Source: Botryllus schlosseri (taxonomy: Eukaryota). Taken from it: 64,000 bases of DNA. The translations under genes and the position numbers were made by a program. Location: the NCBI GenBank assembly GCA_051294905.1, contig CM119371.1:28956001-29020000 (forward strand), in the 5' to 3' direction. Positions 1 to 64,000 of the stretch are shown here, piece after piece (within the stretch, counting starts at the first letter, position 1; each line of letters starts with the position of its first letter). Under the pieces are notes generated by a model. That model worked only from the letters and a program-made list of their open reading frames with translations, searched no databases and was not told where the DNA came from.

Positions 1-280
1 CGGCGCAATAGATGAATAACTGCTTGCTCTCACAGAGCGTATAGGCGTGTCAAGAACATCTACCTCTACTGGTACAGCGATTTTTTCGACACCGATTACT
101 TGATCACTTGAAATTGACTCAAAAACTGTTCTTTGAGTCACGAGTCAATTATGATACGCATATGACATAATTGACATATGATACGCCGAGTCAAGTCAAG
201 TCAATTTGGCAAAGTGACATGAGTGAAGTCAAATCATCTGAAAAAGTCATCAAGTGATGACTTGAGTCGTCCCAACACTA
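1..280 (+). mobile_element. Right end of a GACTC/GAGTC-rich hAT-type MITE (same family as 14611-17135)
   Basis: Colinear similarity to about 16860-17135; ends cccaacacta versus ttccaacactg. Confidence 0.75.
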
Positions 281-918
281 GTGCTAACAAACGGGCAGTC
301 ACCATGACCAAGCTATCTCCTGAGTAGCCAATTATGCAACTCCATCGCTTTGGACTTCCAATTTTAAAACAATTGTCGTTGACAGCATTGAAAAACACCA
401 GAACACCGGAACCCCTAGCTACTAACACATGGCTTATACATTCAATTACTTGCGTTCTTGTAACGCTATTTACGGGCTACGTTTGACAGAAAACATCAAG
501 AAGGTTATTTCGACTCCTTTCCATAGCATTGCTTTCTAGTGGCATTTTGAACGATAAAAACGGTTTATATATGAAAACAAACCTTAATGCAGCAACTAGG
601 CAGGCTTCTGTCTTGCTCATACGAATGAAAATAAGGCTTCACGAAACCAACAAGACAAGAACATTAGTAGGCTACATCCTGACAAAGTACTGATGGCAAG
701 CATTATGTAATAATGGTACAAACCTTGCCATCGAAAAATCAATTTGCTCAAAAGAACACCATTCAACAAGTGATCACTACATGACTGTGACAGATGTCAT
801 GGACAAGATGATACGTGAATTTTTGGTGACAGTTGAAATACCGGACGATACATAAATAGGCAAGGCTACTTGGTAATTTAAAATTGAACCGTCATTTGAA
901 TAAATATAGGGCCTACAC

Positions 919-2098
919 CAGGGCCGGGCAACATACGGCCCACGGGCCGGATCTGGCCTGCTAGGGCATTTTGTCCGGCCCGCGGACAGCTTCCTGTCTT
1001 ACATGATAATGTGGCCCGCAGACGAGCAGTCTGCCGAGATTCCCCACTACTCGATTACTACGTCAAATTTTAGTGACTGTGTGTTAATATATTCATGTGT
1101 GCGAACTGCGCAGCGTGCGAGAGTGGAGCTTCCTGGTAAGTGTGTCGGAACGAGAAGACTTGCATTGTCAGCATTGACTATATACCTAACCCCAATGTTG
1201 TTTGCAGTAATCATGGTGTTTGTCGACTGCAATTGCCATTTACACCAGGCCGATATTTCTTATTTTTGATTCCCTAACCACCAACTGGTAGCACGGCACA
1301 CGTCCAGGCTAAATTAGTACGCCGCTAAATTGGTATGCCGATGAGATGGCGAGGAGGAGCCTAGGTTAGGTGGCACTTCTTGAGTCGGACTCGAACACAC
1401 TACACATTGGGTTTTGTAGCTGTGGATTATACCACTACACTATCTCGCAACCTATACTCAACCCTAATGAATTGATATCTTGGTAAATTTGGGGTACCGG
1501 GCTTATCGAACAAATTAAAATCTTAATTAGGGATTGATCCTTGTATTTATTGATCAGAGATAATCAGACATGGTGGGGCATGTATGACAGTCGTTCTCAA
1601 GCTGGGGGGGCGCCAAACCACAGTTAACTGAGAATTTTTTCGTGCTCCGCGCGATTTATCTGAAGCTCATGGTCTTTACGCTATCTATTGTCCTAATTTC
1701 ATCTAAGTTGAGAATTCTCTCATCAATAGCCATAACCATTACTACCATCCAACTATCCGTTGGGATGGTTAGCATTCTGACTCACGTCTTTAATATCTGT
1801 GATATCACGATAAGAGGGCTCGGAATTTTTCACTATCAAAAAGTGGGCGTGTTCAAAAAAGTTGGAGAACCACATGACAATGCTGTTCTCAAATACAGAT
1901 TTTCTTCGTCATGATCGGCGAGAAATTGCTTCTAAATAACACTGCTTCGTTAAAATACTATCATTAAATACGATTTATACCATGTATAATGTATATGTGA
2001 ATAAATGGGCAAATAATGTATCGATTCAGCAATCCGGCCCGCTAAGTACCTAATTTTCTTATATCCGGCCCGCCGACCGGAGAAGTTGCCCGCCCCTG
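919..2098. mobile_element. hAT (Buster/Charlie-like) non-autonomous element containing a SINE
   Basis: TIR cagggccgggcaac...gttgcccgcccctg; 8-bp TSD gcctacac at 911-918 and 2099-2106. Confidence 0.85.
1196..1452 (-). mobile_element. tRNA-derived SINE family A
   Basis: Minus strand GCGAGATAGTGTAGTGG (A box) ... GTTCGAGTCC (B box); body shared with several other copies in the window. Confidence 0.8.
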
Positions 2099-2106
2099 GC
2101 CTACAC

Positions 2107-3399
2107 CATGGGTGTCAAACTCAACTGACGTCGCGGTCCGGATTCAACACTCTGGATCGCTCGCGGGCCGCACTAGTTCAATGATTCCAAAATATAACCA
2201 AAAAACCCATGCCCTTGTTTTTTCAATTGAATAGACCTATTTCATTATCAAGCCTGCAGCCACAGTACTATATTACATTATATTACGGATCATTGGGGTT
2301 CTATTGTAGCGGCAACTTTATTCACATCCAATGGAGTAAGCAACAATACGATGATTGGGTGGCAGAATATAGTTATCAACCAATAACACAGTGGCTCTAA
2401 CGATGATGGCAGTTGGCATATTTCTATGCTCCCTTAGTTTTAGTCATACTGGCGTCAACCCGGGTGTTAATGAATCGATTCACGATTATGTTAATGACTC
2501 GACTCGTGCGCAAGTGATTGTGCAATACTCCAACCAAGTCATATTGCATGGAGACTAGGGCGACCAAGATAGACAGTTCATTGTAACTTCGAAGAATAAT
2601 AAAGTCAGCACATTATTGGTATTTCGTCTCAGTCCTGATACTTGAAAAATAGTGCCAAAAACTGAAGTGAATTACTATTATGAACATAAATGCGAGCCAT
2701 TCCATCCCACTCTGGCAGAGTTGACAAAAGTGGGTGGAACCGGAGTGAACACGATGACTTGGCCTCGACCCTCCACTAGCTGACTTGGACTTGACTCGGT
2801 TATGAATTGAAAATGAGTCAACTTGACTCGAGTGAAAACGATAAAAGTGTGATTGATTAGAGACTCGTGACTTGCGACTTGGCTACAACCCTGGTGTAAA
2901 CCCTGGCTATGCATTGTGAGGAATAGAAAATATTATAGACTGTACACGCTGACGCTGAAAATTGCTTACTGTTGTTATATTGAGATTCGGGTTTCTCTCA
3001 AGGCCGGATATCTTTTGAGTCAGAAGTGATGCAGCAGTGCAACCACAGATATTGGAGCTACATTACTGTGTAACTAGTATATTCTCTGTGTAACCAGCAT
3101 ATTACAGTTACGCATTAGCGTTCTAGCTTCTATGAATAACTAGATTTTGGTCAATTTTTCGACTTGGTCCTAATGGCGACAAGAACCCTCCTCAACAGAG
3201 AAGTCAGGTGGCTTTAATACGGCCTATGAACAACTCGACATTTGCTGTCTTTAGAGATTATTAAGTGAGAGTAATTATTACTGAAAATTTCAAGATTTGT
3301 TAGAAATGTGCTGGATTATACACACGCGGGCCCGTCGGGCCGTATAAAATCACCTGGCAGGCCGGATGCGGCCAGTGGGCCGTATGTTTGACACCCTTG
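2107..3399. mobile_element. hAT (Buster/Charlie-like) non-autonomous element, inverted homologue of 33318-39689
   Basis: TIR catgggtgtcaaac...gtttgacacccttg; TSD gcctacac/gcctaccc; contains a short GACTC-family element at about 2460-2893. Confidence 0.85.
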
Positions 3400-3407
3400 G
3401 CCTACCC

Positions 3408-3735
3408 ACACTATAAAAGTTGATATGTTATACTGATGAATCTAGAGGAAAGAAAAAGGAAGCTTTCCTCTCCTATTTTGCCTTGATGAAACACAGAAAT
3501 TGGTTTTAACACTGAACACTGCTGCATGTCGGCGTTGTTGACAAATGGTAATTCAAAATTGACCGTAATTTGGAGATATATAGGTCCTACACTACACTAC
3601 ACGATAAAAGTTGATATGCCATAGCCATAGTGACGAATCTAGACGAAAGTAAAGGGAAGCTTCCCTCTCCTATTCTGCCCTAATGAAACACATGAATTTT
3701 TGTTTTGTTGCAGAACACTGCTGCCTGTCGATGTA
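3408..3735 (+). repeat. Diverged tandem duplication of about 190 bp; first copy split from 871-918 by two MITEs
   Basis: taaaagttgatatg...gaatctaga.gaaag...ggaagctt.cctctcctatt...gaacactgctgc occurs twice. Confidence 0.8.
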
Positions 3736-4052
3736 ATTAGCCAATCTCATAGTAAAGGCCATTCTAATACTTCAATGCATTAATGCTTTACAAGGCGAAC
3801 ATGTAGGGCACAGGAAATAGGCAATAGGCATATACCAACGAGCTCGACCGCAGCGCGACGCATTTGCTTTATTGGCAGTCACACGGTTCAATCATTTCCT
3901 GCAAACTAGGCTAATAACTTTAGCAGCATACGAAAATTGGTAATTGATTTTGGCTCACTAATTTCATTTCACGAATTCTTCAGCTACAACTATATATGGT
4001 AACGGCAGTGACAACATCTTGCGTAACAATTGATGATGTAGAATATGAATAG

Positions 4053-5036
4053 TAGGGATGGTGTGAACGTGAGGTTCACGTTCGCGTTCTGTGTGTGAAC
4101 CTCGGAAATTTAGAGGTTCACGTTCACAAACGAACCTTGGTAGGTTCTGCACTGTGAACCTTTTTCATGTATTACAATTTCTTTGGTTGAAATTCATTGT
4201 ATTTCAACTGCGGGCCACTATATGCATGGCGCTGGCAGCATAAAAAAAATCAACACTAAACGAGCATGACCCTTGACAATCTCTAAAATATTAGTGGCTT
4301 TGTTTCAAAAATTACTCGAAATATCCAGCTTTCCGTTTGTGAATATTTAATGACTCTGTGCTGTGAGCTTGGCCCGCAATCACAGAACATCAAGAGTGAA
4401 ATACACTACATGTAGATAGTCAGCGAATTATGCTTGTGCAACCAATCAATGGACCTGATATCGTTCTCTCGTGTAAAAAATCTAGCAATGGTACGGGGTC
4501 CATCTCGATTTCATATGTTTATGGTATCATCAAAACCAAATCCGCGTGAGTGGGGTGTTGGCTACTGCTATATAACTTGTTAATGGGGTAGAACCCATAG
4601 CACACTCTGCTCAATATCAACGTAGCAACACTCGGACGCCGAATACATTATATTGTCTGTCCTAGCCCGTTAGGCGTAAAAGTAAAGCTCATATTCCCTT
4701 GCAAGTCCTCGTTGAAACTGTTAGCAAAGCGACGGAAGAAATTGATTTTATGGAATTATGATACCATTTGATAGCTCCAGTTGATACATTTGGCAACCTT
4801 TAAAAGGTCAGTATGTAGGCCTACTTCAGAATTGTGGCATTACGTGGCCTGAGTCGTCGCTAGGTATCGTGTACAACTGTACATTAAAACATATCACTTC
4901 ACTGAAATGTAGGGTTGGAATTATAGATATGACGTCACGTGACGTCATGAGGTTCACGTTCGCGTTCACACAGAACCTTTCAAAAAGGTTCGCGTTCACA
5001 CGAACCTGAACCTTTCAAGGGTTCACACCATCCCTA
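4053..5036 (+). mobile_element. hAT-type MITE, GTTCAC-repeat family
   Basis: TIR tagggatggtgtgaac...gttcacaccatcccta; perfect TSD atgaatag. Confidence 0.9.
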
Positions 5037-5145
5037 ATGAATAGTTATATAGGCCCTATTTGAGATTTGAATATTGAAATTCAAACGGCACCTCCAATGC
5101 TCATAAGCTGTGCACAGTAAATATGCAGGTGACATTGGTTACCAG

Positions 5146-5657
5146 TAGGGCTGGGCACAATGATTAGAGTACTCGAATCTGAATCGCGTACTAATTTTAA
5201 TGATTCAAATCGAGTAGCAAAATACAATTTTTCCAGTACTGAAATTATACGCTCCTCGCCACTGAAAGCTAATTTATCAACGAGAATTATAGTTTTGATA
5301 CTAATTTTCACTGTTGAAGCCTTGATTGGCTGTATCGTAGCGTATGAAACATATACCGTAGTACAAAGCCACGAACGTTACTAGAAATAACACATTTCCG
5401 AAGTCACGATTATCCCACAACATTGTCACCAAGTACAATGAAATCGACATGGTCGAAAAATATCAACGTATCTTTAGTGTGATGGATAACAGGAATTATA
5501 GTCTTTGTGGCCGCGTAAAAGGTACATATTTGAAATTCGACATACTACATTATATTGTGACGTCATAATGGGTGGTACTCGATTACTCGACTCGAAGCAT
5601 TTCACGTGATTCAGAATCGAATCACTCATGTCAGGTACTCGATTTTGCCCAGCCCTA
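5146..5657 (+). mobile_element. hAT-type MITE (same family as 28646-29161)
   Basis: TIR tagggctgggca...tgcccagcccta; perfect TSD gttaccag. Confidence 0.9.
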
Positions 5658-7949
5658 GTTACCAGGATGGCAGCAACTTTGTTTTTGCAATTATGTAAAC
5701 GACGCATTAAGCCCAACAAGTTCTATTTTTCAGTGCAAAATAGAGGGAAATACTGATACAGTCAACAATGGTCACAGGTGAAACCCAAGTGGTTGGAAAA
5801 TTAAAGTGGCATAATTTGTTGTTTCGTAGTATCAACTAGGATAATTCTAGCTTACTTTCTACATTAATGTTATTTTCTGACACCCTAAATAACTCAAAAG
5901 CTAAGGTACCGTAGTATATTTGCCCGACTATAGAAAAATCTAATATATTAATCTAATCAATGAGTAGGCCTAATTAATTGCAAATCAAACACACCAATGC
6001 GGAGATATGAGAATCTGTAACCTGAAACGATGCATCTACGGTCTTTCTCTCATCAAAGGTCTGAATGAGGTTGCTGAACAAATTATATACACTATGCCAA
6101 CAACTTGCATTTCAGCCAGTGGTTCTCAAACTTTTTCAGACATGCCCCCCTTAGGGTGGTATCACAAAATATTAAAGAGAGTTACTAGAATGCTAGCAAT
6201 CCCAACGTATCGTTTGATGGCATTTAAGGCTGTGACTTTTGACGAGAGAGTACTCAAATGTGAAATTTGGCCAATAGACCGACCATTAACTAATAACTGG
6301 AGATAAATCGCGCCGAGCGGGAAATAGTGTCCAGTTTACTGTAGCTTTGTGCCCCCCTGCAGATGCTTTCAAGCTCCACCAGTCTGAGAACAACTGCTTT
6401 TGAGTAGAAAACAATTCGATGGAAAGTCATTATGACGATCAGACAGCTTTGTCATGAATTAGGCATGCCAACCTTGCAACACCCAAAACACAGGCTCATT
6501 ATGGCCATACTAGTAGGCCTACCAACAGCACTGACAATGTCCAACTGACCAATTAAAAAATTGTTCATTACTTTTCGAGCTAACAAGGAATCAGGCATAA
6601 AAAGAGGATCCATAAATCAACGATGTGGATGAATATATGATGCCCATAGAAAAGCCGGCGGAAATTGCTTAGGAAGGTGTGGACAATCAAACGCCATTGC
6701 AAGAATTAGGGGAGAGTGGGTAGGTATGGGCCACCAAATCTTACAAAGCTATAACTTGGCCAAACTTGGTCTAATATTCCTAAATTTCGGTATAGACTAT
6801 CATTAGTTATATGGCTAACTATTACTGGTAGAATTAAGCTAAAAAAAACTGTATTTGGAAGTGACATCAATTTTTGTAACAATACATCAGTTTTGTAAAT
6901 AAAAAATAGGCTATGAGGTATGGGCCGGGGGGTGGTGAGGTATGGGCCGCTGTCTGTATTGAACAGTGGCGGCTCGTGACAATATCAGGTGGTGGGGCAA
7001 GGGCTGCGAGCGACTTTTATCAACATGACGTCACAATGGCGTTTTCCAACGTAAAAAAGTAACTTTATGATGGTCACATGAATTTCCCGACAACAGTGAT
7101 TTTAACGTAGGTGCCGCGAGAGGTTTGCCGGTGAGCCGTGACTTGAAGTGTGGTAACAAATGTTTTATTCATTTATTTTTAATCAAAGGATTATTTTACA
7201 AAATGTACGTGAACTAAGAATCGTCCCTATGCCACGAATCAAGTATCAGGTCATCCTTAGTAGCATGCGTTTTGATTTCATGGTAGAGTTATAGATTACG
7301 CAAATCGATAGACCCTAAAATCCGACCGTCACCCCAAATTCGAAATCCGGATCCAGTCCGGCCAGGTAAAAAAACATTGAAATCCTGCTCCTGCTCCTGA
7401 ACCGGACTGTGGCCATCTCTGGTTACGACCAGGTGATAATAGGCAACCAAAGCGGAGGCACCCGGCGTACGATTGGATCAATAGACTGGACAACTTCTAG
7501 ACCTCTCATTTTCGCTCTAAAGGCAACTGCGTAAACTACGTACGGAATAAAGATTCAATACGATTCATGTTCGCACTTGACTTGACCTGACTAATTCCAA
7601 TGACTAGAACTCGAGAGATTGCGTAAGCCTAACTGGAAAGGTCAACGAGTTCGGAAACATACGCAATTGTTATCTCATAGATTGGGCCTGTCATATTGAA
7701 TCCAGAACATCAATTTGAATGGTCTTTGAAGAACTAAGGACAGCAGCCTCGGAACTTCGGTCTCGGAACAACGTAGGACATTTTGGCCTTGAAACTGGAG
7801 ACTGTGACACAACACATACGGCTTACTGTCTATAAGTCTGCTGCGAAATCGCCGTTGGAAAATATAATAATATATAAATAGATGAATAAAAGCCGTAACT
7901 TAGTATACTGTTACAAGAAATCATCGAGAAGTAGCATACGCAATCTCAT

Positions 7950-8880
7950 AACCCATTCCGGTATGGTACACTGTCAAAATCAATGCAAACAGACGAACAC
8001 CGAACTTTGAGTAAAATAGATCGAGGAATAGGCTGATCGAATGATCAGCTGTTAGCCGACATCGAAAATGAAATAGCTATCGCAATTGACAGGGGATTGT
8101 AAGCAAATGGTTTGAAGGCCACAATTTCACAGTGAAATGGACATTGGCGAACATAAAATTATGCGAATACTTGAATGCAAACCGAGAATCTTGGTTAGCT
8201 GTTTCATGCGATCATCGAGATATACCATTGGAAATATCATCACCGATCTCGTTATGGAACGCAGACTATAGATTAGCACAGACCGACACCGGCTTTTGCG
8301 TGAGATCCGCAATGACGTAGGTAGGCTAAGTATCAGATCAGCGCGCATCTCTACCATACTCGACCTCGAAAACGAAATAACTGCACCTGGCACCGCGTTC
8401 GATACTAAAATCAAGACATACTGTGTGAAAGCTCATGACAGATCTAGGTATGGAACATCGTTAAAATCAATAGAGACCAATAACGGCTTTTGCGTAAATT
8501 TGTTGGCGATAAATGAAGAGTCAGCTCTTACTCGACTTTGGAAACGAAATTACCACCCACATAGTTCAGTGACAAACTTAAAACTTGTTACATCGGTCGA
8601 TACTAACACTTACCGTGCCAAATGTCATGACCGATCTCGGTATAGAACATCGTCAAAATCAATGGAGACCAATACCGGCTTTTGAGTAAAATCCGTTTGC
8701 TGTACTATGTACATGATAGATCAGCACACACTGAACTTCGGAAACGGAATTACTACCATTATCTTTAAGTAGCAAGCCTGAAACTTGGAGCAGTGTTAAA
8801 TACTACCTTCACGACATATCATACCAAGTTTCAAGAATTATCATGGTGCGAAACACCGTCAAAATCGACCTATACCAGCA
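7950..8880 (+). repeat. Diverged tandem repeat of about 190 bp (roughly 4-5 units)
   Basis: Recurring ggtatggaacatcgtcaaaatcaat..agaccaataccggcttttg.gtaaa near 7960, 8250, 8448, 8640 and 8843. Confidence 0.7.
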
Positions 8881-8906
8881 AAGGTCGACTCAACGCATAT
8901 TACGGT

Positions 8907-10369
8907 CAGGGGCGTAGTCAGCCGAAAAAAAACGGGGGATATTTATTAAAACGGGGGATATTTTTTGAAAAGATGATATTCGTTATGCTAACCACTTTAT
9001 TGCGGTTTAATACACACAAATGCCGATACAACAAGGGTAAGATAATCTAGTTTGTGTTTACGTCTTTATACACATGAACATTTGCCAGTTATCTTAAAAT
9101 ATAGCTCTATTATGCGCAGTCGCATGCTACAGTAACAAACAGAAGGCGCTTTTCCCTTGCGCGCCACTATTTGCCGACAGCGAGTTTCATGCGCGCGGAT
9201 TTTGATACAAAGCGCGCTCGAATCATGACTCAACGCAGCAGGTGATCGACGATCACCTCGCAAATCACAATGTATCAGATCAGATGGAAGTAGCAAACAA
9301 ATTTCGATGGTAGCGAGGTATCTTGACCTTAATTACCAAAGCGAGGATGTAATCACGAAAGTGCGCGCAGATCATATTACAACACAGTGGAAGATCTCTC
9401 CATTTTGCGCTCAAAGACGAACACTCGAACAGTGAAGATACGCAAATGAATTATAGTCTGTTGCCGTTTGATACAAACAATCTGGATTAATTTTGTTTTA
9501 AATCAATATGATTTTTACTGTCTGCCAAGATGGTGTGTGGAGATGGTAAAGACTAATTACCGCTCGAGCTTGTGCTTGCATCACGTGAATAACAGTGGCC
9601 TGGCGCAGGCTTAGGCTCGCGATCAAAATGCATTCCTAAACGCGTTTGCGGTGTAGAAGTGACAATTGCGAATTGTCGAGGCCAAGACTATAACTTCTGG
9701 TTATTACAATAGCACATCGAGTAGCACTATCACGCGCCGCGAGTCACAGAGCGGCCTAATTTTCCTAGCCTCCAATGTTTTACTACTAGCCAAGCGCGTT
9801 ATGATAGGACAGTCAGCAAATGCGCCAGAGGCCTGAGACACGAAACGGCTGGAGATCTGGAAACCCACACACAACAACCGAACTAAATGATCGCAAATTG
9901 GATCAATACATAATAGATTCCATACAGAACATTTGATTGGTACGATCTGTTTTGGTACTGTAGGGATCTGCTATCTCTAATGATTCAAGCCTAGCGCGCA
10001 TGTTCTAAACGTTTGTTGACAATAGACTGTCAAACACGAAAACCAACTCGCGCCGTATCGAAATTTCAATGCGAGTGTTATTGTTACTGTGACTTCTGGT
10101 TCTGTAACTGGATAATATCATTCAGATGAGACGGGAGAGCCATGTGAGATGCGTTTTTCGGGCTTCCGTAGACGAGAGAACAATATGAGAAAAAGGCATC
10201 ACCGCAATGCATTGATCGATGGCGTGATGATGCCGCTCGGCAATTAGGGGATTATCGAATTAGAACAAGAAATATTAGATCAATGGAAATATACGTAAGA
10301 CGGGGGGTATTTCGAGCTTGGAAACGGGGGGTATCGGACACCGATTATCCCCCCCTGTCTACGCCACTG
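8907..10369. mobile_element. hAT-type element, third nesting level
   Basis: TIR caggggcgtag...ctacgccactg; perfect TSD attacggt. Confidence 0.88.
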
Positions 10370-13213
10370 ATTACGGTAACCGAGTTCAGATATAGATACG
10401 ATTGTTACATCACACCTTAGGGGCGAGTAGGCATATTTGCCCCGGTTGCTCGGCCATTTTACGAATAGGAGAGAGTAAATCACCGTTTCTTTATTGTGCG
10501 CGGCTTTGAGAGAATAGATAGTGAAAGCTTGTTATGAGCGCTACCGGGGCAAGCCCCGGCTAGGCATTCACAAAGCGAAAACACAGAAGAGAATTCGATT
10601 TTCGCAGAGACTTCGCTATGTATGGGCGTTTGCAAGCGAAAGCACAAGAAGAACGCGGGTTTCGCTGTGATCTCGGTATATATTGATTGCTGTGCGTCTA
10701 TAAATGGTTAAATTGTTATTGAACAGAATTTTAGGTGGGGCAATGCCCCAGTTGCCCTATAGGACGAGCCGCCACTGGTATTGAATCAATAAATGCCATT
10801 CATATCGTACAAACCTCAACTCTTGTCACAGTTAACAACAGTTTGTATATACTGATATAAAGCTGGGCTGGAAGTGGACAATTCATATAGTTCAATTCCC
10901 GCATTGATCGTGAGCCATAACGCATAACGAAACAAGATAACTAAAAATGTGTAACATGAAAATCACTATTAAATCGTGCTTCTTTCGCCTCAACTACCCC
11001 ATCAGATCCAAATGTCGCAGCTCTATCTCTTATTTATGTGGGAGAGACAAACCATGATACATATCTGAGCATATGATGACATACTGTGCTAACAAAGTTT
11101 TCTCCTCTTCATTAAAGACAGTATTAGAAAACGAATTTGAAATCGTTTTCATGTGAGACTCATCCCCTGTTTTTCCATACGCCTGTTTAATGTAGCTCTA
11201 CCAATTTTGTACTGGCGGCATGCTTCTCTTTTTGATACCTCCCATGCTTTAACGTTGCATATTGCCAAGCTCATATCTGATTCTGAAAACTGACCTTTTT
11301 ATGGATTTCATGATTTACTTTCGAGTGATTGTATATGGGAGGGATAAGACCAACACCTTCTGGATTCTAGAGGTAAATATATTGAATAGGATCAATAAAA
11401 TAGTGATTTCAGGTATATGTTATGCTGTCCCATACCCCAACCTGCTAAAAGTCCCATACCTCAAACACTCCATCTTGGGAATTCTTGCCATAATTTCAAG
11501 ATCTGAGAGATAGACAAAGCATTAAAACTATAGCTTTCACACCATAAATAAGTCTAATCCAAACCTGCACATATGTGGACTCAAACCCAAATTCCCTATT
11601 TTCAAATAAATTTACTCTGGACCGCAAAAATGATATATCTCTAACTGATTCAAAAACTCCGCTGGCCTCATGGCTGTGAGTAACATGGGTGAGTCTGGAA
11701 CCTTTTTCTAACAATCACACAGCTTGACAAGCATATGTAATGTCACAGTCACCAGATATGGCAGTGGCTCACACCTCAACAGTGGCCAATACCTACCCAC
11801 TCTCCCCTACTCACTGGATATAGATCTGCCGTCACACACCAACGAGAGAATCCCCAGTAACCTCAATGTTAAGAGGGTTTCTGAAACGAATTTCAAAAGA
11901 AAGTACTAAGCAACTATTAAGTAGCCTACAGAAGGTCGTCAATCGGGATCAAGAAACGTGGTTAAGGAGGCAACAAACTAACAGTCGTACCAACAAGATT
12001 CAACAGAAGCATTTTTTGTAGGGGCAGTCTGGGGCGTCTATGCATCTTCCAAAAATCAATACAATCCTAAAGAAAAAGGTTTGGGGAATATAAATATCAA
12101 GGCAATCAATTTTCTCAGCCAATCTCGAGCATCGAAGGGGCACCTAAAAATATTTCATAAATCAGCATCGAGTAGAGTGTTCTGAGGCAGATTTATTCAA
12201 CTTGATATGCTTCTTTGAGCTCAAAACATATAGGAACCCTACACCATCGTCTTTAAGCTGTCTTGCTGGTTATAACTCCCTGGTTTTTGCTGAAATGTAC
12301 CCTGATCAGTGATTACATACGGTAGGCCTATGCCTTCCCAAATAAAGACATAACGACGTATGTTACCTTTCATTATTTGGTGAAATATGTTTCATTCATC
12401 AATTATGGCTTATTACAGTCCGACATTGCTGGACTGTGACAGACATCATAGTTCGCTTGTAGTCACCAAGCTGCACAGAGGAGTTCAATGAATTTTTGGT
12501 GCAGTTTCTTACAAATCTTTGTTAGCTTGGGGTTATTATCTATTAGCTTGCAATAACCTGATTGAAACTCTTGACTTTCGGACTGTGGATGGCGTGGGAT
12601 TTATAAGCAGCTAATACGTGTCAAAGGTCCCTACTTCCATGCTTGTTGTTGATCAAATGCAAATTTTGATGAGAGCACAAAGTGATCATATTATGTAGAA
12701 TGGGAACGTTCATTTCCAGAATAGGGATATATGATCATATCGAAGACTGTCCCATACCAATCGACAGCAAAAAGCACGTTTAACTACCACCATTACAAAA
12801 AAGCCATATTTGAAATGTGTAGGTTGATGGCGTTGTAAGGGTTCAAGTGGAATTTTTCGTACGGCATGGTTTTCATATTATTAAAGCCGCCTTCTCCAGT
12901 TACACTATGGCTACACCAATGGTTCTAGCTAGACCTTTAATAACCTAGCAAACCCTTACACTAACCTGCAAACCGATTTGCTGGACACCAGTTCAATCTA
13001 GGTTAACATAATTGTACTTGTCTTAGAAATACAATTGAATAGTATATTCATATTGAAATGAACCCGAATATTATCAGCTGACACTCGTCAGGGGTAATCG
13101 TATATCGTCAACAGCTTGTGGAGAATTGGAAAGAACACAGTATATCAACAATCGTATCACAAAATACGACGACACCAGCATGAAATGAGATCGCAAAGTC
13201 GGTATGGGTACAC

Positions 13214-13876
13214 TAGGGCTCTTCAAAAATTACTTTTTTTCTCAAATCGTACTGGCTACTTGATAAAATTGTCAGGTTACCTAATTTAAGCCTACACACA
13301 AAATTTGGCTCAATTCCAGCAAGTAACCGCTTTGCTACAGGAGAAGAAAGTTTCTAATTATTATATAAAAATAAATAATAAAAAATTTGAAAATTTTCTG
13401 TTCACCCCATGAAAGTGTTAGGCTGTCTATAAAAACGATCCTCACCAAATTTGGTTCAATTCCAACCAGTGGATGCGGAGTTATTGCCGTCGAAAAATTT
13501 GGATTCGAATAAAATAGTATTTACGGTGAGCACAACTATAATAAATAAACAAAGACTCGGTCACCGTAAATACTATTTTATTCAAATCCAAATTTTTCGA
13601 CGGCAATATCTCCGCTTCCACTGGTTGGAATTGAACCAAATTTGGTGAGCATCGTTTCTATAGACAGCCTAAGACTTTCATGGGGTGAACAGAAAATTTT
13701 CAAATTTTTTATTGTTTGTTTTTATATAATAAATATAAACTTTCTTCTCCTGTAGCAAAGCGGTTACTGGCTGGAATTGAACCAAATTATGTGTGTAGAC
13801 TTAAATTAGGTAACCTAACAATTTTATCAAGTAGCCAGTACGATTTGAGAAACAAAGTCATTTTTGAAGAGCCCTA
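13214..13876. mobile_element. Fold-back (palindromic) MITE with arms of about 315 bp
   Basis: tagggctcttcaaaaat...atttttgaagagcccta; arms complementary up to a loop of about 30 nt near 13530-13560; perfect TSD gggtacac. Confidence 0.92.
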
Positions 13877-15057
13877 GGGTACACGAACACCTTTTATAGA
13901 CAAAGCTTGGGCTGATGTATTTTGATAGTATTAGAAAATAGTCATCAGAAATGGAGAAAGTCAAATATGAACATTTGAGTCAATTGTCAAACTAGAAAAA
14001 AACGGGAAAAAATCGACAATCAAATACGATAAGGTACTAAAAAGTCTCCGTCAAAAGACGAAATCAGTTTCTATAGTGCATTATCTTCCATGGTCTCGAC
14101 TCAAGATATCTATACTAACTATACATAGCAAATCTATGATAATGTTGGGACATAACACGCAAACAGGTAGGTACTAAGGTACTAAGCTACCTTGATAGTT
14201 AGATTAGCCTGACTAGTACGAACTGACAATTTCCCACAATATTCAATATTCATGTACGTGACGAACCGATATCGCTGCTGATCACCAGACGCCGGCCGCC
14301 GCACTGGCCACGCGCTTTTATACCGCTTTTGAAGTGTCGTATCGCATCGCATGCCGACGTCGAATTGGCGACCGGATACTAACACGCCTTCACCACGCCC
14401 ATCAACGACGCATGAAGCAGATTTCTACAAACTAAATACTCTTAGTAAGCATTTTGAAATGCTGAAATTGATTTCAGGTTAAACATATTTTTGTTGTTGT
14501 TCAAAAGTCTATAGGCTCATTTCTGCAACTTATGTTGTATTTTTTTTTATAAGCTATAGCTGCCATTATTTTGTCGGAAAGCATGACACACTCAAACTTA
14601 AAGTAAGAATCAGTGGCGAGATCAAATCACTACCTTCGACTCACAAGTTATCTCGACTGATGGCAAACTTTGACTCGAGTCAAGTCAATAAGTCACTGGA
14701 TTTTTGGAGGAGACTCGAGTCAAGTCGAGTCAAGTCAAGTTACGAGTCAAGTCGCAAGTCAAGTTATGTTTTCGAAGTACGAGGAATGATTACGTCATTG
14801 CATAAGCCATTTATTTTAAATCGAGGACGGAATATAGAATTAAATATACACGCAAAAAGGCGTGTTGTATAGCTCAAGCATGCGTAGAATTGCTAAAATT
14901 ACACCGTCCGTCAATAATTATACGCCAAAATAGAAAATAGAATACGAAACCTCAGATAGTTGAAACGAATTGCTATGATGCACACCCATGCAATTACATA
15001 TTCCATGGAATACAATTTAAACCTGCGCCAATGGTTGACGAGTGATATGAACTATAC

Positions 15058-16596
15058 CAGTGGTCGGGAACCTATGGCTCCCGAGCCATATATGGCTCTT
15101 TTGGGTATAAGATATGGCTCTTTGCCAAATATTTATTTTTGTACTGAATTGATCAATATCGCTGCGACTTGTTAGTCAACTTTCATCACGGCCAAAATAA
15201 CTATTCTCGTGGTAGTATAAACATGTCTTTGAGAGGTAATGACAATGCCGTCTTCCGGTTTAGGGGCTCGGAACCCCTCTCTTCAAAATCATCAAATTTA
15301 AGTTACTGTCACGCCAACCGCCAATATCACTCGCAAATTCCATGCGCTGGTATTGTTTGTAATATACTGGAGCCGAATCTCGACACCTGTTAATTGGCAC
15401 GCTAATGATTAGTTCTCTGATTGTGCCGTTTATTTAGTTGCTTGGCATAACGACTACTCGTGCTGTTAAGAGGTCTCTTCTGTAATAAACGTTTATCGTG
15501 TGGCGACATCGTTTCGTGGTGCAACAGGTAGTACAGGCTCTGTATCCTGGCGTGGTGGCAGCGATGGGATTCGAACCCACGCCCTCGAAATGACTACTGA
15601 CTGGAACCTCCTGGCGATGTACCCGAATCGAAATAATGAATTGTGCGATACGTTGACTCGAAGAGCACAGCAGGCGCCGCCCATTTCAAAACCCAGTTTT
15701 CAAATACAAATTTTCTTCCTGATCTACAGCGCGAAATGAGCCTACCATTCCTACGCACAAATATTTCTGATAATGACCGTGCCGATGGTCTCCTAGGTAA
15801 TAGCTTCACTAATTATAAGTCATTATATGTACCCGCCATTGCAAAGCGAAAACAATATTCTATAATCCATTTCTTAGCGTTACCGAACGAATTGGACAAA
15901 ACCTTCATTTCGCGATGATGATAATTCGACATATTACAGTGGCAGTTTCGCTATCATCAGGCTACTGTTTCATTCAACAAATTGACAACTGGTGGCCTTT
16001 ACCGCGTTTTCGCATTATGATGCAACAGATAACGCCACTTGATTTAAAACTCGGGACACCTCGACTAACCATCGGGCGAAACCTTTCCAGCTTGATGAGT
16101 CGCGATTAGCAGTACAGTATTTAATCACACGATTAGCAATATTCCGGATTTGCTAACTTTATTATCTCCACCTGAGATGCGTCCCAATTAGCAATTTTTA
16201 ATGACATGATTAGCATTCTCCCAGATCAGCTGACTTTATTATCTCCGCCCCTAGATTTTTGGAATCAGTGTGACAGTCACATTCGCTTAATATCAGTTAT
16301 AATAAATTCTAAGCTACTTATACAAGGAATTGCCTTATCCTTTGTGGAGGCTTGGCCCGTCTGCGTCTTTCCCCTCGTTTCGAGCTTTATATTCGAACAA
16401 TAAATACCAGCTTTTACTGAGAAAATGTGGCGCGCACGAGGAATCCCATGTAGTGAGTTAGAATTAGTGCTACCATGACGTCACGAATTTCCAATTGTGA
16501 CGTAACAGTTGATTGACATGTATGGCTCTTTGGGAGTTGAGATGGAAAAAGTAGGGCCAATATGGCTCTTCGGGCAAAAAATGTTCCCGACCACTG
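15058..16596. mobile_element. hAT (Buster/Charlie-like) element nested in 14611-17135
   Basis: TIR cagtggtcgggaac...gttcccgaccactg; TSD aactatac/aattatac. Confidence 0.85.
15553..15608 (-). pseudogene. Retroposed 3' half of mature tRNA-Leu including CCA
   Basis: Minus strand ggttccagtc...ttcgagggcgtgggttcgaatcccatcgctgccACCA matches the tRNA-Leu(NAG) variable arm, T arm and acceptor; flanked by direct repeat tcctggcg (15545-15552, 15609-15616). Confidence 0.75.
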
Positions 16597-17504
16597 AATT
16601 ATACAATCGAATTCAATTCAAATCATACAAGAGGTTTTGGTTACGGTGAGCTTTGGGCGTCCATGACCATTGACCACTAACCAGTCTATAGAACAGAGAT
16701 CGATACTTTGTTATTATATTGCTTTCCTATGAGTTAACGAAAACGTACGCTGCCAACTCCAATCACACCATTGTTTTGCGGTCAATTTATTTGTGATAAA
16801 ACAAAAAGGAGATCCAGTAAAACGTAAAAAATACATTGAATGAATGAAATTGGTCGCTCTCACAGGTCTCACAGGTCGCTTTCACTGGTCAGCGTATTGA
16901 GAACAATCCGAACACATTTAAGATACAGCGATTTTTATCGACACCGATTACTGGATGACTTGAAATTGACTCGTTAATTTTGCTCCGAGTCACGAGTCTA
17001 ACCACATTTTTCAACCGCCGTGTCAAGTCAAGACAAGTCAATTTTGCAAAGTGACTCGAGTCAAGTCAAGTCATACGAAAAACGTGACTCGAATCTGACT
17101 CGAGTGAAGTCATGACGCGAGTCATTCCAACACTGGTAGAATGCGCTTGAAAGAAAAACGCGCGAAGCCCCCAGAATATTTTGGAGTTGGAAGAAATCCT
17201 GCCAATAATATTCCACATTATGTTAATTTATAAAATAATATGCGCAATTAAATGACGTATAATTACACACTGCATCTCGTAGCCCTACGTTGGTGCTTCG
17301 TACCCTCAAAGGGTTCGTGAACCCTGTTTGAGAACCGCTGTTCCATATAAAAAATTGATAGAGCTACTAGCCGATCATCATTAATGATGGAGTTAAGAGA
17401 GTAAATCCACGTACTTCCGTGTTACAGATGGACGCCAGCAAGCGTGCTTTATCAACCAGCTTGGTTCTGTTTTAGCACACTGGTTTAATATGTACTTCAG
17501 CCGC

Positions 17505-17750
17505 GTGGCGAGATAGCGCAGGGGTAAAATTCACGGCTGCGACATCAATGGGATACGGGTTTGAGTCCGACCGAGGTCGACTTCAGAATTCTTACATAAG
17601 TGTTGGATGTTTATCTAGGCTCCTCCTCGTCCGCGTACGTGGTGTATTACAAAAAGCCATGTCGGCAGATACAAAATCAAAAATGCAGAAAGTCGGTCTG
17701 GTGTAAATGACCGTTGTAGTCAACAAAAACCATTAATACCTGAAACAAAC
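17505..17750 (+). mobile_element. tRNA-derived SINE family A
   Basis: gtggcgagatagcgcaggggt...gggtttgagtccgaccgaggtcgac...ctaggctcctcctcg...ggtgtaaatgacc...caaac tail. Confidence 0.8.
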
Positions 17751-18394
17751 GATGTACTTCAGCCAAAATTCTCAGATTTTCAAAGCCATTGGAAAACCTT
17801 CCCAGCAATGTCATATTTACGTAACGCTGATGATAGTTAGTCGCGCGGATAGTCGTAGTCTGGCGAGCCAATTTGTTACGGCGTACTGCAGGCGTCGGCC
17901 ACCCTCGTGGAGATGATTCATTATGGCACGCCAAATGATTTGACGAAAACGGCATATTATAACCATATGTTTGTAGCAAAACATATGTTTTCAAAATGGA
18001 GAAAGGTAAACTACTAAACATATTTGATGAATCGACATGAAACCGAGTCTTTTGGGACAGATTTGAGTTATCTTGAACTTTTTTTTCGAGCTCCTTGCGA
18101 TTTACCGTGACCTAATTTCTTGATTTTGGGAAATTCACAAAAATATATATTTACTGCATCGTATACATCCGTTTGCTTTAGTCTAGGAGCGTGCGCTGCT
18201 GTGCAGTGTGCAGCCTGTCGGACCCGAATATTTCATACGAACCAGCATTTTGGCGCTCGCCATGTTCACGCTAGGAGACACGTTTCGGGAAACATGCGAC
18301 TCCGTGCGCTGTGTGCTTTACCAAAATAATTAGCGGCGATAAATCGTTGAAATATAATAACCGCCGCATGTTGGCCAAAACGTTCGACATTGAT

Positions 18395-18440
18395 ATGTAC
18401 ATTGTACAATGTACATTGTACAATGTACATTGTACATTGT
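18395..18440. repeat. Self-complementary 14-bp tandem repeat (ATGTACATTGTACA)x3
   Basis: Read directly from the sequence; the array is palindromic. Confidence 0.9.
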
Positions 18441-18639
18441 CCAGTCGCCGAAATGACCTGTGCGCCCGCAGCTTGAGCCGCACGTGTCAAATGAGAGCCA
18501 CAGATGAAAATACTGAGTGCCGTGTCGAGATGCGAATTTGGAATTGTGTTCGTCGCACGAAAGGATTTATTGTTTTAGTTCCGTCTGATACGTGTAAGCG
18601 ATTCCAATATATATTCGTCAGATTATATATTTCCATCCA

Positions 18640-18975
18640 AACAAGATACACAATGCGATGTAATGAATGCCGAGGATGCCGAACGACCAGTTGCGGTTGC
18701 AGTAGCGCGGTCTCCTAAACTGGCATCCACACCGCCCTAGTGCCCGATTTCACAGTTGCTTTTTCGATGTACGTCTGCCGCCGCTCTTTCTTGCTATTTC
18801 TATTCCTTGTGAGTGCGCTCTTTCATCGGGTCTTTATCTGAGCTTTTTTTTGTCGCAGTAAGAAAAGCGACGCGGGAAAGAGAAGCCCAGAATAACCTCC
18901 GATGCGGAATCGAGCCCATGGCCCAATGCCGCCTGGGCGGTAGGCGCTTATCGTCACCACTACGATATCTCCCCC
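18640..18975 (-). mobile_element. tRNA-derived SINE family B
   Basis: Minus strand cgtagtggtgacgataagcgcct...gggctcgattcc head; 3' part homologous to 58815-59143 and 43880-44100. Confidence 0.6.
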
Positions 18976-20812
18976 GTTTCTGGCGGCAACGAATGGGGAG
19001 GGGGCTATCTGGAGCAACTACAACCATTAGCGCTATACCGCGATCTTCGGTGCTGTGCAGACAAATCTAGTGACAGACCAACTTAATTGTGATATCAAAC
19101 CGACTTGCATGGCACATTTTTTTTATCATCAGGCCATCTCATCATAGCATCTTTGATGGAGCTCTCACTAAGGCTACCGGCTATGGTACCGAGCACGGTA
19201 GATTTGGAAACGATCGCGGTAACCACAAAATATCGATCATTAGGCGACTAAATTCAAATGAAGCACATATTACGTACATCGGGCGGTATAAGTCTAGCGC
19301 AGTAGCGAGCACATTTTATACCGTTCGCGACCAATACCGTAAGAATCACTGACGTAGCCAATGCCGTTGCCAGCTAGAGATAGGTGGTTGGTGTGATTCC
19401 TGGCTTGAAATGCTAAATATGACAAAATAAAAAAACGGTTGGCACGCCAGATGATATATTGGCACGCTGCAGACAAAAGGTTGCCGGCCCCTGACGTACT
19501 GTGTGCACTGTACACTTGTACAGCCTCATTTTGCCGCCCCCTCGCAGCCTGCCGCCTCTGGCGCAGAGCCAGAACCGCCAAGTGGCTGCTACGGCTCTGC
19601 GTGGAGGAGAGTGTTCGATTTCAATTCCATATTTCCGGATTGAATTGATATCTGGCGCAACTAGCGTTGCAAACGTCCTAAATAAGCACGTATTGACAGG
19701 ATTTCATTCTGTCGAGATAATGTCGTAACGATTGTGCAAATATTTATTTGTACATACTTGAGCGACTCCAGTCTTAGCAACTTGGCGGGTCTATACAGAA
19801 TGACATTGCAACGGCAAGTGTAAACTGGTACGAGGTATAATTTAGAAGTACGAGCAAGTAATATTGCTATAAACTGTTGCAAATCAAGTTGAGTACTAAA
19901 TCCAGGCCCAGGAGAGATATATAAGCTGAGGAACTATCTGATTTTGCGTCTGCGGCGAGAAATGGCGAATGTTTGTCATTCCATGAGGCAGTAGCAGAAG
20001 TCAGGTGGTACTGGCATTGGTAAATAGCATTCAATTATGACGATTGGAAAGCATTCTTCATTGATCATAGGTTTAAAACCTATTTATATTTTATGTATCC
20101 GCAATTCGCTCTTTCGATCACATGGTTATTAGTTATGCATCTTATTCTAGCTAGGCGATTACTTGGTAAAATAGTAATTACACATCAGGGTTCTAGGCTA
20201 ACAATGGCGACGAATGGAGTTTTCGCGTATAAAAAGCGAGTAATCTGTCAGAATCACTGCGAAGTCATTCTTAAACAGTGCAAATTGCACAATGCATAGT
20301 CGACCCATTTCGTATTACAACCTGCTCTTCGATTGCGTCAACTATGATCGCTTTTGCCAGACTACATTACCTCTGTATTGATAAAAGCAGTCATCGCTGT
20401 AGGCCGCGGGCATTCTGATTTTGATAATCATCTCGCTAATGCAGCTTGCTAGACCGACATCCCGTCTTCCAGCGTCTAGTAGCAGAATAAGCAAGTTACA
20501 ATCTGCAACCATTATTTGGAACCCTTGTTACGATTTTTAGGTTGGTAGGCATTTCATCTGTATCCGTCCTATCGATTTCGGTCTCCCAATAATCCACCAG
20601 TCGCTGGCGTACAAAACCTCAGCCGGTTCCAAGTGCGAATAAAGGGGGTTATAGTGTGACAAGAAGGGTACCCTTCACAAAACTCCCGCCAAATCATTTT
20701 GAGGATGACTATGCACTGTGCAGTGGGCAGAGTGTGCACTGTGCGCAATGTGTACTGATTCGCTGTGGTAAATGACACCCCACATAGGGGAGAAAGCGAG
20801 AGATTTTCTGAT

Positions 20813-21100
20813 GTTGTTGCTGGTGTCTGTGGTATTTATGGTGTTTGTCGGTTACAATGGGCAATGGACATTTACACCAGGCCGATATTCTCTGTTTTGA
20901 TTCGGTAGCTGCTGACTTACAGCCACGCCAACTTGGAGGCTATTATAGGGTACCGCTTACGCGCTGATGAGATGGCGAGGAGGACCCTATATAAGCCTCC
21001 AACACTTAGGTAGGAATTCTGGAATTGACCTCTGGCTGACTCGAACCCGATGACCATTGGTGTTGCAGCTGTGGAATACATCACTGCGCTACCTCGCCAC
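20813..21100 (-). mobile_element. tRNA-derived SINE family A, just upstream of the ATL-like gene
   Basis: Minus strand gtggcgaggtagcgcagtga...gggttcgagtc; shared body atttacaccaggccgatatt. Confidence 0.8.
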
Positions 21101-21292
21101 CGATTTTCTGATGCAATAGGTTTCGTTAAGCCGGATATCCTTGACAGAAAAAAAGGCCAGCAAACTGATTTGTGTACCATTATACGCGTCTTAGTATGGG
21201 CATGGGCATTTATTTCACACACGTAGCCTATATCCTCTCTTGATCACAGATGGTAACCTAACGGTAGATTACATTTCGCTATATTTTTAATC

Positions 21293-21440
21293 ATGACTAC
21301 GAATCTGGATAACATATACGTCGACATGAGACCGACAAATAATGGGAAATTCGTTCCTGCGAGCTCGTTACCTTATGATCTTGCTGGAGATATCGATTTT
21401 GACTGGATAAAGCGGCAAATGTCGTCGGAAGACGAACAAG
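21293..21440 (+). CDS. ATL: ATL-like exon 1 (N-terminal extension [12 protein letters not shown]...SEDEQ)
   Basis: ATG, open frame, donor CAAG|GTAGTT in phase 1 matching the phase-1 acceptor of exon 2 (G+AA = Glu). No recognisable homology, so this is the least certain exon. Confidence 0.65.
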
Positions 21441-24400
21441 GTAGTTCACTGATTCATATTATTGCGACAAACATCATGATGTCGAGTTTTAATAGCATAG
21501 GACTGTTTGTAATTCATATACAAATTGGGCTTTCATGAGTTATGTCAGAGTTTCTAAAACTTAACCAATTGGTGTCGTCTGCATTCAACTAAGGGATATT
21601 AAGGAACACCGATCTGCCTTTGGAAATCAAGGCGAGCGTGGCTTCACTGTAATTTCTCGCACAGACTGACTTGCTTATTATGTGATGACTAATTTCGTTT
21701 ATCTTCATTAGATTCAACGATTATTCAATAGAATAATTCTGATTGATGCCGATAGAAGGAGTACCTTTCCAGTTTGAAAATATTTCATTAAATTATACTG
21801 TTACGTGTCTGTTCGGTTGCTTTCCGTGCATTGTATAACTTGATTCTCGTGCCTTCTTTGTTATGACTACAGTATAACCTAGTTACCGGCACAGCTGACG
21901 ACTACCAGCGTTTTGTAACATTATATTTTATATTAGAAGATGCCTAATCGATCGTAATTTGAATATATATTTATAAGCTTGATATTGTGTCACTAAATCT
22001 TTACTCGTGTCTGGGGTCTTAGAGTTGAATATCTTATCCCGCAATCAATATAGTTCTGAAAGCGTTATTTAAGTTTAGTACCGGCACTCCGTCAGTCATC
22101 TATTAAAGCTTCATTAAGTAAACAAATTCTTGGAATATAACTATACATTCAGTGTGCAGCGGCTGATATGAGACGGTGTGCGCCTATTTTCGTTAACAGC
22201 AACCGACCCACGGAGTCAGTCGTTTCCATTGTAAGTTATGGTTAGGCTAAATATTGTTAAAAATATGTTGAGTTACTGACACTTCTCTGCTTTACTTTTC
22301 ATTCAGTGTGCATGCCTCTTCTCTACTTCACCTAGGTCAATGGGGATGTCTGATCTCAAAGACTACTCCAAGTCGTTTCGACACCTTCCTATCCTTTCAT
22401 TGTGTCGCAGTTTTGTGGTGTTTTGAAATGATGAAAATATTATATGAACTGATACTGATACTATGATTGATTGGAATTAATCTATGTCAATTGCTCAAAC
22501 CCACTCTTGAATGAAGCTGTCAAAAATTTTGCAATATATTCGAACCGCGCGTACATTGCAGAAGACAAGTTGGTGCCGATAATAAACACCGTGTCCACAC
22601 CGAGCGGAAACACAATTGAACTCGACGAAGATGCCCTGAAGAGAATCTTTTTACGGCCGGAAGTAGCGAAGTGTCCTGTAATGTTGCTGTCGGTATCGGG
22701 GGCTTTTCGCAAGGGAAAGTCGTTCCTGCTGAATTTCTTCTTACGATACTTACGGAAAAAAGGAGTGAGTGTATCGAATTTATCGAATCGCTTAGCAATA
22801 CGGGTGCAGCATATCAGGTCACGATGGGTTGTCATGAAAGTGCTGAATTTCAGCCCGTTTATTCCAGAAGGGACTGGGAGTCACTGACGGAAAAAATGAT
22901 ACCGGGAATTTGGCATTGTCGCGTAATCGCAATAATATGTTACGATATACCGTAATGAATTTCATTTGCTGGATAAGTTGAACCGTCAAATTTATTTGGC
23001 TACTCCGCGAATAAATTATAGTATTGATAATGTAGGGTTACCATACGTCCTCTTTTAAAAGGATTTGTCCTCTTTTTTGACTTTTTTGAAAGTGTCCTCG
23101 GAGGACGCCCTTTTGTCCTCTTTTTTGAGATTTTGTCGTCTTTTTTGAAAATTTAGGTCATATTTAAAGCAAAATGCGAGTGATATGCCGTAAATTAGCA
23201 CAGAAGTGACGCTCCGGCTAGGCGAAAAGTTGACCTTTATTTTTTTAGTCAACCAGCTAGCAATGTGGAGAGAAAGACGGTATTTTGAGCTCTGAGCGGA
23301 AAGTTGACCTTTTTTTAGTCAAGCACCTAGCAATGTGGAGAGAAAGACGGTATTTTGAGCTCTGAGTGGAAAGTTGACCTTTTTTATTTTAGTCAACCGA
23401 TCACAAAGTGGGCAAAATTCACCGCTTTTTGTGAATTCTCCGGTTTTGCAAGTCTCAAATTTCTGAAAAAGTGTCCTCCTTTTAGATTTCCAAAATATGG
23501 TAAGCCTAGATAATGACATTTACGGATCTTCAATTCTAGAAACACTTTCATTCGCAAACAACCGAATTGGCAAAAGACATACGATGATTGGTAATTTGAA
23601 TATAGTGTCATATATTATTGAATATTGCAGGGGTTCACAGACTGTAGGAACGACCCCCATGGGGAGCGTGAATGCCTCTGAAGGAGGGAGCGAAGCTGAA
23701 AAATATTTTCACGCCCTGCGCGATTTATCTCTAATTCATAGTTATTGATATGTGTATAAGTCCGAATTTCATATTTGAAAATTCCCTCTTCAGCATTCAT
23801 AACCTTCCATGCCTTCAAACATTCCCTGGGGATTACCAGCATTCTGGTTGCATTTTGAGATATGCGATAAGGGTGGGGGGCGCGATATTTTCCACTATCA
23901 TAAAGGGGAGCGTGTCTAAAAAAGTTTGAGAACCACTGCGATAAGGCATAGGTGCCATACATACCGTCCGCGGGCCTCATGCGGCTCGAACGCCGTTTTG
24001 TGCGGCCCGCCAAAGCCTCAAGAAAATATGATTCGTGCTAAAAATGTAATTTCTGTAGCTACTTGGCAATACTTGTTCTTTGTATATTTACCAATGACAA
24101 GTTTTAGTCTCACCATCATGTTAATGCCTGATCTCAAGGCACGCGTATTTTCAAAGTTTTCGGTTGGTGAACATCACAGAAATTCAAAACTGAAATAACT
24201 CAATTCGGATCATGGGTGCGATTTGAAATTGGAAACTCCAGCAATTTTATTACTTTTGTTACTGTATTCGAGACTCCGATTCGCGCGTGTGTTAGGTATA
24301 GATTTGGGTAGAAGTATTTTATATTAATATTGACTATATATTGTCGAAGGGTAGGCTATATTAAAGGCAGCATGGTTATGATGCTGTCAACATTGTCTGT

Positions 24401-27400
24401 CCTGGAGTTAAACCATAAGTAGAATCATCAAATCTTTGAACAGATTGTTCCTCGCAGATTCAAATTTACATACACTTTTGAGGAACGGCACAGTCGCCAT
24501 TCATCATAAATTTTACCAAATTGAGTATTGAGGATGACCACTGACCAGCTCTTGACAAAGTTTCTGACGTGCGTACGTGATCATTACATCATTGTTTGAT
24601 TTGTTTTAAATGTATATAACATATTATACATAGATATCATCTCCATAATTCCTCGGTCCCTATATAATTATATAAAATTATCGCGCTATAGCTACTAATC
24701 CCAATTTGATATAGTGCGAATGAGCTCAGATGTTTAATGCGGCCCGCGAGCTGCTTTATAGCGTCCCTGTGTACTCGATGGGACACATAAACGGTGGAAT
24801 TTTTCATTACAGTACGAAAATCCAAGCTGGCTGGGGGATTCGGATTTAATCGATGGATTTCAATGGAAGGGAGGTAAAAATCCTATGACCCATGGGATTC
24901 TGATATACAACGAGCCTTTCATGGTCAAGGTTGGAAGAGAAGATGTAAGTTTGTGGCATGGGTGAAATAGCATATATTAATGTACACGATGCCTAGCGAC
25001 GACTTTGGCCACATAATGCCACAATGATGAAGTACATAATGACCGGACCGGACAATGTATTCGGCGTCTGAGTATATGGCTACGACGATATTGAGCAGAG
25101 TGTAAAACGGGTTTCTGTACTTGCACCAGATATTACCGCAACATGTTATTCTGCAATAGCCAACCCCCCAGTCGCACGGAGTTGTTTTTTTATGATACAA
25201 TAAATATATGAAATCAAGATTGACCTCGTCAGCCTGCTGGGTTTTTATCATCAGACAACGATGTAGATTTCATTGATTGGTTGAATAAGCATCATTCGCT
25301 GACTACCTACATGTAGAGTATTTCGCTCTTGATGTTGTGTGATTGCGAGTCAAGCTCACGGCAGAGAGTCACTAAATATTCACAAATGGAAAGCTGAATA
25401 TTGCGAGCAAACTTTTGTAACAAAGCAACTTTTGAGATTGTCAACGCGCATGCTCGTTTAGTGTTGATTTTTTTATGTTGCCAGCGTCATGCATAGAGTG
25501 GGCCGCAGTTGATATGCAATAAATTTCAACCAAAGATGTTATAATGAAGTGAAAACTGTTATATATGAAAAAGGTTCACAGTGCGTAACCTACCAACGTT
25601 CGTTTGTGAACGTGAACCTCTAAATTTATGAGGTTCACACACAAAACGGGAACGTGAACCTCACGTTCACACCCTCCCTAGTGTTAACCGGGCAAAAACA
25701 AATATAAATTAGAGTGTTTGAATAATAATTCGCCCACAGTATGCTTGGTATGCCTGTGCTTGATTCCGTTGTCACGCATTTCGACAGCCTTATACTTACA
25801 AAGTTTTTAATTCGGTATTACTTCGGTTAACACTTCCGTTACGTGAGCGTATATACTTTCAGGTTGCTGTATTACTGATGGACACGCAAGGGTTATTCGA
25901 CAACAACTCTGATAAGAAGCTATGTACCCAAATATTTGCGTTTAGTACCCTGCTGAGCTCCGTTCAGGTCTTTAACTTATCACAACAGATTCAGGAAAAC
26001 GATTTGGAATATTTACAGGTATTATAGGTCGTATTGCAATGATGTGATGATGCTTACTCTGAATCGAAGCAAACAGGAAACCTTAAATATGATATTTATA
26101 GACTCAACGGTCACCATGTCCCTTTGACAAATAAAAAGATACTTTATTTACCATGTTGGCTTCGAGTTAAATATAATATGACGCCCCACTGCCTCATTTC
26201 GGAAATCGTGATTTTTCTAGTGGTGTCCTGTCACAGAAACTGTCCAATTATGTTCGTTGTTGATTGAGATCATGTTGTGCTTTGGGTTTCGTAGCCTATG
26301 TTCTATTCGATTTACTGGATTAGCTACTGAGCCAGGAATGGTTTCTCCATTTGAGTCATTACGCACAATTATAACGATACTGGTGTGATAAAGTAAACAT
26401 TTATAAGTGAATACTTTTACCTGAGTGATTTGATTACGAATCTATTAATAAGGCGTGGAGTCGATTATATTCGGGTATCATTAAGCACGTCGTCATAACC
26501 GTATGGACGATTGGTAAAGTTTCTCATACGGATATTTTATGCGGCCGCAAAGAAAATGATGACAGTTACACACCACAGCGAAGATGATTAGGTATTTTTG
26601 ACTTTATGTATTTCGCTGAGCTTGATGTCAATACTGTAGCTCAATCACTATACTCACGGAAATTCCACTAAAAATTTTTCAGTGGCGAAATAGCGCTGTG
26701 ATGAAACCCACAGCTGCAACGCCAATGTTGTAGGAGGTTACTCTAGGCTCCTACTCGCCACCTCATCCGTGTAAGCGGTGTCATATTAAAGCCTAGAAGT
26801 GTGCCGCGCTGCAAGTCGGCAAATACGGGATAGAAAATAAGAAATATAGGCCTGGTGTAAAAGACCAATTGACCATAGTAGTCGACTAACACCATGAATA
26901 CCACAAACAACCGCGTTACCATGTTCCGTATGTCGTGCATGCTCCGATACGACCAAACAGCGATTCCTATAAGCTTCAGAGTGGAAATAACGAATCGCGA
27001 CTAGAATAATGTTATTGTTGATGAAATAACTCGTTTTAAGGGTCGTATAAATTCGGTACTCGAAGAAATCGTTTCTCAATCCTGGACTGATGGAATCATT
27101 AATATACGGTTACCGTATTTTGGGATCCTTAAAGGAGTAGACTTTTTACAAATCATAAAAGTTAGACTACTTTACTAGAAAACTGCTGATTCCCGTCCTA
27201 CACCCGGAAGACCCGCTCGAATATCCACATTACAGATTTCGCGTCATTATGGAGCTTTTAGTTGTTCCTGTACAGTGGCCTGTCTGTCAAAGCTATGAAG
27301 GAGGACGAATTCCCAAAAAGGAGGACATTTTCGATTTCCGGAAAAGGCAGGACAAATCCTCCTAAAGGAGAACGCTATATTATTACAAATGATACTAGAT

Positions 27401-30400
27401 TCGAATTGCAGTTCTCGAACAGTTGTGCCCAGCTCTAACAGGGAATTGTTCACGTTAGTTTTCGTTTTAAATAATCAGCTCATGCTCTATGCGTGATATT
27501 AGTTCCACTTTACGTGTTTACTTCGTAAACATGACACGACACTTGCATCAGATTTCATATATGCTCACTAAGTGAGCATATATCTATTGAGTATTGAGAT
27601 AATTCCGTCTACGGATAAAAACATATCAAGTACCCTCACTGATTTGTACAATGATATCGTTCAATTGATTTATGTTGTGTCGAGATTTACAGTGCGTGCG
27701 ACCCTTCGGCAACCCTCGCGTTCCCGCTTTTGTTGACTAAACGCGTGATACATTGTAAGTAAATTGTAAACATGGCGATGATAAAACTGTTGCACGGATC
27801 CACACAGGAATATCGCAGTCGCAAGGAATGTAGAGTTCTGCGTCTCCCATCATAAAATTTAGCACGCTTCAGTTACAGATCTTTAGTATTACCGCAAACA
27901 ACATCTTTACATTGCAAATAGGTAGTTCAAATTCTCAAGAATTAAACGGCATCCTTACACCCATGACGACCTGTGGTAACACCACGGGTATAGTTGTCCA
28001 ATCTCGCGCTAGCTGGGATTTACCAATGATCTCCTCGCAGGCACGGATGTATATAACTTTTGCAGATAATATTCATGGGCCATACTAAACACAAAGTATG
28101 ACTGCATATGATTGAAAATACACCCACTGTGTAGAAATGTGATTTACTAGCTCCGGACTTCGATCGTCAATTATATTGATTGCAATAACAACGTTTCTAA
28201 AGAACTGCAATGACTTCGACACGTCTAATCTTGGAGCAGAATATAGATGCCCCGAGACCCCTCGACCTATTTCTCATTATCACCATGCTCGTTGATATTT
28301 TAACTATACTTGATAACCGTACTACTCGAATACGAACAAAATATAAAGAAATGTATTCATTGCGAGTTATACTGGGCTTTATGGGGGCCCGATTTTTGAC
28401 AACAATAAAATGTTCATTTGTTCAATATTTTTTACGAATCATACTAGTGGCTGTGGTTGCAGCGCTGGCCTTCGTGAGCAAAAGGATAAGGCGTCGGACT
28501 TGTCATCACTACATTAAGGATTCAAGTCACTTCGGGGTCTTATTGTTTTGTACGCAGATGGCGCAAAGTGTTGCCATTACATGGCTGCATTCACGAATGT
28601 TTTTCGCCGTACATCGCAGAATGCTGTTACGACGCAGCTTGTATCTAGGGCTGGGCACAATGATTTGAGTACTCGAATCTGAATCCAGTATTAATTTTAA
28701 TGATTCGATTCGAGTAGTAAAATACGATTTTCTCGAGTGCTGAAATTATACTCTCCTCGCCACTGAAAGCTAATTTATCGACGAGAATTACAGTTTCAAT
28801 ACTAATTTTCACTGTTGAAACCTTGGAGCTTTGATTAGCCGTATCGTAGCATACGAAACATATAGTACAAACCTACGAACGTTACTAGAAATAACACATT
28901 TCCGAAGTCATAATCATCCCACAACATTGTCATCAAGTGCAATGAAATCGGCATGGTCGAAAAAATACCAAGTATCTTTAATGTGATGGATAACAGGAAT
29001 TATAGTCTTTGTGGTCGTATAAAAGGTACATATTTGAAATTCGACATATTACATTATGTTGTGACGTCATAATGGGTGCTACTGGATTACTCGCCTCGCC
29101 GCGAAGCATTTCACGTGATTCAGAATCGAATCACTCAAGTACTCGATTTTGTCCAGCCCTACTTGTATCGGTGCTTGACTCTAGTGTGAGTCTTCTTCAA
29201 TAAATATACGCGAAAATTCACATTGGACACTCGCCAATGTGACATTGCTATGTTAATGGCACATATCTCTTCGAGTGCCCTGATAGATATAAAATCACAT
29301 ATAATTACCAATGTCAATGAACCACGATGATTTAACATTTCTGTATACTTTATAGTGCTTTACGGAGTATGCCAAAGCCAGCCAAGCAAAGAAAATAGCA
29401 GACGATCCGATTTTCCAAGTAAGATTTATCTTCAATATTCGGTGACTGTACTTTTTAGCTACTAAATTATCATTCTACAAACTATATTTCATTTATGAGT
29501 AACGTGTATATAGCAGGGTTGTAATGACTCGAGTCATGACTCGACTCGAGTCAGACTCGAGTCACGAATTTTTGGTGACTCGACTTGACTCGAGTCATTT
29601 TCTTGAAAAGGGAAAATGACTCGACTCGACTCGAGTCAATATTTGGATTGACTCGACTTGTACTCGAGTCATTACGCATGACTCGACCCAAGTCATTGAC
29701 TCGGCATATTTTATATGACTTGAAGATGAAGAAATTTGCGAATCGTACCGGCTAGATCAACGCTATGACGAATTCTGTCGATAACGCTATTTGTCGCCAC
29801 TGCTTTCATTGCAGTCGTCTGATATGCCGCCGTAAAAACAACAGACAATGTCACATATAGTAGCAATGCATTGTACACAATCATCCTGTGATGAAGAGGT
29901 AATGAATCCTCCGCAATCAAAGTACTCGAGACTTTTTAATTATATACAAGCAAACAATCGAAGCAAAGTTCAATTAGAGGCAATGATATACATCAGATGG
30001 TCAAGTATACTTGGAAGAGACTGATAAGCTCATGAGTAGATTTGAAGGCGATGATTCTTTGCATTATTGGGCGACCAGAAATAATGAGTATCCAATACTC
30101 TTCAGTGTGGTTCAAAAATGCTTGTCAATTCCTGTATCTAGTGCACCAGTGGAACGTGTTTCAGTAGATGTGGATTTATTCTAAGGCCATGCCGCTATAA
30201 CATATATGAGGATCTCCACTCCACCTAAGTATTTTTGAATTGTAACTCATCATTGATTTGATCTGCTGTCAGTGAAAACACACAATACACTCCACTCCGT
30301 CCATTTGACGATTTGTTAGGTATGTGCATTGTGCACGTGAGATGAATGGATAATGTTGTGTGATGTTTGTACAATAGGGTTGTTCAAAATTAACTTCAAA

Positions 30401-33400
30401 ATTAACTGGGTGGCTACTTGGTAAAATTGTTATGTTGCATAAAAAACACACTGAATCTGGCCTAAGTTTAAAAAGTAGAATCAATGATATGAAAGGAGAA
30501 AATTTTATATTTGAAAATAAAGGGAGTGTTTTTGTTGAGAAATTATTTCATATAATATAATTAGATGCTAGTAGTAAGCCGACTATTTTTCATATCCAAA
30601 ATATTCCACTCTAATGAATTCGCTTTTTCTTATTGGAATTGAGCCAAATTTGCTATGAATCATATTTTACACGATATAACAATATCATGAGGTTGGCCGG
30701 TAAAATTCGAAAATCTCTATTTGTAGTTAATCCAAAATTTCCTCTCATATTAGTAATGCTCCGGCGGCTATTTCGGGAGCTGAGCAGGCAAGCTGACCCT
30801 ATTTTAGTCAACCACCTGTTAATATGAAAGAAAAACTATACGTCTACATAAACCTGCATCTGTTGATTCTCTATCAGCTGTTATCTAGACGTGAATTCGT
30901 TGGTTCTCTATCAGATAACATATGGAATGAATTCGTTGATTCTCTATAAGCTATAAGCTAATTCAGGATTGAAAACATGAGTTGAACATGACTTCAATAC
31001 TGTGACTTGGACTCGACTCGAGTCATAACACTATGACTCGGACTTGAGCCTTTAAACGATGACTTGGACTCGGACTCGAGTCAGTGATGAATTGAAAATG
31101 ACTCGACTTGACTCGAGTCAAAACCACAAAAGTAAGATTGACTCGTGACTCGGAACAATGTGACTTGGTTACAACCCTGGTATATAGATTGATCTCGAAA
31201 TGGACACTATGCATCGCCATAATATATTCGTGGCGTCACTTGGTTGCCCAAGTTATTTTACTTCCCCGATAATTGTCATTCTGACTTGAACTGTGTCGGA
31301 CAATATCACCATTTGTAAAATATAACGGAACATTACGATAGGGTTGCCATTGCCATACGTCCGGAATTTCCCGGACATGTCCGGAATTTCACTGAAAAAT
31401 CTGCGTCCGGGAGGAATTTTTAAAATTTGCCTAAATGTCCGGAATTTTGAAGGCTTGAAGTAGGCTCAAAGGTTTTTCGTAAATCAACATAAACAATATT
31501 ATTTTCGAGCAGATTTATGCTATTCAAAATTCTTCTTCGCGCCGCACGCGAGTTAATGCAACGTATATTAATATTAATATGGGCAGCAGTCACCACCCTC
31601 AACAAAGAATACAACCAAATTAAATATAAATAACCATCATTTACTGAAATAAGTCTGATCGTAATCACAATTTTAAGCTAACGGTATATTCCTAGAGTTG
31701 GTTAAGGCCGATTGGAGGCTTCAGTCACAGACAGTGATTCCTAATCTTGGGGTCGTTTGCCTTTATCTGGGGATTGCGATGATCTTGGCCGTAATCAGCT
31801 TCCTAGGCCGTCAGTAAGTTTGCGCAAGCTGAATTTTTTAGTATTCAGCATATCAAGCTTTCAGCTTATCAATCTTTGAGCTGGGCCACGGATCATTTTG
31901 TTGGAAATGTTGGAAATGAGGTCACGACCATAAAAGGTTAGAAATCACCGGATGTGCAAACTGCTGGTGCATTTTATAGTAGCCTAATATATGGAGGAGT
32001 CAATAATATTGACAGAATTCATTCATAAAATTTAACAGCCAAATGTATATAGTAAGTGCCCAAGAAGTTACATCGACTACCCTATGGTGGGCCCAAGATT
32101 AGTGCTTTTTTGGGGGCCGAAGGGTGAAGAAAAAATGTTGTTTCGGGCGTGATTAAAACACATACCCAGTTAGCCGCGCCGACCTAACAGTATAGCAGGG
32201 ATGTCAAACACAATCCCGAAAGGCCAGACACGGCCCAACAGACGATTTCATCCAGCCCGTGGACAAATCTATTGCAGACCCTACCAAGTAGCAATCACCA
32301 GAGCTCACGTTACAGATGGCCCGATTACGGAGCTATGCTCCACTCCATTCCTGCATACCAGTGGTTCCCAATCTTTTTTCACCCATGTACAATTTCGAGG
32401 TTTTATGCAGTGCTCGCGTACCACCTACATAAGATAAGCGCGTGGAAGGCGGTCAAAAAATGTTTCCATAAACTGCCTATTAATGATTTCTGTAGTGAAT
32501 TAACTTGGAATTCTTGTGGTAAAATATATTACCACGTAGGCCGTCATTTGTGGGATTGCCCCTACCCACGACGACGACCTTGTCACGGCGACGCCGGCTT
32601 CAAAAAACTCAAAATCAACCCCAACTGAATTAGTAACTCCCTTCGGTCACAAAAAACAGAATCTACTCGTTTACCACGTTGAAGACCTTCGCGGACCACT
32701 AGTGTATACAATCGATGGGCAATGCTTTGCTAGTGTGACGTCATATCGACAGACAATGTGTCACAGCACATTTTTGAATACGCTAGTGGGTGCTAAAGAG
32801 TGTCTGGAATTTGCTTCACAAAATTATGGTAACCCTACATTACGATTATAGTTTCGCAGGCTTTCAACACGAGGCTTCCAGTAAACTCACTATCAATGTG
32901 TTTTGCCAGAAACTGATGTTTGTTGTCCGCGATTGGCAAGGAATAGACGACCACGATTGGGGCTTGGACAAGGCCACGGATGGAAACAACGAAGGGTACT
33001 TGACAGGGGTGCTGTCTTGCACATCAAACAACAAGGAGCTGACAAAGGTCAGGGAACACCTGCATAAAAGTTTCAACGATCTACAATGCTTTTTGTTGCC
33101 CCATCCCGGTTCAAAAGTGGCAGTCACCCGAAAGAATCAACAATTCAAAGGAGAGTTGAAAGGTACATGCTGCTTGGAAGTTTCAAACATTATTCTTTTA
33201 CCCGTAATCCAAATCTTGAAATTAGCCGGATGGTTTGTCAGAGGATCTCAAAGGAATTGACGGTGACAATCCTCAGTTAAACTTAGTTCAGTTAGGTCAG
33301 TTGTTGTTTCCGTACATCAGGGGTGTCAAACATATGGCCCACGGGCCGCACCCGACCCGCCAGGTGATTTCGTCCGGCACACGAAGGAATTCTGAGTAGA

Positions 33401-36400
33401 TTGAAAAATTCATGTATTATCCAGCACAACAAATGTTGAGATTTTTTGTAAGAAATACTTCGATTATATATTCCCTCAGGAACAACATATGACGAGTATG
33501 TTCATAGGCCACATCATAACCCCCGACAGCGGTGTTGTGATTTCTACTCACTATTAGGAGCAAATCACTGACTTTGACACTATTGTTACCATATTTTGAG
33601 ATCCGAAATACAGGAAACTTTTTACAAGACACAAAAGCTATGATCAGACATGGGGTAATCGCGATTAGTAATCGTAATCGATTACGACGATTAAAGCATT
33701 TTCAAGTAATCGTAATCGCAATCGATTACATTCGAAAAAATTCCGAAGTAATCGTAATCGTAATCGACTCCGGTTAACCGTTATCCGGATAATCCAACCC
33801 TAGTAGGCTACGTACACCGAGCAAAGATTTGAAATTTTGTACTCGCCAAATAAAACATTACAATTTCCACAACGAAGCATTAAAAATCAACAGCTGCTGA
33901 TGTATATTAGGGTTGTCCAAAATTTGGAAAATCTCAAGAATGATGGGTATCAATGTCTCATTCTATATATTATTGATAAAAAACCGCAATGAGCCTGGAA
34001 TAAGCTCACAGGAAAGTCGTTAAGATTTGTCGCAAAGCGTTTGAAAGTAGCTACCGACCAGTGGGCGTGCCAGCGACCATAGAACGGCAACAAGACTAGT
34101 ATTCACGAAATCACGGCTCTCGATTGGCTAATCAGCTATGCTTCAGTGATCACGACGGTAGTGGCTTGCTGTTCAGTTGTTAAAGGAGTTTACTAACGGC
34201 GGTGATTCTGTAAGAGCATTGTAGGTTGGTTGGCAGATAATGATTTAAGATTGATCCAGGACATGTTGAGTGACTAGATACATGATGATGAACAAACAAC
34301 AGCTACTTCACACAAACTTAAAGCATGACTGGCTTACTGTGAAGGAAACCGCCGTAGCCTACATGTCTGTTTTGACCGATGGAAAGCACAGAACCTGCGG
34401 AGAAATATTGCAAAGGCGCTTATGCAAGAGGCAAACGAATTTCTTGTCTCAGAAGAGATGCATCATAATTGAATACAAATATAAAGCTTAACAATGACAC
34501 TACTTGGTCTGATCTTATTAGGCTCCAGTCGTGCTGTATAACTCAAGTCTTGAATGCTCTAAGGATTGGCTGAATCAGTTTTATGCTGGGGACTTATTAA
34601 ACTCTTACAGCAAAATGAATTCACTCGTAAGTGTAGTCAAAGTCGTCAATGATGCCGTAGAAAGAGGTGTAGAGGTAAGCACAGACTATGCTGGTATGAC
34701 CAGCAAAAATACAGTACATCTAACATGTCATGAAGGAATCTTGAATCATTACCGGCTGTAACACTACAAATGCTGGAATGTAAAACGAGCTTAAAATGCA
34801 TTGAAGCAGTGCGATAGTTACATTTCTTCGTGGTTCGATTATATAAGCTATCTGGTCGGCCAATATAACATCTTCTGAGCAGATAAGATTTTGTGCGGCA
34901 TCCATCTCACCTATGGTGTGCTGTACCAGTTTGCGATGACTACTATACTCTACTTACGCCCAGTCTGACGTATTTGCAACCATAACTAGGTATTTCTTGG
35001 ATTTATATCTTGTTCTAAAAGAGCACAATCATTCGCCGTTTCACATCTGTCATGCCTGCAATTCTCAAAGGCTAAGTCAAACTATACAATCAAACTGTCT
35101 TTTTAATGGGCATAATAACATAGTCTGTGCTTATACCTTTTAACTCTTTGTGCGGCATCATTGACGACTTTGACAGTCCCCAGCATATACGGCTGATTCA
35201 GCCAATCCTTAGGGCATTCAAGACTTCAAATATACCACGACTGGAACCTTATAAGATCAGACAAAGTATAGTGCCATTGTTAAGTTTTATATTTGTATTC
35301 AATGATGATGCATCCCTTCTAAAACAAGAAATTCGTTCACCACTTGCATAAGCGCCTTTGCAATATTTCTCCGCAAGTTCTGTGCTATCCATCGGCCAAA
35401 ACAGACGTGTGGGATACGTCGGTTTCCTTCACAGTAAGCCAGTCATGCTTTAAGTTTGTGGGAAGTAGCCGCTGTTTGTTCATCATCATGTATCTAGTCA
35501 CTGAACATGTCCTGCATCAATCTTAAATCATTATCTGCCAACCAACCTACAATGCGCTTACAGAATCACCGCCGTTAGTAGACTCCTTTAACAACTGATC
35601 AGCAAGCCACTGCCGACGTGATCATTGAAGCATAGCCGATTAGCCAATCGAGAGTCGTGATTTTGTGACTACTAGTCTTGATTCCGTTCTATGGTCGCTA
35701 GCACGCCCACTCGTCGGTAGCTACTTTTAAACGCTTTGCGACAAATCTTAACGACTTTCCTGTGAGCTTATTCCAGGCTCATTGTTGTTTTTTATCAATA
35801 ATCTATAGAATGAGACATTGATACCCATCATTTTTGAGATTTTCCAAATTTTGGACAACCCTAATGTATATCATAACCGAACCGTTCATTGCCGTTTCAC
35901 GTAACGGCAGCGTGCAGCGTGCAGCAGAAGGCTCATTTTTATTGTCACTTTATCTTATTATCATATGACTCTATAGCCTACTTTAAACGGGCGCCAATCG
36001 TTATTTTGCAATTCTTTACCTGCTGCCAGCCATCCGTTTATATGCCATGATAGTGTCGGTTGTAGCTAGAATAAGGACCAAAACAGCAATTCGTCCCGCA
36101 CTCAGAACGTTGGTTTTGGGCGCCAATAAGGTGATCAATTTTCAAGTTGAAGACTGAATTATCGTCAATAATATTAGTAATTACATTATATTACTATTCA
36201 ATTTTAAGCCTCTCTCAACCCCCCGATAGTCAGATTTACCTGTGGAGCTGTAGTCACGCAATTCATAATTATAACATCTGGTATGTTGTTGTAATTAGTT
36301 TATTGTTAATTCGTGACCTCCGGTCTGTTATATATAACATCAAAAGATATTGAAGTCACGCAAACGTATATGACGAAAAGAAAAACTTTCGTGAGACGCA

Positions 36401-39400
36401 CGGACAAATAATTGCCCTGTCTTTATTCCTCTGTGGGTGGCCCGGGTGGCATTTGTATTGCTGGCTCAAATTCTAAGGATAGGATTATTAGTCACGCACA
36501 CCCAACGCGGCTATTGACAATGGACACATGCTCAAAGTTTTGGCCAAGGTCTTTCTTTAATAATACACTTCTTGGAGTCAAGGTCTTTCTTTAGTAATAC
36601 ACATTTTGGTGGCCAAGGTCTTTCTTTAATAATACACTTCTTGGAGTCAAGGTCTTTCTTTAGTAATACACTTCTTGGAGTCGCATGTTGGCCGAAACTG
36701 CATTTGTCTTTTGGTATGTCGTGACTCGGTAATGACCAGCACCGAAATGCTTATTCCTGTAAATTATGCATGCTTTTTCCATGGGGGTGAGAGGTATGCA
36801 TTTCAAAATCAAGCTATCAAGAGACATTTAAATCACGAAGCCCGAAAAAAATGTTCATGTTATTCAAATCTCACGAAAATACTCTATAATTTATTTTGGT
36901 TTTACTAAATACTTTTGAGTCCCCTTCGAGCGCTCTCACCACCCTATTGGGGAGTTCAGGGTGCGGCAGTTACGGACCTGGCAAGAATGCAAATCGTTGG
37001 ATGCGATAAATCGTCCCTTATCAAGTTGGGCAATGGGTAAATTATGACGTAACAAGCAAATAGCGCATCATTTATTGAGAAAGTTTGTTATCTCATTAGG
37101 CCTTTTCGACGCAGGACGCAATCCTTATATTGTCTTCAATATATCTTGTAAGATTAGTTCTAAGAAGCAAAATAAATGTAATCGTGAGTAATCGTGATTA
37201 CTTTTCCAATGTAATCGTAATCGTAATCGACTACTTCCTGATTTTGCTGTAATCGTAATCACGTGATTCAGAAGTAATCGTAATCGCAATCGATTACATT
37301 CATGAAGTAATCACCCCATGTCTGGCTATGATACCGGACCAGAAACGGTAATTTTACAAAATATTACAGGAAATAATATTGGGTTGTCTAAAAGAAGGTC
37401 ATTTTTCAACTCGATTACTGAATGACCTGCTCCACTGCTCCTACACAATGGATTGACGTTGACCTTTTTGTCAAACCTGTCCTCACTGCCGCTGAAATCC
37501 TGATTTCGCGTCGCGCCTGGCTCTCAAAGCTGTAGAGCAGTGATTCCCAAACGGTGGGGAATAGACGCATTTGTTCGGAATTATATACAGGACAGTCTAC
37601 ATATTCACGGACACACATGGACAATTACCGTTACCAGTTAACTGCTCTGGAATGTATTTGTCGAAAATGATATTGCGTAATGTTCTCTGGATGGCCAGTA
37701 ATGATGGCGTCACAAACGCATCCAGCACGACTAGTTTGACGTGAAATAATGCTTTCGTGAGATTTTGAGCGTTACTGGTATCGGTTCACAATACGTTTTA
37801 TGTTGCAGTTATAGGTGATTGTCTTGCGTACTGGTGTGGTTGTGTGTTTGTTTGTTTGCTTTGGGGTATTCATGGTATTTGTCGACTACTATGGTCATTT
37901 ACACCAGACCGATATTCTTCTTATTATTCCGTATCTGTCAACTTATAGCACTGCCCACCTCTATAGGCTTTTTGTAAGACACCGCTGACGCGGATGATGA
38001 CGAGGTTGTGTGTCTTGTGTAGTCATACCAGCAAATAGCTGCTGTGTGATAACGAAAGTGCTGGGTAGTTGGGAACAGGACCGTAACTGCCGCACCCGAA
38101 ACCCCCCAATGGGAGGGGGGAGCTCGAAGGGGCTAAAATTATTTTGTGAATTAACCTGAATTAAGGTACTTTTTTTCGAAATGTATGCTACATTTTCAAA
38201 AATTTTTATTGCCGAATATCTGATTATTCGGTACCCTTCTCGGTACCCTTCCCGGGGCGAGCTCGAAGGGGCCCGAATTTATTTCGTGAATTAACATAAA
38301 TTAGAGTATATTGTTTTTTAATATATGCCACTCTTCTAAAAAAAATCGTTCTGGGTGGGCGATTTAATATTAACAAATATCTAATTATTGAGTAGCCAAC
38401 CCTTCCCCCCGCGAGTATACGTTTGTATCATTTGCTAGTAAAGCAATACCAATTTGAAATCGTGTGTGCCTTTTCGTTTTGGCGATTTCTATGTCTTTTG
38501 ACATAGCATAATGTAACGAAGTCATTATTCCAAATGGTCCACCCGAAGATGTTTAATTCTTATTTAGGGTTCCTAACTTTTCCAACACACCTCACTCAGC
38601 TCTACCGGTAAATCTGATTACGTGAACAGATAGGGGACAAAGAATTAATAGCAAGATATATGCAATTCCCGATCATACCGACCGATTCAAACACGAATTA
38701 TATAATTATTACGCGCTTCGCGTGTTTAGTCGAAATAAGGCGACGCGCTAAACAGTATGTAGTTGACAAGTTACAGGGAAAAAGCGTACAGGCTCGATCA
38801 GCGGGGCTAAGTGGGTTCTGGGGGCCAAAGACCAACGTTTTTTTCGTGGGGCTAACAAAGTGCTGTTACGGTCCTGGTGGGGAATGAAGGCTCGGAATAA
38901 ATCTGAAGTGGGGAATGAAGACAAAAAGGTTGGGAACCACTGCCATAGAGGAATACAAATTGCCAAAAAGGAGAATATTTAGGCGTACTTGGAGGACATT
39001 CTCGATTTCTTGAAAAAGAAGGAAGTACGGTAACACTAATTGACACCCAATTCTGAGAAGGCAAAAAAGTGCATATTGAGTTCAGAGATTGATGGAAAAG
39101 ATGACCAAATACCATTTATTCACAGAAGCGAAAACACCAGCGCGGAGCCCTTATATGCAGGTTACATGGAGAATAACATAGTTAGGACTACATGAATTGG
39201 TCACACTTCTGACTCAAAAGGTCCCCTACCTCGAGCGAAACCCATATCGCAATCTAATATTAATGAAGCAAATTCCAATTCCGCATTAGCGGTTAAATCT
39301 TTTGTATTCCTCACAACGTATAGGCCTGCGCAGTACGCAGTGTTGACGCCAGCATACCACTTAATCAGAGGGAACATGGAAATATGCAAACTTATATCGT

Positions 39401-42400
39401 CGTTAGAGCTACTGTTTTATTGGTTTGTAACCGTATTCAGCCGCCCAATCACCTTATTATTGCCAATTCTATCGTTAGCGAACAGAGGTAATCGAACCAC
39501 TATGATCCGTAATGTAATGTAAGTACCGTAATATACTATGTAGTGTAAGCTTGATAACATAGTATACAAATGAAAAACAAGGGTACGGGTTTTAAGGTAA
39601 TATTTTGGAATCATTTTACTGGTGCGGCCCTCGAGCGATCGGAAGGTGTGAATCCGGCCCGCGAAGTTGGTTGAGTTTGACAACCCCTGCTGTACAGTAT
39701 TCATGACGTTCCGACATCAACGGTTAGTTTAGATTGGACCAACTTTTATTTATTATGATTCTCCAACAGCTGACACGAGGCACGGCCAAATTTCGTCCTA
39801 CAGGCTTCTTTCAGACATGGTTTATGCGAATTTGATGGCGCTACGGAGCCTAGATAAACCCAGCTCATAATTATGAACATGTTCTTGAGTTAATGTCGGC
39901 CGTACAATAACCTGTCCCCTATCGGCGTTGCAGCAGTGGAACATATTACACCAATACTCTTCGCCACAGGTCCCAGTGAATATACATACCTTTACATAAT
40001 TGGCTTCACGTCTCCATCCGAACTGCCCTCTTCCCCGGCACGTTACGTTGTGTTTCTGTCCATTAGACATGCCCTCTCTATTCACAGATATGCGTTATTG
40101 CTATTGCCGGTCGACATGGATATTCAGACTTTGCGATGATTCACTGATCCATTCCAATATCAAAATCTTTTACAATATTGTAATCTTTTGACATGATTAA
40201 ATGAATAATCGACAAGTCGAATGAAATTATAGGTTATGAAGTGAAAATATTTTCGGCAAGTCATTGTCCCGCGACTGCTAATACTTAAGGCTGCTGCACA
40301 CTGGCTTTGCGACACGACTAAAACAGGTAATTCCCCGATCATGTCGCGCTCACGATCGCGGTAGTTGCGTTCTGCTGCACACTGGGACACCGAGTCGTAA
40401 CGTAGGCCCATCTGTTCTGTACCTACTTAATGATTTCGTAACAGTATAGGTTATTGGTTATTACTATTGAAGAACACATCAAGATACTTCCTACACAACA
40501 CATTGCTGATGCTCGGAATTTTGATAAGGAATATACACCATAATGTCACTAATATATTCTCAAATTCGAAAACTCAGTTTACTATTTCAACTCAAGACGC
40601 AGATGCACAATATACAGTACCCAAGACACAAAGAATATAAACAAGAAGGTGTCTAATCGTTGAAACGCCCTGTCATAGTCCATCAATCAGATATCTTTAT
40701 AATATATAGGCCTACTCTTCTTGGTCTACCGGTACTTTCGTAATGTCAAGCATGTCACTGGCATTGGCGGGCTAGCGGTCATGTTCTCTGTTATTCATCT
40801 TGTATTGTGAACATATAGTAATCTAATTATCAAATATATCTTCATTTCGTTCTTCTATCTTTAAGTTATCAAGTTGAGGTTGAATCATTCTTTTCCTGGG
40901 CTTGTTGGATATCATACAGCGCACTGCGTCAATCCCGCACAGCCTTCACTGTGTAACCCTAGATAAATTACGCATCTGGTACATGAGAATGTTAAATTAG
41001 GAAGTTGAACGATTAAAAAAGATTGCAACAGCACCGTCGAAATAAGAGCGCGTGCTCATGTTGTACTGCGACTGAGCCCGCAACTCGCGACAAAGTTCAA
41101 AATTTTCAACTTTGTCGGTGAGTTGCGCAGCCCACTCGCCGACGCTTTGTTGCGTAGTCTGGCGACGCGGTGTGCATGGTTTTGTCACAGACAGGCGCGA
41201 TTCTCTCGTTTTGTCGTGTCGCGAGAGCCAGTGTGCAGCAGCCTATATATGCAAGATGACAAGGATTAATATGTCGGCTATCATGTGTTTTAGAATTAAA
41301 AGCCGATAACAAATGGAAATTATTATGTGGGTGTCGTCAATACTCGATCTCTATCCGCAGATATCGACGAGGAATTCCTGGAAATGGTTCAAGAACTGGC
41401 TGATATCTTACTAAACCCGAAAAGTATAGTAACAAAGAAAATCAACGGACAAACAATAACTGGTAACTCACTGGTAAATTACGCTATCACGTGCGCTCGA
41501 AGCTTTACCGGCGGCAGTTTACCTAATCCACAAGCCATGCTTCAGGTGAGAAAGATAGGCTGACGCGTTCGCGCACACATCATAAGTATAAGTCTTATAC
41601 GATATGGTATATCCTATATCCGTGGTTCTCAACCTTGTCTTCGCGGACCCCCTTTGGACCGTCACGGACCCCCACGGAACCCCTCCACAGTTTTAGTTAA
41701 AATTTAGCTCAATTTTCGTGCAACCGTGTAAATATTAACTGTAGGCTGCTGATGAACAGCAACAAAATGAATTTTCTTGAAACTAACATATTATTTACGC
41801 AGAAATAAGGAAGGCTTTTAGTTGGTCAGAGCGAATTCTGTAGCTGCATTTCTTGATACACGCAGTCGTGTCCGCGCCGTCGATTTGCTATGAAGGAGTG
41901 TCCACAAAGATAGTTATATGATCGATTAGGTTTGGGTATGATAGCAGCATATATGGCACCGAAATTGAGAAACGGAGTTGAACATATAGCGTTCAGCCTA
42001 TAGTCATTTCTGTGTAGTAGATCATCATGAAGTTTTTCTGGAATAGCTGTTTATCACACGAGAAAATGGAATTTTGAAAACATTGTTTATTTGAAAACAC
42101 CAACAGAACATCTCCAAACTGTAATATTTTTGTATCTCAGTGGGTTATTGACAATTTGACAATTTAAAAGACTTTGTGCAGTAGACTATTTCATCTCAAA
42201 CGGCCGTTCTGTTGATATCAGTTCTTAAGTTTTAGCAGTTATGAAGAGAAACTGCTTCGAGATTTCTCCAATTTTTTTAAAAAAATAATACAAATCGGGT
42301 TATCTACTATTTTTCAAATTTGGAGACTTCACGGACCCACGATTGAGAACCACTGTCCTATACTATATACGAGGTGTCCGTAAAATTTTGTATGCAGTGT

Positions 42401-45400
42401 GGCAACTGTCAACAACTCGCGTGCTAAACATGTCGCGCTCGATTCTAAACAGAGGCCATATATCTAACAAATTTTTCGGGTGTCTTGAGCAAATTACCTC
42501 AACTTCGATTCGCGACTTTAATTTGATGCCTACATAATACCACTTTTCCAAGGTTACAATTGTATATTGTCTCTCATAGCTAAATTGACGGGGGTTGCTA
42601 ACCGTTGTCGTACGCTATATTTCTAACGGACCTGTGGTTTAATTTAGACGCAAGAGGAAGTTACGAATTTGCAGCTTTTGAGAGCTTGTACAGAAGAATA
42701 TGTGGCTCAAATGAAAAAGGTTGGTTCCCGCATTTATAATGGTTCTAATCTCAATGGAGAAGCATCTCATGTTTTCCAAAACTTTCTTTGAACTTGTCTG
42801 ATGGTAGTGACCTCATTCAGCAAGTATCACCATTATTCATTTCGGTGCAATGCCAGACGATTATTATCAATAGATAATTTGCAAGTCCGTATGGGACATT
42901 CATATCTAACTCTTCATGTGATTTCAATGCATTCGCAATTCCAAACCTAAATCATACCATCACCTGAGGTGTCAATGTGGCTACCTTTGCTACGCAAGTA
43001 GAGGAAACGCCGTTCAATTACAAGTAGAAGTAGAAAATGGAGATCTGAGAACTACTTTCAATTCAAATAGTAGATTTGGTGAATCGGAGTTAGCCTCTTC
43101 CGAAATTGAAGAGCGCATCTTCGCGACTCACTCAAAATGACTTATGGCACCACAAACAGTTGCAATGTCGGAAATGTATTCACTTACCGTGATAGCGGGG
43201 TTGTATGCCTCTAGGTCAGGGGAGGCGGGTAACTTATTCAGTCGGCAGGCCTGATAGCGGAACGAAGCACTTGGCGGGTCGGATTTATGAATCGATACCT
43301 TAATCTCGTATTTTTCCATCAACACAAGGAATAAATCGTAAGTTTCAAGCATGGAGGCCGAAAACAGTTAACGTAATGTACTTCGATCTTAGCCGGTAAA
43401 GGCAATGAAACATCTGTGGCTGATCAAAGTTCTTTAAACTCTGACTGCATGTCGGACATAGAAACCTTTAGTGAAAACTGCACGTGAACATCAGTTTCAT
43501 TTGAACTCAGCTTTGTCCTGCTCATGTTTGTTGTAGAAACTGTTTGCAAATGCATGTATACCGGACGAGTTTTAGCTTCACCCTGAATGCCTTCACAGTA
43601 AAAAAGATTTTGTGAGCAAAAGCGCCTCTCGCTTCAAGTATGATGTTCAACTCATTCATGCGTACAAAGTGATCAACCAAGCACTACGAAAAAAACTATA
43701 AGAACACAAATATAACAAAGACCTGAAAAATAACCTAATGCATCATCATTTGACGTCGTAACCAAGTAGGTCGAGTGGGAGATTGCGGCAGATTATGACC
43801 GCGGGTCACATTATCATGTAACAGCAGAAACTATCTGCGGGCGGCTCAAATAATCGTTGAGTTATATTTTTCATCTTGACAAGTCACACACAATGTACAA
43901 TGCGATAAGACACAATGCGATGTAATGAACAGATAGGAGGATGTCGAACGGCACGCAGTTGCGATTCTTTTAATCTAACACCCACCTTGGCCTAGAGTGC
44001 CCGATGTCACAGTTTTTTTCAATGTCGATCTTGTTGAAGCCGCGGCCCTTTCTACTAGTTCTTTCCATTCCACGTGATTTCTTTCGTTCCTTGTGCTCAA
44101 AATCATATCTTCAGCCGGGTACGGCCCGCGGACCGTATGTTGCCCGCCCCTGCTCTAGACTTTGGTTTCGTGTACCACGGTTGTATATTCACACACTTTA
44201 TTCGCTAGGAGTGTACTTTATACTTGACAGAATTCAAAGTGTAAAAAGTATGTGTAGTTTTGAAGGTATGAGTAAGTAGTCCAAATAGTCAATAAAAGGA
44301 AAACCTACTTGAGTAGCGTAACTTCAAATTCAGTTTTAAACTCTTAATATTCATTTTCGTTGTTTGTTGACAAACACAACTCCGAATGCATGGTAATTAC
44401 CGCAATCCTGTACCATGACCTTCACTGCTTACAAAACTCCGTCACAGCATATGCGGACTTTGGATCTGACTCACAATGTAACTATCTCGTAAGCAGCAGC
44501 AGCAGCAGCTAAATGACAATGTAATACACGATTCGTACCGATTTAGATCACAAGGGACCGGTACGTTTCTGACGAAGAACTCAGATCTTACCACGACACA
44601 ACGTGCAACTCGCAGCTGAAGTCATTTCGGCGTAGCGCGGGTAAAATCAATTCTGGGACAAGCGATCTGTATGGAGCAAAACTGCTTGCTTCTATGCTGG
44701 AGCAATTCGAGATCTTCCAGAGGACAAACTACGCAAAAGGGGTAAGAAACGAAAGCAGGAGGCTTGGTGCAGCCGTAGCCGAGCACCACCTATAGTGAAA
44801 GATGAGTCATTAATCAGTTTGAGGTAAATAAATAGGGAATGAGACTTTATGATTGACTGATTGTACTCAAATACAGTAACCACATAACTTTCCTTCTCTA
44901 ACAAAGTCGAGACATGATGTATTAGCTCCATTTGCACATTCTTCCGAACCGTTATGGATTTAGAAAGTGTTTTGAAAGTCCTCGAAATTTTGTGGAAATG
45001 AACAACATTGTGCGATTCCATAGACCATACTAATCAGGAGACTGGAAAGACGCAGTAGGCACGCAGTGCTATGGCCGTGCAGTACAGTGTAGCCAGACAG
45101 TAACGTACTATAAGCGCTATGCTGACTGGATGCTTCTGTCTGGAACGATATTCTACGAACTTTTGTACATTCTAGATGTGAAGTTTTTTCTCGTCGACTG
45201 AATGTAACTATATTTTGCCGGCAACTGCACTACACCATACTATAAACTGTTTATTTGTCACGACTCTCCTAAATCGAAGATATCTCCTTTTTATCAGAGA
45301 GAGATAGCCAGAGCAGTGAGAGAAAAAGCCAACCGCTATGTTCACGAATACGTCATGATGATGGAAGAGGTGAGACATTGTAGCAGGTATATTTTTGAAT

Positions 45401-48400
45401 AGGTTACCCCGGTAGGCGGGCTGCGGAGCAGGATTTGACGCATACGGCCCAATACATCGTACCAAAAACATATGGTTGACGATAGGGATGGTGTGAACGT
45501 GAGGTTCACGTTCGCGTTCTGTGTGTGAACCTAGGAAATTTAGAGGTTCACGTTCACAAACGAACCTTGGTAGGTCGTGCACTGTGAACCTTTTTGATAT
45601 ATTACAATTGTCACGTCATTATAACATCTTTGGTTGGAATTTTTTGTATTTCAACTGCGGGCGACTCTGTGCATGGCGCTTGCAGCATCAAAAATCAACA
45701 CTCAACGAGCATGCACCTTGATAATCTCAAAAATTATACCTGTTTTCTTAGAAAAGTTTGCTCGAAATATCCAGCTTTCTATTTGTGAATATTTAGTGAC
45801 TCTCTGCTGTGAGCTTGACCCGAATTCAAACAACATCAAGAGCGAAATACTCTACATGTAAGTAGTCAGCGAATGATGCTTATTCAACCAATCAATGAAA
45901 TTGATATCGTTATCTGATGTAAAAAATCTAGCAAGTGGGTGCGGGGTCCATCTCGATTTCATATGTTCATTATATCATAAAAACCAAATCCGTGCGATTT
46001 GGGTGTTGGCTACTGCTGTATAACTTGTTAATGGGGTGAAACTCGTTCAACCATAGTGTCCTATATGGTGTCGACACAAGCAAATCGCACGGTTCAATGA
46101 AATTGTATCACGTCACAGTTTCCATTTGGCTACAGGCAATTTGACGGTGATTTTTGACCGACTTGCCGAGCATCAAATTTGATAAAACGGGTATCAATCG
46201 AAAGCTGCCGCCGTACTGATTACGAAAATATAAATTTTATTCCGCTCGCGGCCCTGGAACCCCCACAATCAGCCTCTAATTTTTCATTGTTATGGAGATT
46301 GGCATTGGGACGCAACAATGCTGTCTGGCGAAACGACAGACGCAACAATACTGTCTGGCTCCCTTTTTCTCGAGCACCTGTCTCGTTTCGCTAGACAGCA
46401 TTGTTGCGTCCCAATGCCAATCTCCATAACAATGAAAAATTAGAGGCTGATTGTGGGGATTCCAGGGCCGCAAGCGGAATAAAATTTATATTTTCGTAAT
46501 CAGTACGGCGGCAGCTTTCGATTGATACCCGTTTTATCAAATTTGATGCTCGGCAAGTCGGTCAAAAATCACCGTCAAATTGCCTGTAGCCAAATGAAAA
46601 CTGTGACGTGATACAATTTCATTGAACCGTGCGATTTGCTTGTGTCGACACCATATAGGACACTATGGTTCAACACTCTGCTCAATATCAACGTAGCAAC
46701 ACTCAGACGCTGAATAAATCGTCCGGTCTGGTCCAGACCGTTAAGGCGTAATCTTATATTTCCTTGCAAGTCTTCGTCGAAATTGTTGGTATAGCGACGG
46801 AAGATGTTGATTTTATGGCATTATGATATTTGATTGCTCCACTGGATACATTTAGCGACGTTTAAAAATCAGTCTGTACTTCTACACTGTGGCATCATGT
46901 GGCCCGAGTCGTCACTATAGGTACCGTGCAGCGACTGTAGCCTACATTAATATATATCACTTCACTGAAATGTTTGGTTGGAATAAGCAATCTGACATCG
47001 CGTGACGTCACGGGTTCACGTTCGCGTTCACACAGAACCTTTGAAAAAGGTTCGCGTTCACACGAACCTGAACCTTTTAGAGGTTCACACCATCCCTTCT
47101 TGACGATGTTAATAAAACCAAGAAGTAATACGTCCGAGACTCCACATGCTTTTAGTAGCCAAACCAACACAATATTGGCACTACAAATCCCTGGAAATTT
47201 CTATAACATATTCATATACGATCACACAGGTGATGTTTCGTCAATTCTTACAATTTCACTCATAATCATAATGCAAACATATCCCCAAATCAATTTTACT
47301 GTTGTTGTTGTTGCTGTTGTTGTTGGAGGAAAATATAAGATAAACCTCCAACACTTGGTTAGGAATTCTGGAGTCGACCTCGGTCGGACTCGAACCCACA
47401 ACCCATTGGTGTTGCAGCTGCGGATTTATACCACTACGCTATCTCGCCTCTGTAAAAAACACTGTGGAAGTGGAAGTGCAAGTATAGGCTAAACTCATTT
47501 GATTACTCGGAAAAGTATCAGCGCTTCGTTACCGAACCCCTCTGCTTACCACTTCAATTTGATTGTGATACTACGGTATCGGGTGATGTAAGCCACTTGC
47601 GCGAATATACGTCTGGTGACCATTTCCATCGCTTCATTTCCCGTCATAGAACACGAAAGACAGTGGTCTGGAAGACAACGCGTTTGAGAAATGTCATCAA
47701 CTCAGTCTGCAAGCGAAGTTGACCGAATTCCAAGCGACTTGCAAAGGCCTGCACGGGTTTTCGGAGTCCCTGGAGGCGTTCCACATGGATGTAAAATTCT
47801 GTTTGGGCGTACTCACGAGGATCAACACCGACAAAAGAAATTTGCAACAAATGAAGACGGTAGGTGTCTACTAGAAATTAGTACAGGGTGTGTTGGAATT
47901 TTCGTCTCCATTACATGTAGAAATGGCGATTTCCAAGTCATGTCCAAAGAGCTCCGAGTCGAAGTAGGAAATGGAATGTCTCAAAAGTACTCAAGTATAG
48001 GTACTTTCGAAAAGCAGATTTGGTAGAGGGATTACGTACTTTCAGCAGTTAATCGGTGGTGAATATTTTCGAAATTTAAATAGTATCTTTGCGACTAACG
48101 CAAAATGACAAACGACACTGTGAACAGGTGCAATTTTCGAAAATGCATTCCGTCACCATGATACTAGAGCTATTCCGCCCGGGAGTCATGGGAGTTTCAC
48201 TAATAAAGGCGATCCAAACGTATCCCAAATCACATACTACTTGACAATGCCGAAAGAAGAAAAAGCAAGTAGCTTTACCTGAAAAAACCGCGAAGTTGAA
48301 ATGTTAGTAGTCAAAAACAACCATTGAATAAGAATGGTGCAAGTGATTAAAATCGTACTTGAGTACCCCGAAAGTACTTCGTTACTGACCATGACCTTCT

Positions 48401-51166
48401 CTGGGTAGCGTCTATGCCACCTCCATTTTATGACTTGGTAATTCTCACTGCATCTGCATCTATATCTACTTCACAAAGTATCACGCCATAGCTAATATAA
48501 TTCACCACGTCCCTGCATACTTTAACCATCCGCCCAAATTATCATCGGTGCACCTACAAAAATGACTCGTTAAAATTGCTTCTTGTACGATATGGTTCAA
48601 TTGAAAAACGGCGGAAATACGGATACGCTAGATTACTAGATAACACATTGATCTGTTCTTTCGAACCATCAAGGCCGTGTGCGGGTTACAAGCAAAAGTG
48701 GCGAATCCTAAATGTCACTTCCATCTTTGTACATGTATATTACCCTCGCTTTACCACATTTATGCATGTTATTACAGACTTCTACCTTGTCATGTTAATG
48801 TTTTGCAGAAAGACGATGATGTTAGAGTGAGGAATGTAATTCACGAGTGCGTAGAACTGTATAAAAAGCATATGAAAAAGGTAAGTCGGTTGCTGTAAGA
48901 GAATTGTGGTATTCGCATGAGATACATATCTGTATCTATATATTAGATCGATAGACCGTATACTCTTTCGTTTGAACATCCTCCAATCTGTTCATTACAT
49001 CATATTGTGTCTTATATATCGCATTACTTGTCTTGAGAATGAGAGGATGAGAGGATGAAAATAATAAGACCGCGGATTATTATAAGCCTATCGCAGAACA
49101 TGGGATAGCCTACCAGCCCCGCAATTCATTTCTGGTGTCTGATTATTTCAGTTTTCAAGACATTACATGGATTACTCGCTTCTCGTGAACGAGCACGGGA
49201 AGGTGAGAGGTCAGATTTTCAAGCACTTTGAGCAGAAGAGCAAGCTACTGACCGATTCGTCGGGGCCGTCGTCCGAACTTTCCGATAAATTACAGAACGA
49301 ATTTTGTGCCGTGGAAGCCGCGAATGAGACGAATCAAGTAAGCCTTGGTCGATTTCTATTAGCGTAGCTTCGCATACTGTGCAAGTGCATGAGTTGAAAT
49401 GGGTGCAATTATTGACTTGCCACAGCGTAGGGTTAGGCCGTAGGGTGAAAATCAGGCCAATGCTTCATGGTACAAAATTTCACTTTCATTCCCATTCCAA
49501 TGGATGAGAAGAGTCAAATACACCACTCCTCACGGATATATAACCCACGGATTGTAATGATTCGAGTCGGGTCGTGAGAGCCACTTTTCGAGAATTTTAG
49601 AGTCACTTTTTGAGTACCCTTGCAATTAAAAGCTATATTATGAACGACAATTCTGGTTTCGATACTTTAATTTATGTTGCAAGTTCGAAATCTCGATTGG
49701 TGGTATCAGAGCATCGAAAACATGTATCACAAATCTATAGGCACTGTAGTGCAGCATCGACCCACCTGCAGAATAAATATTTATGCTTGAAAAATACGAA
49801 ATTATACCATTGAAGCGGTTTATATATTTTGTTTTTATACATTTACCAAATCCTTCCAGCCCAGCCCTGATATAGGTCTACTCCGTTAGGTAGCCTAATA
49901 ATCTTTGCTATGCATTATTACGATAGTATTATTGGGTATACTTGCGTTCCGTACCAGCACGTCACATTTACGATATTTGTTTTTAGCGCATGCTTGGACT
50001 CGTGCTTCAACAGAAGCGAAACAAACTCATCGTGCAGTATCGAGTGACAATGTCGAAGGTGGGAAACATATCATACTCGGGCCTGATCCCATTTTTGCAG
50101 TTTTACTGCTGCTTACTGTAGTTTTGGAATGTGGTATTTTGCACTGTAAGCTATAGCTTTACATAAATGTTCTCTTTTATTAATAACATCTTTATCCAAC
50201 TCCATTACAGCCTCCCCCGGAGGTGATCGGTAACGAAGTACTTCTACTTCTTCGAAGTGGTCAAATACTACTTCGACTATAGTATACTGTTTCAAGTGGT
50301 TACTTTCTTGTACTGTAACATTCTGGATTTTTTCAAGTAAAAAGTAAATTTTGGATATCCTTGATTCACTTCAAACAGTGACATTGTCATGACAGCCGGT
50401 TCGGAGAATCCCTGTATCAGGCTAGGTAATTATATTTTGGAAAATCGCATATATATTTGGTGTCAATGGTCATTTTGCGTTACTCTCGAAGATACACCCA
50501 GAAATTTGGAAAGTGGCTGCCTCGGATTAACCGCTAAAAGTATGCGACCCATCGAAGTATAATGATCACATTTCAGTTCTGATTCTACTTGAGGAAATTT
50601 CGTTATGTCTGAAATTATTATTGCTATTTGTGATTAAGTGAAAATTTACGGCTTAACTTCGTTTTCTACTTTTACTTCTACAGTCATTTCGCGAAGGTTC
50701 ATCTTGCTTCACACAAATCAACTTTTTGGAACTTTCATTTTCTGTGTATCCCAGAAGTAGTTTTGACGTGAATCGGAAATACTCCTTCCATGAAATTGAG
50801 GAGAAATACACGGCGTCACTTCGGCGTCTATTTGAGTAGCAACGATGACTGGTTTATCCATCTTCAATATTTCAGGGTATGGCAGACGCCTACATCGAAC
50901 CAAGCGTGCTCGAAGCAACACACAGCAGCACTGAACAAAACGTAGTTGACCGCCTGATACACGATGACGAAGTGTTGGCGATTTGTACCTCGCCAATCAC
51001 GGACACTTTCGTTCGCAAGAACGTGGAACAGCTGAGGAAGGATATTCAGCAGATTTACGAGAAGTTGAGCCTCACGAACGAAGAAAACAGAAAACTCTAT
51101 CCCCAAACCACTAGAGGAGTGAAGGGTTTTTTCAAATCGATATGGAATTCGAAGAGTCCGTCATAA
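21293..51166 (+). CDS. ATL: Atlastin-like large GTPase, 769 aa, 15 coding exons: join(21293-21440,22562-22764,24813-24944,25863-26018,29356-29418,32910-33162,41361-41545,42648-42719,44547-44741,45298-45369,47650-47859,48809-48880,49152-49337,49987-50058,50876-51166); four tandem 3HB repeats, no TM hairpin
   Basis: Spliced by hand: all introns GT..AG, phases match, total 2310 nt with a single terminal TAA. G1 GAFRKGKS, G2 [16 protein letters not shown]3 LLMDTQG, G4 VVRDW, plus atlastin-typical [13 protein letters not shown] and LPNPQAMLQ. Family assignment is firm; orthology to a named ATL paralogue is not established. Confidence 0.9.
22562..22764 (+). CDS. ATL: ATL-like exon 2 (P-loop)
   Basis: ttgcag acceptor; [12 protein letters not shown]...[20 protein letters not shown]; donor GGA|GTGAGT. 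Confidence 0.95.
23033..23508. mobile_element. MITE, tagggttaccata family (inverted partial copy at 63678-64000)
   Basis: TIR tagggttaccata...tatggtaagccta; flanking repeat gataatg; internal tandem unit of about 65 bp. Confidence 0.8.
23948..24770 (+). mobile_element. Degenerate hAT/Charlie-like MITE (homologue at about 56821-57688)
   Basis: Shared catggtta.ga.gctgtca.cattgtctgtcctggagtt core and gcggcccgc subterminal motifs; boundaries approximate. Confidence 0.6.
24813..24944 (+). CDS. ATL: ATL-like exon 3 (switch I)
   Basis: ttttcattacag acceptor; [44 protein letters not shown]; donor GAT|GTAAGT. Confidence 0.93.
25140..25680 (-). mobile_element. Partial inverted copy of the GTTCAC-repeat MITE family
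   Basis: Reverse complement of the first ~520 bp of 4053-5036; ends cctcacgttcacaccctcccta. Confidence 0.8.
25863..26018 (+). CDS. ATL: ATL-like exon 4 (G3 DTQG)
   Basis: ctttcag acceptor; [52 protein letters not shown]; donor CAG|GTATTA. Confidence 0.95.
26682..26912 (+). mobile_element. tRNA-derived SINE family A (internally deleted)
   Basis: gtggcgaaatagcgctgtg...cagctgcaacgccaatg...ctaggctcctactcgcca...ggcctggtgtaaa...caaacaa. Confidence 0.75.
28646..29161 (+). mobile_element. hAT-type MITE (copy of 5146-5657)
   Basis: Same TIRs and body as 5146-5657; perfect TSD cttgtatc. Confidence 0.9.
29356..29418 (+). CDS. ATL: ATL-like exon 5
   Basis: tttatag acceptor; [21 protein letters not shown] (atlastin LFTEYG...PFQ); donor CAA|GTAAGA. 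Confidence 0.9.
29514..31179 (+). mobile_element. hAT deletion derivative with GACTCGAGTC arrays and a transposase remnant
   Basis: TIR cagggttgtaa...ttacaaccctg; perfect TSD gtatatag. Confidence 0.92.
30050..30246 (+). pseudogene. hAT transposase C-terminal (hATC dimerisation) remnant
   Basis: [37 protein letters not shown](frameshift)[11 protein letters not shown]...VFLNCN. Confidence 0.85.
32910..33162 (+). CDS. ATL: ATL-like exon 6 (G4 RDW)
   Basis: ttttgccag acceptor; KLMFVVRDW...[11 protein letters not shown]...FKGELK; phase-1 donor AAG|GTACAT. Confidence 0.95.
33908..35863. mobile_element. Large fold-back element with inverted arms of about 750 bp
   Basis: tagggttgtccaaaatttggaaaatctc...gagattttccaaattttggacaacccta; arms 33908-~34660 and ~35150-35863; perfect TSD atgtatat. 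Confidence 0.92.
36545..36681 (+). repeat. Minisatellite, unit of about 34 bp, x4
   Basis: caaggtctttcttta(a/g)taatacacttcttggagt repeated. Confidence 0.9.
37846..38005 (-). mobile_element. SINE family A, 3' half
   Basis: (tttg)n tail plus catggtatttgtcgactactatggtcatttacaccagaccgatatt. Confidence 0.7.
38076..38876. mobile_element. hAT-type MITE, caggaccgtaac family
   Basis: TIR caggaccgtaac...gttacggtcctg; TSD gttgggaa/gtggggaa. Confidence 0.82.
40288..41244. mobile_element. PIF/Harbinger-like MITE
   Basis: TIR aggctgctgcacactggct.t.gcgacacgac...gtcgtgtcgcgagagccagtgtgcagcagcct; TWA-like flanks (tta/ata). Confidence 0.75.
41361..41545 (+). CDS. ATL: ATL-like exon 7 (end of G domain and linker)
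   Basis: tccgcag acceptor, phase 1; [35 protein letters not shown]...LPNPQAMLQ; donor CAG|GTGAGA. Confidence 0.95.
41620..42355 (+). mobile_element. Buster/Charlie-like MITE (same family as 51184-52400)
   Basis: TIR ccgtggttctcaac...ttgagaaccactg; TSD tcctatat/tcctatac. Confidence 0.85.
42648..42719 (+). CDS. ATL: ATL-like exon 8 (3HB repeat 1, helix 1)
   Basis: 72 nt; [24 protein letters not shown]; tttaatttag acceptor, AAG|GTTGGT donor. Confidence 0.85.
43880..44100 (-). mobile_element. SINE family B, 3' part
   Basis: acacacaatgtacaat...gatgtaatgaacagataggaggatg matches the reverse complement of 59040-59143. Confidence 0.7.
44547..44741 (+). CDS. ATL: ATL-like exon 9 (3HB repeat 1, helices 2-3)
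   Basis: [27 protein letters not shown]...FQRTNYAKG; atttag acceptor, GGG|GTAAGA donor. Confidence 0.85.
45298..45369 (+). CDS. ATL: ATL-like exon 10 (3HB repeat 2, helix 1)
   Basis: 72 nt; [24 protein letters not shown]; tttttatcag acceptor, GAG|GTGAGA donor. Confidence 0.85.
45483..47098 (+). mobile_element. GTTCAC-repeat hAT-type MITE carrying a palindromic insertion
   Basis: Colinear with 4053-5036; TSD gttgacga/cttgacga. Confidence 0.9.
46051..46668. mobile_element. Near-perfect palindromic MITE with CCATAG termini and a 5-bp TSD (superfamily unclassified)
   Basis: Arms of about 290 bp with very few mismatches; ttcaa at 46046-46050 and 46669-46673; absent from the homologous site in copy 4053-5036. 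Confidence 0.9.
47300..47448 (-). mobile_element. SINE family A, 5' half
   Basis: Minus strand ggcgagatagcgtagtggtataaatccgcagctgcaacaccaatgggttgtgggttcgagtccgacc. Confidence 0.8.
47650..47859 (+). CDS. ATL: ATL-like exon 11 (3HB repeat 2, helices 2-3)
   Basis: [27 protein letters not shown]...[16 protein letters not shown]; tttcccgtcatag acceptor, ACG|GTAGGT donor. Confidence 0.82.
47884..48402 (+). mobile_element. Degenerate AGTACTT-type MITE (inverted relative at about 50217-50720)
   Basis: Shared aagtacttcgttac end and taacgcaaaatgac core; boundaries approximate. Confidence 0.55.
48809..48880 (+). CDS. ATL: ATL-like exon 12 (3HB repeat 3, helix 1)
   Basis: 72 nt; [24 protein letters not shown]; ttttgcag acceptor, AAG|GTAAGT donor. 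Confidence 0.88.
49152..49337 (+). CDS. ATL: ATL-like exon 13 (3HB repeat 3, helices 2-3)
   Basis: [26 protein letters not shown]...VEAANETNQ; tttcag acceptor, CAA|GTAAGC donor. Confidence 0.85.
49987..50058 (+). CDS. ATL: ATL-like exon 14 (3HB repeat 4, helix 1)
   Basis: 72 nt; [24 protein letters not shown]; ttgtttttag acceptor, AAG|GTGGGA donor. Confidence 0.82.
50876..51166 (+). CDS. ATL: ATL-like exon 15 (3HB repeat 4 helices 2-3, amphipathic tail, stop)
   Basis: atttcag acceptor; [16 protein letters not shown]...[22 protein letters not shown]...[17 protein letters not shown]. Confidence 0.88.
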   Translation, partial: GMADAYIEPSVLEATHSSTEQNVVDRLIHDDEVLAICTSPITDTFVRKNVEQLRKDIQQIYEKLSLTNEENRKLYPQTTRGVKGFFKSIWNSKSPS

Positions 51167-51183
51167 ATCCACAGATTCTAGAG

Positions 51184-52400
51184 CAGTGGTTCTCAACCTT
51201 TTTGTCTTCGCGGACCCCTTCCGGACCGTCACGGACCCCGCGGACCCCCACGAAGCTTTAGATCAAATTTAGCTCAATTATCATGCAATCGCCATTTGAC
51301 TTGTGCAAGTGATAGCTGTAGGCTTAGTTATAAAGAGCAACGAAATGACTTTTCTTGAAAATAAGATCATACTCTTCGTGTTGAAATTGGGATGACTTTT
51401 AATATTTCAAAGTAAATTCTGCAACTGCATATCCTTAAATACGGGGTGGTGTCTTGAAAATACGCGCCTTCGGTTTGATATGTACGAGTGCCGAAAATTC
51501 ATTCCCACAATTTTAGGTTATGGCGAATGTAATAATAACGCGTAACGCTTCCGACGACACATTTGGGTATGATCGCAACAAATATGGCACCAAAATTGAA
51601 AAGTGAATTTTTCAATGTACATACAACGTCAAGCCTGATCATTTCTATCTAGCACAGGGGTGTCAAACATACGGCATGCGGGCTGCATCCGGCTCGTCAG
51701 ACCACTTCATCCGGCCCGCGAGGCCATTCTGAGTAGATTGAAAAAAAATTAATCTCATTATCCGACAGATTTTTAACAGAAGTTGAGATTTTACTACTAA
51801 ATAATTCGTCGCAAATAATCCAGCATATTTTTCACCACGAATAGGTCGGACCAACGACGCATATCCGTTGTCCAGTGACATTGTCCACTAAAACGGGCAC
51901 AGAAATATTTCAACGATATCCTCGTTACAGCCACTCTTATAGTAGGTAATAAATGTATTCAATCGGCCAATTATCGTATTTTTGCCAATTCCATTGTTTG
52001 CGAATAACGTTGTTGCTGGAATAAAGTGGGCCCACATATTCCGTGATATCAATAAAGCATTCCAGTGAAAAGCAACGATATGGATGTCGACATAGCATAT
52101 TGAAATTATTTGACTGGTCCGGTCCGCGAGTGACTAAAACTCCACAAAATATCTCCAAACAGCAAAATGTTTGTATCAGTAGGCTATTGGCAATTTTGGG
52201 ATTAAAATGAGCCCGCACAGTACGATATTGCATCTCAGACGGTCATTCTGTTGATGTGAGCTCTGGAGTTTTACTAGTAATGAAGCGAAACTGTGCCCCG
52301 TGATTTCCCGATTAAAAAAATACAAACTAGGTTATTAAATATTTTGAGGCTTCGCGGACCCCCTAAAAATGCTTCGCGGACCCCTGGTTGAGAACCACTG
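51184..52400 (+). mobile_element. Buster/Charlie-like MITE 17 bp after the ATL-like stop codon, with a nested fragment from 51656
   Basis: TIR cagtggttctcaacc...ggttgagaaccactg; perfect TSD ttctagag. Confidence 0.92.
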
Positions 52401-54466
52401 TTCTAGAGCATGTCGCTGTATTTTTAAATTACAGTTGAACTACGTCTTCGAATGCGGGATTCAGGCAGAATAATGTCTAAATCCGTCGAAATACCTGATA
52501 TATTTGCGGAAATCGTGAATTTAGCCATTTCAATATCTGAGCCAATATTCATATCTGATATCTCTCGTTAAATTGTTAGTATACATAATAGTTGCATTAC
52601 GGTATACGCTGCCAAAAGACGACGACTCATGATGAAGCAGGCGCTTACTATCCCCACATTATCAAATACATACGATGATAATTCGCTGCCTGATCAAATA
52701 GATAGCGCGACACGCCGTTTGACGGTGGGTGGTCTGGTGGTAAAGTTTGTGTAACTATGCACCTTTACGTTGTCGGTTCCAGAGCTATCGGCAACAGTGT
52801 ATCATCTGACTGCGTACAGATTGGTCACACCTGACAGCCTCAAACCGAACCCGAAACAGTGATATCGGATATTTTTTCGAGCTCGATAACTGTTGTTCGA
52901 TGTAACAGTGCGAATAGGATTGCATTTGAAACAAATCAAACATACATATTCAAAACAAGTCCCTTGTTTGAAACATGTTTTTTATCGTTTTTTAAGCCAT
53001 GACGTGACGAATATTAAATTGTCACTTCATTGTCGATTGACATTAACAATTAAAAATATAGCTCATTTTACGAAATAGGCTTCCAACAACTGTTATATAC
53101 CGTCCAAAAATGTTTTTAACCCGGACTAAATCGTCATGTAGCATTTTTACGGTCGGCAGTCATCATCATCATCATCATAACATTCATTCCGTACCAATCC
53201 AAAGCTACAACACCAATGGGTTGCGGGTTCGGGCCGACTTCAGAATTGCTACCTAACTGTTGGAGGTATAACTAGGCTCCTCCTCTTCATCTCATCCGTG
53301 CAAGCAGTGGCTTAACTCATTATTTTAACACATTATGCCCGGCACAACAACAATTTTATCCAAATATTTGAAAATGTGATATTTTCCGCGTCAAGGGGGC
53401 GTCAAGGTTTAGCTTTACACAGTAACAGCTGCAGTGGTGGTATAGTCTAGTCAGTAAAATTAAGTCTGCGAGATCACCAAATTGTCTTCGCAGAAACTAG
53501 GGAACGATCTTCGAACTTTTTGGGTTCGCCTTCAAAATGCATAACCAGTTGTTGTCATAATAATAGCATTAAGCTTTCTGATTGAATTTCCTTTAACTTA
53601 TTTCGGTGAAGTAGGATTTCCTGCAATGTTATCTATAAAAACGAAATAAGTTTGCGATTGACAATGACATGAGAGATAATGTAAATACCTCCCCTTTGAC
53701 GAGATTTGACCACTAGATAACATGAGAACAGCACCAGCCTTCCCATTGACTTGATACTTTTAACAGGCATTTCAGTGTACAGGTACATTATGACGTCATC
53801 TCTGTGCTGTTTAACAATTAATTGAGTGCAAGCTGTTACTTGATATCTTCTGAAAGGGGGTAATTGCATCCCATCATTTTCTTATTAAGGGTAACGACAT
53901 GAAAAAGGTTGAGAACCACTGCATTAGAGTTTGAGACCCCTGCCGTAAATGACGAGAGGCCTATGCTTATGACATCACAGGAGGAATATAATTTACATGT
54001 TGCGTACAGCTGATATGAACAGCATGTTCTGAAGCATAAATTTGTCTATTTATTGTGATAGCTAGGCAACGGCCCATTTTAATGCGGTTCTGGTACATCC
54101 CAGTACACCCTTTCCACCCTTTCAAAGTTTGGGTACACCCTGTTGGTGTACGATAACCCGATTGAAGAGCCCTGATTTAAGACAATCTTTTCTATAGTGC
54201 AGTGTTGAATAAATGTTGGTAGCTTTGTAACTGGTACATAAATGCAACCTTTTATTGCAACAGAAACTTGTCCTATTAATTAATGATATCCAGTGTACGT
54301 ATATAGGGACTTTAAATTGCGCGTTGCGTCATACATACCGATCATGGATATTGAAGCCGAACAATTGACAGGCGAGACTTTGCTGATAGGTATGGCGTAT
54401 ATTCACAAAAATTACAAGGTAAGCGCGGCATACGTACGATATACAGGTTCGACTTGTACGCCTTGC

Positions 54467-56188
54467 TAAGTGTGAAGACCCCGAGAAATCCCGATCCCGG
54501 GATCTTAGGCTATTTTTCTGATCCCGATCCCGTGGTTAAAGTTAATCCCAATGAAATCCCGGGATCACTGGAAAGCAGATGTCGAAGCTTAGTAGCGCGA
54601 TACCTCTCATTTTGACCATAAAGCAGCGTCAAAATATCGGCTCATTGTCTACAAAATACGTATGTATGTAATATCAAAACAAACTAAGAAATAACAATGA
54701 ACCAAGAAATCACTTCACCCGTAGGCTATTGTGCATGTACTAGTGATTATCGCAGCGTTAGAAAGAAGTGTGTTGCGGAGGTAAAATTTTGATCGCAATA
54801 TTGGCCTTCCAAATGAGGTTCTTTAAAAATAGTTTACAGGCCCAACTGTTGAATTAGACCGAGGCAATACTGAACAGTATGAAGATCCTGCTAGCCATGA
54901 TACTGAAATGAATTTGGCACGAGAGCTGCGTGAGTTCGTGGCAGATGATGAAAGTGTTGAAGAATAAACTGCGATGTTGACGTACGAGTATATTATGCAT
55001 GAAAAAATGCTGCTGTATGAAGACAGCAAAACGCCGGAAAACAACAATTTATATGAATCGCGGACAGCACAACATCTGTTGAGGCTGCACGTGCGTTTTC
55101 AGTTCGTGTATATTTCGCCAACAAATTAAGAAGCCGTCCAGGCCGGGTTTGGCCAACCTGTGGTCACAGAACAATTGTGCAGCCGTCAACACATAATTAA
55201 AATTAGCGTGTTTCGGCGGCTGTGCACATGCAACTTGACTTTACGAATTGACTCCCGAATTTTTGCGCGTCGCGCGATTTACGGTGACTTGACTTAATTA
55301 TTCTGTTTTAATAGAATAGAATCCTTGCAATCTGAGCGTCTGCGCACAAATCCGAACCGAATAGAAAAATAATGCGGCCCATGAGGAACCAACCAATATA
55401 AAGTCATTTGCGAATGAAGGTTTTTCTGGTACATCTGGGCTATTCCAATATATATTTTTACTATACCGACAATTTTGATGGCGTGTCAAGAACTAGCAAT
55501 ATGCAACAAGTGATTAATAACAACCCGAAGACACAACATCATTTTATGCGCCAAAAAATTTGCGTAGGCACCCCTCCATCAGCGCTAATTTAAAATCTGA
55601 TCACCTGAGCTGAGAAAGGATAAATATTTGATAGTACTATATGCAGCAATAACCAATCTCATCGACAAAAGACATGCACGAAGTTGAAAAAATTTCGCGC
55701 TCGTCGTGACTAGACGACCCATATCAATAATTTTCTTAACTAGTTAATTCGATTTCGCTTCGAATGGTAAGCGTGCGCGTGCGTTCTGCTTCTACAACTA
55801 AAAAACTTTCAAGCGCAAGGTATTTCACAAGAAAACAATGGTGGCACAGAACACCGGAAGGGCAGTTCGCGATGCGAAGTCGCCTTGTTGCCAATTTAAC
55901 GAATATATTTCGAATCAAGGTGATCCAGTACGACTGTCCGATGAAATGCGGCCGCACGCTGTATATGTAATCGAAGTGCGGCCATGAATTGCAAAAAGGT
56001 TGAAGATCCACATGGTCCAGACGACGGCACTATTGATGCGCTCATGTTTTTGCGTCTATATTACAAGGAATAAATGTTGTTTGCGCAGCTTGTATGTGTA
56101 TATTATTACTTTGATAATCCGAGGAAATCCTGGGATTAAGAAGTAAACATTCCTGGATTTATAATTTGATCCCGAAATTCTAGCACTA
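54467..56188 (+). mobile_element. hAT deletion derivative (GATCCCGGG family) with a transposase remnant split by an insertion at 55144-56014
   Basis: TSVEAARAFS...FANKLRSR (about 55070-55138) resumes as PDDGTIDALMFLRLYYKE* (56017-56073); insertion flanked by gtccaggc/gtccagac; outer boundaries approximate. Confidence 0.75.
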
Positions 56189-56820
56189 TACTTTTTACTC
56201 AATCACAATCGAAAGTTGCAACATAACATCAATCGTGGAGTCGTACCATCGACATATACAGCACAGAAATAACACACTACTTGTCTGAGTGCTTTAACGA
56301 ATATAGCAACTGATATGATGGCGAGAAATGTATAGTTTGCGGATCGATTAATATTCTATGGTAAAAGCGACATCATTCGCATTTCGCTCACGTATCAAGT
56401 TTTCGCAAAAGACTAAAGTAACACAAAAGACACAAAGAATTATTTGTCCTCCCGCGGCTATAAAACTTCTGAAACAATAGGTCACAGCTTTACAAATCCG
56501 CTAGACCCAGCAATATCATTGAACTACACACTCCGCAATATGGCGGTGACGACAAAACAAAATTTCTGAACATCCTCATGATAAGCTCAAAAACGCATCG
56601 AGTATTCCGGGAATGCAATGAAACCAGTGCAGCGTGACAGCAAACATGGAAATAATCGGATATTAAAGCATAAAACCAGACTGCCGGATGAGGGGAGGGC
56701 TATTACAGGGGTTCGCTGCTCGTGGACATGCCAACAGCAAGACGCGCGACCCATGACGGTTCCATTGGAACAGCTAAAATGTCATTCAACTGAGATTCCT
56801 TACGATTGTTGTGTATAGCG

Positions 56821-57688
56821 CAGTGGTAGGCAACTATACGGCCTGCGGGTCGCATGCGGCAACCAACACAGTTTTGTGCGGTCGGCGAAAGTTTCAAGAA
56901 ACGTATTAAAAATATTGATAAAATGCGTACTAAAATCTAAGTACTGCATTGACTCGATCAAACATTTTCTTATTATAATCCACCACGCTAATTAATTTAT
57001 GTGATATTCTTACTATATTATACTTTAATTTAATTTCTGATGCGATAGCCCGCCCATAAGACCCATATATTTTAAAAGGTTTCAAATGCTTAACATCACA
57101 GAAAGTCAAAACGGGAATAACATTCGGATCACGAATGAAATTTTACCTTGGCCACACCAACACGTTTATTCTTTTTAGTGCTGTACCTGGAAAAACCGAG
57201 TCGTCCGCGTGTTAGGCAGATTTGTTCTCTGTATGTGCGGAAGTAGCCTATAATACTTATAAAATCTATATATTTTAGTGGGAGCGTATTAGAAGATAAC
57301 ATGGTTACGACGCTGTCAGCATTGTCTGTCCTGGAGTTGTGCCAAAAGCAGAATCGTCAAATCTATAAACAGATCACTGCTCACAGATTTGAATCTCTAT
57401 CCAGTACTAAGAATCGGGACAACCGACTTTCATCCTTAGTTTTGAAAATTGGTTATTGATGATGACCAGCTTATGAAATCCCACCAATGTTTCTGACGCG
57501 TGTACGACGTCATCAAATCAATGGCTGGATGGTTTTAAATCAACATATATATATTATCTCCGTATCCCGCTATCTAATCAAATACCAGTATCGTATTTTG
57601 GTTTCTGATGCCAATTTTATTAGTGCTGCCCGCAAACGGATTAGGGTGTTGAAAGCGGCGCGCGAGCTAAAGAAATTGCCCACATTTG
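56821..57688 (+). mobile_element. Buster/Charlie-like MITE
   Basis: cagtggtaggcaac...ttgcccacatttg; homologous to 23948-24770. Confidence 0.65.
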
Positions 57689-58009
57689 ATTTAACGTAAC
57701 ACCACTCGTCGGTATCTGGTTTCTAAACTATTCGTTGTATCTGTTACTTCTGTTCCGCCAGAACAAAAAGAAATCGAGAGATATTTACCGATTAGCCTAC
57801 GTATTGGTACAGTCGCGGAAGTAATGAGCGATGAACAATTGGAACTGCGTCCCAGACGCGAGGGGTATTGTTGCAACTATAGCAACTTAACGTATATCTC
57901 TATTCAGGTGAGGTCATCGAATTCAAGATAAAAACACGGTCGCTCGATAACAACAACGATAGCTTCATCAGTGTAGTTAAAAATGCATAAGATTAGGTTG
58001 AATTGAAGG

Positions 58010-58330
58010 TAATAATAATAATAATAATATAATAATTTATAGAGCGCCGAATATAACAATATATCATTACTACAATAGGGCGCTGTACATAAAAGGCAAT
58101 AAAATATAAAAGTAAACGATATGTATAAAAGACGAAGTGCATAGTTGTAGGGCGGAATGAACACTACTCTAGTTCGAACGCTCGTGTGAATAAAACGGTC
58201 TTGATTTTGCGTTTGAAAACATATAGCGAGTCACATAGTCTGATAGAAATTGGAAGATTGTTCCACAGAATGGCGGCCGAGGAAGAAAAGGTACGTCGAA
58301 GTCAGAGATTCGAAGGTATTTCTACAGGTG
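58010..58330 (-). mobile_element. 5'-truncated L2/CR1-clade LINE 3' end
   Basis: Minus frame RRTFSSSAAILWNNLPISIRLCDSLYVFKRKIKTVLF, a typical ORF2 C-terminus, followed by a 3' UTR and a (TAT)n tail. Confidence 0.82.
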
Positions 58331-58566
58331 GCTCATCATCAATTAGGTCATTGATACATTTAAATTCAATGCTAGTAGTATATAACCGGGATCAAACCCC
58401 TAGAAGAAGGAGGTGGCGTCCAACAATTTTCAGGAAAAACCGCCATGGCGTACTCTGGCGTACTGATACGATGGATTTAATGCACCCATTGGATTCGCAA
58501 GAATTTACTTGTGGAATTCATGTCATAGTTTTAACAAGACTTTAAATGTATTGATTTTACATACTA

Positions 58567-59815
58567 CCCAGCTAGCACGCCCACTAGGTATCCAGGTGGA
58601 ATTTAAGTGGTTAGGTGGGATGGATGATCGGAATGGGTTAGCGACATGTATCCCACATCGAAACCAAGCGGGATTTCCATCCGTAAAGATGCGTGGTTAT
58701 ACCATACCAATCCCAGGTAGATTGCAATAAGTCTCTTCTAATTGTACCGATTTATCCATTTGCGATGCTGGTCGCTTGGACATTTCCAAATTGAATTCCA
58801 CCTCCATATGAATTGAATTCGGGTACTGGTGACGACAAGCGCCTAAGAATCGGGCGGCCTCGGTTCGACTCCCGTCGGAGGTTTGTCCGGGCTCCTCTTC
58901 TTGCGACATGAGACCCGAGAATGACTCGACGAAAGAATGCACTCACACACAAGTTATGGAAATCGCGAGCAAGGGCCCTGGCCTCGAAAATGATCAACAT
59001 CGAGAGTAACTGTGACGGCGGGCACTCTAAGCCGAGGTAGATGTCAGTCAAAAAGACGGCAATTGCGCGTCGGTCGGCATCCTCCTATCTGTTCATTACA
59101 TCGCTTTCTATCTCATCGTATTGTACATTGTGTGTGTCTTGTTCAGTTGAAAATATAACTCAACGATTACACTTAAACTGCAGTGCATTGAAAAGCCCAG
59201 ACTGAAAGTGAGCCGTGCTACAAGTCGGCAGCAACGACCTCGATGGGAACGCTTGGGAGCGAGAGAGAATGAAGAATGACTGCGAGACAGATTGAAAGAC
59301 GTTCCCGAGAATACTAAAAGCAAAGACCTCTGAACATTATGAAATTCGTGTCGTGGAGCACAAGGCCTAAACGGCGATAAGCTCCACTGTGTTGTACCCA
59401 TTAATACATACATACATACATACATACTTAAACAGTGATGACGGCCTTACTCACCCACCGTAAAGGTTATTATATACTCAGATTACCGTATATATTGGTT
59501 TGCGTGATTGGAGGTAGCAGGTTCCAGGTATGTACTGTACAGTATACAATGTTAAGTTAACTAACGTGTAGGTTTACCTAACATCGCCTAGCACATCTCT
59601 ACGTCGACTTCTCGGCCCACTTACACTGCTACAAGGACCGGGGTCGCAATATTGTCTTCGCTGCCAGCTAAGTGGGTTACCCACATGGTCCCCCAGAAAA
59701 TACCTCTGTAATATGGGGCCAAAAATGTACGGTTCCCGCTTGGTTTCCCCAGCTGGTTACCACAATTCATCTCACCTTGATACCTTGTGGTACCCAAGTA
59801 GGCGTGCTACCTGGG
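58567..59815. mobile_element. Non-autonomous DNA transposon with CCC termini and a 2-bp TSD (animal EnSpm/CACTA-like)
   Basis: TIR cccagctagcacgcc...ggcgtgctacctggg; TA on both sides. Confidence 0.72.
58815..59143 (+). mobile_element. tRNA-derived SINE family B
   Basis: tactggtgacgacaagcgcct...GGTTCGACTCC B box; 3' end cattgtgtgtgtcttgt shared with two other copies. Confidence 0.65.
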
Positions 59816-61273
59816 TAGGCGAGATGTGGTACCGATGAGACACTGGGACCGAAAATACTGTCTGTGATAATCCCATGATTACAGTACGTGAATTTACCTA
59901 CAATGGCATGCTGGCAGAATCTTTCCCCACATGAAAAAACTTCGACAAATGATTTACGTTTTAGGGGGTGTAAAGTAAATGTGGATCGACATATGCATTT
60001 TTCTATATCACCTACCAGACTAACAAACCTGCCATAATTTTTGATGTTAAGAGTAGGGCTTGGATCAGGGTATATATTGGCACATATTATATGAACCAAT
60101 AGCATCCTCGAGTGGACTATTTTCAATTCAATTACTATATTTATAGGGTGGGGGACCTGTGGTACTATAGCCAAATCTAGCACTGGACCAACTAATCACT
60201 TAACCACAGAAACACGCCTACTTAGATAGAGGCTGTGAATCATAATTACCTGTCGTGTTTTATCGCTATTACGAGGCGTTTGAAAGTCAAAATGTCGATT
60301 TACGGGTAATATGTGTGTGCTGGCGTTAATTTTGTGAGTTTGGGCGTAAATCAAAACGTGATTTTATGCCAACATTTGAGTTGATATAATCTATTTTATT
60401 CTTGAAGGTGGCGACGAAGCATTCTTCATAGGCTTGCTGTAGCTTAAAATATAGTACATAATAACACAAGTTGACAAATTTGAGTTCTTGAGCGTATGTC
60501 TCATAGGTCCCATAGTCGTGTGCCTTTGGACACACCGGGTGGGGGCCGATGATACGTTCGAGCAACAAATTTTAAACGTTTAGAAATATTTCTTCAAAAG
60601 GCGGATATTCATGTAAATGTCCACGATAGATAGAGCTTGTACCGAATTGTTGAGACAGCGAAAGATCTGCGATTCTCGGCTAAAGATTTGAGGGCCACAG
60701 ATCATTTTGTAATTTTTCATCCATCGGCACCACATCTCCCCTACATCAGATGAAATATGTATTTTCGCCTAACGTATGATTGCAGTATGATCGTATTATA
60801 AGTTATAGTACCATTGACCTCACACGAGACATATTCGATACACACGGAAGATATTGGCATTCATATTCAGGACGAGTATGGGTGCGAATCGTTTGAGTTT
60901 CTATATGAATTAGGTTTGCACGACTGAAATCACACACAGCTCGTTCGATTATAAAATTATCAAGTAGAGAAGAGGTCAAGAAAGTAATTAATTGTGCCAG
61001 TTCTTCTCAATGCAATCACGCCCTTTTGTGATTCTAAAATTATAAATACAGACAATGTGGATGGAGTGAATTGACCGCGTCAGCTGCTTTCAATACAATC
61101 ATACCACTCTTGATATAAAATTAGTATGTGCAAGGCTTCTATCATTGTTCAGTAGCGGAGAGAATTCACCAGGCTCAGATTTAAATGGGGTCAATTTGTG
61201 CACTCAGTTTACAAAGACACACTCTCGAAGCTACAGCTAAGTCCTGATTTACCACGAATTCACCGTATATAGA

Positions 61274-61369
61274 TATAAAGCAGGCGAACATTTCGCAAGT
61301 TCATTAGAAACTCAACATGTCGACACTAGAAACTTAACATGTCGACATTGCTATTTCCTTTATTGATCC
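61274..61369 (+). promoter_or_regulatory. Candidate TATA/Inr promoter and first coding exon (MSTLLFPLLI, phase-1 donor)
   Basis: TATAAAG at 61274, TCATT Inr-like motif about 29 nt downstream, ATG at 61339, hydrophobic start, C|GTATGT donor; no downstream exon found. Confidence 0.3.
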
Positions 61370-61559
61370 GTATGTCATTTTGTTAGAAAAACCATATATT
61401 TGTGAAGCTGCTACTATATAATTGCAAAACCTTCGCACGCGGCGATGTCCTTGTCGGATAGACCGAGGTATTGTATTGTGATGCGACAAGCTCGACTGGC
61501 TAGCAACCTAATCTCTTCGGTCAGACTTGTACAAACTACTCGTTTAGTTAGTTGGCGGT

Positions 61560-62240
61560 AAACTCAGTAACGTTTTTTTTTGAGAAGTTGTAGTTGCAGA
61601 TTTTGAAAATTGAGTAGTTCTAGTTCTATTTGCTGATTTCGAAAATTCAGCAGTTCTAGTTCTAGTTTCACATTTGAAAAAATATTAGTTGCTGAAGAAC
61701 TAGAACGCACGTGTCGTCCTTTTGCATGAATCGCGATACCGGTGTTCTCTTGAAGGATTTTGCGTAGCCAGCAGGTGGGTTTTTGAGATCGAAGTCTCTC
61801 CCATTTCAAGATCGAATCCCCGTCCTTTTGAAATGTCGATTTTATGTCTTATATTTCGGATAAAATAAAAATTAATGTGTTGCCTATGAGAATGAAATCC
61901 TGTTCAGTATGGTTCTTAACATTTAATGACTTGGGAATCCTACGCCAGATGTGGGCAAATATTTTTCTGAGAATGGGAAGCAGGAAATACGTTGGCGTGC
62001 TCGGGCAAAAATTTGCACTATATTCTTCGGTGTATTAATTTTAAATGTCGTTAGTTCTAGTTTTAGTTCTAGTTGCAGGATTTGAAAAGTGAGTAGTTGT
62101 AGTTTTCGTTCTAGTTGCGGATTTTGAAAAGTAAGTAATTCTAGTTCCAGTTCTAATTGCTGATTTTGAAAAGTGAGTAGTAGTTCTTGTTCTAGTTCTG
62201 GTTGTTAGCTTTAACAATTGAGTAGTTCTAGTTCTGTCTT
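61560..62240 (+). repeat. AGTTCT/AGTTGT-rich repeat arrays, probably MITE subterminal repeats
   Basis: Repeated agtagttctagttc...gattttgaaaa units at 61585-61700 and 62050-62235. Confidence 0.65.
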
Positions 62241-62669
62241 CGTTGTCTCTGCTTATGGCAGTCGAATAGGCCGTTTTACATCGTTACTGTGGATTGTGAC
62301 CCGAACATGCTGAATTTTAACGTATGCGAAATAAGAATAGAAATGAAAAATTCTTGGCTCATTCCAGGGACAGCTACGTAGTAAGTTCGCAAGTGAATCT
62401 TCCGATGCGTATATTAATGTCCAGCTAGTCACGGCCTGAGAACCGTTTGGGCAGTGGTTTCGTCCGAATGATAAGTGACGTGTATGGATCACATTCGTTA
62501 ATGCTCACAAAACATCCTTGTTATAATTACAAAAGTCGGTAGGCGAAACTTCCAGGCAGGGTTGTAATTAAGCCTGGGAATAATCGAGTACCTGAGTTAT
62601 TCGATTCTGAATTACGCATTATGCGTCGAGTCGAGTATTCGAGTATCACTCACTATGACCTCATAACAG

Positions 62670-63510
62670 CAGACATGGGGTGATCACTTCATGAATGTAA
62701 CCGATTACAATTACTTATGAATCACGCGATTACGACTACGATTACGATTACAGAAAAATCAGAAAGTTGTCGATTATGATTACGATTACATTGGAAAAGC
62801 AATCACGATTACTGACGGTTACATTTATTTTGTTTCTTGGAGCTTATCTATAAACTCATATAAGAAGACAATATAACGATTGGGATGAGAATGCCTCATG
62901 AGAGTACAACTCTCTTTTTAATTGAGAAGTCGTGATGCTTGTTACGTCAGAATATACCCATTGCTTAACTTTATAGCGGACGATTTCCCGCACCAAAAGA
63001 TTTGCATTCTTTCCAGGGCCGTAACTGCCGAACCTCAAACCCCCAATTGAGTGGGGGCGAGCTCGAAGGGGACACAAAAATATTTCGTAAATTATCATAA
63101 ATTATAGAGTATTTTCGAGAGATTTAATCAACTTGAAATTGCTATTTGCAATGTAATGTCGCTAGATATCTTGATTTTAAAATGCAGACGCTGTCCCCTC
63201 AAGAAAAAAGAAGAATAATTTATAGAAATAGGCATGTCGGTGCAGACCTTTACAGCGCTACGACACTACAAGACATATGCAGTTTCGTCAACATGTCACG
63301 CTGGATGGACGCTACAATTAGTCCTGCTCTCCTAATCTGAGTCCCAAAATAGAAAAGCCACTCGTGACAACCACAGACGGAGATGATGCGCCCGTGAAGA
63401 AGTTTGATTGATCACCCTATCGGGGGCCCAAGACCAACGTGTATCGGGGGCGAAGTGTTGTTACGGTCCGTATTCTAGCTACGAGTCACGCTAACATGGT
63501 GGCTATTGTG
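62670..63510 (-). mobile_element. Inverted partial copy of the GTAATC-family element, with the same nested caggaccgtaac-type MITE (63014-63471)
   Basis: cagacatggggtgatcacttcatgaatgtaa is the reverse complement of 37295-37324; both insertion junctions match those at about 36073 and 36981. Confidence 0.8.
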
Positions 63511-64000
63511 GCGAATGATCGATTGCTGCACGTTTCAAGTAGGATCGTATATAACAGGAGCGGGCAACATACGGCCCGCGACGGGATTTTGTCCGGCCCG
63601 CGGACAGTTTCTCATCTTTCATCATAGTTAGGCCCGCGGCCTTGGTTTGACGAGATTCCGCACAACTTGCTTGAACTAGGGTTATTATATTTTGGAAATC
63701 TGAAAAGAGGACACTTTTTCAGAATTTTACCTACTTCGTGGTCGGTTAACTAAAAAAAGGTCAACTTTCTCCCTCAGCGCCCAAAATATAGTTTTACTTT
63801 CACACTATCGGGTGTTTGACAAAAAAGGCAAACTTTCTCGCTCAGCGCCCAAAATATAGTTTTTCTTTCACAATATCAGGTGATTGACTAAAAAAAAGGT
63901 CAACTTTCCGGCCCAGCTCCGGAAATAGCGTTGCTACAGTGTTGACTTATTGTGTCTCAATCGAATTCGGCCCTATATCTAACCAAAATTCTCAAAAACT

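Follow-up and report, generated by a model that had tools for sequence, protein, structure and literature searches.

A Botryllus schlosseri gene for an atlastin-branch GTPase with a stalk of four serial three-helix-bundle modules

The gene and its GTPase domain

The window analyzed here (the whole 64,000-nt stretch, positions 28,956,001–29,020,000 of the forward strand of Botryllus schlosseri contig CM119371.1, assembly GCA_051294905.1) contains an atlastin-like GTPase gene on the + strand, running from upstream of 22.56 kb to 51.17 kb. Fourteen exons could be placed (Table 1), and the frame is open across all 720 of their codons, which specify a GTPase (G) domain, a linker and a stalk built from four pairs of exons. 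An upstream ATG exon was not found, either by similarity to the N-terminus of P0010 (a Styela clava protein annotated “atlastin-3-like”) or by a splice-phase scan, which returned six candidates, none convincing. The 64-kb window holds no second copy of the family, its 14 other long ORFs have no Pfam match, and no tRNA or Rfam family was detected in it.

Table 1. Exons placed for the window gene (3HB, three-helix bundle).
Feature	Position	Strand	Support
P-loop exon	22562..22764	+	Pfam GBP PF02263 E 9.4e-10; tblastn with P0010; first exon placed, with a putative acceptor at 22561/22562
G-domain exon, switch 1 region	24813..24944	+	tblastn, P0010 residues 94-141, 52% identity; AG/GT borders
G-domain exon, DTQG motif (G3)	25863..26018	+	Pfam GBP E 5.3e-18; 86% identity to P0010; borders
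Short G-domain exon, 63 nt	29356..29418	+	tblastn with P0010; borders
G-domain exon, RDW motif (G4)	32910..33162	+	Pfam GBP; RNA joint 33160>41359 in X1, X3, X6
G-domain end and linker LPNPQAMLQ	41361..41545	+	RNA joints both sides; 61% identity to P0010 residues 296-357
Module 1, 72-nt exon, 3HB helix 1	42648..42719	+	Joints 41543>42646, 42717>44545
Module 1, 195-nt exon, 3HB helices 2-3	44547..44741	+	RNA; 3HB profile match residues 335-417, E 6.6e-12
Module 2, 72-nt exon, helix 1	45298..45369	+	AG/GT borders; RNA joints
Module 2, 210-nt exon, helices 2-3	47650..47859	+	RNA; 3HB profile residues 426-489, E 1.2e-3; hhalign to canonical 3HB 95.4%
Module 3, 72-nt exon, helix 1	48809..48880	+	AG/GT borders; RNA joints
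Module 3, 186-nt exon, helices 2-3	49152..49337	+	RNA; 3HB profile residues 518-597, E 7.4e-8
Module 4, 72-nt exon, helix 1	49987..50058	+	AG/GT borders; RNA joints
Module 4, last exon, helices 2-3, tail and stop	50876..51166	+	RNA; 39% identity to P0010 residues 654-746; 3HB profile 608-693, E 1.3e-4

The exon structure of the stalk had been proposed by an earlier inspection of the DNA letters (hereafter the sequence-only reading), and it holds in detail. All four 72-nt exons are in phase 0, lie between AG and GT, and translate as had been claimed, and their long partners share this phase; the 195- and 186-nt exons each coincide with the one open interval of their length that has such borders between the short exons, whereas two intervals are open for the 210-nt exon, of which RNA favors the one tabulated. 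The last long exon, stop included, is likewise RNA-supported; it encodes a basic/aromatic C-terminal tail, and the protein ends ..NSKSPS. Splice joints were taken from three contig sets that we presume to be RNA (X1, X3, and X6) and from one raw RNA run (X10), and every joint is GT..AG. All nine joints examined are found on a single X3 contig (2,658 nt) that holds the eight stalk exons in series, revealing that the exon pairs are used serially and not in mutual exclusion; X1 contigs carry six of the joints and X6 contigs five (the studies agreeing with one another), and the X10 reads carry four, at 2–4 reads each. Among the exonic variants listed, 13 of 16 are synonymous (eight of nine in the stalk exons), which supports the earlier claim of purifying selection. 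The window gene is confirmed as real and expressed.

Atlastin is a membrane-anchored ER fusogen with one 3HB, and dimerization of its G domain is a textbook property; in GBPs, the middle domain comprises two 3HBs that share a helix, and some members carry a C-terminal CaaX lipidation box. The Pfam GBP family (PF02263) matches three of the four G-domain exon pieces of the window gene (E 1e-9 to 5e-18), and at cut-offs of E ≤1 and ≤0.1 Pfam reports the GBP N-terminal domain only, with no RHD3/Sey1-type G domain. Of 40 positions that are near-invariant across the family, the window protein retains 37, and G..R.GKS, the switch-1 Thr, DTQG, and RDW are among them. P0010, whose G domain shares 66% identity with that of the window protein, matches ATL3 at E 1.6e-83 (aligning over ATL3 residues 11–415), RNF112 at 4.7e-31, and GBP5 at 1.7e-9, and its model superimposes on ATL1 (3q5e) with a TM score of 0.89. 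The assignment of the G domain to the atlastin type, as first suggested, is supported by the Pfam matches, the motifs, and the greater closeness of P0010 to ATL3 than to GBP5.

The membrane anchor is a different matter. By hydropathy, the two transmembrane segments that follow the 3HB in atlastin are absent from the window protein, whose highest 19-residue Kyte–Doolittle mean after residue 300 is 0.82 (canonical atlastins in our set exceed 1.7–1.8). The C-terminus also lacks a CaaX box, a feature with which some arthropod relatives do end, and some Styela and other paralogues (P0011, P0040) have one hydrophobic tail segment at the end.

A stalk of repeated three-helix bundles

The sequence-only reading had further interpreted the four exon pairs as serial copies of the atlastin 3HB, and the residues that it singled out are all in place: Tyr18 and Met22 occur in each of the four short exons, His at position 15–16 is followed 11 residues on by Phe/Leu in each of the four long exons, and an Asn close to where the last helix ends does not vary. 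Smith–Waterman alignment of the modules (M1–M4) against 500 shuffles gives z values of 5.65 (M1–M2), 5.98 (M2–M4), 4.21 (M1–M3), and 2.56 (M1–M4), all in register; M2–M3 (1.91) and M3–M4 (1.01) are not significant alone by this measure. Profile–profile comparison with hhalign is significant for five of the six pairs (M3–M4 reaching only 38%), and aligns modules 1–4 in register with the canonical atlastin 3HB at 98, 95, 78, and 93% probability, respectively (98.1% for module 1), with reversed or column-shuffled controls at ≤2.8%. A canonical 3HB profile, seeded from five canonical atlastins with the window protein left out, matches that protein four times in register, with E values (Table 1) that refer to a database of only 177 sequences. 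More general searches were negative: Pfam recognizes no domain in the stalk exons (the last exon giving only a sub-threshold TSC22 match) or in the stalks of the relatives, and a profile built from the four long exons has no significant match in the PDB, with E values of 0.71 for ATL3 and 1.2 for fly atlastin.

The fold was predicted by AlphaFold for the stalk of P0010, which shares only 23–37% identity with that of the window protein. The prediction (pLDDT 90.6) comprises nine helices, three of which, of 56–61 residues, cross the borders between modules, such that the P0010 stalk is predicted to consist of four 3HBs joined by continuous helices; the serial bundles anticipated for an AlphaFold model are thus obtained, as a prediction, on the stalk of a relative. 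In the full-length model, modules 2–4 reach a pLDDT of only 50–75. The helices listed for the P0010 model show no evident fold-back α12/13 element. The strongest structural matches of the P0010 stalk are the ATL1 3HB (VIA Z 13.1), RNF112 (11.7), and Sey1p (11.5). The GBP1 middle domain follows at Z 10.4, with 164 residues superimposed at an rmsd of 3.8, and spectrin repeats at Z 9.8, with an rmsd of 10.9 across three of them; all of these scores lie in the range (9–13) that helical repeats can reach by arrangement alone. Pfam finds no spectrin match in the window protein, and the likeness to spectrin is structural only. Foldseek, run with the P0010 stalk model against the PDB, gives no match at E ≤0.001. 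Taken with the serial RNA, the 3HB profile, and hhalign, the predicted fold of this relative supports the interpretation of each exon pair as a diverged copy of the atlastin 3HB, present four times in series.

Relatives and the origin of the stalk

On contig C11 of this genome, the canonical atlastin gene encodes 3HB helix 1 in an exon of exactly 72 nt, bordered by AG and GT, and it is because of this shared exon that we interpret the stalk as having grown by exon-pair duplication. A paralogue on contig C13 shows four such pairs of exons, and there are at least nine further family loci in the B. schlosseri genome. The age ascribed to the duplication on first reading is supported by the canonical 72-nt exon and the four pairs of the paralogue, and so is the conclusion that the exon pair was duplicated in tandem before the paralogues of this genome diverged. 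We regard the structure of the window protein and its origin, as read here, with high confidence.

P0010 and the window protein are colinear over all placed exons and the four modules, and are sisters in the G-domain tree, with 66% identity in the G domain and 23–37% in the stalk. One other Styela relative is annotated as golgin-like; the Styela clava labels are automatic annotations, in which the repeats are not described. Within the collected set, 57 of 177 relatives have 2–12 bundles, among them Bombyx “atlastin” proteins of 745–751 aa with five 3HB copies. Relatives with 2–12 bundles are common in tunicates and arthropods, yet hardly described. Of the exons used in word-index protein searches, the last exon and the RDW exon brought up nothing, and relatives were retrieved with the most conserved exon only.

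The silkworm clade stands apart from the tunicate clade in a FastTree built from 129 G domains, midpoint-rooted and considered for branching order alone, and silkworm and tunicate modules show no positional correspondence. These two observations suggest independent expansion of the stalks. We also considered a single ancient multi-bundle ancestor of the tunicate and lepidopteran stalks, which is unsupported given the separate clades and the modules that do not match by position, though it keeps some probability.

Candidate roles and comparison with known systems

Overall, the best explanation, and one that we think somewhat better than even, is that the locus encodes a soluble, four-bundle GTPase of the atlastin branch with a part in GBP-like defense or tethering. 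The mechanism and role that we propose in detail are tentative, and we would put them at appreciably less than even. The window protein belongs to the atlastin branch of the dynamin superfamily and is soluble, with an intact GTPase domain and the usual linker. By analogy with the family, the G domains would dimerize on binding GTP, and bundle 1 would swing against its G domain as it does in atlastin, in which case the rod may act as a lever or spacer; the C-terminal tail, in place of a membrane anchor, may give peripheral and reversible membrane contact. The likeliest role would then be GBP-like cell-autonomous defense or membrane tethering, as opposed to constitutive ER fusion. A review (PMC9005921) raises atlastins as substitutes for GBPs in invertebrates. 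The separation of the silkworm and tunicate clades in the G-domain tree means that silkworm function carries over only weakly.

A soluble paralogue could instead serve as an ER-shaping accessory, its G domain forming pairs with membrane-bound atlastin or, on ER-bound partners, with another copy of itself, to regulate or lengthen tethering in homotypic ER fusion in the manner of the long Sey1p stalk. We consider this unlikely, while acknowledging that both the G domain and bundle 1 resemble those of atlastin, that a canonical atlastin is present in the same genome, that P0011 and P0040 have their single hydrophobic tail segment, and that the four-3HB stalk of Sey1p is critical for fusion, according to PMC4576867. 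The window protein itself has no membrane segment, and the combination of at least nine further loci with a stalk that diverges much faster than the G domain (23–37% against 66% identity) would be unusual for a housekeeping ER factor; moreover, the sole studied anchor-less relative is cytoplasmic and antiviral, as PMC4926086 describes it.

Very improbable, in our estimation, is a generic coiled coil in which the 3HB repeats arise from composition or heptad effects, the protein being a scaffold similar to golgins whose GTPase head is vestigial. Such a view would accommodate the absence of Pfam domains from the stalk, the weak, below-cut-off TSC22 match of the last exon, the golgin-like label of one Styela relative, and the term “coiled-coil middle domain” used in the silkworm paper (PMC4926086). 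It fails to account for module-to-module and module-to-canonical-3HB alignments that are full length and in register where reversed and column-shuffled controls fail, for intron positions that repeat exactly and agree with the canonical gene, or for the intact G-domain motifs; in P0010, furthermore, the predicted helices have loops at the 3HB positions, and modules 2 and 3 of the stalk model can each be aligned with structures of a single 3HB. That the model is an artifact, either of mutually exclusive exon pairs or of a pseudogene in decay, for which one might cite the low depth in the raw X10 run (0–1 fold over most exon bins) and the fact that no sequence record listed for the stretch is on record as RNA, is already contradicted by the single contig with eight stalk exons in series, the two other studies agreeing on the junctions covered, the frame open over 720 codons, the mostly synonymous variants, and colinearity with an annotated protein of another species, and we give it next to no credence.

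The favored reading, a soluble atlastin-branch GTPase with a four-bundle stalk, has consequences beyond this gene. The atlastin head and bundle appear to have been rebuilt repeatedly into anchor-less rods of variable length, by a clear genomic mechanism in which the 72-nt exon preserved from the canonical gene is duplicated along with its neighbor. This offers a specific model by which GBP and Sey1p/RHD3 could have acquired their stalks, and the natural variants in stalk length would be useful for studying the effects of length on tethering or on the power stroke. The gene and its relatives are also relevant to a question posed in PMC9005921, whether in invertebrates GBP-type defense has passed to atlastins. 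More speculatively, and to our minds somewhat doubtful as a whole, tunicates and several arthropod lineages might independently have made soluble or lipid-tailed GBP-like defense GTPases from atlastin by serial copying of the 3HB exon pair, with stalk length (2–12 bundles) as an evolvable ruler, and the same route, in which one 3HB is duplicated and neighboring helices fuse, might explain both the two-bundle middle domain of GBP and the four-bundle stalk of Sey1p/RHD3.

The sequence-only reading had considered the architecture unknown. That stands for the tandem-3HB, exon-pair interpretation, of which our literature search found no description for these atlastin relatives, but not for the architecture at large, given the annotated Styela protein, the published anchor-less silkworm atlastins, and the Sey1p structure. 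Canonical atlastins (ATL1-3 and Drosophila atlastin; 3q5e, 5vgr, 3x1d) share with the window protein the type of G domain, its motifs, the linker, and the first bundle; they have one bundle followed by two membrane segments, whereas the window protein has four, no transmembrane hairpin, and a different tail. BmAtlastin-n and Atlastin3/4 of silkworm (PMC4926086) share with it an atlastin-type G domain, the lack of membrane segments, and a middle region that is long and helical; BmAtlastin-n is described there as anchor-less, cytoplasmic, and restricting BmNPV, and is of similar size, with 770 aa against the 720 so far placed for the window protein.

The rod had also been called GBP-like, which calls for a correction: it resembles Sey1p and spectrin repeats, with their continuous linking helices, as much as it does GBP. 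GBP1/2/5 are soluble and expanded into many genes, as is the window family, and GBP1 residues 314–479 superimpose on modules 1–2 of the P0010 model (with the Z and rmsd values given above), but their G domain is far from the window type, to judge by the match of P0010 to atlastin (E 1.6e-83) and to GBP (E 1.7e-9). In Sey1p (PDB 5ca8), a G domain is followed by a stalk of four 3HBs with shared helices, as described in PMC4576867. Sey1p/RHD3 has the same nine-helix topology as is predicted for P0010, with a VIA Z of 11.5 over 296 residues at an rmsd of 21. It belongs, however, to another G-domain family and is membrane anchored, whereas the bundles of the window protein are recognizable in sequence as copies of the atlastin 3HB, and the likeness between the two stalks is therefore best read as parallel evolution.

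Gene structure and transcript evidence

The window holds a gene of the atlastin family that is expressed, intact and anchor-less; its stalk consists of four diverged atlastin bundles that arose by exon-pair duplication. The DNA is eukaryotic with introns (G+C ~41%), and the upstream exons encode a G domain of the GBP family (three of four pieces match Pfam PF02263; the motifs [14 protein letters not shown] and RDW read directly). Querying with the most conserved exon retrieved relatives, the best being P0010 (‘atlastin-3-like [Styela clava]’, 756 aa), which tblastn aligns colinearly to the window, P-loop exon to last exon. Together, tblastn and direct reading of splice sites placed 14 exons with an open frame of 720 codons, the only family copy within the window. 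Of the 40 G-domain positions that are near-invariant in an alignment of 145 family sequences, the encoded protein keeps 37, and it has no hydrophobic segment (maximum 19-residue hydropathy 0.82). An ATG exon was sought upstream of the placed exons and not found, so that the total of 15 exons given by the sequence-only reading is plausible; positions 18000-20000 (local G+C up to 0.46, ORF 18275-18715, phase-compatible ATG..GT candidates ending at 18593) are a possible candidate for promoter and first exon.

The stalk is encoded by four exon pairs (modules M1-M4), each a 72-nt exon for helix 1 and a longer exon for helices 2-3 of a three-helix bundle (3HB). Translations of the 72-nt exons, at 42648, 45298, 48809 and 49987 with AG and GT borders on each, match those of the sequence-only reading; the long exons were then sought between them as open AG..GT intervals of the lengths it had proposed. 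The residue pattern it described also holds: Tyr18 and Met22 occur in all four short exons, and His15/16 followed 11 residues on by Phe/Leu in all four long exons, where only this His and a late Asn form invariant alignment columns.

Long exons of the stalk and further atlastin-family loci of the same genome
Feature	Contig	Position	Length	Remark
M1 long exon	window	44547-44741	195 nt	sole open AG..GT interval of that length between short exons
M2 long exon	window	47650-47859	210 nt	one of two open AG..GT intervals; RNA-supported
M3 long exon	window	49152-49337	186 nt	sole open AG..GT interval of that length between short exons
M4 last exon	window	50876-51166		stop codon included
Further family loci	C6	9.85-10.36 Mb		
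Further family loci	C4	25.26-25.33 Mb		
Further family loci	C10	0.85/1.36/10.49 Mb		one paralogue with at least three exon pairs
Further family locus	C13	19.09 Mb		closest paralogue
Further family locus	C2	2.84 Mb		
Further family locus	C1	20.56 Mb		

Joining of these exons was examined over 32700-51600 using contigs from three studies (X1, X3 and X6, whose RNA nature is a guess apart from their intron-less joins) and a raw RNA-seq run (X10). A single X3 contig of 2,658 nt contains all nine joints compared, from 33160>41359 to 50056>50874, with GT..AG at every one; X1 contigs contain six of these, X6 contigs five, and X10 reads four (2-4 reads each, at low depth). Since one contig carries all joints in series, the pairs are used serially and not as mutually exclusive alternatives.

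Several repeat-like features lie in and around these exons. At positions 43880-44060, in the intron between exons 42648 and 44547, depth is very high in each of the four runs (bins of up to 18,520 in X6 and ~289 per strand in X10, with hundreds of reads only partly on the stretch); no tRNA or Rfam family matched there, and this is probably a dispersed repeat expressed elsewhere. The intron before exon 47650 contains a near-perfect inverted repeat (~46060-46660) with opposite-strand ORFs of the same translation (46234-46443, plus; 46276-46485, minus) and mirrored flanking ORFs, which resembles a foldback or MITE-like element. Similar sequences (translations ..RTP..P..) directly follow the linker exon (41527-41700) and the last exon (51182-51360), likely a repeated element; the RNA contigs cease aligning at 51185.

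Relationship of the modules to the atlastin bundle

Against the PDB, P0010 aligns continuously to ATL3 residues 11-415 (E 1.6e-83), a span that takes in the bundle. A 3HB profile, seeded with five membrane-anchored atlastins and iterated on stored relatives excluding the window protein, gave four in-register matches on that protein: 335-417 (6.6e-12), 426-489 (1.2e-3), 518-597 (7.4e-8) and 608-693 (1.3e-4), E-values that refer to a database of only 177 sequences. For modules delimited by the exon-pair borders in five colinear proteins, hhalign gave 98, 95, 78 and 93% for M1-M4 against the canonical bundle, and 86-96% for five full-length module pairs (M3-M4, 38%), versus at most 2.8% for reversed and 2.5% for column-shuffled templates; these results bear out the serial atlastin-type bundles proposed earlier. 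Direct module-pair scores against 500 shuffles reached z = 5.65, 5.98, 4.21 and 2.56, all in register, the two remaining pairs giving 1.91 and 1.01. A profile built from the four long exons in the window itself had no significant match in the PDB; two of the seven matches listed, ATL3 (E 0.71) and fly atlastin (E 1.2), were in register.

In this genome the canonical atlastin gene (contig C11, 27.38 Mb) carries bundle helix 1 (ATAEANNL...) on an exact 72-nt, phase-0 exon with AG and GT borders, and helices 2-3 on the next exon, continuing into the membrane region. The C13 paralogue has four pairs of 72-nt and long exons (two bounded long exons, 192-201 nt), and the long exon starts at profile position 20-27 in every case. 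The shared 72-nt exon and exon pairs argue that the module is the ancestral atlastin exon pair, tandem-copied before these paralogues diverged, in agreement with the duplication first proposed. The C13 copy fits its four pairs into only about 4.3 kb. Between window and contigs, 13 of the 16 best-supported exonic variants listed are synonymous (eight of nine in stalk exons; 126 further differences lie beyond those listed), as expected under the purifying selection suggested before.

Predicted fold of the stalk

Folding was done on P0010 in place of the spliced window protein. The full-length model (pLDDT 77; TM 0.89, rmsd 3.1 to ATL1 3q5e) is confident for the G domain and first bundle, with modules 2-4 at only pLDDT 50-75. 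Folded alone with 22 relatives, the stalk reached pLDDT 90.6 with nine helices, three of which (70-127, 160-220 and 252-307) span module borders (model residues 99/100, 193/194 and 281/282), consistent with serial 3HBs. Foldseek against the PDB gave no match at E <= 0.001, its list headed by GBP helical domains and ATL bundles (rmsd 1.6-2.0). An all-against-representatives structure search placed the ATL1 bundle top (Z 13.1), with RNF112 at 11.7, Sey1p at 11.5 over 296 residues but with rmsd 21, the GBP1 middle domain at 10.4 (modules 1-2, rmsd 3.8) and three spectrin repeats at 9.8 (modules 2-4), Z values of a size that in helical repeats can reflect arrangement alone; single bundles matched modules 2 and 3. 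PMC4576867 describes four 3HBs with shared helices in the Sey1p stalk and two such bundles at the start of GBP1. The model predicts a Sey1p-like rod with shared helices.

Distribution, role and known relatives

An exhaustive search with P0010 returned 3,331 proteins at E <= 0.001. Among 177 stored family proteins, a set biased towards P0010-like proteins, 57 have at least two bundles (E < 1e-3), and repeat numbers run up to the twelve copies behind one G domain of P0039 (Darwinula stevensoni, 1751 aa). Multi-bundle proteins include six Styela clava paralogues and others from Phallusia, Clavelina, Planococcus, Halotydeus and Darwinula; Bombyx, Ostrinia and Heliothis have five bundles each. Barnacle, midge and amphipod proteins combine three bundles with a CaaX end, an atlastin head thus bearing a lipid anchor of the GBP type; the boxes are CVIM, CQIL, CSTL and CTIL in the three-bundle arthropod proteins P0067, P0096, P0114 and P0151 (barnacle, gall midge and amphipod among them). 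Two four-module relatives, P0011 and P0040 (one of them a Styela clava protein), have a single hydrophobic segment as their tail, and thus the family includes tail-anchored and soluble forms.

A midpoint-rooted FastTree built from 129 G domains places the window protein and P0010 as sisters within a clade of tunicate-type multi-bundle proteins, and the lepidopteran clade falls elsewhere, among single-bundle anchored atlastins. Because of this separation, and because tunicate and lepidopteran modules show no positional match, the comparison favours repeated independent expansion of the stalk. Searching the Botryllus genome itself (495.5 Mb, 219 contigs) revealed at least nine further family loci, some clustered, separate from the one canonical atlastin.

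By family analogy, GTP would drive G-domain dimerisation, bundle 1 would swing, and the basic/aromatic tail may make peripheral membrane contact. The stalk diverges fast (23-37% identity between window protein and P0010, versus 66% in the G domain); given this, the expanded gene family and the silkworm precedent, we consider, with modest confidence, that defence of the GBP kind or tethering is a likelier role than constitutive ER fusion. That precedent, described in PMC4926086, is BmAtlastin-n, an anchor-less cytoplasmic protein reported to restrict BmNPV; two more anchor-less silkworm atlastins are mentioned in the same paper. A review (PMC9005921) poses the question of whether invertebrate atlastins have assumed the roles of GBPs. 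Our literature searches turned up nothing on tandem bundles in atlastins, nor on atlastin in ascidians or tunicates. The sequence-only reading is confirmed in its observation and supported in its interpretation; the architecture it did not recognise is new as a variant and not as a category, the four-bundle protein being a variant of the known atlastin, Sey1p, GBP and BmAtlastin-n kinds.

Follow-up and report, generated by a model that had tools for sequence, protein, structure and literature searches.

An atlastin relative of Botryllus schlosseri that lacks the transmembrane hairpin and ends in a short amphipathic tail

Introduction

Atlastins are anchored in the ER by two transmembrane (TM) segments that are required for fusion, and GBPs are soluble and are recruited reversibly to membranes, often via prenylation. 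The former have been studied as integral-membrane fusogens and the latter as soluble, lipid-anchored defence GTPases, and the locus described here bears on the question of how one architecture gave rise to the other. A review asks whether atlastins have assumed the roles of GBPs in invertebrates that lack them (PMC9005921). The stretch analysed, hereafter the window, is a 64-kb segment of B. schlosseri contig CM119371.1 and contains a 15-exon atlastin-family gene. A preliminary description had proposed that the gene product is a soluble derivative of atlastin in which a MinD-like amphipathic helix takes the place of the hairpin. The observation of an anchorless atlastin relative ending in an amphipathic tail is confirmed below; the interpretation as a TM-less atlastin derivative is supported in part, with membrane-binding, tethering and immune roles that are putative.

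Gene organization and transcript

The assembled protein model, from which the first exon is excluded, is 719 aa long; an exon 1 with an ATG was searched for and not found. The exon order is colinear (tblastn) across all exons with the 'atlastin-3-like' protein XP_039274806 of S. clava (P0001/P0179, hereafter P0001), and the exons are as follows.

22562..22764, + strand: exon 2, P-loop GAFRKGKSF (Pfam PF02263, E 6.4e-10, on ORF 22471-22884; tblastn to P0001 32-93; splice sites); 5′ boundary uncertain, alternative acceptor at 22517
24813..24944, + strand: exon 3, switch-1 region (tblastn to P0001 94-141, E 7e-13; AG/GT sites, phase 0)
25863..26018, + strand: exon 4, G3 motif DTQG (PF02263, E 4.6e-18; 86 % identity to P0001 137-187)
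29356..29418, + strand: exon 5 (tblastn to P0001 176-217; splice sites)
32910..33162, + strand: exon 6, G4 motif RD (PF02263, E 2.9e-10; PDB atlastin-1, E 4e-12; joint to exon 7)
41361..41545, + strand: exon 7, linker and helix 1 of the first three-helix bundle (PDB atlastin-1 287-350, E 1.3e-7; joints on both sides)
42648..42719, + strand: exon 8, 72 nt, opening stalk module 1 (joints on both sides; exon position also found in the canonical gene of this genome)
44547..44741, + strand: exon 9, end of module 1, ...RTNYAKG (X3 contig piece; compared with the canonical last exon, ...KANEAKNIFHAGRTPATFF...)
45298..45369, + strand: exon 10, 72 nt, module 2 (joint to exon 11)
47650..47859, + strand: exon 11, module 2 (joints; tblastn to P0001 473-538)
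48809..48880, + strand: exon 12, 72 nt, module 3 (joints on both sides)
49152..49337, + strand: exon 13, module 3 (joints)
49987..50058, + strand: exon 14, 72 nt, module 4 (scan for AG..GT open frames; joints on both sides)
50876..51166, + strand: exon 15, the last, coding part including the TAA stop at 51164-51166 (39 % identity to P0001 654-746, E 5.5e-19; contig joints)

Spliced contigs from two runs of two studies (X1 and X3) cover all junctions from exon 6 to exon 15 and traverse the TAA stop, evidence of a kind that demonstrates the presence of an isoform and cannot demonstrate the absence of another. Seven joints are found in the X3 record 8 contig (2658 nt) and in X1 contigs (33162/41361, 41545/42648, 45369/47650, 47859/48809, 48880/49152, 49337/49987 and 50058/50876), and 42719/44547 is also seen in X3; those listed are GT..AG throughout. 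The exon 9 to exon 10 joint is absent from this list, and we infer it from contig arithmetic, since 71 contig letters separate the exon 9 and exon 11 pieces. Exon 15 begins behind an acceptor AG just before 50876 (tttcag/GG), and its frame is open up to the TAA. Of the best-supported polymorphic differences, 12 are listed in exons 6, 9, 13 and 15 together; 10 of them are synonymous, including all four of those in exon 15.

Relationship to atlastins and GBPs

The product of the gene is probably an atlastin paralogue that is cytosolic and TM-less, and the derivation from atlastin put forward in the preliminary description is supported by both sequence comparison and predicted fold. The G1 (GxxRxGKS), G3 (DTQG) and G4 (RD) motifs are present at 22699, 25881 and 32922 respectively, together with the P-loop arginine, and PF02263 matches three of the 138 ORFs scanned. 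All PDB matches of the exons at E≤0.0045 are to atlastin-1, atlastin-3 and Drosophila atlastin (13/14 in each search), and exon 7, which aligns to ATL1 287-350, places a three-helix-bundle middle domain after a short linker. The model of P0001 (pLDDT 87) has Foldseek TMt values of 0.84-0.89 to the cytosolic domains of ATL1 and ATL3, including ATL1 1-447. The GTPase motifs, linker and three-helix bundle are thus held in common with canonical atlastins (ATL1-3, Drosophila atlastin and the canonical copy of this genome), as is the exon layout, including a small exon (~72 nt) for bundle helix 2; however, the two-exon bundle module occurs three more times in the window gene, which falls outside the canonical clade in a 40-row, unrooted tree with weak deep branches. 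In this tree the window gene, a paralogue in the same genome (C13) and P0001 form one clade (SH-aLRT 99), and the three have their architecture, colinear exons and tail motif in common. Within this clade P0001 and the C13 copy pair together (SH-aLRT 86), so that P0001 is perhaps a co-orthologue of the window gene and not its orthologue.

Vertebrate GBP1, GBP2 and GBP5 are soluble large GTPases that belong to the same superfamily; their stalk is long and helical, and a basic-flanked C-terminus directs them to membranes, a likeness that would be functional. When compared with the P0001 model by Foldseek, GBPs show 16-20 % identity and rank beneath all atlastins. The GBP_C domain (Pfam PF02841) was sought on P0001 and on the ORFs of the window with no match, and an exon-wise genome search, which is weak evidence, also found none. 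A CaaX box is absent, as had been described: the protein ends KSPS, with no Cys in its last four residues.

Absence of the transmembrane hairpin

Canonical atlastins have two adjacent TM segments, forming a hairpin, behind the bundle, and the window protein does not. The claim that no hydrophobic stretch of TM length is present holds for the 719-aa model, whose highest Kyte-Doolittle mean over 19 residues, 1.19, falls in a segment inside the GTPase core; the usual threshold for a TM segment is 1.6, and with nothing above 1.19 the model therefore contains none. The corresponding maximum is 1.26 in P0001 and 2.22 in the last exon of the canonical copy. The preliminary description had also asked whether the genome keeps a separate TM-bearing atlastin, and a canonical gene with the hairpin is present on contig C11 (G000:C11:27383372 to about 27394600); exon 9 of the window gene stops exactly where this gene continues into TM1.

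A TM-bearing isoform, made by splicing from exon 9, 11, 13 or from within exon 15 to an unseen exon, would make the anchorless form just one product of the gene. Contig runs drop rare variants, 39 joints exist beyond those listed, and a S. clava paralogue, LOC120331981, is annotated at 796, 772 and 573 aa, the 573-aa form having no hydrophobic end. Against this, the GT..AG joints listed are all constitutive and are common to X1 and X3 where both cover them, and two NCBI annotation versions give the S. clava homologue the same end. Moreover, nothing in the 64-kb window resembles an atlastin TM region when compared with the canonical copy, P0013, P0020, P0085 and P0010 (best E-value 0.34), and read-through of the TAA would reach a TAG five codons on, the TAA counted. 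We consider such an isoform highly improbable.

The absence of a hairpin is not new in itself. BmAtlastin-n of the silkworm, Bombyx mori, is described as a 770-aa, cytoplasmic, TM-less and antiviral atlastin homologue (PMC4926086), and as presented there and in a review (PMC9005921) it resembles the window gene product in its length of ~770 aa, its helical middle and C-terminal parts, its lack of TM segments and its presence alongside canonical TM-bearing atlastins. The protein was observed in the cytoplasm, and the account given leaves membrane association open (PMC4926086); antiviral and anti-microsporidian activity has been demonstrated for the silkworm protein alone. We note that P0044, a 751-aa TM-less Bombyx atlastin that may or may not be BmAtlastin-n, clusters with unnamed sequences and not with the tunicate clade, and has an end without an amphipathic tail, unlike the window protein. 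Common descent with the insect TM-less atlastins was rejected on this separation, as seen in the 40-row unrooted tree with its weak deep branches. No description of the tunicate lineage and its tail was found in the literature searched.

The C-terminal tail

The end of the protein is encoded by the final segment of exon 15.

51107..51163, + strand: C-terminal tail, with a predicted short helix VKGFFKSIW at 51119-51145 (muH rank, invariant residues K83, F85 and I89, and a low-confidence AlphaFold helix)

Its amphipathic and basic character, as first described, is borne out by an 11-mer with a muH of 0.70 and a net charge of +3 that ranks second among the 709 11-mers of the protein; 740 of 20000 shuffles (3.7 %) reach this muH. 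The motif can be written K-x-F-h-x-x-I-h (h, hydrophobic), and the C13 paralogue ends ...KSAFKKFVQKIFAKS followed by the stop. Residues T78, K83, F85 and I89 of exon 15 are invariant in the window protein, the C13 paralogue and P0001, and four of the five hydrophobic tail positions are hydrophobic in all three, the fifth, V82, being Ser in S. clava; preservation in three independent sequences argues that the pattern is more than chance. Tail conservation is no higher than that of the rest of the exon (invariant columns, 4 of 14 versus 16 of 96). In S. clava the tail is only weakly amphipathic, with a muH of 0.46 that ranks 117 of 746; it is hydrophobic more than amphipathic and has 10 extra, acidic residues by comparison with the window tail. 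For the window exon alone, AlphaFold places a helix at residues 82-90 with low confidence (block means: residues 81-90, 53; residues 91-96, 45), and its confidence for P0001 residues 733-756 is under 50; the candidate helix is ~9 residues long and includes a Gly.

When eight proteins were scored for amphipathicity (the window model and seven S. clava paralogues), three had, within their last ~30 residues, an 11-mer that ranks first or second protein-wide, namely the window model, P0121 and P0010; P0085 and P0010 end in hydrophobic stretches (KD 1.7-1.95). A comparable tail was looked for in the relatives P0042, P0011 and Phallusia P0059, and none was found.

Canonical atlastins reportedly also carry an amphipathic helix, located behind TM2, so that although the tail is present and the hairpin is not, to say that one stands instead of the other is too strong. 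The tail could be a vestige of the canonical membrane region rather than a new invention, corresponding either to the initial turns of TM1 or, had the hairpin been excised, to the post-TM2 helix. The last bundle helix closes with N-E-x-x, and what comes next is the tail here and TM1 in the canonical copy (...KANEAKNIFHAGRTPATFF...); the canonical end ...NNIWDA can be set beside the window end ...KSIWNS; and long hydrophobic ends persist in paralogues that have the same four-module stalk (P0085). Profile tests gave no support for descent from either source: when 13 canonical sequences were used to build a TM1 profile, the three real tails were equalled by 625, 490 and 77 of 1000 shuffles, and with a post-TM2 helix profile, also of 13 canonical sequences, 143 (window) and 602 (S. 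clava) of 1000 do so, the C13 tail being unscored. The latter profile does not recognise the amphipathic end of the window protein, no similarity between this short basic tail and the canonical C-terminal helix was detected, and a vestigial origin seems unlikely.

The tail might also have no dealings with membranes, the protein being a soluble atlastin-derived GTPase in which the tail either packs against the stalk or a partner, as an autoinhibitory or docking peptide, or is a disordered end that is tolerated. The low AlphaFold confidence, the weak moment of the closest S. clava protein, conservation like that of the rest of the exon and the reported cytoplasmic location of BmAtlastin-n (PMC4926086) would all fit, but hydrophobic residues at i, i+3, i+4, i+7 and i+8 with flanking Lys/Arg are kept in two paralogues of the genome, and several S. 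clava paralogues likewise have an amphipathic or hydrophobic end in the same position, after the N-E-x-x that closes the last helix. This explanation is possible, if on balance somewhat doubtful.

Putative role of the tail

The most likely role of the tail in this cytosolic TM-less paralogue is weak, peripheral and GTP-gated membrane binding, to which we give about an even chance. The protein combines an intact GBP/atlastin-type GTPase domain and the atlastin three-helix bundle, whose two-exon module is present in three additional copies, with a basic amphipathic tail that may bind membranes weakly, peripherally and reversibly. Binding would become effective only once GTP-driven dimerization or oligomerization of the GTPase brings together at least two tails; helix formation on membranes, nucleotide gating and any role in tethering or defence are presumed steps of this scheme.

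The membrane-targeting sequence of E. coli MinD, quoted as KKGFLKRLFGG, is a very short C-terminal amphipathic helix of Lys/Arg and Phe/Ile/Trp residues, as in the window tail. The name 'MinD-like' is apt for the pattern of a short basic amphipathic C-terminus and not for kinship; the likeness is an analogy, and convergence at most, because the protein is unrelated and the kingdom different. Avidity-gated binding by such a helix has been described for MinD, a single copy being too weak and ATP-driven dimerization being required (PMC8155659), and the same logic is proposed here.

Tunicates, in which the searches above found no GBP C-terminal domain, may have built a GBP-like family for defence or organelle tethering from atlastin, with C-terminal anchors graded from hairpin through single hydrophobic end and amphipathic stub to none; within such a series the tail would be a membrane switch gated by GTP and dependent on avidity. 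What speaks for a GBP-like role is the BmAtlastin-n precedent (PMC4926086) and the large paralogue family, and we regard this wider scenario as rather improbable. The lineage offers natural intermediates within one genome, namely a canonical copy with the hairpin, paralogues whose ends are hydrophobic and copies that have only a 9-residue amphipathic stub, and the question of how one architecture gave rise to the other is therefore testable by simple localization and liposome assays.

A 3′ UTR element

The X3 contig passes the stop to 51175 and resumes at 52401, bypassing an element located in the 3′ UTR, 9 nt past the stop.

51184..52400, no strand assigned: element of 1217 bp bounded by 15-nt terminal inverted repeats CAGTGGTTCTCAACC (inverted repeat found; missing from the X3 transcript contig)
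52401..52689, + strand: 3′ UTR, continued in the transcript contig (X3 record 8, letters 1-289)

The element is flanked by an 8-bp target duplication, TTCTAGAG, at 51176-51183 and 52401-52408.

Gene structure and transcription

The observation on exon 15 (50876–51166) is confirmed: the window gene encodes an atlastin derivative without transmembrane (TM) segments, as the preliminary description had proposed. Such derivatives are an already known kind; the lineage of this one is tunicate and undescribed in the literature searched, and its end is conserved, basic and amphipathic. On reading the sequence, an AG acceptor is found directly before 50876 and 96 codons follow in open frame up to a TAA stop at 51164–51166, so the C-terminal sequence quoted earlier is indeed present there. 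A motif scan places the GTPase motifs on the + strand (GAFRKGKSF at 22699, DTQG at 25881 and RD at 32922), and the Pfam GBP domain (PF02263) matched three of the 138 + strand ORFs of at least 45 aa between 22.2 and 51.6 kb. When two of the exons were compared with PDB sequences, 13 of the 14 matches in each search were to atlastin-1, atlastin-3 or Drosophila atlastin, the fourteenth being at chance level (E 0.36–0.37). A search with exon 6 led to the Styela clava ‘atlastin-3-like’ protein P0001 (XP_039274806, 756 aa), with 68 % identity across the exon; since P0001 is colinear with the window from 22567 to 51154 by tblastn, with GT/AG sites in matching phase, exons 2 to 15 could be assigned.

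From exon 8 onward a 72-nt exon followed by a 186–291-nt exon occurs four times, always in phase 0. The mutual likeness of these four stalk modules is weak, with z values of 2.3–5.9 against 500 shuffles for five of the six pairs, and none was seen between the third and fourth (z 1.0; 84 of the 500 shuffles equally high). An upstream scan for ATG-to-donor frames failed to find exon 1 and its start codon, 21293–21440 being the sole weak candidate, and comparison with the paralogue on contig C13 gave no help. With the terminal exon as query against longer proteins, a word-index search returned 116 candidates of which none was scored, because 39 % identity is out of reach of the word index.

A run search for a 10-kb stretch listed no RNA run, but when four sequencing runs were aligned to 32800–52799, spliced contigs appeared in two of them, X1 and X3, each from a different study; their label ‘RNA?’ is a guess. 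Exons 6, 7, 9, 11, 13 and 15 are the listed pieces of one 2658-nt X3 contig, separated by gaps of 70–72 letters each that match what exons 8, 10, 12 and 14 require. The predicted sites are matched exactly by eight listed GT..AG joints, seven common to X1 and X3 and one in X3 only. The depth of X3 is 23.5 on the exon pieces versus 0–2.5 in repeat-free intron bins, a contrast that fits X3 being RNA; the raw bulk RNA runs X13 and X14 have almost zero reads on the exons. In each of the four runs, very high depth and many loose ends mark four intron stretches (33467–34133, 36802–39469, 43472–44138 and 45473–47473); these are repeats, either transcribed or multi-copy, and do not belong to the exons of the window gene.

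Absence of a membrane segment

For the spliced product, of 719 aa when exon 1 is left out, the statement that it holds no hydrophobic stretch long enough for a TM segment stands: its highest 19-residue Kyte–Doolittle mean (KD19) is 1.19 and lies inside the GTPase core, and that of P0001 is 1.26. The alternative of a hidden TM exon in the window is not supported by a tblastn search of the whole 64 kb with five TM-bearing C-termini, which gave noise only (best E 0.34). The separate canonical atlastin that had been asked about is kept in the genome (assembly G000, 495.5 Mb in 219 contigs, with the window at C1:28956001–29020000):

G000:C11:27383372 to about 27394600 (stretches L012 and L013), canonical atlastin gene with TM hairpin and post-TM2 helix

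The sequence ...KANEAKNIFHAGRTPATFFACAILCYIVSSIFGFIYL..ISALFNVAFVGFLSALLVWSY... belongs to its last exon, which reaches a Kyte–Doolittle value of 2.22. The exon layout is the same as in the window gene, down to a small exon of about 72 nt, and the exon boundaries of the two genes agree up to the start of the hairpin; window exon 9 ends ...RTNYAKG, and there the canonical exon continues into TM1. By its position, which is what supports both ideas, the tail could be either a stub of TM1 or a retained copy of the canonical post-TM2 amphipathic helix, and neither origin was supported by profiles from 13 canonical sequences, which scored the tails no higher than shuffles in each case. Downstream of the C11 gene, at L013 about 8782–9999 (G000:C11 about 27401782–27403000), there is an open frame of 406 aa with many hydrophobic segments (Kyte–Doolittle values up to 2.91), which looks like a multi-pass transporter.

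The C-terminal tail

The basic amphipathic character given to the tail, which includes VKGFFKSIW, is borne out by its hydrophobic moment (Fauchere–Pliska scale). The tail 11-mer has a moment of 0.70 and a charge of +3 and ranks second by moment among the 709 11-mers of the protein, the first being a helix behind the P-loop; the moment of the tail 11-mer is equalled or exceeded by 740 of 20000 shuffles of the same 11-mer. The closest paralogue lies on another contig:

G000:C13:19086776–19099203 (stretches L009 and L010), closest paralogue of the window gene

It is far more compact than the window gene, with its GTPase part in about 7.4 kb, and its C-terminus (...NKKLYMKTKKSAFKKFVQKIFAKS*) shows the basic amphipathic tail even more clearly. 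Aligning the window, C13 and S. clava proteins leaves 16 invariant columns out of 96; the tail holds four of these (T78, K83, F85 and I89 of exon 15), and positions 85, 86, 89 and 90 are hydrophobic in all three. Against the amphipathic reading, the S. clava tail has a moment of only 0.46 (rank 117 of 746). AlphaFold places a helix at exon 15 residues 82–90, the block means over the last residues being 53 and 45; in the P0001 model pLDDT is below 50 at residues 733–756, and this 756-aa model is otherwise good (mean 87). Among the best-supported differences, which are the ones listed, each of the four polymorphisms of exon 15 is synonymous, and so are 10 of the 12 in exons 6, 9, 13 and 15 together.

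The mechanism that we infer and prefer is that the tail binds membranes and is gated by GTP-driven dimerization, for which we see roughly an even chance. According to the accessible text of PMC8155659, a single copy of the MinD C-terminal amphipathic helix is too weak to bind, and ATP-driven dimers bind.

Relatives in the genome and in other animals

Exon-level matches to the GBP domain number at least 32 in the genome and fall on contigs C1, C2, C4, C6, C10, C11 and C13; there are also 45 matches to P0001. The GBP C-terminal domain (PF02841) had no match in an exon-wise search whose controls rang nowhere, and this null is for that reason not proof that GBPs are absent.

A full-library search with P0001 returned 3331 proteins at E≤0.001. 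In 62 of the 150 listed, KD19 stays below 1.6 throughout, and 19 of these proteins are at least 600 aa long; a C-x-x-x end is seen in nine of the 150. Eight S. clava proteins and one each from Phallusia, Bombyx and Planococcus are among the named members. The ends are diverse: S. clava P0085 aligns to window model residues 4–687 and then has long hydrophobic stretches, P0010 has a hydrophobic 20-mer at its end, the last residues of P0121 are KSWWKRVSKFF and those of P0132 SLWARIKEKFASLF, and neither an amphipathic nor a hydrophobic end is present in P0042, P0011 or Phallusia P0059.

In a tree of 40 rows built from the GTPase and first bundle, which is unrooted and weak in its deep branches, the window gene, the C13 copy and P0001 form a single clade (SH-aLRT 99), within which P0001 groups with the C13 copy and not with the window gene (SH-aLRT 86). 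The C11 copy groups with canonical atlastins, and the TM-less Bombyx protein is placed elsewhere.

As far as the available text of PMC4926086 goes, the TM-less silkworm homologue BmAtlastin-n was observed in the cytoplasm and restricts BmNPV, and silkworm Atlastin3 and Atlastin4 likewise are without TM segments. A review, in the portion accessible (PMC9005921), groups BmAtlastin-n with GBPs and asks whether GBP roles in invertebrates were taken over by atlastins; it was the only item that the search listed on invertebrate atlastins lacking TM segments together with GBP. No account of tunicate or ascidian forms was found in the atlastin literature searched, the ascidian atlastin papers being represented by their titles and abstracts.

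The 3′ flank and other repeats

An inserted element sits, with its target duplication, 9 nt behind the stop codon of the window gene:

51184–52400, 1217-bp element with 15-nt terminal inverted repeats, skipped by the X3 contig

It is flanked by an 8-bp target duplication, TTCTAGAG, so that element and duplications span 51176–52408. The insertion is in the assembly and not in the X3 transcript contig, which passes the stop to 51175 and resumes at 52401–52689; it is therefore probably polymorphic. The element lies 3′ of the stop and leaves the protein unaffected, and read-through of the TAA would reach a TAG five codons on, the TAA included. Relatives of the element occur near 41.6 kb. Within the exon 5–6 intron, an ORF at 29987–30181 matches the hAT family C-terminal dimerization region (PF05699, E 3.2e-10) and is, by this match, a transposase remnant. 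At 46158–46662 near-identical ORF translations occur on both strands (e.g. 46234–46443 on the + strand and 46276–46485 on the − strand), which indicates that the exon 10–11 intron holds a long inverted repeat.
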